In this document: positions 1-64,000 of the stretch, piece by piece
How positions within the stretch are numbered: the first letter of the stretch is position 1
How the letters are laid out: each line of letters starts with the position of its first letter
NCBI GenBank assembly: GCA_965204905.1
Contig: OZ242042.1
Coordinates: 898,778 to 962,777 of the forward strand
Direction of reading: 5' to 3'
DNA length: 64,000 nucleotides
Origin: Dehalococcoidia bacterium
GTDB taxonomy: Bacteria; Chloroflexota; Dehalococcoidia; Lucifugimonadales; UBA3495
Notes under the pieces: model-generated
What the model saw: only the letters and a program-made list of their open reading frames with translations
The model's database searches: none
Told to the model about the DNA's origin: nothing
Position numbers and translations under genes: made by a program

Positions 1-2466
1 CGCCAGTACTGGCTGAAGTCGCCGCCGGAGATGGCAGACCTGTTCCATCGCCATCCCGACGCCGTGGCCAACACCAATGCTATCGCCGAACGCTGCTCCG
101 ACTTCAGCCTGCCCGACTACCTGGCCGGCCGATACGCCTACCCCGATTGTCCCGTGCCGCCGGGCTACGACGCCCATTCCTGGCTGCGTCGCCTGTGCGA
201 GGAGTCGGCGGCGCGGCGCTACGGGCGCATTGACCGCAGGATTGCGGAGAGGCTGGACCGGGAGTTCGACCTGATCGGCCGCCACGGGCTGGCCGGTTTC
301 TTCCTGGTCTATCACCGCATCGTCGAACTGGCCCGCGAGTGCATGCTGGAGCTGGGCTACGGACATACGGAAACTCCCCTGGAATGGTTGCCTCCCGGCC
401 GGGGTAGAGGTTCCTCGGTGTCCATGCTGGTGGGCTACCTCATCGGCCTCTCCCACGTTGACCCCTTGGAGTACGGCCTGGCCCTGGACCGGTTCCTGTC
501 CTCGGAAACCGCCCTTGTTCCCGACATCGACTTGGACTTTCCCCGCAACATCCGGGAGCGGCTCATCCTGCGGGTCATCGAGGAGTGGGGCTGGGACCAC
601 GCCGCCCTGGCCGGAATGATGCCCACCTACAAGGCGCGGGGCATCGTGCGCGACCTGGGCAAGGCCCTGGGTCTGCCGCCAGACGAGGTGGCCGCCCTGG
701 CCAGGAGCCTGGAGACCGACTCCCCTGCGGAGCTGTCCACGTCGCCCACTCTGCTGGCCCGGTGCGACCGCCCCGGCTGGCGGGACCTGCTGACCCTGTC
801 GCAGCAGCTGGCCGGCTTTCCCAAGGGGTTGGCCCAGCACCCCGGCGGAATGCTGGTGTCGTCCACTCCCCTCACCGACCTGATGCCCATCCAGCCCTCG
901 GCCATCGCCGGACGCTACGTGGCCCACTGGGACAAGGACAGCGTTGACGACGCCGGCATCCTCAAGATTGACCTGCTGGCCCTGGGCGCCCTGTCCCAGA
1001 TGCAGCAGGCGGTGCGGTTGGTGCGGTCCCGCACCGGCGTCGAGCCCGACCTCAGCCGCATCAACTACCGGGACCCGGAGGTGTTCGCCGACCTGGGACG
1101 GGGCGACACCGTGGGCGTGTTCCAGGTGGAGTCCGCCGCCCAGATGCAGACCATCGTCCGGATGCGGCCGGAGGACATCTACGACCTGGCACTGGAGGTG
1201 GCCGCGGTGCGGCCCGGCGTGGGCGCCAACGACGGCGTGGCTGAGTTCCTGCGCCGCCGGGAGGGCATGGCCTGGGACTACGACCATCCGTTGGAGCGAA
1301 ACGCGCTGGAACGGTCCATGGGGGTGATCATGTTCCAGGACCAGGTCGTGCAGCTGGGCATGGACGTGGGCGGCTTTACCGCCGCCGAGGCCGACCGGAT
1401 GCGCCGCGCCTTTGGGCGCCGCGACGGGCAACGGCTGGTAGCCCAGTACCGGGAGCGGTTCATCGTCGGATCCGGGGAGCGTGGGGTGCCGGCGGACACT
1501 GCCGAGGTCATCTTCGGCAAGTTCAACCCTCACTACATGTTTCCCGAGGGCCATGCCGTTGCCTTCGCCTTCACCGCCTACCAGATGGCGTGGCTGCGCC
1601 GGTATCACCCGCTGGAGTTCTTCGTGGCCCTGTTCAACGAGCAGCCCATGGGATTCTGGGACCTCGATACCCTCAAGCAGGACGCCCGCCGGCTGGGTAT
1701 GCGAGTGGCCCATCCCGACGTGAACCGTTCGCAGTTGCTCTGCACCGCTGAGGGCGACGACACCCTGCGCCTGGGGCTGACCTTCGTCAAGGGCGTGGAC
1801 AATCGCTTAGGAGAAACGCTGCTGCGAGCGAGAGAGGCCGGGGTGTTTGCCGATTTGTCGGACTTGCTGGCCCGGTCGGGATTGCCGCGAGAGGCTCTGG
1901 AGAACCTGGCTCGGGCCGGCGCCATGGATGCGCTGCCCGACTGCGCCGACCGGCGGAGCGTCCTGTGGCAGGTGGGCGCTGGTTACGTGTCCGGCGTGCG
2001 CCGCGGCCAACTGGCTCTGCCCCTGCCCGCCGCCAATCCTCCGCCTGCTCTAACCGCGGCCTCCCGAGCTCAGAGGACGCTGGACGAGTACGCCATGCTG
2101 GGTCTCTGTCCTGATAGTCACGTGATGGAGTTGGTGCGGCCTCAACTGGGACCGGAGGTTCTGACCAACGACGGTTTGCTGGGCTGTCGCGACGGCGACG
2201 TGGTGCGTGTGGCCGGCCGGGTGGTGCGCCGGCAGCGGCCCCTGGCCGCCGCGGTCTTCCTGACCTTGGAGGACGAGTACGGCCTGATTCCATTGGCGGT
2301 CTGGCCGGCCCAGTGGGAGCGGCTCAAGGGAGCGCTGCGCCGCTCTCTCGTCGTGGTGGAGGGACGGGTGTCCCGCCGTGACGACACCCTCAACGTGGCG
2401 GTTCACCAGGCGTGGCCGCTGTCCTTGGACCTGGACTACCGCCATGGTCGGCGGGACTGGCGATAG
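1..2466 (+). CDS. dnaE2: DNA polymerase III alpha subunit, DnaE2/ImuC-like error-prone type; 5' end outside window
   Basis: 811-aa ORF whose frame stays open back to nt 1 (RQYWLKSPPEM). Pol III alpha signatures read by eye: PDIDLDF, GVFQVESAAQ, FNEQPMGFW, and a C-terminal OB-like LTLEDEYGLIPLAVWP. The DnaE2-versus-DnaE call is a judgement, not a search. Confidence 0.8.
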   Translation, partial: RQYWLKSPPEMADLFHRHPDAVANTNAIAERCSDFSLPDYLAGRYAYPDCPVPPGYDAHSWLRRLCEESAARRYGRIDRRIAERLDREFDLIGRHGLAGFFLVYHRIVELARECMLELGYGHTETPLEWLPPGRGRGSSVSMLVGYLIGLSHVDPLEYGLALDRFLSSETALVPDIDLDFPRNIRERLILRVIEEWGWDHAALAGMMPTYKARGIVRDLGKALGLPPDEVAALARSLETDSPAELSTSPTLLARCDRPGWRDLLTLSQQLAGFPKGLAQHPGGMLVSSTPLTDLMPIQPSAIAGRYVAHWDKDSVDDAGILKIDLLALGALSQMQQAVRLVRSRTGVEPDLSRINYRDPEVFADLGRGDTVGVFQVESAAQMQTIVRMRPEDIYDLALEVAAVRPGVGANDGVAEFLRRREGMAWDYDHPLERNALERSMGVIMFQDQVVQLGMDVGGFTAAEADRMRRAFGRRDGQRLVAQYRERFIVGSGERGVPADTAEVIFGKFNPHYMFPEGHAVAFAFTAYQMAWLRRYHPLEFFVALFNEQPMGFWDLDTLKQDARRLGMRVAHPDVNRSQLLCTAEGDDTLRLGLTFVKGVDNRLGETLLRAREAGVFADLSDLLARSGLPREALENLARAGAMDALPDCADRRSVLWQVGAGYVSGVRRGQLALPLPAANPPPALTAASRAQRTLDEYAMLGLCPDSHVMELVRPQLGPEVLTNDGLLGCRDGDVVRVAGRVVRRQRPLAAAVFLTLEDEYGLIPLAVWPAQWERLKGALRRSLVVVEGRVSRRDDTLNVAVHQAWPLSLDLDYRHGRRDWR

Positions 2467-2531
2467 CGTTTTACCGGGTGGTGGGGGTTTTCACGGTCGT
2501 GGCGCCGGTGTTTTCGTCGCGGAGCGTGGTT

Positions 2532-3683
2532 TTAGACCCGGCCCCTTTCCATCGTGCACTGGAAAGAACGGGGCCGTTCGGGTCCCCTCGACGAGGTGGA
2601 GATTATCGCACTCGTCCTACCCTGCTTCTCAAGGGAGTCCGTTGGAACCGGACTGTTGGCGTTTGGATTGACGGGGTTAGGAAAATTGGGGATGTGGCTG
2701 TTGGCCAGGTGCTCAGGCATGGTGTACATCTGGACGCGATCGATGCCGTTTTGGAACATGTACGCGGTGTCGGGGCAGGTCATCCCGTCGGGTCCACCCC
2801 AGTTGCACTCATGCAGAAGGACGAACTCGCAGCCGGGGCAATCGGTTCGCTCGGTGCACTCCTCGCCGCTCACGTGCAGCCAGGCCGTTTCCTTGGACCA
2901 CCGGTGGTCTTCCGGCCCCATTCCGAAAGCTTTCCGTTTGCATTCAACGTTGTGGGTGACGTCGGCTGCTGGGTAAAACCCGTTGGCCACGTTGTCAGCC
3001 ATCGTGATGTACAGGAGATTTTCCAGTTCCGGCGGGTAGGGCGGCTCGTTGCCCTTGGGCAAGGTGCTGACGTCGATGACGAACAGGGGCAGCTTGGTGG
3101 CCTGGGCGTTTTCGATGGCGACGTTGCTCATGGTTGACCTGACGATCTCGATTATCCAGATTGGTTCGTCTTGGTCGTTGAATCCGGCGATGTCGGCGCG
3201 GGTTTTCCCGGCCGCGAGGCGGGCTTCGGTTCTGACCTCTGCCAAGTTCTGAAGAAGGTCAAAGTCATGGTAGCCCAACTGGAGTTGCTCGAATCCCTTG
3301 GGCTCGAAGTTGCTGGGTGGCGCTCCTTTGAAGATGCAGTGGACACCGTAGGTCTCATCGGGACATTGGTAGGAGATACGCCCTCGAAAGTTGCGCTGCT
3401 CGGGAGGCATCTGGAGGGACCTGCGGACTGAATCGGCTATGTCCATCTTGAGGCGGTAGTGAGCTGGCCCCTCGCCATGGCATTTGCTGTTGGAGGTGTG
3501 GGAGAAGTACTTGCGTCTGGGTTTGCTGCGTTGCAGGTCCGTCTTGGCAGCAGAACCCTGGCCATCTTTCACGATGAGGCGGTCTTCGCACGTGAAGCAC
3601 GTGAGGCCCTTCTGGCCCCTCTGGACGTCGGCGAGGCCGACGACTTGGCCGTCGAGTAAGGCGTACTGGATGGTTGGAGGCAT
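2532..3683 (-). CDS. CoiA-like competence/nuclease family protein
   Basis: Start moved to the internal ATG at 3683 (MPPTIQYALLDGQVV), which leaves a 64-nt gap to the upstream gene. The N-terminal pattern (GLTCFTCEDRLIVKDG ... YFSHTSNSKCHGEGPAHY) matches the CoiA zinc-finger-like head. The central ADIAGF...IWIIEIVRS looks like a PD-(D/E)xK core. Confidence 0.5.
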   Translation of the reverse strand: MPPTIQYALLDGQVVGLADVQRGQKGLTCFTCEDRLIVKDGQGSAAKTDLQRSKPRRKYFSHTSNSKCHGEGPAHYRLKMDIADSVRRSLQMPPEQRNFRGRISYQCPDETYGVHCIFKGAPPSNFEPKGFEQLQLGYHDFDLLQNLAEVRTEARLAAGKTRADIAGFNDQDEPIWIIEIVRSTMSNVAIENAQATKLPLFVIDVSTLPKGNEPPYPPELENLLYITMADNVANGFYPAADVTHNVECKRKAFGMGPEDHRWSKETAWLHVSGEECTERTDCPGCEFVLLHECNWGGPDGMTCPDTAYMFQNGIDRVQMYTMPEHLANSHIPNFPNPVNPNANSPVPTDSLEKQGRTSAIISTSSRGPERPRSFQCTMERGRV

Positions 3684-3747
3684 ATTGCTGAACCTCGGCT
3701 TTATGGCACCTGAGGGGCAGTGGTGTTGTCTATGGCGGAAGCTCTGG

Positions 3748-4431
3748 TTACTGGGCCAAACGGCGGTCCTTCTCGGCTTCTGCATGGTGGCCCAGGTTTT
3801 CGTGTATCCAGGCCCGCATTCGGTACGCCTCTGGGTCGTGACCTTCGAACAGTTCGATGTGGCGATTCATGTCGGTCAGCGCTCGTGTCCAGTCCGGCTT
3901 GGGCAGTTGCGTCAACGCGATGGCGCGGTGTCCGTAACCCATGGGGTGGTGCGGATCTAGCTCTACGGCGCGGCTGGCGTCCTCAACGCCCTTTTGGGGT
4001 TGGGGCGTGGCAGCGATGGTATAAGCGTGCGCTCGTCGGCGCCAGTGTCCGGCGTCATTCGGGTCGAGTTCGATCGCCGTGCTGTAGTCTGCGAGGGCCT
4101 CATCATGTCGGCCGGCGTACATATAGGCGGTTCCTCTGGCCTCGTATAGGCCGGCCACCCCTGGCTGGATCCGGGTGGCTTCGTTGTAGGCGGCTATCGC
4201 AGCGAACCACGCTGATTCCCTCATGTGTGAGTAACCCTGACGGTAGGCGGAAACCGCTTTCGGGTCGGTCAGTCCGGAAGGAGCGTCTGGATCAATGATC
4301 ATGACCTGGGACCGGTTGGGCGTCGGCAGGGAGATCTCCTGATGGCGTGGCTCGTCTTGCGGAGTTCCGGCTCGGCAGGCGAGCACGGTCGTCAACACCA
4401 TGATGACCACGGCTATGTTGTTCCATCGCAT
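3748..4431 (-). CDS. TPR-repeat lipoprotein
   Basis: Start set at MRWNNIAVVIMVLTTVLAC, a signal peptide with a lipobox Cys. Repeated TPR-like A..Y..A...P motifs follow (AIAAYNEATRIQP, ALADYSTAIELDP, ASRAVELDP). Confidence 0.75.
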   Translation of the reverse strand: MRWNNIAVVIMVLTTVLACRAGTPQDEPRHQEISLPTPNRSQVMIIDPDAPSGLTDPKAVSAYRQGYSHMRESAWFAAIAAYNEATRIQPGVAGLYEARGTAYMYAGRHDEALADYSTAIELDPNDAGHWRRRAHAYTIAATPQPQKGVEDASRAVELDPHHPMGYGHRAIALTQLPKPDWTRALTDMNRHIELFEGHDPEAYRMRAWIHENLGHHAEAEKDRRLAQ

Positions 4432-4527
4432 CCTAGCCTGCCCGCACGTTTGAACGTGAGGGCGCATTCTACCCGGTTTTCACTAAACCATCGGCGGTAG
4501 GTCCGCGCCGTCTGGTTGCCTTGTCGG

Positions 4528-5637
4528 TCACTTTTCGCAGACTACACCGTCGCCGTCGCCGTCTCGGGCGCTGGGCACCATCCATTTCGGAAATCCGCGC
4601 CCGCTGCCCTTGCTGCCTTGAACGCGTGTTTGGCCCGCTGCCTGGGCGGCGTCGCAAGAAATGTAAATGGTCACCGTCGCCGTGGGGTTCGGTCGCGCTG
4701 GCGTTCGGGTGGGGATTGCGGTCGGCATCGCCCGAGACTGGTGGTCCACGGTAAGTTGGGGACGGTTCGCGCACGTGTTGAGCATCTCGGTCAGGGCGTC
4801 ATGTTCCGCCTGGGTGACGGAGAGCGCCCAGGTGTTCTTGATGGTGATCCAGTCGATAGCGTACTGGCACCAGTAGGTGCGGTCTTCCGGTCTCCAGTCC
4901 TCGGGGCCGCGGGCACCTTTGGACCTGTTGGCGCCGGCGGTGACTGCGATTAGGTGTTGGGGATCCGCCAGGTGGTTGGCGTAGCGTTCTCGTTGGGCGT
5001 CCGACCAGTTCCAGGCTCCGCTAAGGTGGGCATTGCCCAGGGGCACCATGTGGTCGATGTCCAGCTTGCTGGGATCCGTAACGAGCGTGCTGGTGTAGGG
5101 TGCCAGCCACCGGCCGGAGTCGACGCGGCATTTTCGGTCGGTGCGGAAGCCGACTCGGGTTTGGCTTTCCGCTACTAAAACCTCCTGGCGGGCGTCTTGG
5201 CAGTCCCCGTCCGCGTCGGTCCAGTGGTTCCAGTCGTGGCGGTCGTAAGTCGGAAGGTTTGACGGGATGGCCGACACCGTCACGCGCAACGCCATTGTGG
5301 GGATGGTCGGGGATGCCGTCGGACTGGTCGGTGGTGAAGTCGGCACCGGGGTAGCTGTGGGCGGCTCGGTAGTTGCGGTCGCGATGGGAACGACGCTTGT
5401 CGACGGCGCTGGTGGCGTCGCGGTTGGTGTCGGTTCAAGCGTGTCCGTCGGGGATGGGAGCGACCGAGTCGCGGCGGGGGTGGGCGTTCCTGCGGTGGGT
5501 TCAGTGGCCGGCACCGTGGTTGCCACAGCCTGCGGCGCTGCGTCGTTGCTGCCCTGCGGCGGTGGTGGTGCGGGTTCGGTCGTGCAGGCCAGGAGCAGGG
5601 CGGTCAGGATCAGGATGACGGCAAGGAATGTTCTCAA
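4528..5637 (-). CDS. Secreted lipoprotein nuclease: DUF1524/HNH-type domain plus C-terminal Excalibur Ca-binding domain
   Basis: Lipoprotein signal (MRTFLAVILILTALLLAC) and a Pro/Thr-rich linker. His-Me finger style DIDHMVPLGNAH ... ANRSKG. C-terminal DGDGDGVVCE Excalibur motif. Confidence 0.7.
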   Translation of the reverse strand: MRTFLAVILILTALLLACTTEPAPPPPQGSNDAAPQAVATTVPATEPTAGTPTPAATRSLPSPTDTLEPTPTATPPAPSTSVVPIATATTEPPTATPVPTSPPTSPTASPTIPTMALRVTVSAIPSNLPTYDRHDWNHWTDADGDCQDARQEVLVAESQTRVGFRTDRKCRVDSGRWLAPYTSTLVTDPSKLDIDHMVPLGNAHLSGAWNWSDAQRERYANHLADPQHLIAVTAGANRSKGARGPEDWRPEDRTYWCQYAIDWITIKNTWALSVTQAEHDALTEMLNTCANRPQLTVDHQSRAMPTAIPTRTPARPNPTATVTIYISCDAAQAAGQTRVQGSKGSGRGFPKWMVPSARDGDGDGVVCEK

Positions 5638-5726
5638 CTCTGGTACTCCGTGGGACGTTGCGGGTTTGAGAGGAAACGGCGGGAATTGTCCCGCGCAATC
5701 GGCGCATCGGCAATGCTCGAAAGCGG

Positions 5727-6005
5727 TCAGAAGTCGTCCGTGGCGCTGTCCTAGGGCTCGTACTCGTCATCCACGTGGTCTGGGCAGTCGGCGGCGCTGA
5801 TGTCGCAGAACCGGCACTCTTGGTGGGTGGTGGTTACGCGTCTTACCGGTTCGTCCCTCGCGATCCGCCGGATCAGCGTGCACAGGCTCTGGACGAACTG
5901 CTCGTCGACGGCGTCGGGCGGAATGCGGGCGGTGTGGTCCCGGTATGAAACCCGCCCAGTGGGTTTGACGTTCCGGTACCGCTGGAGTGCCCTGGGGATG
6001 TGCGG
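5727..6005 (-). pseudogene. Cas4-like PD-(D/E)XK nuclease, C-terminal fragment (family A, fragment 1)
   Basis: IPRALQRYRNVKPTGRVSYRDHTARIPPDAVDEQFVQSL..QECRFCDISAADCPDHVDDEYEP aligns to the C-terminus of copy A3. A premature TAG occurs where the paralogs read EDCATDDF, and the ancestral stop is still visible at 5727-5729. The N-terminal two thirds are missing. Confidence 0.7.
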
Positions 6006-6113
6006 CTGCAACGAATCCGGAAGGACGACTGCCCGATCCGCGAGTGAACACGCCCGATTGTACCGGGGCCGCTGTCCATCAGGTTTGGTTTGTATTTTGA
6101 GACTATCCTGTCG

Positions 6114-6842
6114 TCATGGTATGTACTGCAAAAACGTCACGTCTGGACCACCGGCCGCGGCTTCTTCCTGTTCCTGTCCCACCACGAAGGGCATCGTTGT
6201 CATGCCTGTCGCTCGGTTGAATATCTGTGCCCGCTCGGCGGCCCGGCCCCGGTCTCCGTCCTGGACAGTGACGGATATCTCGATCACCGCGCAGACGACG
6301 TTGCCCTGCTGGTCCTCGCAGTGGACTATGCTGTCCGCGTCTACCAGTTGGTTGGCCTGTTGGCGGGTGATGCGTCCGTCTTCGATAGCGGGCAGGAGAA
6401 CGTTGCCCTCAAATTCGGATGCGTCCCATCGGGTTGCGAAGATGACAGCGGCTTTGTGCATGTCCAGCCGTTCTCTGACCATGCGGCGCGACTGCTCGAT
6501 GGCTTTGCTCTCGTAGTCGCTACCCGTCAGGTTGGCAATCTGGCCTGATGTGCGAGTGCCTTGCTCTATCAGGTTGTCGACCTGCCCTGATATGCGGTTC
6601 ACGTCGGTCCTGAGCTCGCTCACGTCGGCCCTGAGCTCGCTTACGTCCTCTTCCAGCCGGGTGAACCGGGCGGGTAGCAGCAGGAGTTCCTGGGTGAGGA
6701 TCTCCTTTCTGAGATCCTGGCGAATGGCGTCGTCGTTGCGGATGACGTCTACGACGTGCTTGTGGAATTCCCGTTGCAGATCGGGGTTCTGTTCCAGCGC
6801 GTCGAGGATGTCCTGCATGGTGGCGATGTTCTGTTGGGTCAT
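6114..6842 (-). CDS. Hypothetical coiled-coil protein with a possible restriction-endonuclease-like C-terminal half (DUF3782-style)
   Basis: 242-aa ORF. It has a heptad tandem repeat EDVSELRADVSELRTDV encoded by a 21-nt DNA repeat near 6590-6650. The C-terminal DADSIVHCE..VVCAVIEISV pattern is nuclease-like. It sits between the A1 gene and the A fragment. Confidence 0.5.
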   Translation of the reverse strand: MTQQNIATMQDILDALEQNPDLQREFHKHVVDVIRNDDAIRQDLRKEILTQELLLLPARFTRLEEDVSELRADVSELRTDVNRISGQVDNLIEQGTRTSGQIANLTGSDYESKAIEQSRRMVRERLDMHKAAVIFATRWDASEFEGNVLLPAIEDGRITRQQANQLVDADSIVHCEDQQGNVVCAVIEISVTVQDGDRGRAAERAQIFNRATGMTTMPFVVGQEQEEAAAGGPDVTFLQYIP

Positions 6843-6921
6843 GGTGGTTGCCTCGTTTGAATTATATCCTTGTTCGGAGCGTCACGGGAGGCCGGGTTCG
6901 GGCAAATTGCCGCCGCCCCTC

Positions 6922-7572
6922 TCAGAAGTCCTCTATGGCGGTCTCGGCCGGCTCGTGTGACACTTCCAGGCGTTCTGGGCAGTCCAGTTCGGTAATGTCG
7001 CAGAAACGGCACTCCTGCGCGCTGGGGGTGGCCGGGGGTGGGTCCGGCGCTGCCACCTTCTGGATCAGCGTGCCCAGATCACGGATGAACCCGTTGTCCA
7101 GCGCTCCCCGCGGTACTCGGGTGACGTGTCGTGGGTAGGCCACATGGCCGGCAATCATGCTGTCGTGGTACTCCGGCCTCGCCCTGGCGATGGCGTATTT
7201 GTAGATCTGGACTTGGACTGCGTGCCAGGCCTGTTCGCGGCCGGTCTTCACGTCGATGACCAGGACGTCATCACCGCGTTCCACGATCAGGTCCGGTTTG
7301 CCGACCAGGAGGGCCGTGCGGCCGCGCAGCCGGAAGACGTTTTGGTTCTCGACCGTGACGGTGTAGCCGCGGTCTTTCCACTCCTCTTTCTGCTCGTTGA
7401 GGAGCGCGGTGTGGCGCAGCATCCATTCAGATTGGTTGAAGTCAGAGGGTGGGCGATCCCAGCCCTGGTAATGGGCCTTGAACCAGACGGCCCACTCGCA
7501 GGAGTTCTCGCCGGTGAGGAGTTTGGGCAGCCAGGTTGCCCAGATGTAGGGGAAGTCTCGTTGCTCTGCCAC
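6922..7572 (-). CDS. Standalone Cas4-like PD-(D/E)XK nuclease with 4-Cys cluster (family A, copy A1)
   Basis: GTG start at 7572 chosen by homology with A2/A3, giving the same 651-nt length. Motifs: ENSCEW; GKPDLI..VLVIDVKTG (D, DxK); QVQIYKY (QxxxY); CRFCDITELDC (CxxCx5C). Confidence 0.8.
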   Translation of the reverse strand: MAEQRDFPYIWATWLPKLLTGENSCEWAVWFKAHYQGWDRPPSDFNQSEWMLRHTALLNEQKEEWKDRGYTVTVENQNVFRLRGRTALLVGKPDLIVERGDDVLVIDVKTGREQAWHAVQVQIYKYAIARARPEYHDSMIAGHVAYPRHVTRVPRGALDNGFIRDLGTLIQKVAAPDPPPATPSAQECRFCDITELDCPERLEVSHEPAETAIEDF

Positions 7573-7900
7573 GGCACGGCACCGTCCTGGGGGATTAGCC
7601 GTGGGTCGGCTTGACCTGAGTTTATTGGGTTGGCGGTTAGGTTCGCTACGGGCTGTTGTCATCAAAAACTTGGCCGCCCCGTTGGTCGGGGCGGCCGCTG
7701 TCGTGGTTAGTCCGCTACGCATCAATTGTGCCAGCCGTCGGTGCCGACGCGCTACTGGCCACTGTCAGCAATTTTGGGCTTGGCGTCGTCGACTTCGCTA
7801 TCGAGGGACGTGCGCGCCCAAACCGGCTGGTTTGGCCTGTCGGTTCTGTGGTGTCCCATCGTTAGGGTAACGGCGTTTCGGTGACATTCCCCGGTGAGGC
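7573..7900 (-). promoter_or_regulatory. Conserved non-coding leader of family A (UCR-A1), includes a C-type repeat at 7815-7890
   Basis: About 200 nt alignable by eye with 12782-12965, 31276-31470 and 42048-42380. Indels break every reading frame between copies. Contains two sub-repeats of the form TTGATGAC...CGTAGCG.AC and a terminator hairpin. Confidence 0.6.
7661..7696 (-). terminator. Intrinsic terminator inside the family A leader
   Basis: Minus-sense GGCCGCCCC-GACCAAC-GGGGCGGCC followed by AAGUUUUUGAUGA, about 95 nt upstream of the GTG start of A1. Confidence 0.55.
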
Positions 7901-8002
7901 AACGGGTAGGTCTTGGTAATCGTCGCCGGATCGTCGGGCCGCGGTAGGGGTTAACAGTGCCATCTGACGGTCATCCGTGTGCTCGTGGGGCTTCGTTGCC
8001 AC

Positions 8003-9178
8003 TTATTCGGGGAACTCGGCGGTGAGGTCCTCGATGAATTGCCACACGTTCGTCAGTTCGTCTGGTTCTGCGAGGTACCCGTCCGGCAGGTTGGCCAATC
8101 GTTCTACATCCTCTCGGTTGAAGGGCAGGGCGGCCGCGAGCTGGGACCGTTGGATAATGTCATTGGCATCTAGGGCTTCGAAAACCCTTCTCACCAATCG
8201 GGGTTCCTCAAATGGCTCAACGTCGTCGAACGGTTCGAGCGTATTCCACCCGCGTCTGTTGTAGCTGATGTAGAGCCGCCTGGATTCGTCCTTGTCGATT
8301 ATGTTGAGATCATGTGCCCGGTGAATCATCATCTTGACCGATGTGCGCCACTTGGTTTTCAGGGTTCTGAACACCTCCAAGGTCGGTCTGGTGAGGTCGG
8401 ATGAGAAAGTCTGTGCCGGCGTCAGAAATGCCGAAGCGAATCGGTCGGCCTGGGTTTCGATGAGTTTGAAGTACATTTTGGAATCGAATTCGGTGGATGA
8501 CACATTGCGGTGCAGTATCAGGTGCCCGAGTTCGTGGCCGACGTTGAATCGTGAACGGAACGCGGATTGGCCATCCGACCCCAAGACGATGTACGGTCGC
8601 TCAACCGATTCATCCCAAGTGGAAAAAGCATCGAGATTGGCGGTGCCCATCTCCATCTTCACCACGACTACCCCGTGATTCTCGGCCAGCAGGGTCATGT
8701 TGCTGATGGGTCCATCGCCCAGTTGCCAATTCCTGCGGGCCGTCCTCGCGATCTCTTCGATGTCTTGGTCGGTGATTGACCGCCAGCCACCACGGTCTTG
8801 GATTTCGGGAACATCCGCGTCGGGCAGACGCACGAATTGGCCAAGATACTGGAGTGTTTCGTGCAACCAGGTGAGCCGGTGCCTCGCGCGTGTCCTGGCT
8901 GACTTGGTCGTAGCGGCTCTGGAGCGTTCAAATACAGTCCTGTCTCGTTGCCGCGCCGGGTCCTCCACGGGCCGGAAGAAAAAAGCAGGCTTGAAATTCA
9001 AAGCGCGGCAGAGCTTGTCGAACACTGCAGGGCTGGGAGTGGTGTGCCCTTTTTCGTAAGACGAAATCGCTGACGAGGTGACACCTGATAGTTCCGCCAA
9101 GGCAATCGCAGTCATCTGTCGTGCTTCTCTGCCCTCTCTGAGCCGTTGTCCGACAAAACCTGGGCTACCAGAGCGCAT
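8003..9178 (-). CDS. XRE-type HTH fused to ImmA/IrrE (COG2856) zinc metallopeptidase
   Basis: N-terminal HTH (GQRLREGREARQMTAIALAELSGVTSSAISSYEKG) and the HELGHLILH zinc motif. Confidence 0.85.
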   Translation of the reverse strand: MRSGSPGFVGQRLREGREARQMTAIALAELSGVTSSAISSYEKGHTTPSPAVFDKLCRALNFKPAFFFRPVEDPARQRDRTVFERSRAATTKSARTRARHRLTWLHETLQYLGQFVRLPDADVPEIQDRGGWRSITDQDIEEIARTARRNWQLGDGPISNMTLLAENHGVVVVKMEMGTANLDAFSTWDESVERPYIVLGSDGQSAFRSRFNVGHELGHLILHRNVSSTEFDSKMYFKLIETQADRFASAFLTPAQTFSSDLTRPTLEVFRTLKTKWRTSVKMMIHRAHDLNIIDKDESRRLYISYNRRGWNTLEPFDDVEPFEEPRLVRRVFEALDANDIIQRSQLAAALPFNREDVERLANLPDGYLAEPDELTNVWQFIEDLTAEFPE

Positions 9179-9824
9179 GTTGCTTCCCTCCTTCCTGCGT
9201 CACCACGGTGACCCGGAAATCTTCGGTAACGTGTTCAAGGTCGGTGTGAGCGGTTGCGATCGAAGCAAGGTGCTCGTCTAGGTCGATGACGTCCGGTAGG
9301 TACTGGTCATCAATGTCGAGCATCCTGATCACTGTGAACCCGTGGCGTTGATGGTGGCCGGCTTCGGGTCCGTGTAATAATTGGAGATACAATGAGTGCT
9401 GGTCGTGAGGATTTGGTACCGGCATGATCTTGAGGTCGTGTCCTGCGATTCGAAAGTACGTTTGGCGCATGGCGTAGCGGCTTCGGTGGGCTGCCTTCCT
9501 GGGCACCCGATGCCGCCCTGTAACGGAGGACACGGTGATCAGCACGTTCTCCACCGTAACGATCACGTGATGGTGCGAACGGCGCGGGTTCGTGGGAAGA
9601 TCAGTTATGGGTCCTCCATCGGCTCCGCCGACGTCGAAGACCTCTTGGTTGATGTTGTGGTGCAGAAGCTGGCTGAACGCCGTTTTCGCGATGCGTTGGT
9701 CGTAGCCCTTTTCCACCAGGTCCGCGCCGGTTGCGCTGTAGGCACGCTTGATAGCGCTGTTAACGCCATCCAGAGCTTTGACGACTGCCGGAGAATCCAA
9801 TTCCAAAACTGGATATTGCACCAT
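9165..9824 (-). CDS. Hypothetical protein co-transcribed with the HTH-ImmA/IrrE gene
   Basis: 219-aa ORF overlapping the downstream gene by 14 nt. No motif recognised. Confidence 0.55.
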   Translation of the reverse strand: MVQYPVLELDSPAVVKALDGVNSAIKRAYSATGADLVEKGYDQRIAKTAFSQLLHHNINQEVFDVGGADGGPITDLPTNPRRSHHHVIVTVENVLITVSSVTGRHRVPRKAAHRSRYAMRQTYFRIAGHDLKIMPVPNPHDQHSLYLQLLHGPEAGHHQRHGFTVIRMLDIDDQYLPDVIDLDEHLASIATAHTDLEHVTEDFRVTVVTQEGGKQHALW

Positions 9825-10069
9825 GATCTAGCTCCAATAATTGAAACGATGTGCGCTTCAATTATTATACGCAATTCGCGCAAAATTTCAAGTTTCGATC
9901 CCCTGCGCTGTGCGGTGCCGCTCACGCTCGTGAGTGTGGTCCCTGCCGCGCTGTTCGGCTATTGACTTGGTACTCTGCGCTGGCGGTCATGTCGTTCATC
10001 CTCTGTCGCCATGTCAGCTCGCTGTGGTGGTTATTATTGGTGGTCGGCCAGCAGGTGAATGGCGAGGCC

Positions 10070-10462
10070 CTAGCGCTCTTCGGCGTCCGCGGACACAAAC
10101 CCGGTGATAGCCGTTTCGGCCCGTTCTATCCAGGCCAAGGCTTCGTCGTTCGTGTACGTGACCGCCGGGTCCTTTTCGGCAAGCAGTCGCTGCTCGTTGA
10201 CGACAATGAAGGTTTCGGCGAAGTCGCGTATGCCCTGGGCGTAGCCGGCGAAGTCTCCATGTACGCGGTCAACGACTGCATCGCCGCCCAGTGCCATGTA
10301 GGTGCGGTTCCACTCCGGCAGGCTGCGGTCCGCTTCGGAAGAACCCACTAACGTGTCGGCGCTGCTGCGGGCCAGGGCGTGGTACATAGCGTAGTAGGTG
10401 GAGCTGACGGAGAGACGGAGTTGGGCCTGCTGGATTGGGCTGGACGGCGGACTGGCCGCCAT
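10070..10462 (-). CDS. HEPN-like helical protein whose 5' end is cut off by an IS insertion
   Basis: SSTYYAMYHALARS is a HEPN-style helix. An IS end lies 8 nt upstream of the ATG. The original first codons (MNWQNLIN) with a GGAGG RBS are at 11952-11975 beyond the IS. Confidence 0.45.
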   Translation of the reverse strand: MAASPPSSPIQQAQLRLSVSSTYYAMYHALARSSADTLVGSSEADRSLPEWNRTYMALGGDAVVDRVHGDFAGYAQGIRDFAETFIVVNEQRLLAEKDPAVTYTNDEALAWIERAETAITGFVSADAEER

Positions 10463-10470
10463 CTCCCGCG

Positions 10471-11951
10471 CTAGCAGTCTGTCTGAAGATTAGGTTTTGT
10501 TGTTGATGGGACCGTGTTTTGGCGAGGGTTCACGCCGGTTGGGGGATGGGTGACGGTGGACTGACCGACAGACGAGAGTGGCGGAAGAGCTTGAGCAGGT
10601 TGTGGCCGGTGCAGATCAGCGACCACTCGCCCGCAACCTTGTCCAATCCCCGCAGCAGGAACTGCCGGAAGCCTCGGCCCTGCTTGATCTGGCCGAACAC
10701 CGGCTCCACCGTCTGCATGCGTAGCGCGTATCTCTTGCGACCCCGTTTGGTCTGCAACTTGCGGCGCATCCGGTCCCTGGGAGAGAGAGCTTTGGGGATG
10801 CGTCCTTTGGGTGCGGGCGGTGGTTTGTACCCGTGGCGGGTCTTCTCCGGCGCGACGAACGGGTCGGTGCCCAGGGCGTGTAAATCGGCAACGGCCTTTG
10901 CCGAGTAGTAACCGGCGTCGGCGGACACCTCCCGGGGCGCCACTCCCACATTGGCGATGGTCTCCTCGATCATCACCACCGCCTGCTGCTTGTCCGAGGC
11001 CTGAGTGGTGGCTCGGGCCGCAATGATCACCTGATGCTCATGGTCCACCACCGCCTGACAGTTGTAAGCCTGCAGGAAGTCCCGTCCCCCAGGACCGGGC
11101 ATGATGCGGGACTCCGGGTCAGTGAAGTTGCGCTGGGCCTGGTCATCGGGCACCCCAGGATGATCCTTGCCCTCCTCTGCGGCGCGCTCCGCCTCGGCCA
11201 TGGCCTCGGCTTCCAGCGCCGCCATGGCCTCCCGGATCTTCTCCAACCGACCCTCCCGAAAGGACAACTCCTCCGGCAACTCATCACCGCGCTTGTCCCT
11301 GCCATACCGGCGATCCTCCTCCTCATCCACCTCCTGGGCGCGGCGCAGCAACTCATCCACCTCACCCTGCAACTGCGCTTCCTTCTCTTGCATACGCTGG
11401 TAACTCATCGCCTTGTGCTTCGATGCGTTGGCCCGGACCTTGGTGCCGTCCAGCGCCACGTGGCCCAACTTCACCAGTCCCGCCCGCTGGCACAGCAACA
11501 ACACCTGCAGGAACAATCCCGACAGCGCCGCCAGGTGGTCCTTGCGGAAGTCCGAGATGGTGCGAAAGTCCGGCGTGTTGTTGGCCGCCAGCACCCGGAA
11601 GGCGATGCCTTCATGCAGTCTGGTGGCGATGCGCCGCGATGACGGCACCCCGACGCAATAGGCGTACAGCAGCACCTTCACCATCATCTTGGGATTGTAG
11701 GGCGGGCCACCGCGCCGCTCCTGCTCGTAGCGGGCCGTGATCTCCGACAGGTCCAACTGGTCCACCACGTCTGAGATGAAATAGGCCAGGTGACCCTCGG
11801 GCAACCACTCCTGCAGCGCCGCCGGCATCAGCAACTGCTGGTCAGGATCGTAAGGCAGATAGGTCTTGCTCATCACCGGCTCCCAACGACTGGACTGCCC
11901 CCATCATACGCTCTCCACCTCGCTGGCCCTGTTTCTCAGACAGGCTGCTAG
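10471..11951 (-). mobile_element. IS1182/IS5-like insertion sequence
   Basis: Imperfect terminal inverted repeats: CTAGCAGTCTGTCTGAAGA at 10471 and the reverse complement CTAGCAGCCTGTCTGAGAA at 11951. CTAG is present at both junctions (10471-10474 and 11948-11951), consistent with a 4-bp target duplication. One transposase ORF. Confidence 0.85.
10530..11876 (-). CDS. DDE transposase, IS1182-type (DUF772 N-terminus)
   Basis: LPEGHLAYFISDVVDQLDLS..GGPPYNPKMMVKVLLYAYCVGVPSSRRI and C-terminal FGQIKQGRGFRQFLLRGLDKVAGEWSLICTGHNLLKL. Confidence 0.9.
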   Translation of the reverse strand: MMSKTYLPYDPDQQLLMPAALQEWLPEGHLAYFISDVVDQLDLSEITARYEQERRGGPPYNPKMMVKVLLYAYCVGVPSSRRIATRLHEGIAFRVLAANNTPDFRTISDFRKDHLAALSGLFLQVLLLCQRAGLVKLGHVALDGTKVRANASKHKAMSYQRMQEKEAQLQGEVDELLRRAQEVDEEEDRRYGRDKRGDELPEELSFREGRLEKIREAMAALEAEAMAEAERAAEEGKDHPGVPDDQAQRNFTDPESRIMPGPGGRDFLQAYNCQAVVDHEHQVIIAARATTQASDKQQAVVMIEETIANVGVAPREVSADAGYYSAKAVADLHALGTDPFVAPEKTRHGYKPPPAPKGRIPKALSPRDRMRRKLQTKRGRKRYALRMQTVEPVFGQIKQGRGFRQFLLRGLDKVAGEWSLICTGHNLLKLFRHSRLSVSPPSPIPQPA

Positions 11952-12130
11952 GTTGATGAGGTTTTGCCAGTTCATGGATGGGCCTCCCGGGCAAATGGGA
12001 TTGATGGTCGAGATGTAGCAGGTTGTCGGGGGCAAAGTTTGGCTGTCCGGGTTGATGCCGCTGTTATTCGCCTGCTGGATGTTGCGCAGTTCCGGAGAGG
12101 GTTCGGTGCCGGTCTCTTCCCCCTCGTTGG

Positions 12131-12781
12131 TCAGAAGTCGGCGGTGGTTCCTTCTCCGTTCTGGGAGGCCTGGTCCACACGGTCGGGGCAGTCTGCGTCA
12201 GTAATGTCGCTTCTGCGACATTCCGCTTGGCTAGGCACCAGGATCGCCGGTTTAGCAGTTGCCGCTCTGCGGATCAGCGCTGTCAACTTGGCGACGAACG
12301 GGTCGTCATTGGTCAGTGCCGACACGTCCACGGCGTGGTCTTGGTAAGCGACATGCCCGGTGACCATCCGGCCTCGGTAGTGGTTCAGTGCCAATGGTAC
12401 AGCGTACTGGTAGATCATCACCTGGACGGCGTGGGATGGCCCGGCCCGGCCGGTCTTCGCGTCGATGATCACCACCTCTTGATCCTTCTGGGCGATGAGG
12501 TCGGGTTTGCCGGCCAGCGTTGCTAGGTTCCCGCGCAGGCGGAAGCTGTTCTGGTCCTCGGCGTAGACCCGGTATCCTCGCTCCTGCCAATCGTCTCTGA
12601 CTTCGTTGAGGAGCGCGGTGTGGTCGAGGAGCCAACGCGTCTGGTCAAAGTCCGACCGCGGCCGGTCCCAGCCCTGGTAATGGGCCTTGAACCAGACGGC
12701 CCACTCGCAGGAGTTCTCGCCGGTGAGCAGCCTCGGCAGCCAGGTTGCCCAGATGTAGGGGAAATCTCGTTGCTCTGCCAC
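12131..12781 (-). CDS. Cas4-like PD-(D/E)XK nuclease (family A, copy A2), Fe-S motif degraded
   Basis: Same length and motifs as A1/A3 (GKPDLI, IIDAKTG, QVMIYQY). The C-terminal CxxC reads CRRS (AECRRSDITDADC), so one cluster Cys is lost. Confidence 0.75.
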   Translation of the reverse strand: MAEQRDFPYIWATWLPRLLTGENSCEWAVWFKAHYQGWDRPRSDFDQTRWLLDHTALLNEVRDDWQERGYRVYAEDQNSFRLRGNLATLAGKPDLIAQKDQEVVIIDAKTGRAGPSHAVQVMIYQYAVPLALNHYRGRMVTGHVAYQDHAVDVSALTNDDPFVAKLTALIRRAATAKPAILVPSQAECRRSDITDADCPDRVDQASQNGEGTTADF

Positions 12782-12965
12782 GGCACGGCACCGTCCGGAA
12801 GATTAGCCGTGGGTCGGCTTGACCCGAGTGTATTGGGCGGTCGGTTGGGCGCGCTACTGGCTGCTGTCATCAAAAAACTTGGCCGCCCCGTTGGTCGGAG
12901 CGGCCGGTGTCGCGGTTCGTCCGCGACGCGTTAATTGTGCCAGTCGTTGGCTCGGGCACGCTACG
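12782..12965 (-). promoter_or_regulatory. Family A leader copy (UCR-A2)
   Basis: Aligns by eye to 7573-7760 and 31276-31470. Confidence 0.6.
12871..12905 (-). terminator. Intrinsic terminator in UCR-A2
   Basis: Minus-sense GGCCGCUCC-GACCAAC-GGGGCGGCC followed by a U6 tract. The single substitution gives U:G in minus sense but C:A in plus sense. Confidence 0.55.
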
Positions 12966-13088
12966 ACTTGCTATCATAAATCTCTGGGCAAGCTTACTGG
13001 TCGTTTCACGACGAGGGTATATCTGCGGCGAGGGAGGGCGGTCGGCTCCTCATAATTGCCCCAAAAGAAATTCAGCTTGGGGTGTGTT

Positions 13089-13631
13089 ATGGGTGAAGAA
13101 GGATTTTTCTCTTGGTGGCTGCGGCTGGGCGTGTTTTGGCTGTGCCTTTCAGTTGCGATCTCCGTGGCCTCGTTCATTTTTGGTGGATCTGATTGGCTGA
13201 CTGTTGGGATAGGCTTGGTGGTTCGATGGGTCGTCGTTTCGGTCTCTATCGCGGTTGGGGTCGGGCTGTGCATCTTCGCTGAGCGACTTTGGGACATTCT
13301 GACCGTCACCGAGTCCCGCCGTAGCAAACGCCGCAGTCAAGTCGTTGCTGGACTATCGGGGGTCGGATTTACTCGGGATCCGGCAAATCCCGACGTTTGG
13401 GTCGGAGGCGTTGTTGGTGTAGAAGTCAGGTGCGACGTCTCGGCGGGTATGTTCGCGCAGGTCTGCGCTTGCAGGCATTCCTATGCGGCTGATCGTCCGT
13501 GCTCAATCTGTTCTGCCCAACATTCCTACGCTCCCGGCCTGCTGTGTACGGATTGTCCGCCGGGTCAGCTGGCCCAAGTTATCGAAGCGCTCAAGATGGA
13601 CGGTGTGGCTGCACGCGCACAGGGAACCTAG
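13089..13631 (+). CDS. Hypothetical membrane protein with Cys-rich C-terminus
   Basis: ATG at 13089 preferred over the TTG at 13056. Three hydrophobic segments, then CACRHSY..CSICSAQHSY..CTDC. Confidence 0.4.
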   Translation: MGEEGFFSWWLRLGVFWLCLSVAISVASFIFGGSDWLTVGIGLVVRWVVVSVSIAVGVGLCIFAERLWDILTVTESRRSKRRSQVVAGLSGVGFTRDPANPDVWVGGVVGVEVRCDVSAGMFAQVCACRHSYAADRPCSICSAQHSYAPGLLCTDCPPGQLAQVIEALKMDGVAARAQGT

Positions 13632-13645
13632 TTACACCGTCTCAG

Positions 13646-14113
13646 CTAGTGCGCTGTGGCTGGGAGTCCCTCGCCGTCGGGTTCGTGACGGTCACTTTTC
13701 CGCCGGCCCGGTCGCCCTTGGCCCTCGATGTCTTGGTACTCCCGGCAGGTGTCGGCGAGGGTGCCGTCGGAGAGTATGACCTTCTCGTTGCCGCAGTCGC
13801 AGGTGCGCTCCAGGATCTGGAGGGCGAGGTCGAACTCCCGGTTTCCCGCGACATCGGCGTTGCAGTGTACACGCCTGATCCTATCATAGTGCTGGGAGTA
13901 CTTAGCGTAAGCGGACTGGCGCTTGTTGGCCTTGATATCCGCTCTACCGTGGGCGAGCCACTAGCCCAGGGTAACCGGAGAAATGTTGACGCCGCACTCG
14001 TGGGCTTGCCTACCTGACGACTTCCTGGTAAGTCGGATCGGTTTCTGGGAGGGCGCGTAGCCGGAGACGTTCTGAGCGGTGAAGAATCCGAGGCGGCTCG
14101 TGTGGTTCACCAT
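13646..14113 (-). pseudogene. Small HTH + zinc-ribbon gene (family B, copy B4), nonsense-mutated
   Basis: The C-terminal half is recognisably family B (REFDLALQILERTCDCGNEKVILSDGTLADTC), while the N-terminal third is diverged. An in-frame TAG replaces the Lys of the conserved TLGKW motif (reads TLG*WLAHGRADIKANKRQ). Confidence 0.7.
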
Positions 14114-14166
14114 GGTGCCCTCCGTGTTGTTTTCGTTTCCGCTCCTTTGTTGGTGGCGGATATGCA

Positions 14167-14250
14167 CCCAGACGGCCTGGTTTGGCTTGGGGGATCTGCG
14201 GTGGTCATTGATTAGGGTAACGGCGTTTCAGGCCAAGCGGTGGCGTCTGG
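14167..14250 (+). repeat. C-type structured repeat
   Basis: CCCAGACGGCCTGGTTTGG...TAGGGTAACGGCGTTT...GGTGGCGTCTGG. The two ends are complementary. It lies immediately 5' of B4 on the minus strand. Confidence 0.7.
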
Positions 14251-14321
14251 TGTCGCCGTGGTGGGTCTCTGTGCCGGCTGCCGGGCGGGAAAATAGTCCG
14301 ACAATCTGGGCGGTGTTAGCC

Positions 14322-14411
14322 GCGCTCAGGCGGGCCCGTTTGGGCCACGGCGGTGTTGGGCAAGGGAAATCGGCGAGCCTGCCGCGGCGCCAAACGGTGG
14401 CGTCCGGGCGC
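14322..14411 (+). repeat. E-type structured repeat
   Basis: GCGCTCAGGCGGGCCCGTTTGG ... GCCAAACGGTGGCGTCCGGGCGC. Confidence 0.7.
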
Positions 14412-14777
14412 GTTCTGGATGGCCACGCTGGCCGGGACGGGGTGGTCACCGCCGTCTCGGGTCGCGTTGGTGGCCCGGGCGGTGCGTTTTGCGGGAGGTG
14501 TGTCTGGCGATGGCATCCGGTGATGCTTTGTCAGGCGGCCGTCCTCAAATCCCGTTCCAAACGGTCCTCATCGCTCCTGGGCGGGTCAAGGTCGTCGTCT
14601 CCGTATTGGCCAAGAACCTGAGGAGCAGGAACAGTCGCCCTTACCGCCATCCAACCCCTGACCTGCCGCAGTCATAGCGGTCCACATCGCCATCCCGTTC
14701 CAGCCGGCAAACGCCCAAGTCGCTGACGGTGGAGCCGCCGCGTTCGGCAACCGCTACCAACCGTTAGTTGAAGAGCG

Positions 14778-15221
14778 TCACGTCGTCCCGCAGTCGGTGG
14801 AGTCATCGTAAGACGTGGCGTCTGCATCCAGGCAGACCAAGGTTCGCCACCCCGGGTAGGCCGGCGAGTAGTCGTAGGGCAAAGGCCCCTCCTGCTGGAC
14901 TAGCAAATGCTCGACGTCTTTGTCATCCATGGACCAGTTGAACCTCACCGTGTTGGCGCCGGAACCGGTGTGGCTCAACCCCAGGTTGCCGGGAGCGTCA
15001 ATGCGCTTGCGGTTCGCGTTGGCCGCACCCATCATCCGGCGATGTCCGTTGGCCTTGCGCACCTCGATCCGGCAGACGTAACTCCGGTCCGAATCCAACC
15101 CGTCGAAAACCGCGGTCTTGTGACGCCGGCTCAACTGGATGGTTTCCCATTGGCAACCAGGTTCTTGGAGTCGCCACTTGGCGACCGGTCCGACGTAGTT
15201 GTGGTTCGGCCGGGAACCCAC
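14778..15221 (-). CDS. Hypothetical protein with Fn3-like segments
   Basis: 147-aa ORF. YVCRIEVRKANG and TVRFNWS resemble Fn3 strands. Confidence 0.4.
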   Translation of the reverse strand: MGSRPNHNYVGPVAKWRLQEPGCQWETIQLSRRHKTAVFDGLDSDRSYVCRIEVRKANGHRRMMGAANANRKRIDAPGNLGLSHTGSGANTVRFNWSMDDKDVEHLLVQQEGPLPYDYSPAYPGWRTLVCLDADATSYDDSTDCGTT

Positions 15222-15241
15222 GTCAAAAACAGCTCGTCGTG

Positions 15242-15679
15242 CTAGAGTGCCTCCAAGGCGAACGGTACTCGCTTGTCCATGGGACCATAGGGGAACAGGT
15301 ACTTGGCCTTCGACTGGATGCGCTCGCCGTCGACGAGCATCGAGACGGTGAACCCGTAGGCGGCGGCGGTCGCATCAGTTCGATCCATACGGACCTCGGC
15401 CTCGCGGGCGTCGTCCTCGACGGATACGCTGGTGTTTGACATGCGTCGGTAGCCGTCGTCGGTCCAGGGGTCGAGTTCTGTTGCCGAGGCGTCACGCCCT
15501 CGGATACCCTCCAGCGGAGGATGAACGCGTCCCCGGTGTCCCTCACCCTGATGACGGGTTCGGCGACGCCCGCTCCTGCCGCGGGCAACGGCATGGTCAA
15601 TGACCAGTTCCGCTGCGGCCAACGCCAGGGAGACCAGCATGGCGGTCAGGCGGATTGTTGTGGTTCGCTTTCTGTTCAT
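15242..15679 (-). CDS. Hypothetical secreted protein
   Basis: Start set at MNRKRTTTIRLTAMLVSLALAAA, which looks like a signal peptide. Confidence 0.45.
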   Translation of the reverse strand: MNRKRTTTIRLTAMLVSLALAAAELVIDHAVARGRSGRRRTRHQGEGHRGRVHPPLEGIRGRDASATELDPWTDDGYRRMSNTSVSVEDDAREAEVRMDRTDATAAAYGFTVSMLVDGERIQSKAKYLFPYGPMDKRVPFALEAL

Positions 15680-15759
15680 TGGCCAGGCTTTGCGCAATTT
15701 TTTGGGAAAGTAAAAGGACGGGGCAATCTGGTCTGACCCCACCTGAAAAGTCCCAGCCC

Positions 15760-16434
15760 ATGTTCACCTTACCCACTGCCATTGTACCGATACTCGCCCC
15801 CTTCGGAATGCTGTTCAGCAACCCGACCTGGCGGAAGGGCCAGCTCCTGCTGGTGGGCACGATCCTAACCACTGGGTAGCACTCCGTGGCGGCGGCGCTG
15901 CGCGTAATGGGACGCAGCGACCAGGATGACTACTCCCGCTATCACGAGGAGTTCAATCGGGCGGTATGGTCGTTCCGTGGGGTCGGCCGCGTCCTGCTGG
16001 TGTTGCTGCTTCAGCACCTGGACCGAGGCGACGGTCGCTTGGTCTTCGGTATGGACGAAACCCTGGAACGCCGTCGCGGTTCCAAGATGAGGGCCTGCGA
16101 CGTCTACCGGGACGCGGTGCGTTCCAGCCGACATGAGCTGGTCAAGGCTAGTGGCCTGCGCTGGATCTCCTTGATGTGGCTGGGGCACGTGTCCTGGGCC
16201 GGACGTCATTGGGCGTTGCCGGTGCTCACCGTACTGGCGCCATTGTCGCGCTACTACCAGCAGCAGGGACGCCGGCACAAGAATCTGACTGAATGGGCCA
16301 AGCAGATGGTGATGCAGTCGCACCTGTGGCAGGCGTCGGAAGATTTTTCACTGTCCGCAACCAGCGTCGATACGCAGGAACATCCTGACACCCGGTACCA
16401 CCAAATGATGAACTCCCTCGCTTACGCCGCCTGA
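15760..16434 (+). pseudogene. IS701/IS4-like DDE transposase remnant
   Basis: APFGMLFSNPTWRKGQLLLVGTIL..AAALRVMG..LVFGMDETLERRRGSKM..VKASGLRWISLMWL..WALPVLTVLAP. An in-frame TAG lies at 15877-15879 and the C-terminal half is missing. Confidence 0.6.
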
Positions 16435-16489
16435 ACTGCGCAAGGTCCAGCGTGTGTGTCGATTTGGCTTGCCCGAGGCGAACCGTAAA

Positions 16490-19400
16490 TTATTGGGTTG
16501 ACGGTTGACAAGTGGGCAAGCCGGTGATGGACAAATCATTGGTAGTGATTTGCAACAATGCCTGCGGGATACACCCGGTGAATGAGTTGACTTTAACCAA
16601 GAGCGTGTGCAACCCCGGCGGATTCGCCAACGTAGCCGGAATGGAGCCGCTCAACTGGTTATGGCTCAACTGGAGGATCTCGAGTTCAGTCAAATTGCCC
16701 AGTTCGTCGGGAATGGCTCCCGTCAGGTTGTTGCCGCTCAGGATCAGGAAGTCCAATTCTAGCAACTGGCCCAATTCACTAGGGATCGACCCTGACAGTT
16801 CATTGTTCGACAGGAAAAGCGCTTCCAGGGCATCCATGTTGCCAAGATCGGCCGGTATGGAGCCCGTGAGCCTGTTGTTGTGCAGGTACAGCAGACGCAG
16901 ATTTTCCATAGTGCCGATTTCCACCGGGATGGATCCGGTGAGTTGGTTGCCTTGGAGATTGAGGCGATCGAGGTTTATCAACCCGCTGAATCCCTTTGGA
17001 AGGCTGCCGCTCAGGCCCTGATTCGACAGATTTATCCTCTCGACGCCGTCGATATCTCGCTCGAATCCCAAGCCATCCCAAGCGCCCATGTTCCGCTCGA
17101 GGCCCCAATTGAGGGAACCGGTGGTCCCCTCCAAGGTGCTCTTGTTTGCAAGTAATATGGTGCAATCGCGCACCAGACCCGGGAAGTCCGCAGCCTGGAA
17201 CACGGCGATCCATTGGTAAGCGACGGGTGCAGAGAATTCGCTCCATTCTGCGGTATAGTAGACACCGTTGCCCCGTGCTCGTACACGGAACGCATAAGCA
17301 TCCGCGCACGTGGGAAGATTTCCGGGCGTGAAGGTGGCGGCGTCCGCGGACACTGGGGCGAGGGTTGCCCATTCGTCCGATTGCGACGCCCGGTATTGTA
17401 CTTCCCGGGACGCGAAGTTCGTGTCGGCATCCCACGATACCGTGAAAGTTCCGGATGACAGGGAGACGCCTAATCCGGCAGGAACCGGCGTTTGCGCCAA
17501 GATTCTGATACTGATCTCCTTGGACCAGTCGGAATGCCCTGCGTGGTTCGTGGCCCGAACACGGTAAGTGTGGTCGTTGCCCGGCACGGTGTTGGTGTCC
17601 CGGTAACCGGTCGCATTGACCCCGGGGGCAGGGGAAACATCGACGAATGCGCCACTCCCTAATTTTCGTTGGAGTTGAATCCCGGAGCGCGGGTTGTCGT
17701 CAGCCGGGGGCAACTCCCAGTACAGGTTGATGACGGAATTGTTTTCCAATTGGGTGCTGAGGTTCCCCAAAGCAGCCGGCGCCAAAAGTCGAGGTTGTAG
17801 GGTGATTTCCTGAGACCATGTCGCCGCTTCACCGACCTTGTTGCGGGCCTTGACGCGGTAGACGTAGGCGTTGCCGGTCTGGAGGCCTGTGTCGGTATAG
17901 GACAACTGGTTCGCGCCCAGGGTGGATGACACGTCATCCCATTGGACGGGTTGATCAAACGTGCTCTGGCGCTGCAGCCGATATCCAGTGACGGGGCTAC
18001 CACCGTCTTCCGACGGTTCAGACCACTGCATCATGACACTGGTCTGTCCGAACGTCGATCCTTGGAAATCGGTGACCTGCCCGGGTGAGGTGGCGAGAGT
18101 CTGCAAAGCAAATACGTTGGACCATTCGGCCTCGCCGATGCCGTTCACGGCCAACAGGCGGTACTCGTACACAGTGTTGGGTTTCAAGTTCTGAACAGCG
18201 TAATTTTTGGCGTTCACTTCCGGCGCAGGGGTAACGTCCCCAAATTCACTGTCCGCTTCCCGTTGCTGTAGCCGGTAGCCCGTGATCGGGGCATGGTTGT
18301 GGGCTGGCGTGGTCCAGATGAGATCCACATCGCTGGCAGAGATCGCGCTTGACCTAAGATCCCCAATCCGGTCCGGCGCGGCGGCGTCGCAGTAGAGAAG
18401 GCCTAGCCGATCCAGGTCGTGTGTCTGTATTTCCCGCAAGGCTCCGGGTATGCAGCCGGTAAACCTATTGTTGGAGAGTTCGAGCGTGGTCAGCGGCAAA
18501 TCAGCCAAACCCGCGGGTATTTCTCCAATGAGAGCGTTGTTGGACAGGTCCAGTATCTTCAGGCCAGTCAGAGAAAACAATTCGTCCGGGATGATCCCTC
18601 CCAGTGCGTTCCTTTCAAGATAGATGGCCGTAACCCGTTCGGGTGTTCCTCCTCGGACCACGCCTAGCCAGTTCGAGATGTGGAGATTCCTCGCCCAATT
18701 GAGTCGTGGAGCGCTGCCGCGCAACTTGTCGTGGGCTTCAATGAGCGCCGAGCAATCCCTGACCAGGAGACGATTGTTTGCCGGGTTGCTCACCGCCCCG
18801 CCGGATGCGCACGCCGGTACTAGCGGTGGTGGGGACGGCGTGAAGGTGGTGGTTTCGCCGTCATTGGGAGTGATGTCGTTGTAGGCCCCCATGTCGCGGT
18901 AATGCCGGTTCAGATCCGACGTATTGGCAATCCGCTTACCGGCGTGGGAGTCAGACGCCGCGGCAGCAGCGACGCGGGTCTTGAGATTCGACAAGGTCTC
19001 GATGTGTTCAGCATCGCCCTCATGGGTACCGTAACGGACGGCATACTCAACGTCATCCAAGGTCTGGATGTCCCATTGGGCGACGACTTGCCAGGCTTCG
19101 GTGGCAACATTACCGTGTGCCGCCATTGGAGTTAAAAACAGCACGGCCTGCCTATCCTTTAGGGCGTCGACCAGTTCGGTCTCAGCTAGGGCCAAGACAG
19201 CGTCGTTTTGCTTCAGGTAGTTGTCCTTGGTCATCAGCGATGCATCGCCGTAGAGGCCTCTTGCGTGTTCTTTAACGTACAGATTATAGGACCGTGTCGT
19301 GTTCGATTGCCCGTAGGTTACGGTGAGAGTATCGGCACCGCTGCCCAGCAAGTACACCGAAGTGCTGTAATCCGCGTAACAAGCTAGCACGCGGCCATCA

Positions 19401-19894
19401 TCGAAGGCACCGCCGTCAATGAGATGGTTAAAGTTGGCCTTCATGGCGTCGCGATACTGGGGCGCGATAGCGTAGGCGTAGGCGTCGAATGCGGCCCGAA
19501 GGTGCTCCGCCGATGGTAGTTCCGCATCCTCATCGAGGCTCAACATGAACTTCACTGCCGCTTCCCGTTGGGCGTTCGTCCGGACTGTGGTCTGCCACGA
19601 GCAACGTGCCGAGTTTGCGACTGCGGTCCCTTGGGCGACAATGTGGGTTGGAGACGCTCCAGCGCCGTATAGGCCAAATTCCAAAACCTCTTCCAACGTG
19701 GGGACTTCATACTCGAACATCGCCCCGGAAGAAGGAGGATGGAGAAAGTTAATCCCGGACACGTCGCGCGGAAAGGTGTCTGGCCTGGGCATCACTCCGG
19801 TAGCCTCGGGAGCTCTGCACGCGATGGCGAGCAACGCGAGCAGCAGCGTGGCGACAAGGGCGAAAATTCTCAATGTGCTCATGGTCAGTTTCAC
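16490..19894 (-). CDS. Large secreted protein: two plant-type LRR blocks flanking several Fn3 domains
   Basis: Signal peptide. LRR consensus such as [36 protein letters not shown]. Several Fn3 units ([26 protein letters not shown]). Confidence 0.85.
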   Translation of the reverse strand: [1134 protein letters not shown]

Positions 19895-21141
19895 GGGTGG
19901 TGGCGATTCAAGGGGTCGAATAAAATCTCGTGTTCGGTAGTGCGAACGTCAATCACGCTCAGAAACGGTGTCTCGAATAGATAGATGGCGATCCGGGTGC
20001 CGTCCGGCGACCAGGACGCGGTTGGGCTCCTGCTTGTGGACGATCCAGTGACGGGGAGTTCGGTAAGCGACGGACTGCCCACGTCCCAAAGGTAGACCTT
20101 TGTCGGTGTCGATTGGTCGACTCGGTCGTCGATAGTCCGCTGGGCGACGATCACCATCCGGGAGCCCGCTGGAGAGGGCAGTACACGCTGCACCCAACCG
20201 AGATCTTGCGCCATCCGGCGGTCCGCGGCCAACCCGGTTCCTTCGGGTTGGACAATGGACAAATCCCGGGTGAGGTTGACAACGTTCTCTCGGTTCCATC
20301 CGTCCGGGTCCACGCTGCGGAGGACGGTGTGTTTCACCCCGTCCACGAGAGCGCGTTCCGCGTAGTACAACTTGCCGTCAGTTGACCAGCCCGGTACGGA
20401 CAGGTCCTCCATGGAGCTCACGACTATGGCCTCATTCCTCCCGTCGCGGTCCACCGCGTGGAATACGTTGGGTTCGCGCCGAGGTCGGCGGTCCTGGCGG
20501 TCGACTATGACCAGCCAGGAACTGTCTTGAGACCACACTATATCGGCCGCGTTGAAGTGACTGCCCTTTGACCAGGACCGCTCCAATCTGTCGCCGGTGA
20601 GCAATTTCACGACGCGCCTGGTTTCCTCCGCGTGGGAGTACGCCAACCTAGAGCCGTCCGGGGACCAGCGCATTGGGCCGGGCAGCACGATCACCCCTCG
20701 TTCCTCGTATTCGGTGTCTGGTCTCCTCCCCGCCTCATTGGTGACGCGCAACCGCAATCGGAAGTCATCAGGATCGACGGAGTAGTAGGCGAGGCGACCT
20801 GTGGAGGAAAGTTGTGGGGAGTAGCGCCACCTCCTGTCTCCGTCGTCCGGCACCGTCACGGAAGTTCCGTCCAGCACGCTAACGAGGCGGATCTCGTTCT
20901 CCACGTTGATGAAGATGTGTCGCCCATCGTTGCTCCATTGCGGCGTTCGGTCGGCGCTGTTGGTTATGGCGGACCGGATCGCCGGCGCCATCCGGCCTTG
21001 TTCCGTCCGGGTGTAGTCCACCCAGCCATAGACCAGCGTGCCGGCGAAGTACAATAAAGGGACGAGCACCATCCCGCCAACGATCCACTTCAGGATGCGC
21101 CGGCGTCCACGGCGATGAGATTGCTGTCCTTCTTCCGTCAT
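19891..21141 (-). CDS. Membrane-anchored PD40/TolB-like beta-propeller protein
   Basis: WSPDGSRLAY, WSTDGKLYY and WSPDGTRIA repeats. Start set at the ATG that forms an ATGA overlap with the upstream stop (21138-21141). Its own stop overlaps the downstream start at 19891-19894. Confidence 0.75.
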   Translation of the reverse strand: MTEEGQQSHRRGRRRILKWIVGGMVLVPLLYFAGTLVYGWVDYTRTEQGRMAPAIRSAITNSADRTPQWSNDGRHIFINVENEIRLVSVLDGTSVTVPDDGDRRWRYSPQLSSTGRLAYYSVDPDDFRLRLRVTNEAGRRPDTEYEERGVIVLPGPMRWSPDGSRLAYSHAEETRRVVKLLTGDRLERSWSKGSHFNAADIVWSQDSSWLVIVDRQDRRPRREPNVFHAVDRDGRNEAIVVSSMEDLSVPGWSTDGKLYYAERALVDGVKHTVLRSVDPDGWNRENVVNLTRDLSIVQPEGTGLAADRRMAQDLGWVQRVLPSPAGSRMVIVAQRTIDDRVDQSTPTKVYLWDVGSPSLTELPVTGSSTSRSPTASWSPDGTRIAIYLFETPFLSVIDVRTTEHEILFDPLNRHHP

Positions 21142-24100
21142 GGGTAAAGCGTCTGATATAAGGCCCACATGCCCATGATGTCCAATGGATGTGGTGAGCA
21201 ATCGGGTTCATCGTCAATTGACTCGACTTTGTCGTCGTAATTCATCACCGACTCCGCTACAGTCGGGTGGGCCTGCTCGTACAGGCTGACTCCCTGCAGG
21301 AGTTCCAGGATGCTGAAGCCGGATAGGCCGAAGGCATGGCCAGTTTCGTGGAGCACCAGCTCAAACGGATATCCCACCGATTGGCCTGCGGTGGCGGAAT
21401 TGTTTTCACAGTCGTTGAAGTGGATGCTCCCCGGTGCGCCGAGGAAAGCTGCTTTTTCCCAAGGGTTCAAGTCTCTCTTGTTGAACAGAATATCCACCCC
21501 ATTGCCGGGAACGTTCAACCGTACACCGGCATGCGCGTCGCTTCCGTACGCATTGGAGATGGTGCATGCGGGGGCGCTGAAAACGCAGATGCCGTGTAAC
21601 TCGTGGATGAACCCGGCGAAATGGAATCTCGAGACCGGATCGCCGTCCACCATATAGATCTCGTTCACGCTGGAATTCACCCGGGCGGTGGTGTAAGGCT
21701 CAAAATAGACCAAGATGGGTATCAACGCCAACTCCGGTGGGAGCTGCCCGTCCGGCTTGACCTCGCCAATATCGCAATCTGTGCCGATCATGGTCTCACT
21801 CGATTGGATCAAGTTGCCGGTCCCAGTCGTCCAACGGTTGAACGCCGCATTGATCAGGCGGGCCCACAATTCGGTCTCGTTACCAGTAGTATTCGGGTCG
21901 TCCTTGAACGTGTTCCGACAAATGCGATAGGTGTAGGTCCGGTCAGGCCAATGGCCAAAGAAGGGGAACGTGCCGACCGTCTGGTCCTTAGGGGGCATGC
22001 GGATAGCTGGCCAGACGTAGGCGTTCCGCCCCGCAAATACTTGGATGCCGGCGGCATCTCGATAAGTCATTTGGACCGCGTACACATCCTCCCGATCCAG
22101 AGAACTGAGTACTTGCTCCTGTCCGTCCGCGACGTTCGCCGAAACGTTTAACGGTATCCCGTAATTGTGGGGATTCCAATTTGAGACATTGGATTCATCC
22201 AATATCTTGCGGACTACTAATTTGCGTTCGGTGGCATTCGTTGGCAATGCTCCCCAAACGACGGACGCCGTGCCACGGTTGGTGGGGTTACCCGCACTGT
22301 CGCCGTTGGTCCTGGTGATGGGAGAGTCGATGACCTTCACTCTGGTTGAACCCTCCGCGTAGTTAGTGTTCAACCTCCTCGCTTGCACCAAGAACGTATC
22401 CTCGACGTCATCGATTAGATAGTCATCCAGGTTCAGGTCGTGGTAATAAGTGGTCCCGTCCTGGATAGGCGTGAACACCTCCGAAACGGTGCCGAAGGAA
22501 TTGATCTCGTAGGAGGTGGCGAAGGGCACACGCGTCCATTGAATGCGAGCCCGGCGCCCCTCCAGATCGGAGGCGATAGGTATGACTTTAAGGTTCGGAT
22601 CGTTCAGTTTGTTCAGTGTCAGTGCTTGGCTCCAATCCGTCCAGTAACCGCAGTAATCGCTGGTCGCATCCCCGCACCGACGTGCCTTCACTTGGTACGT
22701 TCCGCCTGCGTTCAGGCCGGTGAAGGAGTGCGGTGACCCGGTGCTGGCGTAAATTTGACCGTTGTTCGGCCAGGTGCCGCCGGGCAATTGCTGCCGGATC
22801 TCAACCTGGTGCTGTCCGGTTTGATTCACAGAGTTCGTCCAAGTCAATGGCGTATAGTTGAGCTTCGCTTGGAGTGGGTCAGTAGGGTGGCGAGAGAGCG
22901 AATCCAGGGTTGGCCGCGGTGGCATTCTTATCAGGGCACTCCAACTGCCACAATTGGTGTGATTGGAATTGCGGCACCGCTGTGCCCGTGCGCCGTAGTC
23001 GCCTATCGTCACGACGCCGATGTCCACGGATTGGGCGATGTTGGCGTTACTGGAGAGGGTCACATTCTTGGTGGTGATCGCACTGGCTGGCGGGCCCACG
23101 GGCACGTAATGGTGGAGCGCCACCCTATAGTAGTGGTTGGTGCTCTGGCTCCAAGTGCTGGGCTTGTAATGGAAAGTGAGGGTGCCGCTGGTGGTCCTGC
23201 TCACCACCAGGTAAAGGGCGGTGGGTGCCGGTGGTGGGGGCGCCGGTGGTGGGGGCGGTGGACGAGTTGGCGTCGGCGTATTGGTGGCCGTTGCAGGTGG
23301 CGGTGTGGTGCTACTAACAGGGACGTTGATGGTGAACCTAATGGAATGCGACAGGGAGCACCCGCCCGCCGCATTGCAGTGCTGAACTTTGGCGGTGTAA
23401 TCGCCGTCCGTCCACTGGTTGGTTCCCGTGATCACCAAGGTGGTGGTATCCAGAGCGTCGGATATGGAACTATTGGAGTAGACGGTCGTGGTGGAACCGT
23501 CCCTCTTGATCTCTATCTCGTAATGGTCGGGGTTGTCGCCCAAGATGTCGGTTCCCGCTTCCCAAGTCAGGGTGACGCTGCCCGTGCCGGAGTACGAGAC
23601 CGCATCGTCGCCGTTTCTAGGTGTGGGAGGTCGCCGTTCTTTCTGGATCAGGGCCGTCGCCAGTTTGTCCCCGCTCACAATGTTGCCCTCATGGAACGTC
23701 AATGTCACTGACGAGTAATGAACATCAAAGGCATCATCTTCGACCTTGATCCGGATGCGCGACCCGTCGGGGACGGCGAATGCTCCCCGGTCGGCCTCGT
23801 TGTCGATGTTCTTGGTGTTCAGGACGGTGCCGGAGCTGTTCAACCGCTCCACTAGGATGTCGCCCGCCAGATCCTTATTCGTTCCAGTGGCGTAGTCCAC
23901 GTCGATGTAGACCGTTCCTGTTCCGGTGGGAACGGTCCAGACGCTGGAGGTTCCGCCCAGACGGATCGGGTTGGGAGTGAAGCTGTAGACCGTTCTGGCC
24001 GCCAGCGTGGTGCCGGTCACAACGGCGCTGGGCGACCCGTAAGTGGTTGAATACGGGGCACCGTCGCCACGGGTTCGCACCTGGAACTGGTACGTGGTTT

Positions 24101-25547
24101 CCTCGGACAGGCTGGTGACCGTATAGGAGGTTGATGACGTGTACTTGAGAGACCAGGTAGTGGTGCCGCTCTCGCGGTATTCGACCCGGTAGCGGGCGGC
24201 GTCCTGGACCCCGTCCCAGGAAAGGGCTATGGAACTGCTGGTGACGGCTCCGGTCGCCAGATTAGTTGGCGCAGGCGCCAGTGCCGGGGCGGTGTATGAG
24301 ACGCTGTCCGAGTCGTAGGACGAGCACGTCGGTCCAGTAGTCTTGCAGGAACGCACGTAGAAGGTTGCTCGTATGGTTGCGCCGGCGGCGAGACTGCCAT
24401 AGGACACCAAGATTTCATCCGTCTCGTAGCACTCGTCTCCGCTGAACTTATCGCAGTCGTCCGGAGTGTCGTCCTGTATCTGCGTGACAGCGGAGGTGGT
24501 GTCGGTGCTGCACGTCCCGCCGGCAGGGCAGGTCTGGATGACGTAGTAAGTGTCGTAATAGTCCTCATCATCCGCCACGCGCTCGAACTCTGCTTTGGCG
24601 TACCCGTTGGACGTGAATTGGTCCGTCCAGAATGCGTCCACCACCGGCTTCTCCGGTGCGTCCGGCGGTGGTGTTGGCGTCGGCGCAGGTGTCGTAGGCT
24701 CCGGAGGCGTAGTGCCGTTGGATTCGACGGTCAGCGTCACCGCCGCTGAGCAGTTGTTAGTGGTGTCGGCCTCGTTCAAGACGGCGGTTACACACGCGCC
24801 GTAGTAGTAAGTGCCGTCCGAAGACGGGGCGGTGAAATTGTAGACATGGACGCTCTTCTGGAGTTGCAGGATGATGGGAACATCCTGGGTCGTGAGCAAG
24901 GTGTCGAACCGGGAGATGATCGCATTCGTCGACCGGTAGAACTTCAATGTGGTGGCGGGCGAAGGATTTCCGCCCTCGTTGTGAACCTCGACGCCGATGC
25001 GCACGTCACCGCCGGGCTCCACCTCATCAGGGATCACCAGCGGGTGCAGGACTTCCAGATCGGGGCGTTCCTCCTCCTGATCCCCAGCGGCCCTTCGCTC
25101 CGGTGGCCAAGAATCGAGACCGGAACCGTCAGCGCCTCCGACCACAACGGGCGCGGATGCGGCGATGAGCTGTCCCGCTTGCTGGGGATTCTCGCAGCGG
25201 GCCCGAACCGTGACTTCACTCACGCCGCGAGCGTTGCCGCGTATCGTCACCGTCTCGGTTCCGACGCTCGTCATGCGGCCCACGGCGATGTCCGGAGCCA
25301 GAACTTCAAGCGTTCCTGGGTCAATGTTCCAGGCGCGCCAGTGGAACGTAGCCGTCTGCCCTACGGGAATGTTCCGGGGAACGTCCACGAAGTGGATGCG
25401 GCACTCCGCTTGCTGGCCGGACTTCCCGTTGGTTACGGGTGTCGCGTCCTGACTGAGGGCGGGTTTGGTGGGCTGCCAAGCGACTAGCACAATGGCGAAG
25501 ACGACCACTACGGCCGCTAAGGCGACAAAGAGCGTTCTCAAAATCAT
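21138..25547 (-). CDS. Giant secreted protein: CARDB/Fn3-like domains with a C-terminal HExxH metalloprotease
   Basis: 1469 aa, N-terminal TM/signal segment, Pro/Thr linkers, Fn3 units (YRVEYRESGTTTW), and zinc motif VLHETGHAFGL near the C-terminus. Confidence 0.8.
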   Translation of the reverse strand: MILRTLFVALAAVVVVFAIVLVAWQPTKPALSQDATPVTNGKSGQQAECRIHFVDVPRNIPVGQTATFHWRAWNIDPGTLEVLAPDIAVGRMTSVGTETVTIRGNARGVSEVTVRARCENPQQAGQLIAASAPVVVGGADGSGLDSWPPERRAAGDQEEERPDLEVLHPLVIPDEVEPGGDVRIGVEVHNEGGNPSPATTLKFYRSTNAIISRFDTLLTTQDVPIILQLQKSVHVYNFTAPSSDGTYYYGACVTAVLNEADTTNNCSAAVTLTVESNGTTPPEPTTPAPTPTPPPDAPEKPVVDAFWTDQFTSNGYAKAEFERVADDEDYYDTYYVIQTCPAGGTCSTDTTSAVTQIQDDTPDDCDKFSGDECYETDEILVSYGSLAAGATIRATFYVRSCKTTGPTCSSYDSDSVSYTAPALAPAPTNLATGAVTSSSIALSWDGVQDAARYRVEYRESGTTTWSLKYTSSTSYTVTSLSEETTYQFQVRTRGDGAPYSTTYGSPSAVVTGTTLAARTVYSFTPNPIRLGGTSSVWTVPTGTGTVYIDVDYATGTNKDLAGDILVERLNSSGTVLNTKNIDNEADRGAFAVPDGSRIRIKVEDDAFDVHYSSVTLTFHEGNIVSGDKLATALIQKERRPPTPRNGDDAVSYSGTGSVTLTWEAGTDILGDNPDHYEIEIKRDGSTTTVYSNSSISDALDTTTLVITGTNQWTDGDYTAKVQHCNAAGGCSLSHSIRFTINVPVSSTTPPPATATNTPTPTRPPPPPPAPPPPAPTALYLVVSRTTSGTLTFHYKPSTWSQSTNHYYRVALHHYVPVGPPASAITTKNVTLSSNANIAQSVDIGVVTIGDYGARAQRCRNSNHTNCGSWSALIRMPPRPTLDSLSRHPTDPLQAKLNYTPLTWTNSVNQTGQHQVEIRQQLPGGTWPNNGQIYASTGSPHSFTGLNAGGTYQVKARRCGDATSDYCGYWTDWSQALTLNKLNDPNLKVIPIASDLEGRRARIQWTRVPFATSYEINSFGTVSEVFTPIQDGTTYYHDLNLDDYLIDDVEDTFLVQARRLNTNYAEGSTRVKVIDSPITRTNGDSAGNPTNRGTASVVWGALPTNATERKLVVRKILDESNVSNWNPHNYGIPLNVSANVADGQEQVLSSLDREDVYAVQMTYRDAAGIQVFAGRNAYVWPAIRMPPKDQTVGTFPFFGHWPDRTYTYRICRNTFKDDPNTTGNETELWARLINAAFNRWTTGTGNLIQSSETMIGTDCDIGEVKPDGQLPPELALIPILVYFEPYTTARVNSSVNEIYMVDGDPVSRFHFAGFIHELHGICVFSAPACTISNAYGSDAHAGVRLNVPGNGVDILFNKRDLNPWEKAAFLGAPGSIHFNDCENNSATAGQSVGYPFELVLHETGHAFGLSGFSILELLQGVSLYEQAHPTVAESVMNYDDKVESIDDEPDCSPHPLDIMGMWALYQTLYP

Positions 25548-25598
25548 TGGCTTCCTTCAAGGGTACTTTGGTGCTGGGAAATTGGCAGTGATTTACAT

Positions 25599-25632
25599 GA
25601 GAGCCGTACCGCAAGACCGCGGTACGGCTCTC
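25599..25632 (-). terminator. Stem-loop downstream of the Fn3 fragment
   Basis: GAGAGCCGTACCGC..GCGGTACGGCTCTC, about 13 bp of stem, with no clear U tract. Confidence 0.35.
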
Positions 25633-25724
25633 ACGAATGCGTTCCAGTTCAACGCGTTCTGCCCAAATGATCTCCCGTACCGCGCAACGACGCCTCGGAA
25701 CTCAGGATGACCTTATGCACCTGT

Positions 25725-25850
25725 TCATTCTGCCCTGATTCTCAGAACCGGAGTCTGCGGGCCTTTGCCGTTGTTCTTGACGGCCTTGACCCGGTAGGCG
25801 TACCGCGTGCCAACGTCCACGTGCTCATCCACGTAGCCCGTGCTGTCCTT
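25725..25850 (-). pseudogene. Orphan Fn3-domain C-terminal fragment
   Basis: My translation: DSTGYVDEHVDVGTRYAYRVKAVKNNGKGPQTPVLRIRAE*. It has the same ending style as the 50722-51576 protein. There is no start, and a stop lies just upstream. Confidence 0.5.
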
Positions 25851-26029
25851 TCAGGCCAACTCAAAATGCGGTAACAAGAATCTGGAGCAACTAATAGTCG
25901 GTATCAATTTCATCGGGGCAATAATTTCGCCGGAGGCGCGGCGTCCGGCGCGGGGCAGGGTTATGTGTGTCGGGGGTGGCGGTTCAATCTCGATCCATGG
26001 AGCTGTTCTGTTGAACGGCGCATAGCATA

Positions 26030-26110
26030 CACTATTTTCGCGGCGTGGGCGTAATATTACTATGATATATGGCGCTAATAGGATAATTTTATGTAATATA
26101 TGCCCAAACA
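26030..26110 (+). promoter_or_regulatory. AT-rich tract upstream of the GAF gene, possible promoter
   Basis: TAATATTACTATGATATATGGCGCTAATAGGATAATTTTATGTAATATATG stands out in GC-rich DNA. No specific -35/-10 assignment is made. Confidence 0.25.
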
Positions 26111-26194
26111 CGCTGTGATGCCGGAGGCCTGCCGGTATCAAGGCCACGGAAACGAGGCCGCTCCCCGGGTGAATCGAGGTGGACGATCAGACGT

Positions 26195-26640
26195 ATGGAA
26201 GAGCTGATTCGAGAGAACCGGGCGCTGCGGGAGCGTCTGACACGGTTGAGCGAGGCCAGCCTCCGCATCAGCGAAGGCCCGGACTTCGGCGCCGTGCTGC
26301 AGGGCGTGCTGGACTCCGCCCGCTCGCTCATCGGCGCCCGCTACGGAGTGGTGGCCCTCCTGGACGATTCCGGCAGATTGCAGGACCTGCACTTCTCCGG
26401 CATGACCAACACGGAGGCGGAGTTATTTCGCCAATTGCCGGACGGAATGCAACTGTTTGAATACCTGAGCCGCCTGCCCCAGCCCCTCAGGCTCCCGGAC
26501 CTGCTGGAGCACATCCGGTCAACGGAGCATCTGATGGATCTCCGTCCGCCGATAGCGGTGGGGCCGGTGGTGCCCTTCCTGGCGGCTCCCGTGCTCCACC
26601 GGGGCGAGCGCGTCGGCAACTTCTTCCTGTCCAATCGCGC
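26195..26640 (+). pseudogene. GAF-domain N-terminal part of a disrupted GAF-LuxR regulator
   Basis: GAF-like LDSARSLIGARYGVVALLD...APVLHRGERVGNFFLSN. After about 26640 the translation turns into unrelated sequence and stops. Confidence 0.6.
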
Positions 26641-26780
26641 TTGCTGGGGCAGGATCGGTGCAACTCGGTCGAAACCGCCCACTTGGTCTGCATTTCGGGC
26701 ATGGACCTGACGGAGGTCGCAAGCATCTTGTCGGGGTGTTGTTGATGTGCAGTCCGTCTGGATCAACCCCCGCTCCCGCG

Positions 26781-26935
26781 GTGTCGTCCCTGTTCTTCGG
26801 TCTCATGGCACTGGCGGCAGGCGTCGGCGAGGGTGCCGTCGGGGAGTATGGTCTTCTCGTTGCCGCAGTCGCAGGTGCGCTCGAGGATCTGGAGGGCGAG
26901 GTCGAACTCGCGGGTGCGGTTGGCATCGTCGATGT
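26781..26935 (-). pseudogene. Family B fragment (B5), C-terminal zinc-ribbon part only
   Basis: Encodes ..ANRTREFDLALQILERTCDCGNEKTILPDGTLADACRQC.. and is nearly identical at DNA level to B1/B2. Confidence 0.6.
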
Positions 26936-27001
26936 TGCAGACCTGCCTCGTTGTCAGACACGCACGGAATTCACCGGTATTGCGGCAGTGTGAGGTGGTA
27001 A

Positions 27002-27280
27002 TCAGGATTGGTGGCTGTCTCCATTTAGCCTCTCCGCGTGGCTGTTTGATGCGTTTCTATTACCGCACCTGTCGACGATTATCAAAATGGTAACTGCCCC
27101 GGGTACGGACAGTGCGATGACTGAAGTTAGTTGCAGTGCTGCGATTGGAGGCAGCCCTAGGTATCCGGTTGCGGCGTTTATGGCGGCACTGCCGATCATG
27201 CCGGCTGCCCATATCCCGCCTATTTTGAGTGCCGTTTTCAACGAATGCCCCTTTGAATCGATGCTCAAGGTTTTAGTCAT
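27002..27280 (-). CDS. Small hypothetical membrane protein
   Basis: 92 aa with two hydrophobic helices (IGGIWAAGMIGSAAINAATGYLGL, IAALQLTSVIALSVPGAVTILIIV). Locally AT-richer. Confidence 0.4.
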   Translation of the reverse strand: MTKTLSIDSKGHSLKTALKIGGIWAAGMIGSAAINAATGYLGLPPIAALQLTSVIALSVPGAVTILIIVDRCGNRNASNSHAERLNGDSHQS

Positions 27281-27307
27281 TGTGCGGAATATTTCGGTGC
27301 CTGTATC

Positions 27308-27470
27308 GAAAGTCCCCTATGGCAGCCTCAGGCCGGCTCGTATGCCCCTTCCAGCCGTTCGGGGCAGTCCAGGTCGGTTATGTCGCAGAAACGACGCTCC
27401 TGCGCGCTTGGGACGGGCGGTGGATTCGGTGCTGCCACCTTACGGATCAGCGCGCCCTGGCGAGCGCGTC
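27308..27470 (-). pseudogene. Cas4-like nuclease C-terminal fragment (family A, fragment 2)
   Basis: ..LIRKVAAPNPPPVPSAQERRFCDITDLDCPERLEGAYEPA* aligns to the A1 tail (LIQKVAAPDPPPATPSAQECRFCDITELDCPERLE). The first Cys of CxxC is mutated to Arg. Confidence 0.6.
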
Positions 27471-27640
27471 GTTTGTGCGGGCGTTGTCTGAGTCTGCGGC
27501 CGCGCTGTTCGATAATTTGCGTCCATCGTTGGTGCAGACAGTGCTCGGCTTGATCGCTGGCGCTACCCCACCATGCCAGCTTTGGGCTGTTACAATTCGC
27601 CCTACAACCCTAAACTAACGAAACTTGTTGGAGAGTAATC

Positions 27641-28168
27641 ATGGCTGTTTCTGCCGGGATATCAAATGCGCTGGAACGTAACTGGGGGATGGTGGACCGC
27701 GCTATAGACGGGCTGAGTGATGAGACATTGGCGCGGCGGATATCCGACAGCGACAATTCCATCGGTTGGCTCCTCTTCCACATGAGCCGTGTGGTGGACG
27801 TTTTCATGAATACCAGGTTCCAAGGCAAGGCTCAGATATGGATAGAGGACGGTTGGTGCGAGAAATTCGGCCTGAGCGACGATCCGGAGACGACCGGCCA
27901 AGGCTGGGACGCGGCGCGCGTCGCAGCGTGGCCGCTTCCCTCCAAGGACGTCCTGGTGGGGTACTACGAGGCCATGAAGGCCTGCTGCCGGGAGTATATG
28001 TCCTCCGTGACCGACGAGGAGTTGAGCGCCACCATTAGCCTGAGGCCCGGTGCGGACCCCGAGCCGAAAGAGACCATCATGGGTGTCCTGGTCTTTGACA
28101 ACATCGTGCACGGAGGCCAGATAGCCTTCCTGCGCGGCCACTTGGAAGGCATGGGCTGGTTCGTCTAG
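27641..28168 (+). CDS. DinB/YfiT-like four-helix-bundle protein
   Basis: 175 aa. NWGMVDRAIDGLSDETLARR...SIGWLLFHMSRV...HGGQIAFLRGHLEG is typical of the DinB_2 style. Confidence 0.75.
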   Translation: MAVSAGISNALERNWGMVDRAIDGLSDETLARRISDSDNSIGWLLFHMSRVVDVFMNTRFQGKAQIWIEDGWCEKFGLSDDPETTGQGWDAARVAAWPLPSKDVLVGYYEAMKACCREYMSSVTDEELSATISLRPGADPEPKETIMGVLVFDNIVHGGQIAFLRGHLEGMGWFV

Positions 28169-28207
28169 CCCGAATGGAGGCTGCCGGTCAAGTTCTGCAG
28201 GTTTACC

Positions 28208-28239
28208 GAAGAGCACGGCTTGAGCTTGCCGTGCTCTTC
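28208..28239 (+). terminator. Perfect 12-bp stem-loop after the DinB-like gene
   Basis: GAAGAGCACGGC-TTGAGCTT-GCCGTGCTCTTC, 40 nt after the stop. No U tract. Confidence 0.45.
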
Positions 28240-28250
28240 ATTACCTCGGC

Positions 28251-28436
28251 ATGGACGTGCTGGGTCTCTTGGCCTTTGGGTGGGACACGGAGCACATCGG
28301 CGCCGAGTTGGGGATGACGGACCGCACGCTATGGAACCACATCACCAGCCTGCGCGTGAAGCTGGGCGCGAAGTCGCGCCTCGAGGTCGTGGTGGCTGCG
28401 ACGCGCTTGGGGACCCTCACGCTTGACCAACGGTGA
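28251..28436 (+). pseudogene. LuxR/GerE-type HTH, C-terminal part of the disrupted GAF-LuxR regulator
   Basis: LGLLAFGWDTEHIGAELGMTDRTLWNHITSLRVKLGAKSRLEVVVAATRLG. No receiver or sensor part is attached. Confidence 0.6.
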
Positions 28437-28612
28437 TTGTGTTGACGGGGTTCTTTTGCTGCGTGTTCGAGCGTAGGCGAGGCGGTCATTGCCTCGCGCG
28501 ACCGGAGAACTCAGATTCGGCATGGTGAGGCAGAGAGCGTGGTACTGGGTGTGGTAACCTGTTCGACTGGTTAGTCGGGCGGTGGAAGATCCTCGCTCGG
28601 CATCATTTCGCT

Positions 28613-28984
28613 GTGCTTCTGCTCACGGTGTTTGTGCCGGTGGGTCTGCCTTTTGCCGTGGAGTTGTTGCCAGTCGATTGTTGGTGGGTCAGGGCTCTCA
28701 TTTACTTGGGTGTGCTGTTGGTCTGGGCGGTATGCGTGGTGCTGGTATTTTCTTGGTTGGTTGAACGGGACACTGGCGAGGTGAGTGAGCTTGTCTCTGA
28801 ACAAACTCGACCGCTCGCGGAAGGTCTCGAACAGGTCAGGGGCGACCATGGAAAATTGATAGACGATCTTCGGTCTGAGTTGGCGGACCTAGAGATTAGG
28901 ACTCGGTCCGCGGTCGAGGGATGGGTGGGACATTGGCGCCCAAAGCGATCCGGATTCGGGCGTCGATCACGGTTGGTCCGGTAA
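28613..28984 (+). CDS. Hypothetical membrane/coiled-coil protein
   Basis: 123-aa ORF with two hydrophobic segments then a charged helix. Weak support. Confidence 0.3.
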   Translation: MLLLTVFVPVGLPFAVELLPVDCWWVRALIYLGVLLVWAVCVVLVFSWLVERDTGEVSELVSEQTRPLAEGLEQVRGDHGKLIDDLRSELADLEIRTRSAVEGWVGHWRPKRSGFGRRSRLVR

Positions 28985-29467
28985 TAGTTTCCGTAGCCCT
29001 CCTGAGACGGGACGGGGCTGAGCGTCAATCTTTTCTGATGAGGGTCCGCCGAGGTCTACGGAGGGTGTGGCGCTTGTTTTGGGAACACGGCGTCGTGCCT
29101 GAATCACGGTCTGCTGAACTCGACCTGCATCGGCTGTCGGTATTGGTGATGGAAGTGCTGATGGCTTGTGGGGAGTCCATACTCAGCGGTCGGTGGTGTC
29201 TGCGTGTTGTTGCGGATGCCTTCAGAGCGGCTCAGTCGGGTCGGGCGCGACTGCCGTTGTGATCTCGTGGCCTGACGGTGTCGCGCGCGAAACCCGCCCG
29301 TCTGGGCGCGCGCTGACCGTTCGTTTGGGATAGGTTGCGGCAACAAAAAGCGGCTCGGTCGAGCTGCTGGGAGTTTGGTCTGGTTAGGCCCGTCATTCTT
29401 GCTTTTGTTTCAGGATGAGAGGGCCTGCAGGTTCGTTGTGTTAGCCCCTCTGGAATTTTCGTTCTCC

Positions 29468-30523
29468 TTAGAAGCGGAACAGGTTGATTTGATGCCTGTT
29501 CGGGACTCCTAAGAAGTCATACCAGGGCTGACGCGGCTCTTTGGCCGCGTAGTCATAGTCGCCCGCCATTAGCTCGTCGAAGTTGTCGTACGCGGTCAGG
29601 ATGGCTTGTTGTCGCTTCTGGCCGTAGGCGTCCCACACGAATGGGTTGATGTACCAGTTTTCGCTAAACAGGATGATCTCTGCTGAAACTGCGGCTTGCA
29701 GCTCCGTGCCGTTGGTTGTTGCTATGTGGCCGAAAAACCTTTCGGCCTCGCTGTTGCCCACGTAACTTGCGATTACAACGTGCTCGCCGTGCTTGGGGAT
29801 CACGGTCAACGACCAGGAACAGTTCGGCTCCCGGTTAGTCAACAGCTTTGTCTGCTCCAAAGGTAAGATTTGGCCTGTATTTCGGTCCATGGCCATGTCT
29901 GCTGAGCTGTGGGCTTGCGCCGCTGCCACAATGGGTGTCTTCGTTTTGACCATCCTGACAAGGTGCTTGATCCTGATCGCCGGTCGATAATCGTCACTCA
30001 CTGACCCGAGTCCCTGCCCTAATCTATTCGCAAGGTTGATCATCGCCCGCAGTCTGTAAGAGGGACGAATGTGAGGTGGCATTGCTGGGTGTACAAATTT
30101 CGAGGTGGGTCCAGTCATCCTTAACTGCTTCCATAGTTCCAGCAAAGCTGCCCTGTACATCATCAGGTCGAGTATTCGGTTGTCCTTGATGTCCGCGTCA
30201 GGTCTTTCGATCTCTTTAAACAGGTCTTCGTGGTGCCTGCAAACGAACGGGCCTGTTGATGCCCTGTTGATTCCTATCTTTTCGGCCCGGGCAACTTGGC
30301 TGAATTCGCCTGAAGCGTCTGTCTCTGGTCTACCTATCAATTGCGTGACGTGGTTTGCGACTTGGATGCTCCGCAAGATGTTCCTTGGAACCGTGTGCGA
30401 TCGGATTGGCTTCCCTTGGCAGTCAGGCGAGAAAAGACACCGGTTAGGGTCGTTTTGCCAGATATCCTGCATGCTTTGCCAGAACTCGCGCTGGAGGTGG
30501 GTGTCTTTTCCTTTCTGCTGCAT
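29468..30523 (-). CDS. Hypothetical 351-aa protein downstream of Cas4-like A3
   Basis: Long ORF in a visibly AT-richer segment, 101 nt downstream of A3. Conserved-looking PIRSHTVPRNIL and FVCRHHEDLFKEIE. No family recognised. Confidence 0.6.
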   Translation of the reverse strand: MQQKGKDTHLQREFWQSMQDIWQNDPNRCLFSPDCQGKPIRSHTVPRNILRSIQVANHVTQLIGRPETDASGEFSQVARAEKIGINRASTGPFVCRHHEDLFKEIERPDADIKDNRILDLMMYRAALLELWKQLRMTGPTSKFVHPAMPPHIRPSYRLRAMINLANRLGQGLGSVSDDYRPAIRIKHLVRMVKTKTPIVAAAQAHSSADMAMDRNTGQILPLEQTKLLTNREPNCSWSLTVIPKHGEHVVIASYVGNSEAERFFGHIATTNGTELQAAVSAEIILFSENWYINPFVWDAYGQKRQQAILTAYDNFDELMAGDYDYAAKEPRQPWYDFLGVPNRHQINLFRF

Positions 30524-30624
30524 GGTGTTCTCTATAGGGTGCTTGCCGAAGTAATCGGCCTCTCCAACCTACCTGATGCTAATGTTGTGTCCAATCATTT
30601 TATAACGACGCTCGCCTGTTCGCT

Positions 30625-31275
30625 CTAGAAGTCGTCGGTGGCGCAGTCCTCGGGCTCGTACTCGTCTTCCAAGCGTTCCGGGCAGTCTGCGGCCGTGATG
30701 TCGCAGAAGCAGCACTCCTGTCGGCTGAGCACTCGTCTTGCCGGTTCGTCGGCTGACAGGCGGCGGATCAGCGCGCCCAGGTTCTGGATGAACTGCTCGT
30801 CGACGGCCTCTGCCGAAACGCGGACCGTGTGATCGCGGTAGGTGACCTGCCCCCTGAGTTTGGCGTTTCGATACCGCTGGAGTGCCTTGGGGATGGCGTA
30901 CAGGTAGATCATGACCTGGACGGTGTGGCTTGGGCTTTGGTGGCCGGTCTTGGCGTCGACGATGACGGCGTGGTCCTCCCTGCGGGCGATGATGTCAGGT
31001 CGGCCGGCGAGTGTCGCGGTCTTGCCGTGGAGTTCAAACCGGTTTTGGGCCTCGATGTCGACGTCGTGGCCGCCGACGGTCCAGTTGGCGATGCGCTGGT
31101 TGAGGAGCGCGCTGTGGTCGAGCATCGACTTGGCTCGGTCGAAGTCGGACGGGACGCGTTCCCAGCTTTGATGGTGGGCCTTGAACCAGATGGCCCACTC
31201 GCAGGAGTTCTCGCCGGTGAGTAGCCTGGGCAGCCAGGTTGCCCAGATGTAGGGGAAATCTCGTTGCTCGGCCAC
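30625..31275 (-). CDS. Cas4-like PD-(D/E)XK nuclease (family A, copy A3)
   Basis: GTG start. ENSCEW, GRPDII..AVIVDAKTG, QVMIYLY and CCFCDITAADC. Confidence 0.8.
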   Translation of the reverse strand: MAEQRDFPYIWATWLPRLLTGENSCEWAIWFKAHHQSWERVPSDFDRAKSMLDHSALLNQRIANWTVGGHDVDIEAQNRFELHGKTATLAGRPDIIARREDHAVIVDAKTGHQSPSHTVQVMIYLYAIPKALQRYRNAKLRGQVTYRDHTVRVSAEAVDEQFIQNLGALIRRLSADEPARRVLSRQECCFCDITAADCPERLEDEYEPEDCATDDF

Positions 31276-31470
31276 GGCACGGCGCCGTCCGGAGGATTAG
31301 CCGTGGGTCAGCTTGACCTGAGTGTATTGGGCGGTTTGGGTGCGCTACGGGCTGCTGTCATCAAAAACTTGGCCGCCCCGTTGGTCAGGGCGGCCGGTGT
31401 CGCGGTTGGTCCGTGACGTGTCCATTGTGTCAGGTGTGGGCTCGGGTTCGCCAAGGCTTGGTGTCATCAA
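31276..31470 (-). promoter_or_regulatory. Family A leader copy (UCR-A3)
   Basis: Aligns by eye to the other UCR-A copies. Confidence 0.6.
31361..31395 (-). terminator. Intrinsic terminator in UCR-A3
   Basis: Minus-sense GGCCGCCCU-GACCAAC-GGGGCGGCC followed by AAGUUUUUGAUGA. The closing pair is U:G in minus sense. Confidence 0.55.
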
Positions 31471-31574
31471 TCGTTGGGGACGGTTGGGTTTGGTTCCGGC
31501 GCAGGAACGGACGGGGCAGAGGTCGGTCGGGTCTGCCGGGTTTGCCGTTGGCGGCGTTTTTGATGGTGGGCGGG

Positions 31575-31625
31575 CCTTACGTCGATCGCCGGTGCGGTCG
31601 TCCATGGTCCTCGAGGTCTTGGGGT
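31575..31625 (-). pseudogene. Family B 3'-terminal remnant (B6)
   Basis: cgatcgccggtgcggtcgtccatggtcctcgaggtcttgg matches the last codons of B2 (QDLEDQGRP.RR). Confidence 0.4.
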
Positions 31626-31771
31626 CTTCGGCTCGGCTGTTGGTGAACTGCTTGCAGAGGGTGTTTTGGTCGACCGGTTGGTAGCTGGGCATGTCCTGTC
31701 TGAGCTGTTCAGTCACCGGTTTCCCTACCATTGGCTCACGTCTGTCCTTCGGTAGTTTCGGGAGTGAGCAA

Positions 31772-32533
31772 ATGCTTGGTATGGGACTCAGTACGCCGGC
31801 TGCGGTCGCCGTGGCGTCCAAGGATATCCGGGTTTACTTTGGCAGCCCGATGGCGTACATCGTCGCGATGACGTTCATGTTAGCTACGGGTGTTGCTTTC
31901 CTGTGGGATCTCGGTTCCCCGTTCCCGGAGGCGTCCTTGGCGAATTTCTTTGGGGGAAGCGTTCACGCCGGGAACGTGTTTGGCGCTGCCCTCGTGCTTA
32001 TACCGTTGGGCCCGATCTTGACGATGCGTCTTTTGGCTGAGGAGCGGAAGATGGGTACCTTGGAGTTATTGCTCACTGCACCGGTGCGCGATTGGGAGGT
32101 GATACTGGGCAAGTACTTGGCCAGTCTGGTCTTCTTGGTCTTCATGCTGGTTCTAACGGGCTACTATGTGTTGCTCCTCTCTGTGTTCGGGCGCCCGGAC
32201 GTTGGTCCGATCCTTTCTGGCTACTTGGGGATAGTGCTGTATGGGATGGTCGCCTTGTCGGTCGGGATTTTTTCTTCCGTGTTGACGAGCAATCAGGTCG
32301 TTGCTGCGGTGTTGGGAACCGGCATTATGGGTCTGCTCTATGGAGTGAGCCGACTGGGACAGGTGGTTGGCGGGACATTTGGTGACCTTCTGGTCTTGGT
32401 GGGATTGGAGGGTCGGCTGGATGATTTCATCGTGGGGATCGTTGATTCTTCCAGCATCGTTTATTTCGTTTCTCTGGTCTGCTTGTTCTTGTTCTTGGCT
32501 TGGCGTGTTCTCGAATCGCGGCGCTGGCGGTAG
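31772..32533 (+). CDS. ABC-2 type transporter permease (GldF-like), with no ATPase partner nearby
   Basis: KDIRVYFGSPMAYIV, LLAEERKMGTLELLLTAPVRDWEVILGKYLA, and six hydrophobic segments. Confidence 0.7.
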   Translation: MLGMGLSTPAAVAVASKDIRVYFGSPMAYIVAMTFMLATGVAFLWDLGSPFPEASLANFFGGSVHAGNVFGAALVLIPLGPILTMRLLAEERKMGTLELLLTAPVRDWEVILGKYLASLVFLVFMLVLTGYYVLLLSVFGRPDVGPILSGYLGIVLYGMVALSVGIFSSVLTSNQVVAAVLGTGIMGLLYGVSRLGQVVGGTFGDLLVLVGLEGRLDDFIVGIVDSSSIVYFVSLVCLFLFLAWRVLESRRWR

Positions 32534-32537
32534 GCAC

Positions 32538-32990
32538 TCACATCTCGGCCGTTCGTTTCTGTGATGCTTGTGTGATTTTGCGCCGGGCCGGCCGTCCTTG
32601 GTCCTCGAGGTCCTGACACTGTCTGCAGGATTCGGCGAGGGTGCCGTCGGGGAGTATGGTCTTCTCGTTCCCGCAGTCGCAGGTTCGCTCCAGGATCTGG
32701 AGGGCGAGGTCGAACTCCCGGGTGCGGTTGGCGTCGGCGGCGCAGTGTTCGCGCTTGAGTTGGTCGAATTTGATAGCGAACCGGGCGTAGGCGGTTTGAC
32801 GCTTGTTGGCTTTGATGTCGGCGCGGCCTTTGGAGACCCACTTGCCGAGGGTGCTGGGGGACATGGAGACGCCGTACTCGCTGGCGTGTCTGACGACGTC
32901 GTGGTAGGTGCCGTCGGTATCGGGGAGGGCGCGCAGGACGGCGGCGATGTTCGGAGCGGTGAATTGTGCGGTGTTGTTGAAGTTGGTCAT
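32538..32990 (-). CDS. Small HTH + zinc-ribbon protein (family B, copy B1)
   Basis: 150 aa. HTH-like YHDVVRHASEYGVSMSPSTLGKWVSKGR, then CDCGNEK...CRQC. Confidence 0.7.
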   Translation of the reverse strand: MTNFNNTAQFTAPNIAAVLRALPDTDGTYHDVVRHASEYGVSMSPSTLGKWVSKGRADIKANKRQTAYARFAIKFDQLKREHCAADANRTREFDLALQILERTCDCGNEKTILPDGTLAESCRQCQDLEDQGRPARRKITQASQKRTAEM

Positions 32991-33038
32991 GGTGTCCTCC
33001 TGGTGGCTCTCGGTTTCTCCTCCAGGTGTGGGACTTGT

Positions 33039-33126
33039 GCTTGGACGGGCTCAGTTTGGGCTGATTGGCCGGGCCGGCCCGTCGGGTAGGATAACGGCGG
33101 TTGGGGCGAAACGGTATTGTCTTGGG
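33039..33126 (+). repeat. C-type structured repeat, 5' of B1
   Basis: GCTTGGACGGGCTCAGTTTGGG...GGGTAGGATAACGG...GCGAAACGGTATTGTCTTGGG. Confidence 0.7.
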
Positions 33127-33511
33127 TTGCTGTGCAGGGCCTTTTCAAAGTTGTGCGATTGAAGTCTATCCGCTCGTCCTGAGCTGCCGTAGGTCCGCCA
33201 GTGGCGGGTCGAAGGACGCGCTCGTGGTTCGACGGGCTCCCGCCTCAGGCGGACGTTCCGCACCATGAGCGAGCACAGGGGACTTTGGAGCGGCCCTGGT
33301 TGCTGTGGCGGGCTGATTATCAGGGCACCGGGTAGCGGAACGGGCGACCCATCAGAAACACGCCAAATCCGGCCCGTAGCCGAATTTTTGCGCCGCCCTC
33401 GAATAGTATTGTGGAATCGAGGAGAGGCCGTCACGGGGCGTCTGGGAGGTGTCCTCGCCCCTTCATTTTTCGGGGTTGTGCGTCCGTTCTACCCGCGTGG
33501 GGTGAGAGTGT

Positions 33512-33558
33512 GCGAGACATGGGCGGAGCGAGGTCACACCGCTCCGCCCATGTCTCGC
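33512..33558. other. Perfect 19-bp inverted repeat
   Basis: GCGAGACATGGGCGGAGCG-aggtcacac-CGCTCCGCCCATGTCTCGC, about 140 nt downstream of the 33699 stop. Confidence 0.6.
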
Positions 33559-33698
33559 AGCTACACCGGTTGGATTGATATATGTTTTGCGTCTTGGTTG
33601 TCTCCGGGTCTTCGTGGTGCTTGGCGTTATCGTGCCGGCGAAGAGGCTCTGGCATACGATGCCGGAGCCTGTGCTGAAGGTCTGCCGGTTCGTCTGAT

Positions 33699-35288
33699 TT
33701 AGCGAAAGCTCTCGAGCATTGCTCTTATCTGGGCCTTGAGGTCCAGTATCCGCCCGGCCGTCCGTTCACTCGGATTTGCTTCCTCGATCTTGTTCAGCAC
33801 TTCCAGGGCTGTTCCCCATTCTATTGTGATCCCTGATCTTTCGCTCCAGTTCATCAGCAAGTCGGTAGCTAGGTCAGGGTACGAGGACACCGCGCTTGAG
33901 CGTTTGAGCTCGATGAAAAGTGGAATGTCCGGTCCGTTCCATGGGGTCGCTTTTGCTAGTGTCACGGCTTCGGCGAAAGGTTCGGTCAGGTGGGGCACCC
34001 ACCCAACCATGTGGGTGCCCTCCGCCGGGCTGATCGGTTTGGGAGAACCCCTGTTGCGGTCTTGCCAATATTCCCTGACCCAGCGCTCCCACCAGTCTTT
34101 CTGCTGTTCGACGTCGGCTTCCCGGAGCCTGTTTTTCACGGCCTCGGCGACGAGCTCAGCCGTTTCCTTGCTGCTGGTTTTGACGGTTTCCTTGAGCCAC
34201 TCCCTTGGTTCCGCGGCGTAATGGCAGAGTAGCTTCGTGTATGCGTCGGCGAAGAGGCGTTTGGCACTGAGTTCGTTGTTCGGTTGCTCGACGAGTTCAC
34301 TGAATTTGTCCTGGAAAATATTCCCCAGCACTTGGGCCACTTGTGGGGTGATATTCTGTGCTTCGACTAGCCCACCCCATGCGGCTCTCTCTCTGTTCCC
34401 ACCGCTAGTGAACATCGGTTGGATGATTTCTTCGGCCCACGGCTGGTCAACGTGCCACAGAAACCCGGCCTGTCCCGCGAGGATTGCCGCGCCCAGGTTT
34501 CCTTTGAGAGAGTCATCGGCAACGATCTGGTTAAGACCCCTCATGCTGGTGGGACTGAATCTTTCTCTCTGCGATGTCCGTGTCCTGACGGCTGTCGATT
34601 CTAGCCAGAACGTGGTGAGGTATCCCATCTGGTAGAAGTTGAACGCTGCTTCGTGCCACCCTTGAACCGGAATATCTTCGCCGCTTCTGAGGTGGTCCCA
34701 TAGCGGCAGCGCCACCTGCTCTGCTTCGTCGATGAGATTGATGGCGTAGCTTTTGCCTCCGTTTCTCGTCAAAGCGTGAAGGCTTTCGGCTATGTCCCCG
34801 GCGTGGTGCGTGTAGACGTCTTGCATGGAGAACCATTCCAGAACTTTCCGGTATTGCTCCTCTTGCAGGTCGGCCACACGCCATCCCGATATGATGTCTT
34901 TCCATACAGGCTCCGACCACTGCCGTTGCTTGGCCAATTCTCGGGCTACGCCGTCCCCCCATTGGGGGTTTTGGCGCGTCGTCTCCTGAACGCTCCACAG
35001 GCCTGGTATGAGTTCCTCGGGTTGCGCCTGGCGGTTGCTCTCCATGAGCCAACTGACGAGTTGCTCTGCCGCCGTTTCCTTCAGGGAATCCGGTGTGAAA
35101 GGGTCGCCGCTGATGACCACGGGTTCACTTATCATCAGCCCCGGCTGTAGCGGGTCTGTCCATTCCCAACTGTGTGCTTCCTCCATCGGCGCGATCTCAT
35201 CCCTGAGTATCTGGCACTCCGGGGCGGTTTCTTGCAATGCCTTCAGCAGGTTGTACCGGCGGCGCTCGGTTGCGTTCTGAGCGGTCAT
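33699..35288 (-). CDS. Large all-helical Trp-rich partner of the SIR2 protein (DUF4020-like, from memory)
   Basis: 529 aa with its own RBS GAGGAAGAG, 23 nt after the SIR2 stop. C-terminal WWERWVREYWQDRNRG...MVGWVPHL. Confidence 0.7.
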   Translation of the reverse strand: MTAQNATERRRYNLLKALQETAPECQILRDEIAPMEEAHSWEWTDPLQPGLMISEPVVISGDPFTPDSLKETAAEQLVSWLMESNRQAQPEELIPGLWSVQETTRQNPQWGDGVARELAKQRQWSEPVWKDIISGWRVADLQEEQYRKVLEWFSMQDVYTHHAGDIAESLHALTRNGGKSYAINLIDEAEQVALPLWDHLRSGEDIPVQGWHEAAFNFYQMGYLTTFWLESTAVRTRTSQRERFSPTSMRGLNQIVADDSLKGNLGAAILAGQAGFLWHVDQPWAEEIIQPMFTSGGNRERAAWGGLVEAQNITPQVAQVLGNIFQDKFSELVEQPNNELSAKRLFADAYTKLLCHYAAEPREWLKETVKTSSKETAELVAEAVKNRLREADVEQQKDWWERWVREYWQDRNRGSPKPISPAEGTHMVGWVPHLTEPFAEAVTLAKATPWNGPDIPLFIELKRSSAVSSYPDLATDLLMNWSERSGITIEWGTALEVLNKIEEANPSERTAGRILDLKAQIRAMLESFR

Positions 35289-35311
35289 AGCGTCTCTTCC
35301 TCGTTGGAGTC

Positions 35312-37201
35312 CTATCGGAGGGCCTCGACTACGCGTCGTCGATAGTCATCGCTGAGATCCTTGAATTCCTCAATGAGCAGTTGGTCCGTCTCAAGATTTC
35401 TCCCGCTGTCCATGGGCACGGCCTTCCTAAATAGCCACTCGACTTTTTCGTGTGCCCTTTGGTCCGGTCTCATGCGGACTGAATGGACGGCGAGCCTTCT
35501 TGCCAGCGGGGACTGGGAGGCTATCAGGCGGTCCAGCCATGATTCCAGCAGTTCCGGTTCATTCTGTCCCATCCACTCCAAGCAGTCTCTGGCGATGTTC
35601 ACCATCTGGTCGATGCCCGCTTCTCGGCGGTTGCCTTGGGAATCCCCTATCATGTGACGGCCTGAAGAGTCTGTGTCGCGTTCGGCGGTGGCCAGACCCC
35701 ATTGCTCCAGGGTTCTATGTCGGTTTTCGATATGCCTCACCGCGTGGTCCAGGGTTATGGCCGCGACCGTTCCCATGTGCTGGTTCACGTTGGCCCAGGC
35801 CGCCGACAATATCCAGGCCTCTCCCAAGGTCGTCAGCTCGATTTGGTTCCCTGCGGGTCGCCTTGGTTGCGCTCTGATGACAGGCCGGAACAATTCGTCG
35901 AAGATGTTCGCGGCTTCTTGGTATAGTTCGCTCTGCACACCTAGTTCAGCCAGCCGGTATAGGCCGTCCGATTTGCGGGCATCCTGGTCTGCTGGGGTTG
36001 CTGAGAGCAGGTACGATACCCATCGGCTTATCGTGCTGGACGTTCTGGTATGTCCATCATCGAGGAGCCGGTGGGTGATGTCCCACCAGATTTGCGGATG
36101 GAGTTTTTGTCCGGCTTGCGTGATCGTGGCTATGGCTTCGTCTGGGTCGTGAGCAGCAAGCAGTCGCGCCAACCACGTCAGAAGCGTGCCATTTTCCGTG
36201 ATGGGCGCGTCGTCAAAAGCCCCCGCGACGTACTGCTTGTCTATGCACCACTCGACCCATCGGAGGCTCTGTGCGTTCGCTGTGAATGCCGGCGTGAGTT
36301 CCGGGTCCTGCAATGCTCGGTCGATGATGTTCTGCGATCCTGTGTCAAGGGGAGGATTCGGTTGGCTCGCTATTTGCGCGATCATCTGGTGCCATGTTGA
36401 GGAAGACCTTCTCTGGTACTCCGCCAGCTCGGCGATGGCTTCGGCTGCCTCGTCATGGTTTTGGTTTTCCCCTAGTTGGTAAGCGATGGGTTCTATACCT
36501 AGAGAATGCCAACTTTGATTGCCAACCGTCAGTTCGTGCGTGAGAATGAACCTCCGCGCTGGTTCGTTGCTGGTCGGCATGGCCCGCGCCAGATAGCGCA
36601 CTATCGGGTCTTGGTGGCTGTAGCCGACGAAGAGGACGTGCTGTGTCCTGAAAAGTCCTTGGAGGAACTCCAGTGCCCAGCGTTCGTCCAAGTATGCTCT
36701 GCCTATGTCTGAGTCCGTTAGGACCATGTCTTGAGGCTGGTCAATTACTCCGTGCAGGTCCACTATTCCGGTGAATCGTCCGCAGGGCGGAAGTGCCGGC
36801 GCAGCGTAAACTTTCCCGGTTTGTTGGATTTCCTTTCCTGCGCTCGTCGCCTCGAACAATTGGTCGAAGTTGGTGGTTACGAGTTTTGGCGTCGCCCCCC
36901 TTGGTCGAATGTCCAACAGGTCTCGATGAAGTTGGTTTGGATGGGCGCCCGTGAGTTGCTCAACGATGTAGGCTCTTATGTCGCGTCCCTCCATTTCAAG
37001 CCTACCGAGGAACTGATCGTCATTTTCCTCTTCGGTTCGGTTCACTTGGAAGTGCTCCTGCACTTGTTTTAGCAGAAGAGGAAAACTGGGCAGGTTCGAT
37101 GGGCTTGGGATCGACACGCCAGCTCCGGCGAAGACCACCAAGTTATCGTCGCGGAGTGCGTTCATCAGCCTATCGTTGAATTCTACGTTCCCGAGTTTCA
37201 T
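35312..37201 (-). CDS. SIR2_2-family (sirtuin-like NADase-type) protein with a helical C-terminal extension
   Basis: LVVFAGAGVSIPS (GAGxS), VTTNFDQLFE and IVDLHGV. About 350 aa of helical repeats follow. Confidence 0.85.
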   Translation of the reverse strand: MKLGNVEFNDRLMNALRDDNLVVFAGAGVSIPSPSNLPSFPLLLKQVQEHFQVNRTEEENDDQFLGRLEMEGRDIRAYIVEQLTGAHPNQLHRDLLDIRPRGATPKLVTTNFDQLFEATSAGKEIQQTGKVYAAPALPPCGRFTGIVDLHGVIDQPQDMVLTDSDIGRAYLDERWALEFLQGLFRTQHVLFVGYSHQDPIVRYLARAMPTSNEPARRFILTHELTVGNQSWHSLGIEPIAYQLGENQNHDEAAEAIAELAEYQRRSSSTWHQMIAQIASQPNPPLDTGSQNIIDRALQDPELTPAFTANAQSLRWVEWCIDKQYVAGAFDDAPITENGTLLTWLARLLAAHDPDEAIATITQAGQKLHPQIWWDITHRLLDDGHTRTSSTISRWVSYLLSATPADQDARKSDGLYRLAELGVQSELYQEAANIFDELFRPVIRAQPRRPAGNQIELTTLGEAWILSAAWANVNQHMGTVAAITLDHAVRHIENRHRTLEQWGLATAERDTDSSGRHMIGDSQGNRREAGIDQMVNIARDCLEWMGQNEPELLESWLDRLIASQSPLARRLAVHSVRMRPDQRAHEKVEWLFRKAVPMDSGRNLETDQLLIEEFKDLSDDYRRRVVEALR

Positions 37202-37852
37202 GAGCGTTCGCGCTTCAATTGGTCCACTGACTTAGGACACGGACCGGACTGCAGTCGCCGGTGAATCGGACAACGGGAGTGCCTTGTTTCGTGGCTTCCC
37301 GTTCGTCACCGAGCATGGTGGCCGCGACCGTTTTGACGCCGCGTCGCGAGCACGAATCATTGAGCCTGGGGCGTCTCGAGAACGCCTCGGGCTTATCCGG
37401 CGAAGCGGCTTGAAGCAAGCCCAACGCGGTGGCGTCTTGTTCCACGCTGGACCGGGACGGTGATGCCCAGCCAGTTGCCGGCAATCTTGTTCCACTCCAT
37501 TCGCGTGTCCGTTGGGACTATCCCAACGTTCCGTCCTTGGGGCAGGAGCCTGACGGGCGGAGAACCGTGTAGCGGCGGTTTGGACGGCCGGCTATGATGT
37601 TCGCAAACAGACCGTCGAAACGCGATTGTGGATGCCAATGTTACATCGGGCTAAGGTTTCGGTAAAGTAGCGCGGCGTCGGCCCATGATTTCGGTACCCC
37701 GCGGAGTCGATACCAACCCGTTTGGCTACCCTGCAGCCACAGTCATCTGACAGCGGCACGATCATGGCGATTTACCAAGTTATCTCCAGTCAGGACGGTT
37801 GCGGAATTCGTCGGTATATTCGTCAATATCCGCCCCTGATCCCAAGGATTTG

Positions 37853-37868
37853 GAGTAACGAAATTTCC
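37853..37868 (+). repeat. Junction motif copy M1 (GAGTAACGAAATTTCC)
   Basis: One mismatch to the GAGTAGCGAAATTTCC consensus. It sits where the B gene is missing next to an orphan C repeat. Confidence 0.6.
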
Positions 37869-37917
37869 CCGGTGGCCACCAGGCGGTCTTCGTTGTCTCC
37901 TCCAGGTGGGGCTTGTG

Positions 37918-38005
37918 CTCAGACGGGCTCAGTTGGGCTGCATGGCCGTACCGGCCCGGGGCGGGTAGGATAAAGGGGTTTCAGGCGAAACGGTAGTGTC
38001 TGGGG
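37918..38005 (+). repeat. C-type structured repeat (orphan, B gene lost)
   Basis: CTCAGACGGGCTCAGTTGGG...GGGTAGGATAAAGG...GCGAAACGGTAGTGTCTGGGG. Confidence 0.7.
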
Positions 38006-38160
38006 TTGCGGAGGCGGGCTGTTTATCGGGGTGCCGGGTATTGGAACGGGCGGCTCGAGTGGGCCGCCCTATCGTGTGAGTGGGTTTGGTTGGTGTGATC
38101 TCGGGACGGGGACGGTGTTGGGTTCGGAGCCTTACGACACGGGTATCTTGGTGGCGTTGG

Positions 38161-38621
38161 TCATGCTTCCCCTGCCGGTGTCCTTGATGGCTCGACCGGG
38201 TATATGTAGCCGGTGCCGTCCATGGTGGCGTTTTCGGCGTGGGTGATCAAGGTGGCGATTATGGTGGTGCTGGGGCGAATGCGACACCGGCACGATTGGA
38301 TCTTTGTTGGTCCTGTTCGTTGCTGTGGGCGAGGACGTACGTTGAGCTGACGGTGCCGGGCAGACCCTCGGGGTCGTGGACGTGGTGTACGCTGTTGTAC
38401 TGATGCCTTCGCGCCAACGGGATTGGTCAACCAGCGGTTAGGTCGCTGGTTGGGGTGAACCCTGCGCGCGGAATATGGTCGGTATAGCCGGCGTAGTCGG
38501 GACGGTCGTGGATGCTGACCCTGCTCAGTCCCAGGTGTTGGTGCAGGCGCCAATGCCGTTCGTGTCGACGTCGCTCCAGTTGAATCTTGCCTTGGCCGAC
38601 AGTCGGGAGGTGGGCGGGCAA
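38161..38621 (-). pseudogene. Degraded Fn3-type gene (paralog of 47482-47931)
   Basis: About 460 nt alignable by eye with 47482-47931. The coding frame switches between copies, and the ending NATMDGTGYIYPVEP resembles the Fn3 tail TTYIYRVEA of 50722-51576. Confidence 0.4.
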
Positions 38622-38638
38622 TATGAGTGGCTTGGGCT

Positions 38639-38728
38639 GCGCTCAGGCGGGCCCGCTTTGGTTTTGTGCTCGTTGGGCACGGGAAGACGCCGAGTAAGCC
38701 GCGGCGCCAAACGGTGGCGTCTGGGCGC
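38639..38728 (+). repeat. E-type structured repeat
   Basis: GCGCTCAGGCGGGCCCGCTTTGG...GCCAAACGGTGGCGTCTGGGCGC. Confidence 0.7.
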
Positions 38729-39061
38729 GTGCTGACTGGCCCGGTTGGACGGGACTGGGCGTTCGACGCCGCCTTGGGTCGTGTAAATGTCGGGGCGGCG
38801 GTTGCGTCAGGCTGGGCCGTCCGTTTTGCGGGCGGTAGAAGTCGTCATGCTGGGCGAGCGTGTGGTTGTGGCGTCGTGCTTGGTTGTGGGGTCGACTTTG
38901 ACCGGGGCGCGGACGTGGAAACGGCTGCCCCATTGATAGGAGCGGCCGGCGTCGCGGTGATCGGTGCCGTGTTGATTGTGCCGGTTGCGGATGGCGAAGC
39001 GTGACGGCCCGGCGTCATCGGATCGCGAGCCGGGCGTTCTCGGCTTGCTGGTGGCGGAGCG

Positions 39062-39144
39062 TTCAGGCGGGCTGGTTTGGCCTGCTGGGTCCGTGGTGGC
39101 CCATGCAGCGTATGAGCGGTTGAGGCCAAACGGGGGAGTCTGGG
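39062..39144 (+). repeat. C-type structured repeat (diverged)
   Basis: TTCAGGCGGGCTGGTTTGG...GCCAAACGGGGGAGTCTGGG. Confidence 0.55.
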
Positions 39145-39510
39145 TTAGCTATGGCGCCTTCGTTCGCGTCAGACGAGACTGAGACATGGGGGATTGTTCC
39201 GGAGCAATTGGATGCCCTGGTTGGCTTGGGCGTGCCGCGGATTAGCCCGAATCCACCGAAGGGATGCGGTGGGGCTGGTCAGACGGGGTATGAAAGATCA
39301 GTGGAAGGGCCGGCAGGGGTTTGATCCCGATGGATTGGTATAAGTGCCGAGTGTGTCAGGGGAGCGATGGGGGGTTTTTGGCGGGTCGCGGTGCCGGTGG
39401 CAGGCGAGATCAGCATGCCGATTACATCAGGAGACACGCGGGGACTAGCCTGGTGCAGATTTGCGAGGCAGTTGGACAGTCTGGCAGTCGGGTGAGACGC
39501 TGTTGGGCGA

Positions 39511-39860
39511 TCAGGAGGGTAGAGGCAGGGCGCGCAATCGGGCCAGAGCGCTGCTGAACTGGTTCTGCCAGGGCTAGCCTTGGGGCAGATGCAAAGTGAG
39601 GCGGCGGGCCGAGCGAGTGATGCGTCCGGCCAGGGAGAAGAAACGTCGTCGGGGGGTCTTGGTGGTTGCCACCGGCTCACCCAGCCCGATGCGCGTCCTC
39701 CAGCGTGCCAAGTTGTGCGCGATGCCCCCGTTTCGAGTATGGGGCAGGCTCTGTACGGCCAGCCAAGCGGCGTTGGCGGTAAAGCGTCCCGAGGGTTCGA
39801 AGCTGTTCGGGCAATGTTGCAGGCCCGGTTCCGGGGATGTTCGAGTCTGAGTAGCGAAAC
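39511..39860 (-). pseudogene. IS1380-family transposase, C-terminal part only
   Basis: GRFTANAAWLAV..AHNLARW..GLGEPVATTKTPRRRFFSLAGRITRSARRLTLHLPQG*PWQNQF. An in-frame TAG at 39574-39576 replaces Trp. The N-terminal part is deleted up to motif M2. Confidence 0.65.
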
Positions 39861-40012
39861 GGCCTATCTTGTTTGCCAGGTGGATTGAAAGTCTTTTCGA
39901 TTGGCGGTATTGTAGATCCACGTGAACCCATCAGGGTCCTCCTCGATATCAGAGGGCACAAGGAGCCTGGTGACTTGAACCCCGGGGCGTTGGTTTAGCC
40001 GACGCCCCGTAC
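39849..40012 (+). other. Conserved ~165-nt unit X1 (starts with motif M2, ends in a hairpin)
   Basis: Aligns by eye with 54854-55020. Hairpin GGGGCGTTGG-tttag-CCGACGCCCC at 39984-40008. Confidence 0.55.
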
Positions 40013-40045
40013 CTATGGGCTAATCCTGCGCCGCCGGGGTAGTAG

Positions 40046-40225
<180 letters not shown>

Positions 40226-40272
40226 AATGCGGTAACGTAACGAATATGACCCTTCGCCAGGTATTAGCCCGA

Positions 40273-41901
40273 TCAAGATTGGACGCCGATGATCTTGTCC
40301 CAGTCGGTTGACTGCTGGTAGGCGTAGGCGGCCCTCATGAGGAGCGGGTCGTCGAAGTAGCGGCCGACCAGCTGCATGCTGACTGGGAGACCAGCTGACG
40401 ACTTGCCCACGGGAAGGGCGAGGGCTGGATGCCCGGTGTAGTTGAAGGGCAGAGTGTTGTGAGAGACGCTCGAGTTCACCGTCGCCAGGTTCTCCTCCAC
40501 GGCCTCCAGGTAGCTACCCGGAGTTTGGTTCTTGGGCGCCGTCATGATGCATGTGGGCATCACGAGCACGTCGAGGTTAGCAAGTACGGCGTCATAGGCT
40601 TTGATGTAGGTGGGACGCACATTCTGGGCCTTGGCGTACACCCGGCCGTGGTAGTTGCGCCGGCTCAACTCGGCGGCGATGAGCGACAGCTTGCTGCGTG
40701 GCGCAAGCACGTCGGCCTGAGAGGCCCACAGCTTGTTAATGGCGGCGATGACGGAGGCGGGGTAGTAGGTCCGGGCGAAGGCGCCGAAGAACCCAGTTTT
40801 AAAAATGGCGAGGGCGCCTTCGCCCGTGAGCGCGGCCTGGGCCGCGCGGATGGTGTGGTGCTCCGGGACGGACACCTGGGATACGTCGGCACCTGCCTCT
40901 GCGAGGACGTCGACCGCCGCCATCACCAGGTCGCGCACATCGGCCTCGGCATCGTCGAAGCCCTCCTCGAGCACCCCGATGCGCAGCCCGGACACACCGT
41001 CGGCCAGCCGGCCGAGCAGGTCAATGCTGGTGGGGACGTTTCGTGTCTGGCGGGGATCGTAAGGGTCGTAACCCGCCGTGGCCTGGAGGGTAGCCGCTGC
41101 ATCCTCCACGGTACGGGTCAACGGACCCGTGTAGTCGATGCTCTGGTCCGAGCCGAAGCCGATACCGAAATGCGACAGCAATCCGAAGGTGGGCTTGTGT
41201 CCGACGATGCCGGAGAAAGCCGCCGGGATACGGATGGAGCCGCCCTGGTCGCCGCCGAAGGAGATGTCCACATCCCCGGCGGCCACGGCCGCGGCGGAGC
41301 CCGAGGACGAACCGCCGGTCACGTGATGGTGGTCGTGGGGATTGAGGGGACGGCCGTAGTCGCCGATGGCGCCGCCGGTGCCGAAGCCTCCACTCAGGCC
41401 GTTCATGACGTTCTTGCCGATGATCGTGCCCCCCTCCTTCAGCACCCGGGTGACGACAGTTGCGTCGAAGTCGGGGATGAAGCCTTCGAGGGCGAAGGAG
41501 CCGAAGCTCATGGGTATGCCTGCCACGGCGATGTGGTCCTTGTAACTGACTGTCTTGCCGGCAAGCAGACCTTCGGCCGCCCCTTCGATTCGGCATTTCC
41601 ACATCCAGGCGTTGAGTGGGTCTTCTTCCGCGCTCGGCCGGTACCCGGGCTCGCGGGCGGTAGAGACCATCGGAGGTTTGGGCTCCTCCAACCGGGCCTG
41701 CACGAAGGTGTCCAACTGTCCCAGCTGTTCCACCAGGTACTTCTGGTACGTAACGGCCTCATCGGGACTCAGGTGAATCCCCAACTCCTTGGCCACGGCC
41801 ACCACTTCATCGACGTCAGGTGCTGCGTACATGAGGCTCTTCTCCTCTGACTGTAGACTTCCTGGATCGGCGGGATTTGAATCGAGATTTTCTATTTCCA
41901 C
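40273..41901 (-). CDS. Amidase-signature family enzyme (GatA-like amidase)
   Basis: GGSSSGSAAAVAAG signature and 542 aa from a GTG start. An alternative ATG lies at 41832. Confidence 0.9.
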   Translation of the reverse strand: MEIENLDSNPADPGSLQSEEKSLMYAAPDVDEVVAVAKELGIHLSPDEAVTYQKYLVEQLGQLDTFVQARLEEPKPPMVSTAREPGYRPSAEEDPLNAWMWKCRIEGAAEGLLAGKTVSYKDHIAVAGIPMSFGSFALEGFIPDFDATVVTRVLKEGGTIIGKNVMNGLSGGFGTGGAIGDYGRPLNPHDHHHVTGGSSSGSAAAVAAGDVDISFGGDQGGSIRIPAAFSGIVGHKPTFGLLSHFGIGFGSDQSIDYTGPLTRTVEDAAATLQATAGYDPYDPRQTRNVPTSIDLLGRLADGVSGLRIGVLEEGFDDAEADVRDLVMAAVDVLAEAGADVSQVSVPEHHTIRAAQAALTGEGALAIFKTGFFGAFARTYYPASVIAAINKLWASQADVLAPRSKLSLIAAELSRRNYHGRVYAKAQNVRPTYIKAYDAVLANLDVLVMPTCIMTAPKNQTPGSYLEAVEENLATVNSSVSHNTLPFNYTGHPALALPVGKSSAGLPVSMQLVGRYFDDPLLMRAAYAYQQSTDWDKIIGVQS

Positions 41902-42047
41902 CGGTCCCGGCCTTATCTGATGAAACGAGGGGAGAGTACGCCCGCCCCTGGAAGCCTGTCAACAATCATCCCCCCGCCTTCAGGTTCGATTTCACTCTTC
42001 CCCAGCTTATGCGAGCATTATTCATGGTCATACAGAACCACGGTAAG

Positions 42048-42380
42048 CCACGGCGCGGCACCGTCCGATGGAGTAGCCGTGGGTCGGCCTGTCTCGAGTC
42101 TATGGGGCGGTGCGTTGGGGTCGCGCTATGGGCGGCTGTCATCAAAAACTTGGCCGCCCCGTTGGTCAGGGCGGCCGGTGTCGCGGTTGGTCCGCGACGG
42201 GTCCATTGTGTCAGTTGTGGGCTCAGGTCCGCTACGGCTTGGTGTCATCAGATTGCCGCTCTGATGCCGCTGTCTTCGCTATCGAGGGACGCGCGCCCAG
42301 ACGGGCTGTGCTGGCTTGTCGGGTCTGCCGTGTCCCATCGTTGGGTAACCGCGTTTTGGCCGAAATGGGAGTGTGTGGGG
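42048..42380 (-). promoter_or_regulatory. Family A leader copy (UCR-A4) with no Cas4-like gene, about 150 nt upstream of the amidase; includes a C-type repeat at 42296-42380
   Basis: Aligns with UCR-A1/A3 over its whole length and even retains the CCAC (GTG start) remnant at 42048. Confidence 0.6.
42141..42176 (-). terminator. Intrinsic terminator in UCR-A4
   Basis: Same hairpin and U5 tract as UCR-A3. Confidence 0.55.
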
Positions 42381-42571
42381 TCGTCGTGTCACGTCGGAGG
42401 GTTGCCTGCCGGGTAGCAATAGGTGCGGCTCATAACTGGCCGCCCTTGGGTGTCAATCAGGGAGATTTCGTTACTCCGATCCCAGATCGTTCTCGTAAGG
42501 GACTGTCCAGCAATCTGACAGGTTTCGTAACCGGCCGGGCGGTTTCTCAGGAACACGCTCTGGTTGCATGC

Positions 42572-42943
42572 TCACTGGCCAGTCTCGTCGCTGATCACCT
42601 GGCGCAGTTGGACGATGCCTTGTGTCGTTGCCCGCCGTGCGGTCCTGAGTTCTGTTGGGCTCAGGTTGGCTTGGTAGAAGTGGGAATGCAGTCTTTCGGC
42701 GGCTGCCCAGTCCGAAACCCACCGTTCTGAACCCTGCAGGTCGCGCAGGTTGGTTGCAGTGTTGCGGTACGTTCCGTGGCTCAATGCCGGCCATCCTCTG
42801 AGTTCTGACACGGCCAGCGATAGTTGGGCATAGGCCCCCCACAGTAGTTCGGCGGCAATCATGGTGTTGCCGCCGGGGTTGAATTCTTGGTTGGAGCGTT
42901 CCATGAACTCCATGCTGGCGTCGAGCCGCTGCTGGGTGTTCAT
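42572..42943 (-). CDS. Hypothetical helical protein, PaREP1/HEPN-like pattern
   Basis: AAELLWGAYAQLSLAVSELRGWPALSH. 4-nt overlap with the upstream gene. Confidence 0.4.
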   Translation of the reverse strand: MNTQQRLDASMEFMERSNQEFNPGGNTMIAAELLWGAYAQLSLAVSELRGWPALSHGTYRNTATNLRDLQGSERWVSDWAAAERLHSHFYQANLSPTELRTARRATTQGIVQLRQVISDETGQ

Positions 42944-43632
42944 GCGGTTGCCCGCCTCTCGGCGTTCAGGTGGTTCGCCAGCTGGATGGCTCGCCTGGCG
43001 AAATTCCTGGCGTCTTCGTCGGAGCCGTTTTCGCTGTCGTATCCCATGCTGAACTTTACCAAGTCGGGCTGGGCCATGGCGGCGCTGAACGCGCTGGTCA
43101 GGTTATGGCCTAACTCTGATGAGTCGGCTAAGGCTTGGTGAACATCCCAGGTGATTTCTGGGTTCCGCCCAGTTGCCAGTAGTTCGACAGCTTCGTGGAC
43201 TCCGTCTTCGTCGTGGGACCAACCGTTTCGGGCGGCGATGGCGGCTATGGAACATATCACGGCGCTGGCCAGGCTTTCCGTGGCTTGCTGGTGTTGCATA
43301 TCCAGAAAATACAGGTCGGCTCGACTGAAGTAGTGAGTGGCTCGCTCGGTGGCGACTTCGTCTATGGTGTCGCTGAACTTATCTGCGACTGGAGCGTAGT
43401 CACGTTGGCTGTGCTGGTGCATTTGGGGGTGTATGGCGCCCTTCGTTGCTACGGCCGCCATGTGGGCGGCGTTGAGGGCGTCGGTGATCGGACGGCGGCT
43501 CTTGCTCACATCAACCCTTGCCAGCAGGTTATTCCGCAGTCTGTCGGCTTCGGCGGCGTTGACGGTGCCGACTTCCTTCTCGTAGGCGGCGATGGCGACG
43601 CGTTCCGCCAGGTCCAAGATGGTTTCATTCAT
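42940..43632 (-). CDS. Hypothetical helical protein, second PaREP1/HEPN-like pattern
   Basis: ATESLASAVICSIAAIAARNGWSHDEDGVH. Confidence 0.4.
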   Translation of the reverse strand: MNETILDLAERVAIAAYEKEVGTVNAAEADRLRNNLLARVDVSKSRRPITDALNAAHMAAVATKGAIHPQMHQHSQRDYAPVADKFSDTIDEVATERATHYFSRADLYFLDMQHQQATESLASAVICSIAAIAARNGWSHDEDGVHEAVELLATGRNPEITWDVHQALADSSELGHNLTSAFSAAMAQPDLVKFSMGYDSENGSDEDARNFARRAIQLANHLNAERRATA

Positions 43633-44103
43633 GCTGGTCTGCTCCCGTATGATGCGGGCCGCGTCGGTTTGGCAAGCCTCGAGTTTTGGCGACGCCCTTG
43701 ACCAACTGGAGCCGGCTGGTCAGTTCTTTTCGGGGGCTTGGTGGACATCGCGGTGGGCAAGTTCGGCGCGGGCTTGAACTCGTAGCTGACGGCAGTTTGT
43801 AACTAGAGTAACCTTTTTGCAACGGTTTGGTCAGTCTATATTCCCTACAATGGCCACGCCGGCGGGAAGTAACGCATCCCGCCGGCTGGACGGATGGAAT
43901 GAGGTTGTCATCCGCCCCGTCCAGAGGGCCGGGTCCGGCAAGGAACCGGCACTTGAAATTTGAAAGTCATCTGGCTCCGTGCGTTCCGCATGGTTCGGAC
44001 TCGTCCCACACCGCGTTTACCGGGTTCCGATGCGCCACAGCGCCAGGCGCACCAAACCGGCAAACGACTGACCGCATTCCTTATCGGCGAAAATCGACAG
44101 GCC

Positions 44104-44523
44104 CTACGGCGATCGCCGGGGCGGTCGTCCTTGGTCTTCAAGGTCCTGGCACTGGCGGCAGGTGTCGGCGAGGGTGCCGTCGGGGAGTATGGTCTTCTCG
44201 TTGCCGCAGTCGCAGGTTCGCTCCAGGATCTGGAGAGCGAGGTCGAACTCCCGGGTGCGGTTGTCGGCGGCGGCGCAGTGTTCGCGCTTGAGTTTGTCGT
44301 ACTTCAGGGCGAACCGGGCGTAGGCGGTTTGACGCTTGTTGGCCTTGATGTCGGAGCGGCCTTTGGAGACCCACTTGCCGAGGGTGGTGGGGGACAGGGC
44401 GACGCCGTACTCGCTGACCTGTCTGATGACGTCGTGGTAGGTGCCGTCGGTATCGGGGAGGGCGCGCAGGACGGCGGCGATGTTCGGAGCGGTGAATCGT
44501 GCGGTCTTGTTATCGTTGGCCAT
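44104..44523 (-). CDS. Small HTH + zinc-ribbon protein (family B, copy B2)
   Basis: 139 aa. TLGKWVSKGRSDIKANKRQTAYARFA and CDCGNEK..CRQC. Confidence 0.7.
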   Translation of the reverse strand: MANDNKTARFTAPNIAAVLRALPDTDGTYHDVIRQVSEYGVALSPTTLGKWVSKGRSDIKANKRQTAYARFALKYDKLKREHCAAADNRTREFDLALQILERTCDCGNEKTILPDGTLADTCRQCQDLEDQGRPPRRSP

Positions 44524-44570
44524 GGTGTCCTCCTGGCAGTCTTCGTTCTCTCCTCCAGGTGGGACTTGTG

Positions 44571-44656
44571 CTCAGCCGGGCTGGTTTGGCCTATTTGGCC
44601 GTACGGGCCCGTGGGGTAGGATAACGGTGTTTGGGGCGAAATGGTAGCGTCTCGGG
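44571..44656 (+). repeat. C-type structured repeat, 5' of B2
   Basis: CTCAGCCGGGCTGGTTTGG...GGGTAGGATAACGG...GCGAAATGGTAGCGTCTCGGG. Confidence 0.7.
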
Positions 44657-44666
44657 TTGCTTACCA

Positions 44667-44682
44667 GGCGATTTCGCTACTC
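44667..44682 (-). repeat. Junction motif copy M3
   Basis: Plus strand GGCGATTTCGCTACTC, reverse complement GAGTAGCGAAATCGCC. Confidence 0.6.
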
Positions 44683-44777
44683 CAAAGTAGGCGTGCCTAC
44701 CGGGTCTTCGAGTGAGGTGCACATGGTACCTACCGACATACTTCAGAGGTTGCTCAGACGGCGGAAAATGAAAAGAG

Positions 44778-45041
44778 GTGAATGGCATGGATTTTGTGAT
44801 AGTCATGATCGTCGGAGCGATCTTGATCGCCACTACGGCCACAATCGCCAGTTCAATCGCAGGGCGGAAGGCGGCTGAGCGACAGCAGAGGTCGTTCAAT
44901 GATGACCGGATCGTAGCCGAGGTCAGAATCAGGGTTACCTCCACCGTCGCTTGGATCTGGGCCACAGTGTGCACCGCTTTGTTCGGGAGCGGGGCCGTTT
45001 TGTACAAGGTCGGCGACATCGTTGCCGCTCTGTGCAGATAG
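44778..45041 (+). CDS. Small hypothetical membrane protein
   Basis: 87 aa with two hydrophobic helices. It lies between the inverted motif copies M3 and M4. Confidence 0.35.
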   Translation: MNGMDFVIVMIVGAILIATTATIASSIAGRKAAERQQRSFNDDRIVAEVRIRVTSTVAWIWATVCTALFGSGAVLYKVGDIVAALCR

Positions 45042-45116
45042 CTCGCACTTGGACGACGGGTCGGGATGCCGTTACTTGGATTGCCCTACCACACCAATTG
45101 TGAGGGCATACCGGCA

Positions 45117-45132
45117 GAGTAGCGAAATTTCC
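45117..45132 (+). repeat. Junction motif copy M4 (GAGTAGCGAAATTTCC)
   Basis: Exact consensus. Confidence 0.6.
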
Positions 45133-45970
45133 TACCAACGACAGAATTGCATATCTCGAAAGCCACCTGATCTGCGGCGCAACGCGGCCACCATCGCGAC
45201 GTTTTGCGTCACCCAATAACCCGTGCTCCACGAGCACGCACAGCGACCGCGGAGCCCAATCGCCCGCGGTCTGCTGTTTGACCTCAACGACCTGACAAGA
45301 TGACTCGTCCAGCCAAAACCGGATGACACCCCATGCTATGCCACCGCACATTAGGCGAATACAACGTGCAGGACCGGACAGTGCTGCCCCATCAAGGTAA
45401 CAAGGAGCCCAAATCCTTTCCACCTTGATCGCCGAACGCTACCAGCGCAGGTCGTCGGGCATCACCCCCAACCCGGCCATTTCGGAATGAGAACGTATCT
45501 TCGCGAACCGCATCGAACCGCCCCCGCCATCGGCCGGGTGATGCACCACGTCGTTATCCTGGAATTCGACGTACGCGGATACCAGACTGATGCAGCCCAC
45601 CAGCCAGGCCAGTCAGAGTAGGTGAACCCGCAAAATTAATCGACGGAAATTCGACAAATCTAGTTGACGCGGGACAGTCCTTCGCAGCCGAAAAGTGCGC
45701 CTTCCCACCAGCCGGAACGACTACGCCCACGCGCTGAATGACAGTCGTGAGGGCACGACCAACGTGTACCTCAGTCGCCCAACACATCAACCGGTTGGAC
45801 GCGAGGTCACCATCGTGATATGTTCCCTGCCGGGGCCTCCTTTACACCTCGGAACAGCTCATGTCCCTGATGGAAGGTAAGCCGCCCTGGCGAGAGCCCA
45901 CACCCAGGCAACCAGGCTGCTAGCAAGAGTTGGCAGACGGCGTGGCTCTTCGCGGCCAAGAGGTGCTAGA

Positions 45971-46732
45971 ATGCGCGACCAATTCGTCGGCGACGTGGGA
46001 GACTTCGGCAAGTACGGCCTGATCCGTCGCCTCACCGGGCTCACCGACCCCGAAAAGTCCGACCCCGCCCTAACACTAGGCGTGGTCTGGTACTACCGCG
46101 ACGACGAGCTCGACCCGCACAGCAAACACGGCAAGTTCGTCCGATACCTGTGCCCAACCAGCAAGAACAAGAAAGAGTACAAGGCCTGCGACCACGACCT
46201 GTGGAAGGAGCTCGGCAAACTGGTAAAGCCGGGGCATCGACGCGTTCATCGCGTCATGCAATCTCCAATCCTCCCCGCCGGCACCAAATACTTCCCCAAC
46301 AGGTTGGACTTCGCCGACACCAAGCAAAACGAGAAACCTGAACAATTTCGCGCCCGTTGGCTCCAAGAAGCGGCCCAGAAGGTCAGCGGAACAGACATCG
46401 TGTACCTTGATCCTGACGATGGGCTGCTGCCGGCATCCGCGAAACTACACACGGCGAAAGGCTGCAAATACGCCGATAAAGGCGACTTGCAAACTTTCCG
46501 AGAGCGTGGTCAAAGCGTCGTACTCTACCAGACTCAACGCGGCAAAAGCATAAAAAATCGGATCGCAGACATCAGGAAACTCTATCCTGATGCCATCGCC
46601 ATGTGGTTTCACCGAGGCAACGCACGGCTCTTCTTCATCCTCCCGCAAACCAAACATCGAAAGACCATAACCGACCGCATCGACCGAATGCTCAAAACCG
46701 ACTGGAAAAATCACTTCACCAAGTGTCCCTGA
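45971..46732 (+). CDS. Hypothetical 253-aa protein
   Basis: Clean ORF. The N-terminal FVGDVGDFGKYGLIRRL and the later IVYLDPDDGL faintly recall the RlmJ-type AGNxADxLKH and DPxx motifs. No confident family call. Confidence 0.6.
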   Translation: MRDQFVGDVGDFGKYGLIRRLTGLTDPEKSDPALTLGVVWYYRDDELDPHSKHGKFVRYLCPTSKNKKEYKACDHDLWKELGKLVKPGHRRVHRVMQSPILPAGTKYFPNRLDFADTKQNEKPEQFRARWLQEAAQKVSGTDIVYLDPDDGLLPASAKLHTAKGCKYADKGDLQTFRERGQSVVLYQTQRGKSIKNRIADIRKLYPDAIAMWFHRGNARLFFILPQTKHRKTITDRIDRMLKTDWKNHFTKCP

Positions 46733-46849
46733 CCAACGCACGCTCCATCCCGACGTCCATCACCCTCTCAAAATCACGGGATTCACACACCCATCGGGGC
46801 GACAATCCGCCTGAGGCGGATGCACCCACGAAATCACTCACCAACACCA

Positions 46850-46865
46850 GAGTAGCGAAATTTTC
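46850..46865 (+). repeat. Junction motif copy M5 (GAGTAGCGAAATTTTC)
   Basis: One mismatch. 118 nt after the stop of the 253-aa gene. Confidence 0.6.
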
Positions 46866-47124
46866 TAGTTGCTTACGGCTGCTGGTTTGACCTTGAGGTG
46901 CTGCCGGTGCGCGGGCGACCGGGATGATAGTTGCTGGTATGGCGAGCGTGGACAGTGCCGATAGTCCTGACGGTATCCATCAGTTCCGTTGAATGACGCG
47001 TTTTCCTCAACTCGTGATGTGTTCGGATCGCGGTGAAGAGTCGGTGTGAGGCAGGATGGTGCTGGCCATGGCTTTGGCCGGTTTGCGAGTTGGGAATGGG
47101 CCGACAATGTGGGGGTTCCGGGTT

Positions 47125-47215
47125 GCGCTCAGGCTCTCCCGTTTGAGCATTCTCGGTGTTGGGCGGGGGGAATTCGGTGAGCCCGCCGCGGTGCCAAACG
47201 TTAACGCCTGGCGTC
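47125..47215 (+). repeat. E-type structured repeat (degenerate)
   Basis: GCGCTCAGGCTCTCCCGTTTGAG...GTGCCAAACGTTAACGCCTGGCG. Confidence 0.5.
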
Positions 47216-47283
47216 GCGGTGGCGCGGCGCTGCGGCCGGCTTCCGGGTGTGAAAATGGCTGGGCAATGGGAGCTGCTTGGGCT

Positions 47284-47370
47284 GCGCTCAGGCGGGCCAT
47301 TTTCGGTTCTGTGGGTTTTGGGCAGAAGAATTACGCCGAGCAAGCCGGGTCGCCAAACGGTGGCATCTGG
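47284..47370 (+). repeat. E-type structured repeat
   Basis: GCGCTCAGGCGGGCCATTTTCGG...CGCCAAACGGTGGCATCTGG. Confidence 0.65.
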
Positions 47371-47472
47371 TGACGCCGTGGCGGGTCGCTAGGCTGGCTG
47401 CCGGGTAATGAAAGGGTCTTTGCTGAGGCGTCCTGCTGGTGGGTAAGGTTCTGCCATGTGGGTTCGCACGGA

Positions 47473-47488
47473 GCAGTTTCGCTACGGG
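47473..47488 (-). repeat. Junction motif copy M6
   Basis: Plus strand GCAGTTTCGCTACGGG, reverse complement CCCGTAGCGAAACTGC. Confidence 0.5.
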
Positions 47489-47931
47489 TTGGTGCCGTAT
47501 GGGACGTTGATCTCGGCGTCGTTTGAAACGCTTGCCTTGCTGTTGTCCTCGATGGCTTCGACTGGGTAGATGCAGTGGGTGACGTTCATGATGGTGTTTT
47601 CGGCGTAGGTGATCGAGGGGCCGATTATGGTGGTGTCGGGTTCTCTCCGACACCGGCACGATTGGATCTTTTCTGGTCCTGGTCGTTGCTGTGGATGAGG
47701 CGTTACGTCGCGCTGACGTTCTCGGCTAAATCCCCGGGGTCGTGGACGTGGTGTACGTTGTTGTGCTGGTACGTCCACACGAAATGGTTTGCTCAACCAA
47801 GCGTTTTTGTCGCTGGTTGGGGTGAACCCTGCGCACGGTATATGGTCGGTATCGCCGGCGCAATCGGGTCGGTCGTGGATGCTGACCTTGCTCGGTCCCA
47901 GGCTGTTGATGCCGGCGCCAATGCCGTTCAT
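47482..47931 (-). pseudogene. Degraded Fn3-type gene (paralog of 38161-38621)
   Basis: The 149-aa ORF is open, but third-position GC is only coding-like in its last third. The middle is better in another frame, which ends in a stop (..VHHVHDPGDLAENVSAT*). Confidence 0.4.
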
Positions 47932-48007
47932 GTCTACGTGGCTCCGGTTGAACGTTGGTTTGGCCGCCGGGCGGCAAAATGGCCGGGCAATCTGAGCGGC
48001 TTGGGCT

Positions 48008-48098
48008 GCGCTCAGGCTTTCCTGTTTCGGTTCTGTGGATGTTGAGCAGGAAATTGACGCCGAGCAAGCCGCGGCGCCAAACGGTGGCGTCTGGGCGC
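48008..48098 (+). repeat. E-type structured repeat
   Basis: GCGCTCAGGCTTTCCTGTTTCGG...GCCAAACGGTGGCGTCTGGGCGC. Confidence 0.7.
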
Positions 48099-48418
48099 GT
48101 TCTGGCTGGCCCGGTTAAACGGGACCGGGAGGTCGACACCGTCTTGGGTCGCGTTGGTGGCCCGGGCGACGGTCGCGTCAGGCTGGGCCGTCCGTTTTAC
48201 GGTTGGCAGAAGCCGGCATGCTGGGCGAGAGCGTGGCGGTGACGTCGTGCTTGGTGGTGGTAGTGCCGACTTTGCCCGGGGCGCGGATGTGGAAAAGGCC
48301 GCCGCGTTGGTAGGAGCGGCCGGCGATGTGCTGATTGTGCTGTTCGGGGATGGCGACGAGTTGCGGCCCGATGTTATCGGATTGAGGGCCCGGTGTCGTC
48401 GGCTTGATGGTGGCGGAC

Positions 48419-48503
48419 GCGCTCAGGCGGGCTGGTTTGGGTTGTTGGGTCCGTATGGCCCTTGGTTAGGGTAACGGCGTTTCATACGAAATGGCGGCGT
48501 CTG
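48419..48503 (+). repeat. C-type structured repeat
   Basis: GCGCTCAGGCGGGCTGGTTTGGG...TTAGGGTAACGGCGTTT...AAATGGCGGCGTCTGG. Confidence 0.7.
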
Positions 48504-48890
48504 GCGGTGTTGTGGGTGGTCGTTAGGACAAATGGGGTGCAGCAAAAAGGGCGGCTGGTGTGGACTGCACTTGGACGTCAACTGGTCGCTGTTGGTTATG
48601 CTGGCATGTGTGTGCAGTGGGTTGCTCGGCTGTCAGTCGGTGCCCCGTCAAGTTGCTGAGCGACTCCTGCGCCCGAGGATCTGCTGCGGTGGCGGATGGC
48701 TTTTTCCTGTGGACCCTGCTAACCCATCAAAACGGATCCGAGTGTGACTGCCGTCGCATTGCCCGCCCTTGTTGCGGGCCGAACCGATTCCAGTACGGCA
48801 TCGCGTGTTGGGCACGGCTTTGCGGCAAATGACCCTACGTGATAGGTTACTTCTCGGTAACGGCAGTTTTCACCCGATGCGGGGTATCGA

Positions 48891-49256
48891 GTGGCGTCCG
48901 AAATTGTTGACCTCAAAAATGTACCGGTTTACCTTATCGTGGCTTTTGCCCTTGTCATGGTCGTGGTGCCTGCTGCAGCGGCGCTTGTTCCGACAATTGC
49001 GAGCGCCATGCGTCGCCAGCGGTCAGCCAGATTTCGGACTGAACTGAGGTGGTACCTGCGGGCTGTTATATGGTGTGCAGTCGCGGCGTTAGTGATTGCG
49101 GTTGCGGCCGCGTTTATCACAATCACTGTGTCAGTTTGGACGGACCTAGAGAAAACGTCGAAACCAGCGGATCAGGGAGGGGGCGAGCATCCGCAGCATC
49201 TTATAGGAGACGAAGAGGAAGGCGCCAATCCAGGCGACCGTGGCGACGGTGAATAG
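48891..49256 (+). CDS. Small hypothetical membrane protein
   Basis: 121 aa with two long hydrophobic helices. Its 3' end overlaps a convergent ORF, so only one of the two may be real. Confidence 0.3.
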   Translation: MASEIVDLKNVPVYLIVAFALVMVVVPAAAALVPTIASAMRRQRSARFRTELRWYLRAVIWCAVAALVIAVAAAFITITVSVWTDLEKTSKPADQGGGEHPQHLIGDEEEGANPGDRGDGE

Positions 49257-49475
49257 TACTGCGCCGGTAGCCACCGTAAAAAGTGAATTTTCGTGGTCGC
49301 CCCAAATAACCAGAATGGTTCCAGTGACGGTACAGGCGGCAGCGGCTATCAGAAGGTAATTTAACCAATCCATGCCGGTGGCTTTTGAGCCATCCGCACG
49401 GTTGTGCCCATTCTGCTGTTCCGTCGTGCTGGACGCCTCGATCGCGTCCTCGTTGTTCACATGCGGATTTGCCAT
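49146..49475 (-). CDS. Small hypothetical membrane protein
   Basis: 109 aa with three hydrophobic helices (LLIAAAACTVTGTILVIW, FTVATGAVLFTVATVAWIGAFLFV). Confidence 0.35.
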   Translation of the reverse strand: MANPHVNNEDAIEASSTTEQQNGHNRADGSKATGMDWLNYLLIAAAACTVTGTILVIWGDHENSLFTVATGAVLFTVATVAWIGAFLFVSYKMLRMLAPSLIRWFRRFL

Positions 49476-50106
49476 CGGTGAGCACCTGTGGCCGCCATAT
49501 TATCGCAACCTCAATTAACTGACAAACGTGAGTGTGTTCTGCGTAGGGTGTTTCTCGGGTCGGGCGCTGGTCTACCGGGAGATGGAAATCGCTGGTAAGT
49601 TGCCGCCCCAACGACCAACAATGCCCTAAATCCAAACGGCATCACTGCCGCCGGTACGGTTGAGTTTACGGAATCTGGTATATCTGATTTTCCGTTTCCT
49701 GATAGCCGGCTACGCCTCCCAAAAGATGGGCGCGCCATGGGGGTATTATTTTTGTCCATGAGAAGCCTGCCTGCACACGGCTCTCCGTGCAAAGCCCGGA
49801 GCGTATCGGTGTCCTGACACAGGGACTGGTCAACCGCGGAATCGTCGTTTCCGATCATGCCCGTGGCGCTTGGTGCCTGACCCGTAGGATTCTACCGATT
49901 GGTTTCCTACTGGCGACCGTTCCAGTCAATGAGGACTAGCCGCAACGGCTGATCGTCTTCATGCGGTCGGACGCCGACAAATCCGTGCCGCGAAGAAGCA
50001 TGGGATTTCCTGACGATTGGCTGGCCTCTCCATATGGCGTAGGCACTCGCCGCCGGGAGGGAAAGTGAACGCGGAGGTTGATGCCCTGGTTGTCGCTGCC
50101 ACTCGG

Positions 50107-50469
50107 TCAAATTCTGGGTAGCGAAATTTCCTGCGTCATCTTCTCGTTGCCGCAGTCGCAGGTGCGCTCCAGGATCTGGAGGGCGAGGTCGAACCCGTGG
50201 GTGCGGTTGGCGTCGGCTGCGCAGTGCTCGCGCTTGAGTTGATCGTATTTCTGGGCGAACCGGGCGTAAGCGGTTTTACGCCTGTTGGCCTTGAGGTCGG
50301 TGCGGCCTTTGGAGACCCACTTGCCGAGGGTGGTGGGGAACAGGGTGACGCCGTACTCGCGGACCTGTCTGACGACGTCGTTGTAGGTGCCGTCGGTATC
50401 GGGGAGGGCGCGCAGGACGGCGGCGATGTTCGGAGCGGTGAATTGTGCGGTGTTGTTGAAGTTGGTCAT
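50107..50469 (-). pseudogene. Family B copy B3, truncated inside the zinc ribbon
   Basis: Near-identical to B1 for 107 aa. Homology stops right after CDCGNEK, exactly at motif copy M7, so the second Cys pair is lost. Confidence 0.65.
50116..50131 (+). repeat. Junction motif copy M7 (GGGTAGCGAAATTTCC)
   Basis: One mismatch. It marks the B3 truncation point. Confidence 0.6.
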
Positions 50470-50518
50470 GGTGTCCTCCTGGTGGCTCTCGGTTTCTCCT
50501 CCAGGTGTGGGACTTGTG

Positions 50519-50606
50519 CTTGGACGGGCTCAGTTTGGGCTGATTGCCCGTACCGGCCCGTCAGGTAGGATAACGATGTCTCGGGCGAGACGGTAGTGCT
50601 TGGGGT
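50519..50606 (+). repeat. C-type structured repeat, 5' of B3
   Basis: Almost identical to 33039-33126 in its first half. Confidence 0.7.
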
Positions 50607-50721
50607 TGCGGTGGCAGGCTATTTGTCGAGGTGCCGGGTAGTGGAAAGGGCGGCCCATTCGAGCTGCCCTTGCGTTTGGTGGTTTTCCCGGCGTAGTCGG
50701 ACCGGGGGTATTTGGCTTGCC

Positions 50722-51576
50722 TTACGGGATGGCAATCTCGGCGGCGTTGGTCATGTCGCTCTCGCCGTTGGCCTTGAGGGCTTCCACCCGGTAGATGTAG
50801 GTGGTGCCGCTCGCGGCGGTGGAGTCCGTGTAGGACGTGTCGGACAGGTCCACTGGGAACCTGGTCCAGTCGATGGGCCGGTCTCCCGCCACCCGGCGCT
50901 TGACCTGTTGGGTGGTGTAGTTGGGGTTGGTGTGTCCGGTCCACGTGAGGGACACGTTCCCGCCGCTGATGGTAGCGCTGAGTCCTGTAGGGGGCATCCT
51001 CTCGGGAGGGGGCGTTGGTGTCGGGTTAGGTGTGGGCGCTGGGTCGCTTGGCGGGTCCTGTGCTCCAGCCGTGGCGCTCACGTCTGCGGATCTGGTTCTG
51101 CCGGATTGGTTGATTGCGATGACCCGGTAGGTGTACGCCGTGTTGCCGGTCAGGTTAGTGACCGTTGCCTGTAGGTCTCCTGTCCATGTCACGCCGTAGG
51201 CTTCGTCTTTGCCGTCTTCTTGGAATGGGAGTTTGCGGAATCTCTTGGCCGTGCCGTCCCACTGCTGGACCTCGTAGCTGTCGGCCAGTCTTGCCGTGTC
51301 CCACTGGATCGTAACTCTTCCGCCGGATAGTCCGGTTGCGGTTGGCTGTGGCGTTGCGGGCTTGGTTTCGACCACTATTCTTGGTGCCCAGAGTGACACT
51401 TGGGAGGCTGATGTGGCCTGTACCGTCATGGCGTAGTAGCTTCCGAGGCACGTGTTCCTGACGGTGTGCCCCGTGTTCGAGGCGATTCCGCTACTCGGAT
51501 TTTCATTGGACAACAGCGGAAATGGGTCGCCGTGGTGACGGCTTTCGTCGGTAGACTGAGAAAGCCCCGCTGGCAC
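50722..51576 (-). CDS. Protein with two Fn3 domains joined by a Pro/Thr linker
   Basis: VTIQWDT..YTYRVIAINQSG and VSLTWTG..YIYRVEALKANG. The real start may be the ATG at 51429, because the upstream part covers motif M8. Confidence 0.65.
   Translation of the reverse strand: MPAGLSQSTDESRHHGDPFPLLSNENPSSGIASNTGHTVRNTCLGSYYAMTVQATSASQVSLWAPRIVVETKPATPQPTATGLSGGRVTIQWDTARLADSYEVQQWDGTAKRFRKLPFQEDGKDEAYGVTWTGDLQATVTNLTGNTAYTYRVIAINQSGRTRSADVSATAGAQDPPSDPAPTPNPTPTPPPERMPPTGLSATISGGNVSLTWTGHTNPNYTTQQVKRRVAGDRPIDWTRFPVDLSDTSYTDSTAASGTTYIYRVEALKANGESDMTNAAEIAIP
51481..51496 (-). repeat. Junction motif copy M8
   Basis: Plus strand GGCGATTCCGCTACTC, reverse complement GAGTAGCGGAATCGCC. Confidence 0.5.
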
Positions 51577-51618
51577 TCGCCAGAGGGGCTTTTGCGTGGG
51601 CTGCTCTCTGCACGGTGT

Positions 51619-52014
51619 TTAATTGGTCTGGCTTGGCTTGAGCATCATCTCAAGGAACTCAGCGCTGCGGCAGTTCGGGCACTGGATGTCGAGTGCTGGT
51701 GATGATATTGGTACTGCGACCTTGCACTCGACGCAGTAGAACTGGTAGAACTTCTCCCACTCAGCATCGTCCTTTGGTTCAGGAAGTGCATCGTTTCCTT
51801 CGTCGATGCGTCTTTGCAACCTGAAGCAGATGCGCCTGCTTTCGTTCCGCAATTCGGTTTCGAAGTCGCTGAGCTCCTCTTTTTCTGACCAGTAGGTCAT
51901 AAGATCGTTTCCGATGTCGAGCACTCTTTGGACGCCTTCTGTGGATAGTTCCATGAGTGCTTCCCGCAGGACCAGCCTAGTGGCGATGAGTTGAGCCATT
52001 TCCTTTGTTTCCAT
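51619..52014 (-). CDS. Hypothetical protein with C-terminal zinc ribbon
   Basis: 131 aa. CVECKV...CPNCRS. Confidence 0.5.
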   Translation of the reverse strand: METKEMAQLIATRLVLREALMELSTEGVQRVLDIGNDLMTYWSEKEELSDFETELRNESRRICFRLQRRIDEGNDALPEPKDDAEWEKFYQFYCVECKVAVPISSPALDIQCPNCRSAEFLEMMLKPSQTN

Positions 52015-52149
52015 AGTTGCTCCTTTTGGGTCTCGTTAGAGGGTGCAATTGCAATCTAGAAAGCAGGCCGGAAAGCCCTGGTTGGGAAGAGTGATAGCGC
52101 CAGTGTTGGCGACCTGAGCCAAGCCAGTGCCAAGGTTGGTAGCAGGTGG

Positions 52150-53922
52150 TGATCCACGCCGAGATTCCCGCCAATTTCAGTGATGGTGACGACGCCGTGG
52201 GGGTTATCGCCAGGATCTCCGAACCACGCCGGTTTGGTTGGCCAGCAGGGTCAAGTTGGCCACTGTGGCGGCCAGGTACAACTGGCACTTGGTCTTGACC
52301 CGTCCGAAGTAGCGAGCCTGCCGGATGCCCAACTGCTCCAGTCGAGCCAGTCTATGCTCCGCCACCACCCGTAGCTGCCGGTACTGATCGTAGTCGGCGC
52401 TTTGCTGCAAGGCCCGCGCCGATTGCAGCAAGCCTTCCTGGGGGTGGATCAGCACCTGGCGTCCCTTCCTGCCCTTGGCCGCAAAGCACTGGGACCGCAA
52501 CAGGCAGCCCTGGCACACCGCACCGTCAAACCGGAAAGCTTGCAGCCGACGCACCGTCCCAGTAATGTCGGTGCGTTTCCCCGCCGGCACGATGGTGCGA
52601 GTGATCTGTCCTGCCGGACAGGTGCAGCTTCCCGCCGACAGGTCGATGCTGAAGTCTTCCTTGGGGAAACATTTCCGGTTGGGACGACCCGGCACTCGGG
52701 CCACCAGCCTGCGCCCAGCATCTGCGGAAACCTGACGGGTGCTGCCGTCGCCGTAGGCGGTGTCCCCCAAGGCCTCCACCACCGCCACATCGGCGCTGGC
52801 CTCGCTCTGTTCCACCAACTCCAGCGCCCCCAGATTATCGGGAGCGTTCCCCGGCAACACATCCACCGCGGTGATCAATTGGCTGTCGGTGTCCACCACC
52901 ACAGCGGCCTTGTGTCCGTCAAAACGCCGGCTCTTGCTCTTGTGGCCGTGGCGCATCTGTAGATCGTGTACCGACACCATCCGGTCCTTGCTCACACCAT
53001 CTTTCAGGCTCACCCCGCCGTCATCATCGCCACCGCTGTCGCGCTTCACGTCCTGGAGCAGTAATTGTCCCAGCAAATCCGCCGTGTCAACCATCGCCTG
53101 CCGCTCGGCGCTGTCGACGGGCACCCAGTCTTGGGTTTGCCGAGCCAACTCCAGCAACCGGTCGGCGTCGGCCACAATCTGTCCCAACAACCTCCGCCGC
53201 GCCCGACGGTTGGACCAGTCGATGACCGCTTCCCCCTTCACGCTACTGCCCACGTAGCGTTTGTAACCCTGGCCCTCCGCCCAGCGCCGCACCGGCACAC
53301 CGTCCACCGCCGCCAGCGCCCGCATCAGCTTCACGATGCCGTCGCCCAGAAGATTGTAAGTGTCCTTCACCGCACCGCGTCCCAGGACGTAGGTCGTGTC
53401 CATGGCCACCCGCATCCCACGCTTTCCCTTCAGGTAGCCGGCCTCCCGCGCGAGCCGCAGGCTCTGCTTGAATACCTCACGCACCTTGTCGTGCAAAATC
53501 AACTGCGCTCGGAACACCTGCAGCGTGCTCTTGGCAAAGGGCCGATCCTCGATCTCAATGCCCAACGCTACCTTCCACCGGATGTCGAAATCGGCTCTGG
53601 CCTTGGCCTCGGCGTCGCTCACCTTGTCGTGGGTCTGCAACAACAGCGCCGTGGCCAGCAGGCTCGGCGGCACGCTGACCCGCCCATTGTCCATGCAGTA
53701 CAACTCGGCGAAGTCGGCGTCGCGAAACAGCTGGCCCCGCAATGACGCCAGCAGCCGATAGAAGGTGTCTCGGCCCACCAGGTCCAGGTACAACTGGTCC
53801 GCCTCCCAAAGCCCCCTCTGGTCGGATCGCTCGCCCATCATGGTCTCTCTCACTTCGCTCCGCTATCTCAACTGGCCCGGAGTATAACTCCCTACTCCAT
53901 CAACCGGGGTTTCCGACCGCAT
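52150..53922 (-). mobile_element. IS1182/IS5-like insertion sequence (ends approximate)
   Basis: The right end is placed where homology with the truncated second copy (54355-54523) stops (GGGGTTTCCGRCCG). The left end is not resolved. Confidence 0.6.
52204..53853 (-). CDS. DDE transposase with DUF772-type N-terminus
   Basis: 549 aa. GRVSVPPSLLATALLLQTHDKVSDAEA..DIRWKVALG, and C-terminal GIRQARYFGRVKTKCQLYLAATVANL. Confidence 0.85.
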   Translation of the reverse strand: MRETMMGERSDQRGLWEADQLYLDLVGRDTFYRLLASLRGQLFRDADFAELYCMDNGRVSVPPSLLATALLLQTHDKVSDAEAKARADFDIRWKVALGIEIEDRPFAKSTLQVFRAQLILHDKVREVFKQSLRLAREAGYLKGKRGMRVAMDTTYVLGRGAVKDTYNLLGDGIVKLMRALAAVDGVPVRRWAEGQGYKRYVGSSVKGEAVIDWSNRRARRRLLGQIVADADRLLELARQTQDWVPVDSAERQAMVDTADLLGQLLLQDVKRDSGGDDDGGVSLKDGVSKDRMVSVHDLQMRHGHKSKSRRFDGHKAAVVVDTDSQLITAVDVLPGNAPDNLGALELVEQSEASADVAVVEALGDTAYGDGSTRQVSADAGRRLVARVPGRPNRKCFPKEDFSIDLSAGSCTCPAGQITRTIVPAGKRTDITGTVRRLQAFRFDGAVCQGCLLRSQCFAAKGRKGRQVLIHPQEGLLQSARALQQSADYDQYRQLRVVAEHRLARLEQLGIRQARYFGRVKTKCQLYLAATVANLTLLANQTGVVRRSWR

Positions 53923-53947
53923 CTCCAGTGGGTCGGCATAGTCGTAC

Positions 53948-54334
53948 TCATGGGTCTTCGGAAAGGCGTATGACAGAGGATTCGTCTGCGAGGAAGTCGA
54001 TGCGGATCTCGTCTTCGCCGGTGTGGTGGGGCAGGCGTATCGCAATCCAGTAGCAGTACGGAGCCAAGTTCTCGAGGTGGATGGAGGCATTTTCGTGGTG
54101 GATGAGGGGATCGGAGGTGATGATGTCGTCGGACGGCTCTACTTCCCAGACATCGAGTGGTGTTGTCGCAGGTTCGGTGAACATGGTGAAGACACGGAGG
54201 TCCTCGGAGGTGCGTACAGCAAGAGACAAGCTGAACCGGCCCAGGCGTGAGACGGTGACCTGGGCGCTGCGGGCAAGGATCTCGTCGACGTGTTGTGGGT
54301 CGTCTGGGAAGAGGCGGACTTCGATGCTATTCAT
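53948..54334 (-). CDS. Hypothetical 128-aa protein trapped between a full and a truncated IS copy
   Basis: Clean ORF with no recognised motif. Confidence 0.45.
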   Translation of the reverse strand: MNSIEVRLFPDDPQHVDEILARSAQVTVSRLGRFSLSLAVRTSEDLRVFTMFTEPATTPLDVWEVEPSDDIITSDPLIHHENASIHLENLAPYCYWIAIRLPHHTGEDEIRIDFLADESSVIRLSEDP

Positions 54335-54354
54335 GGTGCTCAGCCACCACTAAG

Positions 54355-54523
54355 GTTGTTGTCGGGACAATACGGCTCAGCGACATCGCGGAACAACTGG
54401 TCCGATTCCCAAAGTCCTCTCTGATCGGACCGCTCCCCCGACATCGCACTCTTCACTCCGCTAGCTTGGCTGGCCTGGAGTATAATCCGCTACTCCATAA
54501 ACTGGGGTTTCCGGCCGAATTTC
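54355..54523 (-). mobile_element. Truncated second copy of the 52150-53922 IS (5' end plus first ~35 codons)
   Basis: MSGERSDQRGLWESDQL parallels MMGERSDQRGLWEADQL. The upstream 90 nt align with 53854-53922. Confidence 0.65.
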
Positions 54524-54760
54524 TAGGGCGAAGAGGCGTCGCTGTAGGGTCTTGGAGGTCGCCACCGGCTCGCCCAGTCCCCAGATGGTGAGCCGGCGTG
54601 ACCGGCGAGAGCATATCGGCATCGACCAAAGGGCGGAGATCGTCGAAGGCAATGCAGATGCGGTCAGGCTGCTTGCGTAGTAGCATCCGATGGGTGCTCC
54701 TCGTTTCGGGCTGGTTTTGTGATTCAAAAACCATTATCCCCGAAGCCGGGAGCACTTTCT
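54524..54760 (-). pseudogene. IS1380-family transposase, internally deleted and interrupted
   Basis: N-terminal MLLRKQPDRICIAFDDLRPLVDADM is joined out of frame to GLGEPVATSKTLQRRLFAL (the same segment as in 39511-39860), then cut by the truncated IS. Confidence 0.55.
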
Positions 54761-54853
54761 TATCCCTTCAGCGCGCTGTCACACTTAATCTTTTCGGTGG
54801 ATTGGCGCTTAGGCACATCCCCGCGTATCGCGTTGTTTTCCTGCCCGGTTTTG

Positions 54854-55020
54854 GAGTGGCGAGATTTTCACGGCTTGAACGTTTGCGATTGAAGTGGAGA
54901 GGTGTTGGTGGTACGATCTTCTCACGTAAACCCACCGGTACCCTACTCGGCAATAGAGGGCGAAAGGGGCTGGTCACTTGAACCCCGGGGTGTTGGTCAG
55001 CCAACGCCCCGTACTTTTTG
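54854..55020 (+). other. Conserved ~165-nt unit X2 (degenerate motif, hairpin, T5 tract)
   Basis: GAGTGGCGAGATTTTC ... GGGGTGTTGG-tcag-CCAACGCCCC GTACTTTTTG. Homologous to X1. Confidence 0.55.
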
Positions 55021-55460
55021 AGATAGATCTCTATCCGTTGGGGCGTTTGTTGGCGGAGACTGCTCTGGCGGTTGTGGACGCGACGGCGGGTTTGGACTAT
55101 CAGGGGATGCGGCTATATGGGTCTTACGATCCGGTGAGTGCTGCCGGGAACCGACAGCGTAACTGGTTTACCAATTTTGCCAGCCAAGTTCCGGGAGAAT
55201 CGGTGACGGCCGTGCCGCGGCAGAGGAAGCGGACTGGTCCGGTCTGTCCTTCCTGCAACGATGTGGTGGAGCGTTGCCCGGATTGCGGGAGCGATATGCG
55301 GGGTACCGAGGAGAAGGGCGTGGACACGCGCATTGCGACGGATATGGTCAGCTTGGCGTGGGTTGACCAGTACGACGTGGCTGTGCTGGTGTCGTCCGAC
55401 CGGGACTTCGTACCTGTCGTCCAGTTCTTGGACAGCAGGGCAATCAAGGTGGTGCGATGA
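54978..55460 (+). pseudogene. NYN/LabA-like (PIN-fold) domain protein with inserted zinc ribbon, N-terminus replaced
   Basis: GVDTRIATDMVSLAWVDQYDVAVLVSSDRDFVPVVQFL and CPSC..CPDC. The first ~15 codons are the X2 hairpin, so the native 5' end is gone. Confidence 0.6.
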
Positions 55461-55577
55461 GGTCATGGCAGCGTTCGAGCAGGAGTTGGGCCTGTATGGC
55501 GTCGGCGGCCGCAATTGACGTTCCGAGTTCACGGGTGGATTCGGTGGGCCTGTAGGGCTCTTCTTGGGTCGGCGGAA

Positions 55578-55605
55578 TGCAAAGAGCCGCCATTGCGGCG
55601 GCTCT
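55578..55605 (-). terminator. Stem-loop with short U tract (paralog of 62796-62821)
   Basis: Minus-sense AGAGCCGCC-GCAA-UGGCGGCUCU UUGC. Confidence 0.4.
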
Positions 55606-55740
55606 GGGATCGGTGACGGTGGGTATGCTACGGCGTTGGCGGTGACGTCGGTGGCGTTCCTGCTGGCTTTGAAATCCCGTGGTTGGGCAAAGAGACTGAG
55701 AGGGTTTGATTTGGCCTATAGCTAGGCCGGCGCCTTTGAT

Positions 55741-55828
55741 GTAGGGTAGTGGAGATTGGAGCGAAACGGTGGCGTCTGGTGTTGTCATGGCGGGTCTCCG
55801 GGCTGGCTGCCGGGTATGAAAATGGGGT
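55741..55828 (+). repeat. 3' half of a C-type repeat plus its conserved extension
   Basis: GCGAAACGGTGGCGTCTGGTG...GGCTGGCTGCCGGGTATGAAAATGG, as at 14231-14296 and 47351-47417. Confidence 0.55.
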
Positions 55829-55838
55829 GCTCAAGGGA

Positions 55839-56242
55839 ACGGTCTGGTCATGGGAGTTTCTGGACAAGCGGGATCCCGTTCAACTGGAGGGACCGTCTGG
55901 TGCTGGCAAGAAATTTCTCGCCCAGATCTTGGGCTACTCGGCCATCCGCGTCGGACGCGCTGTGCGCGTCATCATTGACTTCCTCTGCCTCTACAGCCCA
56001 CTGCCCACCAGTCGGCCGATCTTTACGAACTCATCCTCAACCGCCGCCGTTCCTCCGGTTTCGTCATCACCAGCAACCGGGCCGTGGACGAGTGACTGAG
56101 CCTCTTCGACGATCCCATCCTCGGCAACAGCGCTTTGGATCGTTTGGCCAACGCCAGCTGCCAGATCGTCATCGAGGGTACCAGCTACCCGGAACGGCTG
56201 TCCCCACACCGCGTCCTGCTGGGTGCTACAGGAGGTGATTGA
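55839..56242 (+). pseudogene. IS21-family IstB helper ATPase remnant
   Basis: WEFLDKRDPVQLEGPSGAGKKFLAQILG (Walker A), then after a frame change ADLYELILNRRRSSGFVITSNRAVDE*LSLFDDPILGNSALDRLANAS with an in-frame TGA. Confidence 0.7.
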
Positions 56243-56333
56243 CCGCCAAATAGCAACCTGATATTGATCAAAATCGCCACGCGCCCAAGGTGGTACATAG
56301 CCCTTGGCGATCACTGGCTCAATGTCCGGGTCC

Positions 56334-57942
56334 GTTGAGAAAGTCGCCGAACGGGAGCAGGATCTACCGAGGCATGGGCTTGCTGTGTTGCGTCCACCGG
56401 GTTAGCCATCCAATCCACGATGACCGCACCACGAAATTAGCGACTGCATCGTCGGTGGCGTGCCCCGCGTTGGCGGCAATTGCGTCGGCGGGGGCCACCG
56501 GACCGGGCGGCCCGACGCCGCGCCCCAGTTTCCGCACCATCTTCAGCACGTTGTGTGCCAACGCCGCCATGTAGCCCTCGCAGTCCACCTTCCAGAGTCC
56601 CCGCAACCGGGACTTCTCCCATCCCAATCGGTCAAGAGAACCGAAGGTTCCTTCCGCGATGGTCTTACGCCGGACGCTCTCCCGCCAGTACGCCGCAGTG
56701 CGGTTGCGCTCCCGGGCTCTCGCATACTCCGGGTGATATATCGTTACTCCGAAGAAACGTCGTTTTTGCCCCGGCGGGAGGCAGGTGTCCTTGATGGGGC
56801 AGGCCTGACAATCCTTCTGACGCGCCACGTATTGGTAGGACCGCTGCCGTTTGTGGTACGTACTCCGGCGCAGGATTTTGCCCTGTGGGCAAACCAGGTG
56901 GTCGCCGTGATAGACGAAATCGCCGCTGGCCACCATGCTGGTTTCCTGCTTGGGATGGATGGGAATATACGCGGTGATGTCCTGTTCCTCCAGCAGATGC
57001 CGGAGCCGACCATCACTGTAGCCGGTGTCAGCAGCCAGTGACACCGGTTGCAGTGGGAGACCCTCCAGCAGGCCAGCGACGGCTTTCGATTCCCGTTCCG
57101 AGGCATGGGTTACCCCTCGGGAGAGGATGAACCCGCCCAGGTCAACGATGACGTTCTCCTGGTACTGCAATCCCGACACCTTGCCGGCCCTGGTGGTCCT
57201 CCAGCGAGCGTCGGTATCAACTGGGTTCAGCGGCATCCGGCCTTCTGGGCTCTGGAAGTACCGCACTTCCTCATGTTCAACACCGTCGTCATCCACGGTG
57301 GTCGTGGTCAGCACGAAGAGGCCGTTTTCCTCGATGGCCTGTTCCTTGAACTCCGCCACGGTCAACCCGCTGGGCGCCAGGTCATACCCGCTCACGTTGG
57401 CCTTGACCAGGCTGGCATCGACGTACATCTCCGGCGACAACATCCCCAACCGCAGCAACTCGTCGTTCAGGCCGTCGAATATCGCCGTGAAGCCGTCCCG
57501 ACCGATCCGGTCGATGAAGTGGCTGATGGAAGAATGGTCAAACACCGGGTCGTCGATGGTCAGGAAACAGAACCAGCGGTAGCAGATGTTCTCCGAGATG
57601 GTGGAGCACAGCCGGCGGAAGGAGGCGATGTTGTACAGCGAGCAGATCAGCAGCGCTCTCACCATCACCTCAGGATGGATGGCGGGTCTGCCGAAGTCGG
57701 GGCAATAGCATTCTTCCAGGGGTTCGACCAGCTTGGCGAAATCCAACTGCTCGTCAATGCGGATCAGCAGGTGATTAGGATCAATGAAATCCCGCAGCTG
57801 CTTGGTGGTGAACTGAAACAGGGTGGAGTCGCGGCGGCTTCGGTCCAGAGGCTCGATCATAGGCACCATCGGCAACGGCGGATTTCCCGGCATTGTAGCC
57901 GAACTCATCATTGAACCCCACAATCAAGCCGACTTTTTCAAC
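56334..57942 (-). mobile_element. IS1182-like insertion sequence
   Basis: Terminal inverted repeats GTTGAGAAAGTCGCC (56334-56348) and the reverse complement GTTGAAAAAGTCGGC (57928-57942). No target duplication recognised. Confidence 0.7.
56364..57923 (-). CDS. DDE transposase, IS1182-type
   Basis: IDPNHLLIRIDEQLDF..GRPAIHPEVMVRALLICSLYNIASFRRL..YRWFCFL..FDHSSISHF, and C-terminal RLRGLWKVDCEGYMAALAHNVLKM. Confidence 0.9.
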   Translation of the reverse strand: MWGSMMSSATMPGNPPLPMVPMIEPLDRSRRDSTLFQFTTKQLRDFIDPNHLLIRIDEQLDFAKLVEPLEECYCPDFGRPAIHPEVMVRALLICSLYNIASFRRLCSTISENICYRWFCFLTIDDPVFDHSSISHFIDRIGRDGFTAIFDGLNDELLRLGMLSPEMYVDASLVKANVSGYDLAPSGLTVAEFKEQAIEENGLFVLTTTTVDDDGVEHEEVRYFQSPEGRMPLNPVDTDARWRTTRAGKVSGLQYQENVIVDLGGFILSRGVTHASERESKAVAGLLEGLPLQPVSLAADTGYSDGRLRHLLEEQDITAYIPIHPKQETSMVASGDFVYHGDHLVCPQGKILRRSTYHKRQRSYQYVARQKDCQACPIKDTCLPPGQKRRFFGVTIYHPEYARARERNRTAAYWRESVRRKTIAEGTFGSLDRLGWEKSRLRGLWKVDCEGYMAALAHNVLKMVRKLGRGVGPPGPVAPADAIAANAGHATDDAVANFVVRSSWIGWLTRWTQHSKPMPR

Positions 57943-57968
57943 AAGCCCGTCCGCGGCGTTTCACAGCC

Positions 57969-58313
57969 ATGGCCTTGGTTGGGTTGCTTTCGTATTTCGC
58001 CGCCCGCAACCACGCTGCATTAGTCAATTGGACCGCACTCGCCGGCGGTTTGACTATGCTGACATTGGCAACGTCCGCGCCGGATTGCAATCCGGTGGGA
58101 AGCATTGTCTCCGGCTTGATGATTGCCGCCATGTTCGCTGGCGCCGGATCGATAAAGGTATGGCTGGCAGGCAACACCAGCAGGCCACGCGCCAATTCCC
58201 GGAACATTCCGGTGATCCTCTTTGTCCGGTGCAGTGCTACGGCTTACATGGTGATTGTGGCTCTGTTTGCGGTTTTGGCGACGTTCAACGGTGCTATCAA
58301 CGTCGATATATAG
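57969..58313 (+). CDS. Hypothetical membrane protein
   Basis: 114 aa with four hydrophobic segments. Preferred over the overlapping Arg-rich 288-aa frame. Confidence 0.4.
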   Translation: MALVGLLSYFAARNHAALVNWTALAGGLTMLTLATSAPDCNPVGSIVSGLMIAAMFAGAGSIKVWLAGNTSRPRANSRNIPVILFVRCSATAYMVIVALFAVLATFNGAINVDI

Positions 58314-58337
58314 GGCGCAATCCTGATTTTCTGTGGA

Positions 58338-58826
58338 TTGGGCATAACGGCTGCTGGCACGCTGTCTGTAAGGCGGAATCCGCGGAATATCATCGCTTTG
58401 TTGGGAGTCACGATTTCAATAGTGGGGGCAGCTATCGAAATGGACCGAGCGTTTCTCAAACACGATGCTCCGTTCGAGACCTGGCAGGTCCTACTGGTAG
58501 CTGCGCTGATGTGGATGGTGTTGATACTGCCTCTGGCTTTCGATACAGCCAACAGCGCGATCCGCCGTCTGGGTTTGTTCCTAGTCGCCCTGTTGGCCGG
58601 AGCCTTCACATCTCTGATGGCGGTTGGGATACTGATGCTTATTGTCGGCACATGCGGCGGCGTGCTATCCCCAGCCTCGTGGAGTACCGTCCTTACTATA
58701 GGTGGCCTGATCGGACTTGGCGCCGTCGTATGCACGTTTCATGTTGTTCGTCGGCAGTTGGGACCCAGAGGCATTAGCCTCGGCAATGCTCGTCACGCTT
58801 GCACGGGCGCGTTGCTGTCATCCTGA
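58338..58826 (+). CDS. Hypothetical membrane protein
   Basis: 162 aa with five hydrophobic segments. Confidence 0.4.
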   Translation: MGITAAGTLSVRRNPRNIIALLGVTISIVGAAIEMDRAFLKHDAPFETWQVLLVAALMWMVLILPLAFDTANSAIRRLGLFLVALLAGAFTSLMAVGILMLIVGTCGGVLSPASWSTVLTIGGLIGLGAVVCTFHVVRRQLGPRGISLGNARHACTGALLSS

Positions 58827-59131
58827 CCCATGACTGGTGCACCATCAGGACGTGCGGAATCGCCAACTTCTGCGCGGGGGATCGACTGGCACTGACGGCT
58901 AGGGTTTCGGCGGCATTACCTAAATTTTTGATTTCCGAACTTTGTGCACAATTCTCGTTTGCCAGGGTGGTTCACGTAAGCATCGGATGTTGCATATTCT
59001 TGGTATTTCACTGCTGTCGGTTATCGAAGTCGCCGCATGATCATGCCCCAAATGGCCTACGTATGGGTAATCGGGTCAGTGCTTCCCACGCAGTATCCGC
59101 CAACCTCCCTAACGGTAGTGCCGTCACCACA

Positions 59132-59638
59132 TCACCGCGCCATCAAAAGATCACGAAGTTCGGCAATGCTGTTCGCGATATGGTCTGGTCTTGACGCCAC
59201 CAGTTCCGAAGGATCCGCGATTCCCCAAGTGGCACCTATTGAAATTACATTCGCCGACCTTGAGGCTTGGGTATCATGCGGTCTGTCGCCGATATGCACG
59301 ACTTCACTTGGTGTGAACCCTGACCGTTCCATAACGATATGCAAGCAAGATGGGTCAGGCTTCCGACGAGCCATATCACGGTATCCGATGACTAAATTTT
59401 CGGCTACCGGCCACTCTCTCAGGCCGGCTACTATCTCGGCACAGCGCCTGGGGCTGTGTGTGACGATTGCCAGCGTTTGTCCATTGGCAGCCAATTCGGT
59501 CAAAAGCTCATCCACTCCGGTATAGGGTTCAACTTGGCTCATCTCCTGGAAAACAGCCTGCCATTGCTGTCGATTGCGAAGGCTTTCCAGGTGACTCGTG
59601 TCGACCAGTGTCTGATCGAAATCGAATACGATCAGCAT
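59132..59638 (-). CDS. HAD-superfamily phosphatase
   Basis: Motif I DFDQTLVDT, later VTHSPR and IGDRPHD. Overlaps the upstream gene by 7 nt. Confidence 0.85.
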   Translation of the reverse strand: MLIVFDFDQTLVDTSHLESLRNRQQWQAVFQEMSQVEPYTGVDELLTELAANGQTLAIVTHSPRRCAEIVAGLREWPVAENLVIGYRDMARRKPDPSCLHIVMERSGFTPSEVVHIGDRPHDTQASRSANVISIGATWGIADPSELVASRPDHIANSIAELRDLLMAR

Positions 59639-60693
59639 GAGTGCCCTCCTTTCTTGAAAGATGATCTCTCCAGATAATGGAGAAACTCCGACGGTTTAGA
59701 AAAACCCCGAGCACCCATTTCGTTTACCAACTTTCTATTGCCGTTCGTCGCTGGATTGTCAGTGAAGCCTTCGATAGGTTGGAAGCAGGCTAACTCGCGT
59801 CCGTTACCCTGTGCCAAACAAAACCGCGCCGTGTGCATCGCACCGCCATCAACGTCTGTTTCAACGACAAATACACAATCTGAAAGGCCGCTTTGAATAC
59901 GGTCCCGTGCTACGAATGCCCACCGGCCGACTTTGGCGCCGGGAGGGTGTTCGCTGACAAGGGCCCCCCCGACGTCGATGATACTCTGCGCTAAATCGCG
60001 GTTCTCCCTTGGATAGACCCGGTCGAGGCCTTGAGCCATCACAGCTACCGTCGTACCACCCAATCTGACGCACTCGGCATGAGCCTCAGCATCACAGCCG
60101 TGTGCTAGGCCACTGACCACGGCTCCCCCACAGCGCACCACGACTTCGGAAACTCTCTTGGAAACGTCTCTGCCTCGATCTGTTGGTTCTCTCGTTCCAA
60201 CAACCGCCACGGACTTCGCGTATCCCAAAGCTTCGTTGTTCCCCAGCACATACAACAACGGCGGTGCCGATGCTCTGGCTGGTTGAAGGTCCCTCAAATG
60301 TTTGAGCCGTTCGGGATAACCATCGTCGAAAAACGAATACACGCTGATGTCCAGTGATTCACAGTGGTCGAGGATGTCGAGTCCGTCTCGCCACGCGGAT
60401 CTTAGCTTTTCCTCCGGGACCTCGCCGTTGCCTAGGGGGTCAGCTAGTTCGCGGAAGATGTCCTCTCCGTTCAGCGTATTCGTGTCGATCGATACCGAGC
60501 TGATGCCGCCCCAGCGATCCACCGACCGGAACGCGGTATCAGGCCCCACGCGTGGCAGTCGCATCAGGGCTAGTAACAGCACACGATAGTCAAAGGCGTT
60601 CAGCGCTGTGGCATCCGCCGTACCACTATTGCCGACCACTTGGGCATCACCTTGCTGACCGTGTTGGCTGTCTAATTCAAGTTGGACTGGCAT
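59632..60693 (-). CDS. DprA/Smf-like Rossmann (SLOG-fold) protein, divergent paralog 2
   Basis: SVAVVGTREPTDRGRDV...AVVSGLAHGCDAEAHAECVRLGGTTVAVMAQGLDRVYPREN...FVARDRIQSGLSD..VVETDVDGGAMHTA. Confidence 0.75.
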   Translation of the reverse strand: MPVQLELDSQHGQQGDAQVVGNSGTADATALNAFDYRVLLLALMRLPRVGPDTAFRSVDRWGGISSVSIDTNTLNGEDIFRELADPLGNGEVPEEKLRSAWRDGLDILDHCESLDISVYSFFDDGYPERLKHLRDLQPARASAPPLLYVLGNNEALGYAKSVAVVGTREPTDRGRDVSKRVSEVVVRCGGAVVSGLAHGCDAEAHAECVRLGGTTVAVMAQGLDRVYPRENRDLAQSIIDVGGALVSEHPPGAKVGRWAFVARDRIQSGLSDCVFVVETDVDGGAMHTARFCLAQGNGRELACFQPIEGFTDNPATNGNRKLVNEMGARGFSKPSEFLHYLERSSFKKGGHSC

Positions 60694-60729
60694 GAGGGCT
60701 CGAATGGTGTTTGCTCGGGTCTGGCAAGC

Positions 60730-61383
60730 CTATTCGACGATATCGTCTGAATTGGGAACTCGCCTGGCGATGAAGAGACCGATAACCGGAATACCTGGCA
60801 AGTGTTCGTTCAATAATCGTTTGACCGCTTTGAAATGCGAGCCGGTGGTCAACACGTCGTCTACGACAGCGATAAATTCGGGTTGTGGTGCGAGTAAGTT
60901 GGTGTCGATGTTGTACCCCTCGGCTATCTCTTCCGGGCCGCGCCTTACATCCGAAAGGTGAGCAGGATCGTAGCTGAGCGGTTGGACGATCAGTTCCCGA
61001 ACGTCCAATGGCCGAGCGGGTCGAACCAAACGAAGCATTTCGCCCAAGCGATCATCGTAAAGCGGATCGGTGCGCGCTTTCGACGGTGGGACTGGAACGA
61101 ATGTTATCCTGTCCAGGCGGTCCTGTCCCACAGCGACTCGGAAAGCATTGGCCACCGTTCGGATTGCCTGTCCCTTGTAGCGCCATTCAGGCCGATCTCG
61201 GCGGTCGACGGACTTCTTCATGTTGAGGATAAGGTTGTTGGTCTGACTGTAGGCGTATCCGGCACGCGCCGTGTATTCGCCCAAGAAGTGACAAACGTCG
61301 CCGTCAGTCAAATACCAATGATCTTGACGTTGCAGTTCGTCAATCCTCGACCACCGTTGTGGAAAGGTGTTGGCGGATGTCAT
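60730..61383 (-). CDS. Phosphoribosyltransferase, ComF-like
   Basis: Start moved to the ATG at 61383 (MTSANTF). PRPP loop FIAVVDDVLTTGSH and upstream FVPVPPSK. Confidence 0.8.
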   Translation of the reverse strand: MTSANTFPQRWSRIDELQRQDHWYLTDGDVCHFLGEYTARAGYAYSQTNNLILNMKKSVDRRDRPEWRYKGQAIRTVANAFRVAVGQDRLDRITFVPVPPSKARTDPLYDDRLGEMLRLVRPARPLDVRELIVQPLSYDPAHLSDVRRGPEEIAEGYNIDTNLLAPQPEFIAVVDDVLTTGSHFKAVKRLLNEHLPGIPVIGLFIARRVPNSDDIVE

Positions 61384-62248
61384 CGTACTCCCTGACGCGA
61401 ATGGCCCCGCGCTTTTCCATTTCCGCTGGCCACGTGATAGCTTCGTTGGCGAAACAGTTATCGAAGATGAACAGCTTCCTGTTTTGACGAAGTGCCGCAC
61501 GCGCTTGATGTAATGTGCCCGCAGTGTCGCTCACCTCGACTATGACAGTTGCGTCTGTGAGAGCTGTCATCGTCGCGTTCCTTTCGGGGAAGAATGATCG
61601 GTTGCTGCGGTAGTCCTGTTGGCCGTACCGTTTCACCGGTACTTGGCTCACGACCAGATAATGGTCGGCGAGATAGCGTTGCAGGTTCGCGTGTTCGCTC
61701 GGATATGACTCCGACAAAGGGGTTCCGATAACCGCAAAAGTCCGTCCATTCTCCTCCAAGGCGGTTTCGTGGGCCCGGCGGTCTACACCGGCAGCTAAAC
61801 CGGACACCACCGTTATATCGTCTCCCACCAGTGAACGGACCAAATCCGCGGTTACAGCCAAACCTTCTGATGAAGCCTTGCGAGTCCCAACCACCGCAAC
61901 GGCTGGTGAATGGACCAAATCCCACCAGCCTTGGTAATAGAGCAACTCGACGGGGTTTGCCGCGTCTCGGAGTTTGACCGGGTAATCGCCGGTACCGTTG
62001 ATCTGGACACCGAAACCCGCGACGCCCACGCGTTCAAATTCCTGGTGGACAAATTCGGCGTGGTTGTAGGCGACGTCATGGTCAACGAAATCAGAGGGCA
62101 AACATTCCGGGCAGAGGGCGAACCGGTGTGCCAGACTCTCGAACGTGGTGCCTCTCTCGCACCATAGCGCTTCATATGCCCCCATCTCTAGGAATGGTGA
62201 AACGGCGCCAGTGACCAGGTCCGATTGCTGGAGGGTCAAATCAACCAC
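61340..62248 (-). CDS. DprA/Smf-like Rossmann (SLOG-fold) protein, paralog 1
   Basis: AVAVVGTRKASSEGLAVTADL...VVSGLAAGVDRRAHETALEENGRTFAVIGTPLSESYPSEH...FPERNATMTALTDATVIVEVSDTAGTLHQA. Confidence 0.8.
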   Translation of the reverse strand: MVDLTLQQSDLVTGAVSPFLEMGAYEALWCERGTTFESLAHRFALCPECLPSDFVDHDVAYNHAEFVHQEFERVGVAGFGVQINGTGDYPVKLRDAANPVELLYYQGWWDLVHSPAVAVVGTRKASSEGLAVTADLVRSLVGDDITVVSGLAAGVDRRAHETALEENGRTFAVIGTPLSESYPSEHANLQRYLADHYLVVSQVPVKRYGQQDYRSNRSFFPERNATMTALTDATVIVEVSDTAGTLHQARAALRQNRKLFIFDNCFANEAITWPAEMEKRGAIRVREYDDIRQHLSTTVVED

Positions 62249-62795
62249 TGGAAACCTCCTTTAACGGGCATTCTGGGGTCGCGACGATGGTATGCCAACC
62301 TTAAACCGAGTGTCAACGTGGATCCCGGTCTGGCTGACGTGTGCGTGCGCGGTGGTAGCACCTGACGATGAGAACTGAGCGATTACCAGTCCGCGGACGA
62401 GCTCGTACCCCGGATTATCGTAGAACAATTGTACCGCTGGCCTACAGGCTGTGCAACATGGAACATGAAGCTGGATTTCTCCTGAACTTCACACCCCAGT
62501 GGTACCCGTTCCTGCCGCCCTTGGCAGTACGCCTCGTCGGAGGCTTCCACTCCCTCTCGCGCCGGCCCATTCTGACCATCTCTTCGGCCATGGCTAGGTA
62601 TGGGTCTGGTAGGTTTGGGACCAAATCGATTGCTCGCAGGGCGGCGGCCCCCGCTCTTGGGTAGTCTTGGTCGCCTATGAGGTCGTGGTATTGGTCGAGC
62701 TGGAGTTGGGTCTGTATGGCGTCGGCGGTTATCGGTGGCGTTCCGGGTTGGCGGGTGGGCGGTGGGCATGCGGGATTCTCCTTGGACCGGCGGGA

Positions 62796-62821
62796 TGCAA
62801 AAAGCCGCAATTTCGGCGGCT
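62796..62821 (-). terminator. Intrinsic terminator downstream of the 63030 gene
   Basis: Minus-sense AGCCGC-CGAAAUU-GCGGCU followed by UUUUGCAU. Confidence 0.5.
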
Positions 62822-63029
62822 CGGGTTGGTGATCGGTTTTTGCTGGGTCTGATCTGTTGTTTGCCGCGAGGGAGCTACGCTCTCTTCCGCCGGTTCACGG
62901 TCAGCACTGTTGTCGCGATCAGTGCTGTCGTTACCGACATAGGTGGTGGCCATCCGTTCAGGACCAGCAGCGTCGTGATGGCCGAACCATCGTTCCGGCC
63001 TGACGCTAGACGACGATGGTCCAGTTGGT

Positions 63030-64000
63030 CTATCGCCCAAGACCATCTAAGTGTTCGAATCTCTTCTCCAGCACCTCGCGTGGCACTAGGGGTTCGTCGC
63101 CGTGGGCTTGCACCAATCGACGGAAGAATTCATCCCAGCCAAATTCAAACGTCTCATCCTGACCGTTCATCATGAGAGTTGCTCTCATTTTTCTCTCATG
63201 CAAACGGTCTCCAATCCCAAAACGTGGGAGACCAAATATCTTCGTCCAGGTGACGCTTTCCTCATTATCGATACCCGCTTGGTCCAACATACGCTGTTCA
63301 TCCACTGTCAATTGGTTTGCGAAGAACATAGCGAACTCGGATGGAGTTCCATGGATTTTCGCGCGTTCGCTTATAATCTGAGCTATAGAACTTACATTTT
63401 GGATCGCAGCTATTACGTCGTGTCGGCTGGAGTCAATGGATAAATTCACAAGCATGCCGCGCAGAACACCCACGAAATCCCTTACCCTGATCCTTGATAC
63501 AAACTCAACAATGGCATCAAAGAGCTCTTCGACCTTCAGTTTGGATCCGATCAATCGGTCGGGCCCCAACGTCCCTCTTCTAGAGAAAATGTCATGGACG
63601 AATCCATTGGAGACCACGCAATACCTGTGGTGCTCAAGCGTGTGGAATATTTCGGTCAACTTGACGCTTCCGGCTGGCTGGCCGTCATAATCGTAAATCG
63701 GCACATCGAGATTACCCTGACCGCTGAAATCCTCTAGCAGCGTGCGCACCTGTATCCCTGAGAGGAGTAAAGCGTCCCGTAGGATTTCTTCTTGTCGATG
63801 GATGATTGCATCTGCCCACTCTGCTTCTGGCAAGGTAACGATTTTGGTGCCTGAACTCGGGTCTATCTGCTCGACAAGGGCTTGAGAATCCGCCGGTACT
63901 CCCCTTTCTAGTTCCGACACGAGACGCCGTGAGCGAAATACCGGTCTGACGGCCTCGTCTATCGCGTGGAGGAAACTGCCGTGGATGATCTGGCGGCCGC
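63030..64000 (-). CDS. Hypothetical protein, possibly 5'-partial
   Basis: 296-aa ORF from the GTG at 63920, but the frame remains open to the window edge. No motif recognised. Confidence 0.55.
   Translation of the reverse strand, partial: GRQIIHGSFLHAIDEAVRPVFRSRRLVSELERGVPADSQALVEQIDPSSGTKIVTLPEAEWADAIIHRQEEILRDALLLSGIQVRTLLEDFSGQGNLDVPIYDYDGQPAGSVKLTEIFHTLEHHRYCVVSNGFVHDIFSRRGTLGPDRLIGSKLKVEELFDAIVEFVSRIRVRDFVGVLRGMLVNLSIDSSRHDVIAAIQNVSSIAQIISERAKIHGTPSEFAMFFANQLTVDEQRMLDQAGIDNEESVTWTKIFGLPRFGIGDRLHERKMRATLMMNGQDETFEFGWDEFFRRLVQAHGDEPLVPREVLEKRFEHLDGLGR

What the first reader, a model, noticed from the sequence alone, without database searches (positions are those of the whole stretch)
33699..37201. 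SIR2_2 protein with a separately encoded 529-aa helical partner: candidate split sirtuin-type defence system
Seen in sequence: the 629-aa protein has the SIR2_2 NAD-binding signatures (GAGVS, TTNFDQLFE, DLHGV) followed by about 350 aa of helical repeats. After 23 nt a 529-aa Trp-rich helical protein starts with its own GAGGAAGAG RBS. Established knowledge: prokaryotic SIR2-domain proteins (ThsA, DSR1/DSR2, SIR2-HerA, SIR2-pAgo partners) act as NAD-depleting anti-phage effectors. Inference: the partner resembles, from memory, the DUF4020 region that is usually fused to SIR2_2. This would then be a two-gene version of a normally single large protein, with the sensor part split off. The combined length of about 1150 aa is in the range of DSR-type proteins.
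Basis: partly seen in the sequence, partly recalled or inferred. Interest (0 to 1): 0.7.

Follow-up and report, generated by a model that had tools for sequence, protein, structure and literature searches.

The report
Two-gene split Dsr1 sirtuin defence system
These two adjacent genes are a naturally split version of the known single-protein anti-phage NAD-degrading enzyme Dsr1, cut inside its helical sensor, and the same split has been kept by selection in many Chloroflexota genomes.

Summary
There are two minus-strand ORFs, 35312-37201 (629 aa) and 33699-35288 (529 aa), 23 nt apart, with GAGGAAGAG before the second ATG. The first has a SIR2_2 domain with catalytic N111 and H150. Against a profile of ~1170-aa fused relatives, the 629-aa protein covers positions 1-634 and the 529-aa protein covers 647-1171, so together they tile one protein. 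That fused family aligns over ~1000 columns with curated Dsr1 from E. coli and Pantoea. The split is not a pseudogene. The pair is adjacent in 18 further loci, usually with overlapping stop and start codons. Both genes have dN/dS of 0.15-0.31, and they diverge in step down to 33-35% identity. Breaks cluster at two hot spots (profile ~640 and ~585), both in inter-helix loops just before a predicted flexible hinge. Split forms make up about one fifth of the classifiable representatives. The likely mechanism is a heterodimer that rebuilds the Dsr1 sensor, binds a phage protein (the capsid protein in E. coli Dsr1) and switches on NAD+ hydrolysis. This is a new variant of a known kind, of moderate interest.

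The parts
35312..37201 (-). Gene 1: 629-aa SIR2 effector fused to the N-terminal half of the Dsr1-type helical sensor
   Evidence: ORF; SIR2_2 E = 2.4e-20; PADLOC Dsr1 E = 1.3e-35 and NCBIfam Dsr1 NF041818 151.7 bits, both over the N-terminal part only; covers positions 1-634 of the fused-family profile, 607.6 bits
36452..37201 (-). SIR2 NADase core (about residues 1-250) with GAGVS (26-30), catalytic N111 (TTNFD) and H150 (DLHG)
   Evidence: Alignment to ThsA 6lhx puts N111 on N112 and H150 on H152; N111 in 20 of 21 and H150 in 22 of 22 aligned clade members; the SIR2 core of the fused relative's model matches the DSR2 SIR2 domain and KomC at TM 0.65-0.73
35315..36451 (-). Helical region of gene 1 (about residues 251-629): N-terminal lobe of the sensor
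   Evidence: Aligns to residues 251-650 of fused relative P0068, which are modelled as helices plus one beta-hairpin at pLDDT around 90; lies inside the stretch (profile 479-1147) that aligns with canonical Dsr1
35289..35311 (-). 23-nt intergenic spacer with Shine-Dalgarno-like GAGGAAGAG (35294-35302)
   Evidence: In relatives L001, L002, L005, L008 and L011 the genes overlap by 4 nt (ATGA). The window has a CAG-to-TAG change that ends gene 1 nine codons early
33699..35288 (-). Gene 2: 529-aa all-helical partner, the C-terminal half of the Dsr1-type sensor
   Evidence: ORF; PADLOC Dsr1 profile 789-1223/1248, E = 1.4e-8; covers positions 647-1171 of the fused-family profile, 344 bits; AF2 model pLDDT 86.3, pTM 0.76
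35178..35273 (-). Partner residues 6-37: conserved N-terminal helix pair, proposed docking element onto gene 1's last helices
   Evidence: Helices 6-21 and 26-37 in the model; 12 invariant residues within positions 1-41; correspond to P0068 helices 662-680 and 685-697, on the N-terminal side of the low-confidence linker. The docking role is an inference
35109..35165 (-). Partner residues 42-60: predicted disordered linker (candidate hinge between the lobes)
   Evidence: pLDDT below 50 in the partner model; the matching segment of the fused model, within 698-748, is also low-confidence
33705..35093 (-). Partner residues 66-528: alpha-solenoid (C-terminal lobe), including the sub-threshold DUF4020 match at residues 358-446
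   Evidence: Model; only generic ARM/HEAT structural matches, TM at most 0.43; Pfam
37202..37871 (-). Conserved non-coding leader of the module; core about 37331-37681
   Evidence: The module shared with L005 and L006 ends at 37871; the core is about 74-75% identical to L002, L011 and L012/13 and carries 1-2-nt indels; suggestive covariation. Its role is unknown

Best explanation
This is an intact two-gene anti-phage system that arose by fission of a Dsr1-family defence sirtuin. Gene 1 encodes the SIR2 NADase fused to the N-terminal lobe of the helical sensor. Gene 2 encodes the rest: a helix pair, a flexible linker and the C-terminal lobe. The two genes are co-transcribed and, in most relatives, translationally coupled. 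Their products are proposed to assemble into a heterodimer, with the partner's N-terminal helix pair docking onto the last helices of gene 1, so that the bilobed Dsr1 sensor is rebuilt. By analogy with E. coli Dsr1 and the homologous Avs7 sensor, the two lobes close around a phage structural protein, most likely the major capsid protein. This relieves inhibition of the SIR2 domain, which hydrolyses NAD+ and blocks phage replication. Shown here: the homology, the tiling of the fused profile, intact catalytic residues, co-conservation, purifying selection and recurrent break points. Inferred: the physical complex, the trigger, and NADase activation.
For: (1) Tiling. The fused-family profile has 1172 positions; gene 1 covers 1-634 and gene 2 covers 647-1171. 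The same holds for 13 other pairs, whose lengths sum to 1145-1210 aa. (2) Fused relatives are the majority: 81 full-length plus 23 junction-spanning fragments among the 150 best representatives. BLASTP of the partner against residues ~650-1075 of the fused proteins gives E = 1e-43 to 1e-28. (3) The fused family is homologous to curated Dsr1 over nearly the whole length. hmmsearch gives 380 and 330 bits, and hhalign gives 100% probability over about 1000 columns, with one stretch (profile 479-1147) running through the split point. The best PADLOC and NCBIfam hits are Dsr1. (4) The catalytic N111 and H150 align to ThsA N112 and H152 and are conserved. (5) The pair is adjacent in L001-L006, L008-L014 and L017-L020, among different neighbouring genes, usually with 1-11-nt stop/start overlaps. 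(6) dN/dS is 0.15-0.31 for both genes, and their identities track each other: 87/90, 84/82, 75/76, 63/60 and 35/33 %. (7) Break points cluster at profile ~640 and ~585 over a flat background. Both map to inter-helix loops of the model, just before the low-confidence linker. (8) From the literature: DSR1 depletes NAD+ on infection (10.1101/2021.12.14.472415). EcDsr1 is triggered by the phage major capsid protein through a bilobed sensor shared with Avs7, whose lobes move about 30 A on binding and whose C-lobe autoinhibits the effector (PMC12803255 and PMC13581612).
Against: The family is a distant branch of Dsr1 (about 22% identity to curated Dsr1; NCBIfam score 151.7 against a cut-off of 1400), so the trigger may differ from that of EcDsr1. 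The partner-family profile alone aligns convincingly with Pantoea Dsr1 (hhalign 93%) but not with E. coli Dsr1 (2.4%). One locus, L007, keeps the partner but has lost all except the last ~16 codons of the SIR2 gene, so the partner can persist alone, at least for a while. The partner's DUF4020 match is below Pfam's threshold. No activity has been measured.
Confidence: 0.78

Rival explanations
1. The partner acts mainly as a trans-acting inhibitor (antitoxin-like) of a constitutively active SIR2 protein. The phage trigger titrates or removes the partner, rather than the two lobes clamping the trigger together.
For: In apo SeAvs7 the C-lobe holds the effector inactive. The only decayed locus seen, L007, kept the partner and lost the SIR2 gene, the order expected if SIR2 alone is harmful. 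The tight translational coupling would keep the stoichiometry fixed.
Against: Gene 1 retains about 380 aa of sensor N-lobe under purifying selection, which a pure toxin would not need. In the homologous Avs7 sensor both lobes contact the capsid protein. The two models are not mutually exclusive.
Confidence: 0.15
2. It is a decaying pseudogene: a Dsr1-like gene recently broken by a frameshift or nonsense mutation, or an apparent break caused by an assembly error.
For: The gene-1 stop in the window is a CAG-to-TAG change relative to L005, and most family members are single fused proteins.
Against: That change only trims 9 poorly conserved tail residues. The split itself is present in every member of a clade that has diverged to 33-35% identity. 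Both halves have dN/dS of 0.15-0.31. The partner has its own ATG and ribosome-binding site, conserved as an ATGA overlap. The split is seen in many independent assemblies.
Confidence: 0.02
3. The two genes are functionally unrelated neighbours: a housekeeping sirtuin-like enzyme next to an unrelated helical repeat protein.
For: The partner has no above-threshold Pfam, NCBIfam or PHROG family, and its fold matches only generic ARM/HEAT repeats.
Against: The partner is homologous to the C-terminal ~520 aa of proteins whose N-terminal ~640 aa are homologous to gene 1. It also matches the C-terminal part of PADLOC's Dsr1 profile. The pair stays adjacent while the neighbouring genes change.
Confidence: 0.01

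Closest known systems
Dsr1 (defence-associated sirtuin 1; Gao et al. 2020, Garb et al. 2022; NCBIfam NF041818; PADLOC Dsr1)
   Same: N-terminal SIR2_2 NADase domain with the catalytic Asn and His. This is followed by a long helical sensor that is colinear with curated E. coli and Pantoea Dsr1 over about 1000 aligned columns, as shown through the fused relatives. Total length is about 1160 aa, against 1263-1279 aa. It occurs among mobile and defence genes.
   Different: It is encoded as two polypeptides (629 + 529 aa), cut inside the sensor. It is only about 22% identical to curated Dsr1 and falls far below the NCBIfam equivalog cut-off. It is found in Chloroflexota (Dehalococcoidia/SAR202) rather than Enterobacteria or Bacillus. 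Its trigger and phenotype are untested.
Avs7 (antiviral STAND with a TPR sensor homologous to that of Dsr1; PMC13581612)
   Same: According to the paper, the Dsr1 sensor is homologous to the bilobed Avs7 sensor, which envelops a capsid-protein monomer and moves its two lobes on binding. This system's two sensor halves correspond to such lobes.
   Different: There is no STAND NTPase module, and the effector is SIR2 rather than Cap4 or another domain. Homology to Avs7 itself was not tested here; it rests on the paper.
DSR2 (defence-associated sirtuin 2)
   Same: SIR2 domain plus an alpha-solenoid sensor. DSR2 chains are the best whole-chain structural matches of the fused relative's model (E about 1e-10), and the SIR2 core matches at TM 0.65-0.69.
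   Different: The whole-chain TM score is only 0.21-0.25. No PADLOC Dsr2 profile was hit. DSR2 is a single protein that senses the tail tube protein.
Two-gene SIR2 systems (Thoeris ThsA/ThsB, SIR2-HerA, SPARSA SIR2-APAZ/pAgo)
   Same: An NAD-degrading SIR2 effector is encoded next to a separate partner gene.
   Different: In those systems the partner belongs to an unrelated family (TIR, HerA ATPase, Argonaute). Here the partner is the missing half of the effector protein's own sensor. ThsA profiles match only the SIR2 domain, and there is no SLOG domain and no ThsB.

Membership tests
Dsr1 | N-terminal SIR2 (SIR2_2) domain with the catalytic Asn and His | tested here: met
   Pfam SIR2_2 73.5 bits. 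N111 and H150 align to ThsA N112 and H152 and are conserved in the clade.
Dsr1 | Dsr1 profiles are the best-scoring defence-family models | tested here: met
   PADLOC: gene 1 has Dsr1 as its top hit at 1.3e-35, and gene 2 has Dsr1 as its only hit at 1.4e-8, matching the C-terminal part of the same profile. NCBIfam: Dsr1 is the top hit for gene 1.
Dsr1 | Score above the curated NCBIfam equivalog cut-off (NF041818, 1400 bits) | tested here: not met
   Gene 1 scores 151.7 bits over profile positions 12-353 only, and gene 2 has no hit. This is therefore a distant, split relative, not an equivalog.
Dsr1 | C-terminal helical sensor colinear with that of curated Dsr1 | tested here: met
   The fused-family profile aligns with Pantoea and E. 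coli Dsr1: profile stretches 479-1147 and 443-1133 match residues 584-1255 and 540-1227, and hhalign gives 100% probability. Genes 1 and 2 tile that profile. The partner profile alone against Pantoea Dsr1 821-1269 gives hhalign 93%; against E. coli Dsr1 it is not significant.
Dsr1 | Single polypeptide of about 1200-1280 aa (a one-gene system) | tested here: not met
   There are two ORFs of 629 and 529 aa, and the split is conserved.
Dsr1 | NAD+ depletion on phage infection, with the major capsid protein as trigger | not testable with these tools
   Known for BsDSR1 and EcDsr1 from the literature. This requires experiments.
DUF4020 (PF13212) | Score above Pfam's gathering threshold (22.7 bits) | tested here: not met
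   20.4 bits, E = 4.6e-4, residues 358-446. Precomputed hits list PF13212 for several orthologues and give clean hits for the L003 and L004 partners.
DSR2 | Match to a DSR2 profile and the DSR2 fold (SIR2-MID-CTD) | tested here: not met
   No PADLOC Dsr2 hit. Whole-chain TM of the fused relative's model is 0.21-0.25.
Thoeris ThsA | SIR2 plus a SLOG/STALD ligand-binding domain, with a neighbouring ThsB (TIR) gene | tested here: not met
   ThsA profiles and PDB chains match only residues ~7-215, the SIR2 part. No TIR gene was found among the neighbouring genes scanned.

The most novel reading that the evidence does not exclude
Fission of the Dsr1 receptor at its inter-lobe hinge may be a recurrent, selected design rather than an accident. 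It arose at least three times, at two hot spots. It would turn a one-chain pattern-recognition receptor into a two-component one, whose sensor half can be dosed, exchanged or lost independently. In the window's sub-clade it may additionally be controlled by a ~350-nt structured leader RNA acting as a third component.
Probability: 0.2. Interest if true: 0.7.

Novelty: new variant of a known kind. Interest (0 to 1): 0.45.

Why it matters
Dsr1 is catalogued and searched for as a one-gene system. About one in five of the classifiable representatives of this Dsr1-like branch are split in two. Single-gene models with coverage thresholds would probably miss or mislabel them (an inference); public annotation seen here calls one such SIR2 half simply "SIR2 family protein". 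The natural break points mark where the receptor tolerates being cut: inter-helix loops just before the predicted hinge between the two sensor lobes. That gives ready-made constructs for testing how lobe closure around a phage protein switches on the NADase, and whether the C-terminal lobe works as an inhibitor, a co-sensor or both. It also extends Dsr1-type immunity to marine and subsurface Chloroflexota (SAR202/Dehalococcoidia), whose phage defence is little studied.

Tried and rejected
(1) Pseudogene or assembly artefact: rejected by clade-wide conservation, dN/dS and the conserved ATGA overlap. (2) A specific solved structure for the partner: phmmer against PDB sequences found nothing, and Foldseek gave only generic ARM/HEAT solenoids. 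The PDB copy returned no Dsr1 or Avs7 structure. (3) tblastn of the partner against plasmid records: no match. (4) PHROGs and NCBIfam scans of the partner: no family. (5) Literature: no paper in the library mentions DUF4020. [quoted passage not shown] (6) Leader RNA: there is no Rfam family. The RNAalifold covariation term is +1.54, which is unsupportive, while pair counting is suggestive. Two motif scans of JGI metagenomes gave zero hits and then eight chance hits, with no extended homology and no SIR2 pair. A covariance model was not built, because the alignment exceeds 400 columns and calibration would be too slow. (7) Contact analysis of the fused model, to test docking of the helix pair, was not possible because coordinates are not exposed. 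(8) Promoter and terminator consensus scans around the operon gave nothing above the shuffled expectation. (9) The trees are rough NJ trees with long branches, so the figure of 15 architecture changes is an upper bound. Only the three large split clades are taken as solid.
Full report
OBSERVATION. The window carries two minus-strand ORFs, 35312..37201 (629 aa) and 33699..35288 (529 aa). They are separated by 23 nt, with minus-strand sequence GACTCCAACGAGGAAGAGACGCT. GAGGAAGAG ends 5 nt before the second ATG. The partner has 24 Trp, or 4.5%. Pfam finds SIR2_2 in protein 1 (E = 2.4e-20). In protein 2 it finds only a sub-threshold DUF4020 match, 20.4 bits against a cut-off of 22.7.

WHAT IT IS. 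PADLOC's Dsr1 profile PDLC04167 (1248 positions) is hit by protein 1 at positions 13-305 (E = 1.3e-35) and by protein 2 at positions 789-1223 (E = 1.4e-8). NCBIfam's Dsr1 model is the top hit for protein 1, at 151.7 bits over positions 12-353 and far below its equivalog cut-off of 1400.

Homologues of the partner found by word-indexed search are all standalone proteins of about 529 aa, at 55-92% identity. Homologues of protein 1 at 33-37% identity range from 580 to 1094 aa. In the long ones, residues ~650-1075 are homologous to the partner starting from its first residues (BLASTP E = 1e-43 to 1e-28).

An exhaustive profile search of 1.84 billion representatives found 1287 relatives of the partner. 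Of the best 150, 81 are full-length fused proteins of about 1130-1250 aa, 23 are N-truncated fragments that read through the junction, and about 25 are standalone partner-type proteins.

Against an HMM of 69 fused relatives (1172 positions), protein 1 covers positions 1-634 (607.6 bits) and protein 2 covers 647-1171 (344 bits). The two genes therefore tile one fused protein, with a 12-position gap.

RELATION TO DSR1. I took curated Dsr1 genes from plasmid records: Pantoea WP_323276008.1 (1279 aa) and E. coli WP_053264524.1 (1263 aa), both annotated 'anti-phage defense-associated sirtuin Dsr1'. They align with the fused-family profile at 380 and 330 bits. One stretch covers the SIR2 domain (profile 7-296). 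A second stretch (479-1147 and 443-1133) runs through the split point. hhalign gives 100% probability over about 1000 columns. The partner-family profile alone maps colinearly to Pantoea Dsr1 821-1269 (hhalign 93%, E = 3e-7), but it is not significant against the E. coli protein. So this is a distant branch of the Dsr1 family (about 22% identity), not DSR2 or ThsA. ThsA profiles and structures match only the SIR2 domain.

THE ENZYME IS INTACT. N111 and H150 align with the catalytic N112 and H152 of ThsA in 6lhx. They are conserved in the split clade, N in 20 of 21 and H in 22 of 22 aligned sequences, and they are invariant in the fused relatives.

THE SPLIT IS REAL AND SELECTED. The pair is adjacent in L001-L006, L008-L014 and L017-L020, among unrelated neighbouring genes. 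The genes usually overlap by 1-11 nt; ATGA is the common form in the window's clade. The window's 23-nt gap comes from a CAG-to-TAG change that removes nine poorly conserved tail residues. dN/dS against five orthologous pairs is 0.15-0.31 for both genes. Their amino-acid identities track each other at 87/90, 84/82, 75/76, 63/60 and 35/33 %. The closest named carriers are Dehalococcoidia and SAR202-cluster MAGs.

One exception was found. L007 keeps an intact partner, but only the last ~16 codons of the SIR2 gene remain.

BREAK POINTS. In fused-profile coordinates the window clade, L003, L004 and L009 break at about 634-651. A second class, L017-L020 (582 + 599 aa, Chloroflexota), breaks at 582|587. 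Across all retrieved proteins, partner N-termini pile up at 640-649 (25) and 580-589 (6). SIR2-protein C-termini pile up at 630-649 (35) and 580-589 (10). The background from fragments is flat at 1-2 per bin.

On an NJ tree of the SIR2 + N-lobe region rooted with curated Dsr1, parsimony makes the root fused. It gives three large split clades: 26 sequences including the window, 9 including L003, and 9 of class II. It also gives several singletons, for 15 changes in all, which is an upper bound given the quality of the tree.

STRUCTURE. The partner's AF2 model (pLDDT 86.3, pTM 0.76) has a helix pair (6-37), a disordered segment (42-60) and a continuous alpha-solenoid (66-528). It matches only generic ARM/HEAT proteins in the PDB, with TM at most 0.43 and no hit at E <= 0.001.

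The model of fused relative P0068 (pLDDT 89.7) has a SIR2 core (1-245), a helical region (251-650), helices 662-680 and 685-697, a low-confidence linker (698-748) and a second solenoid (749-1094). The end of protein 1 maps to P0068 residue 649. Partner residue 3 maps to residue 662. The partner's helix pair and disordered segment map to 665-696 and 700-720. The class-I break therefore lies in the loop 651-661, two helices before the flexible linker. The class-II break lies three helices earlier, in the loop at about 599-603.

The fused model's best structural matches are DSR2 chains (E about 1e-10). The whole-chain TM score is 0.21-0.25, but the SIR2 core alone matches at 0.65-0.73.

MECHANISM. 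From the literature: DSR1 is a single-protein system that depletes NAD+ on infection. EcDsr1 is triggered by the phage major capsid protein, through a bilobed sensor homologous to that of Avs7. In the Avs7 structure the two lobes envelop a capsid monomer and move about 30 A towards each other, and the C-lobe autoinhibits the effector in the apo state.

My inference is as follows. The two proteins form a heterodimer in which the partner's N-terminal helix pair completes the N-lobe of protein 1. The disordered segment is the hinge. Trigger binding between the lobes activates NAD+ hydrolysis by SIR2. A variant of this model has the partner acting mainly as a trans-inhibitor that is released by the trigger. 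It fits the L007 decay pattern and cannot be excluded. The complex, the trigger and the activity were not tested.

NOVELTY. No paper in the library mentions DUF4020. The only trace of split Dsr1/Avs7-sensor proteins is one methods sentence. The system is a new variant of a known kind. It is useful for annotation and as a natural experiment on the receptor's hinge, but it is not conceptually surprising, because gene fission and fusion are common among defence genes.

SURROUNDINGS. The unit shared with L005 and L006 is window 33695-37871: the two genes plus a ~670-nt leader. The leader core (about 37331-37681) is 74-75% identical in L002, L011 and L012/13. By comparison, synonymous sites of the two coding genes differ by about 0.46-0.49 between the window and L002. 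The leader also carries 1-2-nt indels.

A predicted structure of 89 pairs has 12 pairs with compensatory changes, against 4.8 +/- 1.8 in shuffles (0 of 500) and 1-4 in slid controls. However, RNAalifold's covariation term is unsupportive, there is no Rfam match, and no further copies were found. With only six sequences this remains a lead.

The wider region is rich in IS5-like transposases and repeated small genes.

Noticed in passing
window 37331-37681 (-), within the leader 37202-37871: A ~350-nt conserved non-coding leader lies upstream of the SIR2 gene and is shared by six loci. It has 1-2-nt indels, so it is not coding. A predicted structure has 12 compensatory pairs against 4.8 in shuffles. 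There is no Rfam family. It could be a structured 5' UTR or a regulatory RNA.
   Followed up: partly
window 33511-33559: A perfect 21-bp GC-rich hairpin (-51.6 kcal/mol in a 91-nt context) lies about 140 nt downstream of the partner's stop codon, with no U-tract after it. It is outside the module conserved with L005 and L006. It may be a terminator or a recombination site.
   Followed up: partly
window 32991-33145, 37871-38024, 44524-44675; ORFs 32538-32990 (-) and about 44114-44413: A ~155-nt repeat occurs three times. Two copies form the 5' region of a duplicated 150-aa ORF (92% identical over 300 nt) that has no family match. The third copy abuts the upstream edge of the SIR2 module exactly. 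Diverged copies of the 150-aa gene lie near 50133-50442, 26785-26934 and 13703-13845. The same gene lies upstream of the SIR2 pair in L002 and L005.
   Followed up: partly
window 30625-31275 (-) and 29468-30523 (-): A Cas4-like PD-(D/E)XK nuclease (Pfam PDDEXK_1 and Cas_Cas4; PADLOC Cas4) sits next to a 351-aa ORF with no family match. Sequence related to the nuclease region recurs at about 5404-5916, 6977-7689 and 12642-12903. No CRISPR array or other cas gene was examined.
   Followed up: no
window 31271-31469 and 42047-42250; inverted repeat 37852-37880 / 42449-42477: There is a direct repeat of about 200 nt (82-90% identity), with copies 10.8 kb apart bracketing the region that holds the SIR2 pair. 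A 29-nt inverted repeat has one arm at the module's upstream edge. These may be recombination scars in a variable region.
   Followed up: no
window 10530-11876 (-), 52204-53853 (-), 56364-57923 (-): Three IS5-like DDE transposase genes (DUF772 + DDE_Tnp_1 + DDE_Tnp_1_6). Related transposases also flank the pair in L002, L005, L011 and L012.
   Followed up: no
window 16490-25547 (-): Three consecutive large genes (1134, 436 and 1469 aa) carry LRR, fibronectin-III, CARDB and beta-propeller repeats. They are probably surface or secreted proteins.
   Followed up: no
L007 5927-7587 (SAR202 cluster bacterium bin87, MPNC01000006.1): An orphan partner: an intact 528-aa orthologue (78% identity) with only the last ~16 codons of the SIR2 gene left upstream.
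   Followed up: partly
L017-L020 5001-8545: A second class of split Dsr1-like pairs (582 + 599 aa, break at profile 582|587) in Chloroflexota. The SIR2 protein of L018-L020 (P0130) was seen on 19 contigs. The flanking genes are conserved among the loci shown, including a BrnA antitoxin gene (with BrnT in L019) just upstream. In L017 an Apyc1-like metallo-beta-lactamase gene lies just downstream.
   Followed up: partly
window 42572-42943 (-) and 42940-43632 (-): A PaREP1-family small protein (Pfam 25.6 bits, just above the cut-off) overlaps by 4 nt the end of a 230-aa ORF with no family match. This may be a two-gene module of unknown function.
   Followed up: no
window 8003-9178 (-): An HTH (Xre-type) + Peptidase_M78 (IrrE-like) fusion protein, a type often found in mobile elements and prophage-like regions.
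   Followed up: no

Follow-up and report, generated by a model that had tools for sequence, protein, structure and literature searches.

To our knowledge, the IS231/IS4 family is the source of every mobile insertion cassette (MIC) reported to date, and we know of no prior description of IS21-like ends on passenger-only elements. In MICs, inverted repeats of the insertion sequence (IS) type flank passenger genes in place of the transposase gene (PMC4444841). IS21 elements encode a DDE transposase (IstA) and an AAA+ helper (IstB), and each of their ends contains at least two direct repeats of the transposase-binding sequence (L1/L2, R1/R2). Two direct repeats, both needed by IstA, make up these ends (PMC10122671), and many members of that family have CA-3' ends and produce 5-bp duplications, a group that includes IS5376 (PMC10122671, PMC11208146). 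The elements described here, from a window of 64 kb of a 4.09-Mb chromosome, are a further case of a known kind of non-autonomous transposon. They resemble MICs (MIC231 of Bacillus cereus, the qnrS2 mic) and MITEs in their IS-type inverted repeats, their target duplications and, presumably, their movement in trans; inverted ends, a target duplication, the same element in different contexts and a restored B2 leader are all seen. However, their ends are multipartite and appear IS21-like, the elements sit nested within a defence island of Dehalococcoidia, and the smallest cargo is 87 aa, the largest a defence operon of 7 kb. A 16-base motif recurs in this island. It is probably the outermost part of terminal inverted repeats, the tip of a ~78-nt multipartite transposon end, and the segments it bounds would then be MIC/MITE-type cargo transposons, IS21-like and non-autonomous, which are mobilised in trans.

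The motif was scanned for across the 64-kb window with up to 3 mismatches, using dinucleotide shuffles (n=100) as the null. There are 11 matches where 0.40 are expected, a number reached by 0 of the 100 shuffles. The motif is real and non-random within the window, and its non-randomness, proposed in the initial annotation, holds there under a composition-aware null. The 10-mer GTAGCGAAAT is exact in four copies, as had been reported, and the sole perfect 16-mer is at 45117(+). All true copies are confined to 37.8-54.9 kb of the window. The matches at 12760- and 31254-, with 3 mismatches each, are at chance level; these mutually homologous positions are at the 5' ends of the family A open reading frames (ORFs) 12131-12781 and 30625-31275. 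Family A is a Cas4-like PD-(D/E)XK nuclease and protein B is helical and Cys-rich, and the pair accompanies the elements in most Dehalococcoidia islands examined. Among the copies previously listed, those at 37853(+), 39849(+), 44667(-), 45117(+), 46850(+), 50116(+) and 51481(-) are present, as is the degenerate one at 54854(+). However, 47473(-) belongs to a different repeat: it matches the family A leader core (CACCAAGCCGTAGCGGACCTG at 42227) and is missed by the end profile, and the degenerate copy at 33375(+) is without support. The list had also overlooked a good copy at 42461(-), GAGTAACGAAATCTCC.

Complete ends are ~78 nt long, and 12 of them align gap-free. The tip with two more bases reads, from the outside inwards, 5'-(G/T)A GGNRATTTCGCTACTC, and the middle block is GATCGAT.TCCG. 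At -56..-41, 40 nt further in, all 12 carry an inner repeat, (t)tACGAAAATCGTC, which is a direct repeat of the tip tAGCGAAATCGCC. No inner repeat is recognisable in tip-only copies, which include several of those in the window. This layout is that of ends with several transposase-binding sites. A profile built from the 12 ends and searched with nhmmer additionally detects L017, L065 and L023. The flanks of the copies had been described as unrelated, which is only partly true: 37792-37871, 39791-39865, 42459-42536 and 51478-51549 have the ~78-nt multipartite end in common, and 39849 and 54854 are in register inside a larger duplicated junction. The termini, as set by the duplications, are GA...TC, TA...TA and CA...TA.

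A complete element of 2203 bp (44665..46867) lies in the B2 leader, with CA+GGCGATTTCGCTACTC on the left and GAGTAGCGAAATTTTC+TA on the right. It is bounded by a perfect 9-bp direct repeat, GTTGCTTAC (9/9), read at 44656..44664(+) on the left and matched at 46868..46876(+) on the right. Deletion of 44665-46876 in silico restores the interrupted B2 leader, which then aligns with the paralogous leaders. The left inverted repeat tip is at 44667..44682(-) (GAGTAGCGAAATCGCC on the minus strand), and the right tip, placed by the motif scan and the duplication, is at 46850..46865(+). Inside the element are a 253-aa cargo ORF (45971..46732, plus strand), for which no family match was found, and a sub-element of ~466-470 bp (44666..45137). 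The latter consists of a tip, an 87-aa membrane ORF as its cargo (44778-45041, plus strand) and a second tip, the perfect 16-mer at 45117..45132(+), which is internal to the 2.2-kb element. No duplication flanks the 466-bp sub-element inside this window; elsewhere it is an independent unit. Contigs of runs X4/X5, which are unrelated metagenomes, carry a copy of 44666-45137 at ~95% identity whose flanks diverge exactly at the tips, and CCAGCATCA is found on both sides of this copy as its own 9-bp duplication (X4). A further context of the sub-element (X8) is a partial match that diverges after 45135.

The full end of a Dsr1 element is found at 37792..37871(+) (nhmmer E=2e-16), with the inner repeat GGAATTCGTC... 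and the tip at 37853-37868. The leader next to it has lost its B gene. The cargo segment (33695..37871, minus strand) contains split Dsr1 SIR2 genes (35312-37201 and 33699-35288), recognised by Dsr1 matches, and its far end is truncated in the window. This segment is 91.7% identical over 4178 bp to positions 11550-15726 of L004, against 60% identity for the B proteins of the two genomes, and the homology stops at the motif. In L004 the whole 7.1-kb Dsr1 element (11553-18650) is present with both ends and the duplication CGTTCACG (8/8), and its flanks differ from those in the window. Further full ends lie at 39791..39867(+) (tip 39849-39864, E=5e-9), adjoining an IS1380 transposase remnant, at 42459..42536(-) (tip 42461-42476, E=2e-11), and at 51478..51549(-) (tip 51481-51496, E=3.5e-12), whereas the end at 50094..50133(+) is tip-only (tip 50116-50131) and coincides with the truncation point of B3. 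The degenerate tip GAGTGGCGAGATTTTC at 54854..54869(+) is in register with 39849 relative to a common right flank, the two junctions being paralogues. The ends at 51478..51549 and 54854 may form a pair bounding a segment into which two IS elements have inserted; an IS1182-like IS is located at 52055-53946, and an IS1380-derived deletion copy extends from ~54525 to an end near 54829. The association of the motif with homology breakpoints, noted at the outset, is reproduced: B3 homology begins at 50139, leader homology at 37871, and the Dsr1 homology between the window and L004 stops at 37871. As the tip of mobile-element ends, the motif would be found wherever genes of the island are interrupted or swapped.

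The same arrangement is seen in other genomes. Seven of 19 Dehalococcoidia loci from other MAGs (L001 and L003 being the same place) contain 15 core copies. Inverted terminal repeats are formed by seven (-,+) pairs in six genomes or contigs, and in five genomes each close (-,+) pair has a single, unrelated ORF between its ends. Duplications at these other elements are CTAGGTTG in L007, AAATGACT(GA) in L079 and CAAACG in L016; the L019 pair has no flanking duplication. For 8 pairs, the longest words common to both flanks measure 5, 5, 8, 6, 2, 10, 9 and 7 (null P(>=7) 0.007). The duplications are 9, 9, 8, 8-10 and 6-7 bp long, mostly 8-9 bp and 6-10 bp by the loosest reading. No transposase of their own was found within these ends in any Dehalococcoidia locus examined. 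The motif thus delimits discrete segments that recur in different contexts, in agreement with its initial description as a cassette boundary. The companion statement that the window has no recombinase holds for a cognate enzyme, but three IS1182-like transposases and the IS1380-like transposase are present, with ends unrelated to the motif ends.

A pattern scan of metagenomes with the motif yielded six IS21-family elements (L043, L054, L061, L100, L134 and L136) that encode an IstA of 512 aa and an IstB of 257 aa. In all six, the end next to istA has the 17-mer GAGTAGCGAAATCACCT outermost, preceded by ...GGGGCCAATTCA and followed directly by the flank, and tandem ~23-nt repeats lie interior to it. 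The L100 IstA is 93% identical to a protein that NCBI names 'IS21 family transposase', and a candidate duplication of 7 bp (GCCGCGG) is seen at this element; the ISfinder range for IS21 duplications is 4-8 bp. In the L134 and L061 copies similarity runs 11 nt past the motif, so that the motif may be subterminal there. The cargo elements and IS21 have GAGTAGCGAAATCACCT in common, both have direct repeats of a transposase-binding sequence in their ends (PMC10122671), and both have target duplications. None of the motif-bounded elements, whether in the window or in the Dehalococcoidia loci, contains istA or istB, an absence that is expected for a non-autonomous derivative and hence compatible with derivation from IS21. 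An IS21 copy from the L019 genome has ends unrelated to the motif ends, and none of the best 120 IstB matches listed is on the window's contig.

The predicted cargo in the window is an 87-aa membrane protein, a 253-aa protein and a two-gene Dsr1 SIR2 defence system, with no transposase gene, so an enzyme encoded outside these elements would have to move them in trans. The shared end sequence suggests an IS21-type IstA/IstB pair. Such an enzyme would bind and pair both ends and cut at the tips, and the cut tips would be joined to staggered target cuts 8-9 bp apart, giving rise to the flanking duplications. Serial insertion of elements into or beside one another, followed by deletions, could then account for the truncations and junctions initially recorded.

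The window elements nevertheless differ from IS21 in several respects. They lack istA/istB, their duplications are of 8-9 bp rather than the 5 bp of many IS21 members, their family has GA..TC or TA..TA termini in place of TG..CA, and the Dehalococcoidia inner repeats (ACGAAAATCGTC) stand 40 nt from the tip, whereas those of IS21 are adjacent ~23-nt GGGCCAATTCA units. Duplications and termini unlike canonical IS21, and inner repeats of a different kind, would suit transposons of a family unrelated to IS21, whose 17-mer arose by convergence or chance and whose mover is another DDE or unrecognised transposase elsewhere in the genome. No Dehalococcoidia IS21 with the motif tip was found, and an unrelated IS5-like family also has the 17-mer, 45-60 nt inside its end, so the 17-mer could in principle match by chance in an element of high copy number. 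Against this, the motif is terminal in the six IS21 elements and its tip points outwards, as in the cargo elements, and the IstA proteins of the six are only 52-57% identical to the L100 IstA. The second end of L100 has a diverged copy, CAGTAGCGAAC, and direct repeats of the tip sequence occur further in at both kinds of end. A separate origin seems rather unlikely. It is very doubtful that the elements are moved by machinery not recognised as a transposase, rather than by an IS21 enzyme, and represent a new superfamily of transposons by which defence genes are shuttled; the multi-copy pair of family A and protein B is one candidate for such a mover.

The initial annotation had also suggested a site-specific recombination or inversion site. 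The motif would then be the core site of a conservative tyrosine or serine recombinase, pdif- or invertase-like, between copies of which modules are exchanged or inverted. Modules are indeed bounded by inverted pairs, many copies have a weak inverted arm (GGATTTG / GAATCG) on their upstream side, and one L017 pair encloses a large serine recombinase. However, conservative recombination makes no target duplications, and 7-10-bp direct duplications, a signature of DDE-type transposition, are present at at least five independent elements. The ends also lack symmetry, extend over 78 nt and contain inner repeats in direct orientation, and serine recombinase homologues in L019 and L009 do not adjoin motif ends. 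Two deep short-read assemblies (X1/X2, ~50-90x of this genome) are colinear across four sites, without inversion or excision between them, and their contigs, which drop rare variants, contain no recombination joints at the motif. A recombinase site is highly improbable. An operator or promoter element for a regulator such as protein B, also raised initially, is scarcely credible. The core is partly palindromic (GAAATTTC), several forward copies are upstream of genes (B2, an NYN gene, an amidase leader), and GCGAAACGGTAGCG is present in the leader, but the palindrome is not kept among the copies, whereas GAGTAGCGAAAT is. Position and orientation relative to genes are not constant, with distances of 110 to 850 nt, and the copies at 37853 and 50116 face gene 3' ends. 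The motif is moreover found in metagenome contigs that lack A or B genes and at IS21 ends, no sigma-70-like promoter was seen around the copies, and the protein B model has no significant fold match.

Cargo transposons with IS21-like ends can also be set beside other modular systems. The pdif (XerC/D) dif modules of Acinetobacter plasmids are similar in that short inverted sites bracket small modules in varied contexts with no recombinase encoded nearby. These modules have 28-bp 11-6-11 Xer sites and no target duplications, whereas the window elements have duplications and long asymmetric ends. Integron gene cassettes are likewise mostly single-gene, promoter-poor units gathered in an array-like region. 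Their attC sites, however, are in direct orientation, form hairpins, and IntI recombines them without generating duplications; none of these features is seen in the window elements. REP/RAYT elements, which are marked by a GTAG head, a conserved hairpin-forming palindrome and an associated RAYT gene, were considered and rejected: no inverted repeats were found, the single palindromic stretch is the non-conserved core, and no Y1 transposase is among the tested ORFs.

For the annotation of large-genome Dehalococcoidia, a 16-18-nt tip (78 nt with inner repeats) can be read as the probable end of a transposase-less cargo transposon. If the IS21 link is true, the MIC/MITE concept extends to the IS21 family, and the elements would serve as naturally occurring substrates with which to define the required parts of an IS21 end. 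The occurrence of a complete Dsr1 anti-phage system at 92% identity in otherwise distant genomes suggests that the elements are a vehicle by which defence genes and further single genes move inside one genome or from one genome to another, and their activity may be part of the reason why the island is mosaic and truncated. Cargo outside the window includes a histidine kinase and a PaREP1 protein.

The 16-nt motif GAGTAGCGAAATTTCC is quite probably a transposon end. It has 11 matches in the window at up to three mismatches, where 0.40 are expected from dinucleotide-preserving shuffles; the largest shuffled count is 3, and none of 100 shuffles reaches 11. The copies listed in the initial annotation at 37853(+), 39849(+), 44667(-), 45117(+), 46850(+), 50116(+), 51481(-) and 54854(+) are all present, the count of four exact copies of the 10-mer GTAGCGAAAT is reproduced, and a good copy absent from that list lies at 42461(-). 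The degenerate copy proposed at 33375(+) finds no support, and the context of the copy proposed at 47473(-), CACCAACCCGTAGCGAAACTG, instead matches the core of the family-A leader, CACCAAGCCGTAGCGGACCTG at 42227. Matches at 12760(-) and 31254(-) correspond to each other, each lying at the 5' end of a family-A ORF in homologous position; they represent one event and, with three mismatches apiece, are within chance expectation. The suggestion that the motif marks junctions is borne out, as homology between paralogous modules breaks there (37871 and 50139): leader homology begins at 37871, two bases past the motif, and homology of the gene B3 begins at 50139, eight bases past it. The core CCGTAGCG.AC, inside (GA)CACCAAGCCGTAGCGGACC, recurs in family-A leaders (window 7641, 7710, 31340, 42190, 42227 and 47477), has 13 matches at up to one mismatch against 4.6 expected, and is a separate conserved element distinct from the motif.

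For comparison of the ends, 25 copies were anchored at the motif. Conservation beyond it comprises TC (or TA) adjoining it on the outer side, a weak gaatcg adjoining it on the inner side, and a second conserved block 40 nt further inward. Twelve ends align gap-free over ~78 nt, laid out as (t)tACGAAAATCGTC - 6 nt - GATCGAT.TCCG - ~14 nt - gaatcg GAGTAGCGAAAT..CC TC, and the inner block repeats the tip in direct orientation (tACGAAAATCGTC versus tAGCGAAATCGCC). A 78-nt profile built from these 12 ends identifies full ends in the window at 37792-37871, 39791-39865, 42459-42536 and 51478-51549, tip-only copies at 44667, 45117, 46850 and 50116, and new full ends in three loci from elsewhere (L017, L065 and L023). 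The flanks had been described as unrelated between copies, which holds only in part, as four copies share the full end.

The wider comparison covers 17 loci with homologues of family B from other Dehalococcoidia MAGs, plus the loci L001 and L002 (L001 and L003 are the same place). The 12-mer core occurs, at up to one mismatch, 15 times in 7 of these 19 loci. Close pairs are found repeatedly, each with its left copy on the minus strand and its right copy on the plus strand, at 44667/45117 in the window (466 bp, carrying an 87-aa membrane ORF), L004 677/1632 (971 bp, a 213-aa ORF), L007 6877/7487 (626 bp), L016 16307/16792 (501 bp, a PaREP1 protein) and L019 7813/9684 (1887 bp, a histidine kinase). 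The interiors of the five are mutually unrelated. As cargo, PaREP1-family ORFs adjoin or sit within motif-bounded elements at 42572-42943 (minus) in the window and at 16411-16770 in L016.

Copies of the 466-bp unit are found in other contexts. A contig of sequencing runs X4 and X5, which come from another study and organism label, matches 44666-45137 with 25 differences and diverges at both ends, with CCAGCATCA flanking the unit on either side, and run X8 provides another right-hand context. In the window this unit is the left-hand part of a 2203-bp element, 44665-46867, bounded by the pair 44667(-)/46850(+). A perfect 9-bp direct repeat, GTTGCTTAC, lies at 44656-44664 and 46868-46876, separated from each tip by two extra bases (CA, TA). 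Deleting 44665-46876 brings the leader of the gene B2 up against sequence alignable with the upstream portion of other leader copies; 44665-46867 is a filled site, and its empty state can be rebuilt. For eight pairs, the longest words common to the left and right 14-nt flanks measure 5, 5, 8, 6, 2, 10, 9 and 7, against a null of random window flank pairs in which words of at least 7 are shared in 0.7% of trials and of at least 9 in 0.04%.

The Dsr1 genes and their 650-nt upstream region (33695-37871) share 91.7% identity over 4178 bp with L004 11550-15726; for the B proteins of these two genomes the figure is only 60%. The Dsr1 homology stops at the motif. In L004 the Dsr1 element is complete (11553-18650, 7.1 kb), with CGTTCACG on both sides, and contains an IS5-like transposase without recognisable repeats of its own. 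Taken together, the copies in other contexts, the duplications with their empty site, the end of the Dsr1 homology and the shared flank words support the (-,+) pairs as mobile units with target duplications. The (+,-) pairs were rejected as the element, since duplications and independent copies fit the (-,+) pairs. The Dsr1-type SIR2 protein is encoded by two adjacent ORFs of 629 aa (SIR2 domain) and 529 aa (C-terminal part), at 33699-37201 (minus) in the window and 12220-15722 in L004; because both genomes carry the two-ORF form, the split looks native rather than a frameshift error. The Dsr1 stop is followed, ~140 nt further on, by a near-perfect 49-nt palindrome (33511-33559), which is either one more repeat or a strong terminator-like hairpin.

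The transposon-end reading offers an origin for the junctions in the window. The copy at 37853 would be the end of the Dsr1 element, abutting a leader that lost its B gene, and that at 50116 an end abutting a B3 gene without its 3' part. Those at 39849 and 54854, each with IS1380 inserted immediately inward of the end, would be a single insertion junction, upstream of an NYN-domain gene, in two paralogous copies; an IS1380 3' remnant lies at 39506-39790, and an internally deleted IS1380-like element, without ~1 kb of the transposase gene, at ~54525-54829. The ends at 51481 and 54854 possibly delimit a segment into which an IS1182-like IS (52055-53946, 86.7% identical to L004 7968-9867) and the IS1380 deletion derivative later inserted. 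Nesting, adjacent deletions and one segmental duplication would account for the pattern, and not all of the ends have a partner in the window.

None of the window transposases compared (IS1182-like and IS1380-like) has these ends. The motif was rejected as their terminal inverted repeat, as the IS1182-like ends (CTAGAAAGCAGGCCGGAAAGCC...) and the IS1380-like end (...GGTGGATTGGGGCTTA) are unrelated to it. In the metagenome collection, AGGNNATTTCGCTACTC matched at least 120 contigs, and most contigs among the matches listed look like single chance matches. Approximately 33 of those listed (L022, L030, L032, L036, L038 and ~28 others) represent one IS5-like family with the 17-mer 45-60 nt inside the end; this family, high-copy in soil metagenomes and with a transposase beginning MRKPYP...DAEW, carries GAGTAGCGAAATACCCT 8 nt upstream of the transposase start codon. 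Also among the matches listed are six IS21-family elements (L043, L054, L061, L100, L134 and L136), with IstA of about 510 aa and IstB of about 257 aa. All six have the motif, tip outward, as the final conserved stretch of the istA-adjacent end, where it is preceded by tandem ~23-nt repeats (...GGGGCCAAATCAGAGTATCGAAA GGGGCCAATTCA GAGTAGCGAAATCACCT, then the flank). L100 has both ends, the second finishing in a diverged copy, CAGTAGCGAACTCAAGG, and a protein named by NCBI as IS21 family transposase shares 93% identity with its IstA. IstA of the other elements is only 52-57% identical to that of L100; conservation of the tip thus extends over a diverged subgroup. In closer relatives (L142, L144) the tip takes variant forms, and an IS21 of Lichenicola has GGGCCA.AATTC units and lacks the tip. 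The one Dehalococcoidia IS21 whose ends could be read (L005/L141) has different ends, without the motif. Two of the six, L134 (~3170-3600) and L061 (reverse, ~2890-3380), include within the element a conserved third ORF downstream of istB, a passenger gene of an autonomous IS.

The ends of IS21 consist of two direct repeats, both needed by IstA, the 3' end is CA, and many members make 5-bp duplications (PMC10122671, PMC11208146). The Dehalococcoidia elements have the tip sequence and repeat architecture in common with IS21 elements, but differ in the CA terminus, duplication length and inner repeat sequence. If the motif is a transposon end, the chance that its transposase is of IS21 type is about even or somewhat better.

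Conservative site-specific recombination or inversion at the motif could be proposed from a weak inverted arm upstream of many copies and from the single L017 pair that encloses a large serine recombinase. Such exchange makes no duplications, yet duplications flank the pairs, and serine recombinase homologues in L019 and L009 do not adjoin motif ends. The short-read assemblies of runs X1 and X2, which contain this genome at ~50-90x, are colinear across 44472-48095 and contain no joints at the motif, contrary to the recombination or inversion site first suggested, although these runs exist as assembled contigs, from which rare variants drop out. The L017 segment (14182-19002, 4.8 kb, motif-bounded) encodes the 581-aa recombinase, an HTH_3 protein and a recombinase fragment, and no target duplication was seen around it; its contents may be cargo or a second mobility system. 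Run X3 was rejected as a strain lacking 37-42.7 kb: the library is patchy, at ~2x depth, and its contig at window 42647 ends in a SMART adapter oligonucleotide, CAGTGGTATCAACGCA. Possibly X3 is a cDNA library or an amplified one made from low input, and its patchy cover would follow from that.

The further suggestion that the motif is an operator bound by B is unlikely, as its orientation and distance to genes vary, it is also found where A and B genes are both absent, and the predicted structure of B (mean pLDDT 80) gives no significant match to a known fold. The absence of a conserved hairpin excludes a REP/RAYT element. As a transposon end, the motif would belong with passenger-only elements with IS-type inverted repeats, already known as mobile insertion cassettes and MITEs (PMC4444841). 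The window elements are a new family of this kind, with IS21-like multipartite ends and, in one case, a whole anti-phage system; they are not a new principle. The use of this result lies in annotation and in understanding the movement of defence genes in Dehalococcoidia.

The region itself forms a mosaic island in a 4.09-Mb metagenome-assembled Dehalococcoidia (Chloroflexota) chromosome. Family A, a Cas4-like PD-(D/E)XK nuclease, occurs in several copies (6922-7725, 12131-12781, 30625-31275), as does the 139-aa family B (32538-32990, 44104-44523, 50107-50469, ~13700-14107), and the two co-occur in most of the 17 Dehalococcoidia loci. B is a helical protein with an HC...CDCGN...C..C motif, has only 37 homologues, and has no match in Pfam, NCBIfam or PADLOC. 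Besides an amidase and the split Dsr1 SIR2 defence gene, the island carries IS1380 remnants and three IS1182-like transposases. Scans of the window against Rfam and for tRNAs gave no hits.

The C-rich leader of ~180 nt is repeated on the minus strand upstream of B and of unrelated genes, at 32991-33168, 37872-38058, 42267-42433, 44524-44664 (plus 46877-~46930), 48388-48556, 50471-50657, 55678-55834 and 14114-14301. It is seen only in the window genome, L001 (9818-9999, 12000-12151) and L006. RNAalifold predicts no consensus structure for it and no long inverted repeats were found, and a structured RNA or attC-like site was rejected on this basis. A small hairpin, GTTTC...GAAAC, does occur in the leader, and one copy covaries (GTCTC...GAGAC at 50469). 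Leader fragments are also included in a 1-kb direct repeat, 38120-39143 and 47486-48504, of 78.7% identity.

Follow-up and report, generated by a model that had tools for sequence, protein, structure and literature searches.

An intergenic repeat family of about 88 bases in a Dehalococcoidia-like island: a possible module for regulation and recombination, favored over a transposable element, an integron site, and a structured RNA

The 64-kb window, i.e., the whole stretch of DNA that was analyzed, has the context of a bacterial chromosome, with dnaE, amidase, and dprA genes present, and it contains an island with several IS elements and an array of short repeats, between which the gene units include defense-type genes. 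A profile hidden Markov model built from the repeat units listed in a first-pass annotation recovered 14 full copies and one copy near 55.7 kb, with E-values of 1e-8 to 5e-19, and found nothing comparable elsewhere in the 64-kb window. The model placed the 14 at 7814-7916, 14164-14252, 14322-14407, 33038-33125, 37915-38005, 38639-38725, 39059-39144, 42293-42380, 44569-44655, 47125-47213, 47284-47372, 48008-48095, 48419-48505, and 50517-50605. All 15 listed copies were thus recovered, each on the plus strand, as expected for the co-oriented family that had been described, and the end motifs and the C-type and E-type middles quoted for it match the sequence. The start motif CTCAGRCGGGC occurs 15 times with at most one mismatch against 4.1 expected, and none of 100 shuffles reached 15. 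The conserved core measures 85-92 nt and typically ~88 nt; the upper part of the 85-110 nt originally given applies only to the copy at 7814, through a ~17-nt insertion. The last copy of the array, originally taken for a half copy at 55741, is a diverged core of full length (55696-55782, +); it can be aligned over its entire extent to a copy on a related contig (L013) and adjoins an IstB-like ATPase remnant. We agree with the initial view that the array is not a CRISPR array.

The remaining cores are likewise on the plus strand and are classified into C, C2, C3, E, and H subtypes. The core with the insertion (7814-7919, C2) lies in gene sense upstream of the leader of a Cas4-like PD-(D/E)XK gene at 6922-7725(-). 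In gene sense ahead of a small HTH/zinc-ribbon gene at 13696-14083(-) that has diverged or decayed stands a C core (14164-14253), and an E core (14322-14410) starts 158 nt past the start of that copy. Another pair of E cores (47125-47214 and 47284-47373) has a 159-nt spacing, and nothing intervenes in such tandem pairs, the 14164/14322 pair having no ORF between its members. The H core at 33037-33127 is connected by a 46-nt leader (32991-33036, with AGGAGG) to the ATG of an HTH gene at 32538-32990(-). At the H core of 37915-38006, only a relic of the leader is left (37871-37914), its Shine-Dalgarno sequence mutated, and a SIR2/DUF4020 segment stands in place of the HTH gene; 42 nt from this core lies a GC-rich hairpin, GGGCGGC...GCCGCCC (38048-38069), which is terminator-like on either strand. 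An E core with a long imperfect hairpin (38639-38727) and a C3 core (39059-39146) follow, the latter succeeded in gene sense by ~55 nt and then by an ORF starting MTPGR. After the C2 core at 42293-42381 come ~40 nt and then the remnant of a leader (42047-42250), fused to an amidase segment, and the H core at 44568-44657 is connected by a 44-nt leader (44524-44567) to the ATG of an HTH gene at 44104-44523(-). Of the remaining three, the E core at 48008-48097 lies 77 nt gene-sense upstream of an fn3-remnant ORF at 47482-47931(-), a C3 core is located at 48419-48507, and the H core at 50516-50606 lies 114 nt past the stop of an fn3 gene at 50722-51576(-) and 47 nt before the ATG of an HTH gene at 50107-50469(-).

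Approximately 30 further copies are present in similar arrays on nine related metagenomic contigs (L003, L007, and L013-L019), one of which is titled as a Dehalococcoidia genome; all of these loci were reached via a single gene, that for the HTH/zinc-ribbon protein. The ~44 copies on the ten contigs share one orientation relative to genes. They lie between co-directional genes and antisense to them, so that the orientation initially described applies to all copies; within 600 nt, some cores lack any co-directional gene. A scan of GTDB yielded one true locus (L003) and two chance hits, scans of the JGI metagenome collection and IMG/VR gave chance hits only and nothing related, and a similarity search of phage records with positions 33000-45000 gave no match. 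Upstream of HTH homologues with at most 64% identity (L005 and L008), a recognizable core is absent. The intergenic repeat family of about 88 bases is real and lineage-restricted. The HTH/zinc-ribbon protein itself shows weak, sub-threshold family hits only (HTH_Tnp_1 and small terminase), and its AlphaFold model (pLDDT 70) has no significant fold match in PDB or BFVD. Elsewhere in the window, a 417-aa ORF at 2532-3785 has neither a family nor a PDB match. An apparent resolvase fusion (P0032) looks like a chimeric gene call spanning a decayed region and was set aside.

In gene sense, the core comprises two inverted boxes, CCAGACG-N5-GTTTSG and CCAAAC-N5-CGYCTGAG, with a variable middle between them. 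The imperfect terminal inverted repeats that had been noted are real: in plus sense, CYCAGRCG-N5-GTTTSG matches its complement at 14 of 19 positions. The end boxes are kept among the E, C, and H subtypes, although the flanks and middles of these subtypes share nothing. The flanks are subtype-specific and are conserved jointly with the core, and the core subtype follows the downstream gene and not the upstream gene. Since the cores contain stop codons in two of three frames and the copies differ by indels, a coding role was rejected, and copies of a tRNA-type attachment site were excluded because a tRNA/tmRNA scan found none.

The conserved unit exceeds the repeat. It opens with a terminator-like hairpin or a spacer, continues through the core, and closes with a leader of 40-55 nt that contains a Shine-Dalgarno sequence and reaches the ATG of the gene behind it. 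The GC-rich hairpin is found ~42 nt from H cores and also beside the one C2 core of the window for which it was noted; further occurrences are located at 50648-50669 and 42422-42445 and by H cores in L003, L007, and L013. The conserved spacer that is the alternative to the hairpin starts with TACCCGGCAGCC. Modules are homologous over a stretch that begins ~25-45 nt outside the core and ends at the start codon, and in every genome a distance of 41-50 nt separates the H-type cores from the ATG of the HTH gene behind them. Because the gap between core and ATG is only 40-55 nt including the ribosome-binding site, we infer that transcription starts in the core or just upstream of it. No convincing sigma-70-type promoter was found in or beside the cores: a consensus scan gave the number expected from shuffles, and a weight-matrix scan gave weak hits only, which differ between subtypes.

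The breakpoints of insertions and replacements, both between paralogues and between close relatives, are located at the edges of this unit. Briefly, the SIR2/DUF4020 segment (~33150-37870) lies between two complete units (32991-33130 and 37871-38009) that are 79.6% identical, whereas nothing separates the H unit of L003 from its HTH gene. Positions 10524-12678 of L015 correspond to positions 42250-40094 of the window at 97.4% identity, and relative to L015 the window has an extra 1.85 kb, consisting of two genes, the C2 core, and 40 nt, which ends at the same ATG. Paralogues devoid of the core lack the core together with ~40 nt, the difference again ending at an ATG. The core is retained in modules in which the gene has been replaced (37915 and 42293).

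Complementarity between the ends occurs in a fixed register: ~80% of alignment cells are paired, and shifting the 3′ partner by 1-3 columns leaves 52% or less. It consists of an outer stem of 8-11 bp, a non-complementary spacer of 3-5 nt, and an inner stem of 6-8 bp enclosing the variable middle. Folding reproduced the pairing previously drawn for the E type, with 11 terminal pairs including two G:U pairs, a 3-nt internal loop, and then CCGTTTGG paired with CCAAACGG. One reading is a structured RNA, either a small plus-sense RNA antisense to the 5′ ends of genes or a gene-sense element of the 5′ leader. The placement would suit both a 5′ UTR and an antisense transcript that covers the ribosome-binding site, folding is modestly more stable than that of shuffles (mean z about -1.4), and a T-rich tail follows the hairpin 42 nt from the H cores in plus sense too. 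Furthermore, wobbles in plus sense are more often G:T than A:C (49 versus 11 cells). This asymmetry, on which the first-pass annotation had based a strand argument, stems mostly from two conserved positions and is gone after control for composition, the folding excess being equal on both strands (mean z -1.41 on the plus strand and -1.31 on the minus strand). The covariation that the annotation had proposed to look for is likewise absent: among 37 copies, compensatory change was not found, pairing amounted to 79.5% of cells versus 81.7% in column shuffles, and pairs changed on both sides numbered 2 versus 5.0 expected from shuffles; with 28 sequences, pairing was no better than in column shuffles either. 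Changes in the outer stem and central hairpin are uncompensated. RNAalifold gave no consensus structure for the family in plus sense (-0.17 kcal/mol) and no compensatory pair in gene sense. The suggested Rfam search gave no match in the whole window at the gathering score, and a single irrelevant match (E = 8.9) at E up to 10 in positions 37800-39300. The structured antisense RNA originally envisaged thus finds no backing in these comparisons, and a structured RNA of either kind is unlikely. The lack of compensatory change and of strand preference fits sequence recognition in duplex DNA and not a folded strand.

Alternatively, the repeat may be a functionless passenger in repeated segmental duplications of an fn3 - HTH - Cas4-like gene cluster. 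The copies are not independent, many of them lying within larger paralogous segments (e.g., 38120-39143 versus 47486-48504, 78% identity), and a cluster ordered fn3 gene - core - HTH - PD-(D/E)XK - coiled-coil gene recurs in the window, L007, L013, and L016. Among close paralogues, moreover, core and synonymous sites diverge at the same rate. By contrast, the core of the most diverged module is 81-90% identical against 66-68% at third codon positions of the adjacent gene, and the persistence of cores where the gene has been replaced is not what a passenger would be expected to show. The first-pass annotation had held that missing covariation, together with copies confined to segmental duplications, would count against its proposal; covariation is indeed absent and many copies do reside in such duplications, but the end boxes are kept across several genomes and among subtypes with unrelated flanks and middles. 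A mere passenger is judged improbable.

A further reading regards the repeat as an attC-like site, which some recombinase would recognize in folded, single-stranded form, in a sedentary, integron-like or CALIN cassette array. In attC sites, the R″ box RYYYAAC stands at the 5′ end and the R′ box GTTRRRY at the 3′ end, with conserved AAC and GTT triplets. The sites comprise R and L boxes, unpaired central spacers, and a variable terminal structure, and they form co-oriented arrays of imperfect palindromes of 57-141 nt between cassettes (PMC4889954). The present family resembles them as a co-oriented array of 85-92-nt imperfect palindromes between gene units, defense-type genes included; its architecture has counterparts in that layout (PMC4889954), the outer stem in the R box, the 3-5-nt spacers in the unpaired central spacers, the inner stem in the L box, and the variable middle in the terminal structure. 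In both systems, the sites of a given array resemble one another, and raw energy favors folding of the strand opposite the genes, as in integrons. However, the ends are CYCAGRCG and CGTCTGGG, or GCGCTCAGRCG and CGTCTGGGCGC in their longer forms, and RYYYAAC and GTTRRRY boxes are missing; because GTTTGG stands ahead of CCAAAC on both strands, the order of the boxes is reversed relative to attC. The stems lack covariation, and the repeat is tied to the downstream gene and its leader up to the ATG, whereas attC belongs to the 3′ end of the cassette and has the cassette boundary inside the site. The junctions, including those of the SIR2 segment, are whole duplicated units and not crossovers within a site. 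Furthermore, Pfam and NCBIfam scans of the ORFs and tblastn searches found no tyrosine recombinase or integron integrase in the 64-kb window, although both ends of the array lie inside it, and the recombinase fragments by the related arrays of L016 and L018 reach 16 bits, where the cut-off for an integron integrase is 265. Taken together, this reading is quite unlikely.

The first-pass annotation had also considered a MITE-like element with imperfect terminal inverted repeats of 22 nt, put here at ~19-22 nt; such an element would be transposable but not autonomous. Bacterial interspersed repeats of modular or palindromic build, including Correia elements, BOX, ERIC, and REP/BIME, are small and intergenic, have inverted ends, and may affect the expression of neighboring genes. 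Reviews of these families, among them MITEs such as the Correia elements, are available (PMC3184786, PMC2229807). The present repeat shares their intergenic position, its size is typical for bacterial MITEs, its terminal inverted repeats are in keeping with such an element, an effect on neighboring expression is possible, and conserved ends around a variable middle recall BOX in particular. IS elements are also present in the same island, and the inner part of the inverted repeat of one of them (10471-11951; CTCAGACAGGCTG) equals the 5′ end of the core at 12 of 13 positions. In topology, however, the two do not correspond, since the shared motif is internal in the IS end and at the tip of the core; the motif is also missing from the other IS copies, and the resemblance is probably due to chance. 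Target-site duplications are absent: in none of 28 copies is there a flanking direct repeat longer than 3 nt, and four show a 3-mer only, at chance level. The single orientation of all ~44 copies, the conservation of the flanks with the core by subtype, and core-less paralogues that differ by a larger segment and do not present a clean empty site are also contrary to transposition. In contrast to the dispersed families, the copies are clustered in one type of island, and neither a parent transposase nor a REP-associated tyrosine transposase (RAYT) was found. A mobile element of this kind is therefore very unlikely.

Overall, the features of the repeat point to a module for gene regulation and recombination more than to a mobile element, an attC-type site, or a structured RNA. 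The reading we prefer, with a probability of roughly 40%, is that of a reusable regulatory module of duplex DNA that heads transcription units and whose repetition supplies homology for cassette shuffling. The core would act as duplex DNA, either as a promoter/operator region or as the start of a 5′ leader, and its inverted boxes may be bound by a common protein factor, for which the small HTH/zinc-ribbon protein encoded behind many copies is a candidate. The many co-oriented copies would provide homology for inserting, deleting, and swapping cassettes (SIR2, amidase, PaREP1-like, and others), presumably by homologous recombination, in a hyperplastic, fast-rearranging island of an uncultured Dehalococcoidia-like genome. 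Against this reading stand the lack of a convincing promoter, the cores that are in tandem or have no co-directional gene nearby, the divergence of the core among close paralogues, and the uninformative family and fold matches of the HTH/zinc-ribbon protein.

The closest parallel to such a module is provided by the PeSL (promoter-early stem-loop) terminator/promoter motifs, which have been shown to mediate cassette exchange in T4-type phages (PMC2839356, PMC4122927). Like the present family, PeSLs are short, conserved motifs of one orientation that lie in hyperplastic regions between genes read in the same direction. Both have a stem-loop ahead of a regulatory sequence, a putative one in the present family, and both bound indels and replacements between close relatives. 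The hairpin near the H cores and the C2 core would match the PeSL layout of a terminator followed by a regulatory motif (PMC2839356, PMC4122927), and the motif-bounded indels and replacements point to homologous cassette exchange. By contrast, the present family resides in a bacterial chromosome and not in a T4-type phage, has no match among phages, contains no recognizable promoter, and has no sequence relationship to PeSLs; inverted end boxes around a variable middle are not described for PeSLs (PMC2839356, PMC4122927).

A bolder version of the preferred reading, which we consider improbable, is that Dehalococcoidia have a chromosomal system dedicated to cassette exchange, with cores and leaders as its junctions. 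It would be the cellular equivalent of PeSLs in phages or of integrons, in which incoming defense and accessory genes would be placed behind portable expression units, possibly with the HTH/zinc-ribbon protein and the Cas4-like PD-(D/E)XK nuclease as machinery.

If the repeat were only a duplicated passenger, it would be an ordinary lineage-specific repeat. As a compact signature, it may serve to locate such islands in related metagenome-assembled genomes. If the preferred reading is true, an uncultured lineage of Chloroflexota would build and reshuffle an island of defense and accessory genes without an integron integrase, and one conserved sequence at the head of each unit would double as an expression signal and a recombination handle.

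Searching the window with a profile gave 14 full units and a further copy near 55.7 kb; each lies on the + strand (E-values of 1e-8 to 5e-19), and no other comparable copies occur elsewhere in the window. The full units are exactly the 14 listed in the first-pass annotation, from which the profile was built, and the three units described within 37918-39144 are present; the "half copy" reported at 55741 is in fact a full-length diverged copy (55696-55782). The start motif occurs more often than expected (15 matches versus 4.1), and the end motifs agree with their description, as do the middles of the C and E types. Folding also reproduces the pairing of the E type: 11 pairs at the termini, two of them G:U, then an internal loop of 3 nt and a further stem. 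The observation of a repeat family is confirmed. In the consensus drawn from alignments of 28 and 37 copies, the core has a conserved 5′ box (GCGCTCAGRCGGGCTGGTTTGG), a conserved 3′ box (CSAAACGGTRGCGTCTGGGG) and a variable middle, by which the copies sort into subtypes: E, several C types carrying TAGGGTAAC, and H carrying GGGTAGGATAAC. Together the boxes form an imperfect inverted repeat, in which five bases that lack complementarity separate CYCAGRCG from GTTTSG, with matches at 14 of 19 positions. Two tandem core pairs (14164-14410 and 47125-47373), spaced at 158-159 nt with no ORF between, are joined by a conserved 70-nt spacer (GCCGGCTGCCGGG...GAAAATGG).

In a pattern scan that covered one genome per species, a single true locus emerged (L003), in a Dehalococcoidia metagenome-assembled chromosome, with four co-oriented copies in 8 kb; the other related arrays were reached via contigs encoding homologues of the small HTH/zinc-ribbon protein encoded behind many cores (the HTH gene). 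These contigs hold three copies (L007), five (L013), two (L014), five (L015) and one weak copy (L004), and L016-L019, all reached through one homologue (P0018) and very similar in gene order, hold nine in total. No core copy is recognisable in L005 and L008, where the HTH protein is at most 64% identical, and the hits to the repeat in JGI metagenomes and IMG/VR were all attributable to chance. On this distribution, the family is real but apparently confined to a narrow lineage. All copies, in the window and its relatives, are antisense to the surrounding co-directional genes. The family was not returned by database or literature searches; it is new as a family but belongs to a familiar class, bacterial intergenic repeats, and is unusual in recalling either the integron recombination site attC or the promoter-early stem-loop (PeSL).

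Read in gene sense, i.e., on the minus strand, a larger unit is conserved. It opens with either a GC-rich hairpin (38048-38069, 50648-50669, and 42422-42445; in L003, L007, and L013 the hairpin likewise adjoins H cores) or a spacer that is itself conserved (TACCCGGCAGCC...), continues with the core, and closes with a leader of 40-55 nt that has a Shine-Dalgarno sequence and ends at the ATG. H cores lie 41-50 nt ahead of the HTH-gene ATG in all genomes, and the ORFs behind C2 and C3 cores begin MTP(S/G)R. Homology breaks at the edges of the conserved unit. On either side of the SIR2/DUF4020 segment stands a complete H unit (37871-38009 and 32991-33130), and the two share 79.6% identity; the unit at 37871-38009 lacks a gene, and its Shine-Dalgarno sequence is decayed. 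In L003, the HTH gene directly follows the corresponding H unit, and the SIR2/DUF4020 slot is empty. L015 (10524-12678) is collinear with window 42250-40094 at 97.4%, and relative to L015 the window has an additional 1.85 kb that comprises two genes, a C2 core, and 40 nt and stops at the same ATG. This amidase segment (window 40094-42250) is 97.4-97.7% identical in L007 (1-1808) and L015, whereas the array modules are 72-90% identical and differently arranged, which indicates rapid rearrangement of the island among close relatives.

The window is of bacterial origin, with a G+C content of about 60%, and a protein search assigned it to a contig of 4.09 Mb. Searches for tRNAs, for Rfam families and, with 33000-45000 as the query, for phage similarity found none; its + strand is G- and T-rich and the cumulative GC skew rises throughout, though most genes are on the - strand. 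It contains dnaE, the amidase (in L007 inverted relative to the array), and three IS1182-like transposases. A SIR2-like protein (629 aa) and its 529-aa partner, whose DUF4020 match is weak and sub-threshold, form a two-gene cassette (33699-37201, -) that looks like a defence system. Three Cas4-like PD-(D/E)XK nuclease paralogues with a C-terminal cysteine cluster motif (6922-7725, 12131-12781, and 30625-31275, -) and a short relative (5751-6011, -) are present; such genes usually stand between the HTH gene and a coiled-coil protein gene, in that order, and the trio recurs in L007, L013, and L016-L019. The HTH gene is intact at 32538-32990, 44104-44523, and 50107-50469 (-), with remnants at 13696-14083 and 26783-26931, and encodes a helical protein with a zinc-ribbon-like C-x-C...C-x2-C motif, which gave no significant match to any family or fold and is limited to this lineage; another copy (P0001) lies elsewhere on the source contig. 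Within the array, an HTH_3 + M78 (ImmA/IrrE-like) fusion protein of 391 aa is encoded at 8003-9178 (-); the two domains are separate, adjacent genes in L007. Three large genes (16490-25547, -) encode surface-type proteins with fn3, LRR, CARDB, and beta-propeller domains (1134, 436, and 1469 aa), and an fn3 motif recurs at the DNA level, both within several genes and in decayed remnants (38161-38553, 47482-47931). An IstB-like AAA+ ATPase remnant (GPSGAGKKFLAQILG; 55749-56099, +) adjoins the last core, and two DprA (DNA processing protein A) paralogues (59632-60693 and 61340-62248, -) lie no more than 3 kb apart just past the array.

The proposal that the repeat is a structured RNA is unlikely, and the evidence speaks against selection on a folded strand. 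Slid controls demonstrate that the pairing register of the core ends is real, so that the ends are truly complementary, yet their changes are uncompensated. No covariation was found in the two stems, as 79.9% of cells pair versus 82.0% in shuffled columns for 28 sequences, and 79.5% versus 81.7% for 37; two-stem pairs altered on both sides number 1-2 versus 4.3-5.0 in shuffles. The 5′-end variants CTGAGAC and CTTGGAC have no matching 3′ change, GTCTCAG at the 3′ end of the L004 copy is likewise uncompensated, and in H copies the hairpin at the centre, GGCCG-N3-CGGCC, is broken without compensation. For the family as a whole, RNAalifold gave -0.17 kcal/mol and no consensus structure, the gene-sense fold of core and leader contains no compensatory pair, and the Rfam search suggested for the repeat found no family. 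The plus-sense G:T excess (49 cells versus 11 A:C) is mostly due to two conserved positions, and in dinucleotide shuffles the folding excess is equal on both strands (mean z -1.41 and -1.31).

That the repeat is a passive duplication relic is improbable. In favour of such a relic, many copies form part of larger paralogous segments and do not count as independent events, and among close paralogues the core is conserved no better than synonymous sites. Over the H modules, mean identity is 83% in the core, 82% in the leader, 82% at third codon positions, and 51% over the upstream 60 nt. Against a relic, the core of the most diverged module is 81-90% identical versus 66-68% at third positions. 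This pattern agrees with constrained boxes around a free middle.

An attC-like site is quite unlikely. The core shares with attC an outer stem, unpaired spacer, inner stem, and variable centre (PMC4889954), but its boxes differ from RYYYAAC/GTTRRRY and its stems are without covariation. No integrase is encoded in the window, though both array ends lie inside it, and the junctions misfit, the SIR2/DUF4020 segment being flanked by two complete H units. In L016-L018, the array end has an equivalent IstB-like remnant and then a tyrosine-recombinase fragment, far below the integron-integrase threshold and absent from the window. A small non-autonomous transposable element (MITE), the other possibility initially raised from the complementary ends, is very improbable, as none of 28 copies is flanked by a target-site duplication, orientation is uniform, flanks are subtype-specific and conserved together with the core, and in paralogues without a core the missing stretch comprises the core and ~40 nt and stops at an ATG, with no clean empty site. 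The IS1182-like element at 10471-11951 carries inverted repeats of 16 nt (CTAGCAGYCTGTCTGA), and their inner part agrees with the core 5′ end in 12 of 13 nt. However, its topology is wrong and the motif is absent from the other IS copies; the likeness is probably due to chance.

The reading we tentatively prefer, with a probability of roughly 0.4, is that the repeat is a duplex-DNA regulatory module at the head of each gene unit, whose repetition drives cassette exchange by homology. Five features jointly point to this reading: the strict orientation, the site between co-directional genes, the unit ending at the ATG, the breakpoints at unit edges, and the lack of structural covariation. Weighing against it, cores have no recognisable promoter, some lack a downstream gene or form tandem pairs spaced at 158-159 nt, and the sample of relatives was drawn through the HTH gene. 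Among described systems, the nearest analogue is the PeSL motif found in T4-type phages (PMC2839356, PMC4122927). The core would act as duplex DNA at the head of each gene unit, and its many copies may supply the homology through which gene cassettes are exchanged.
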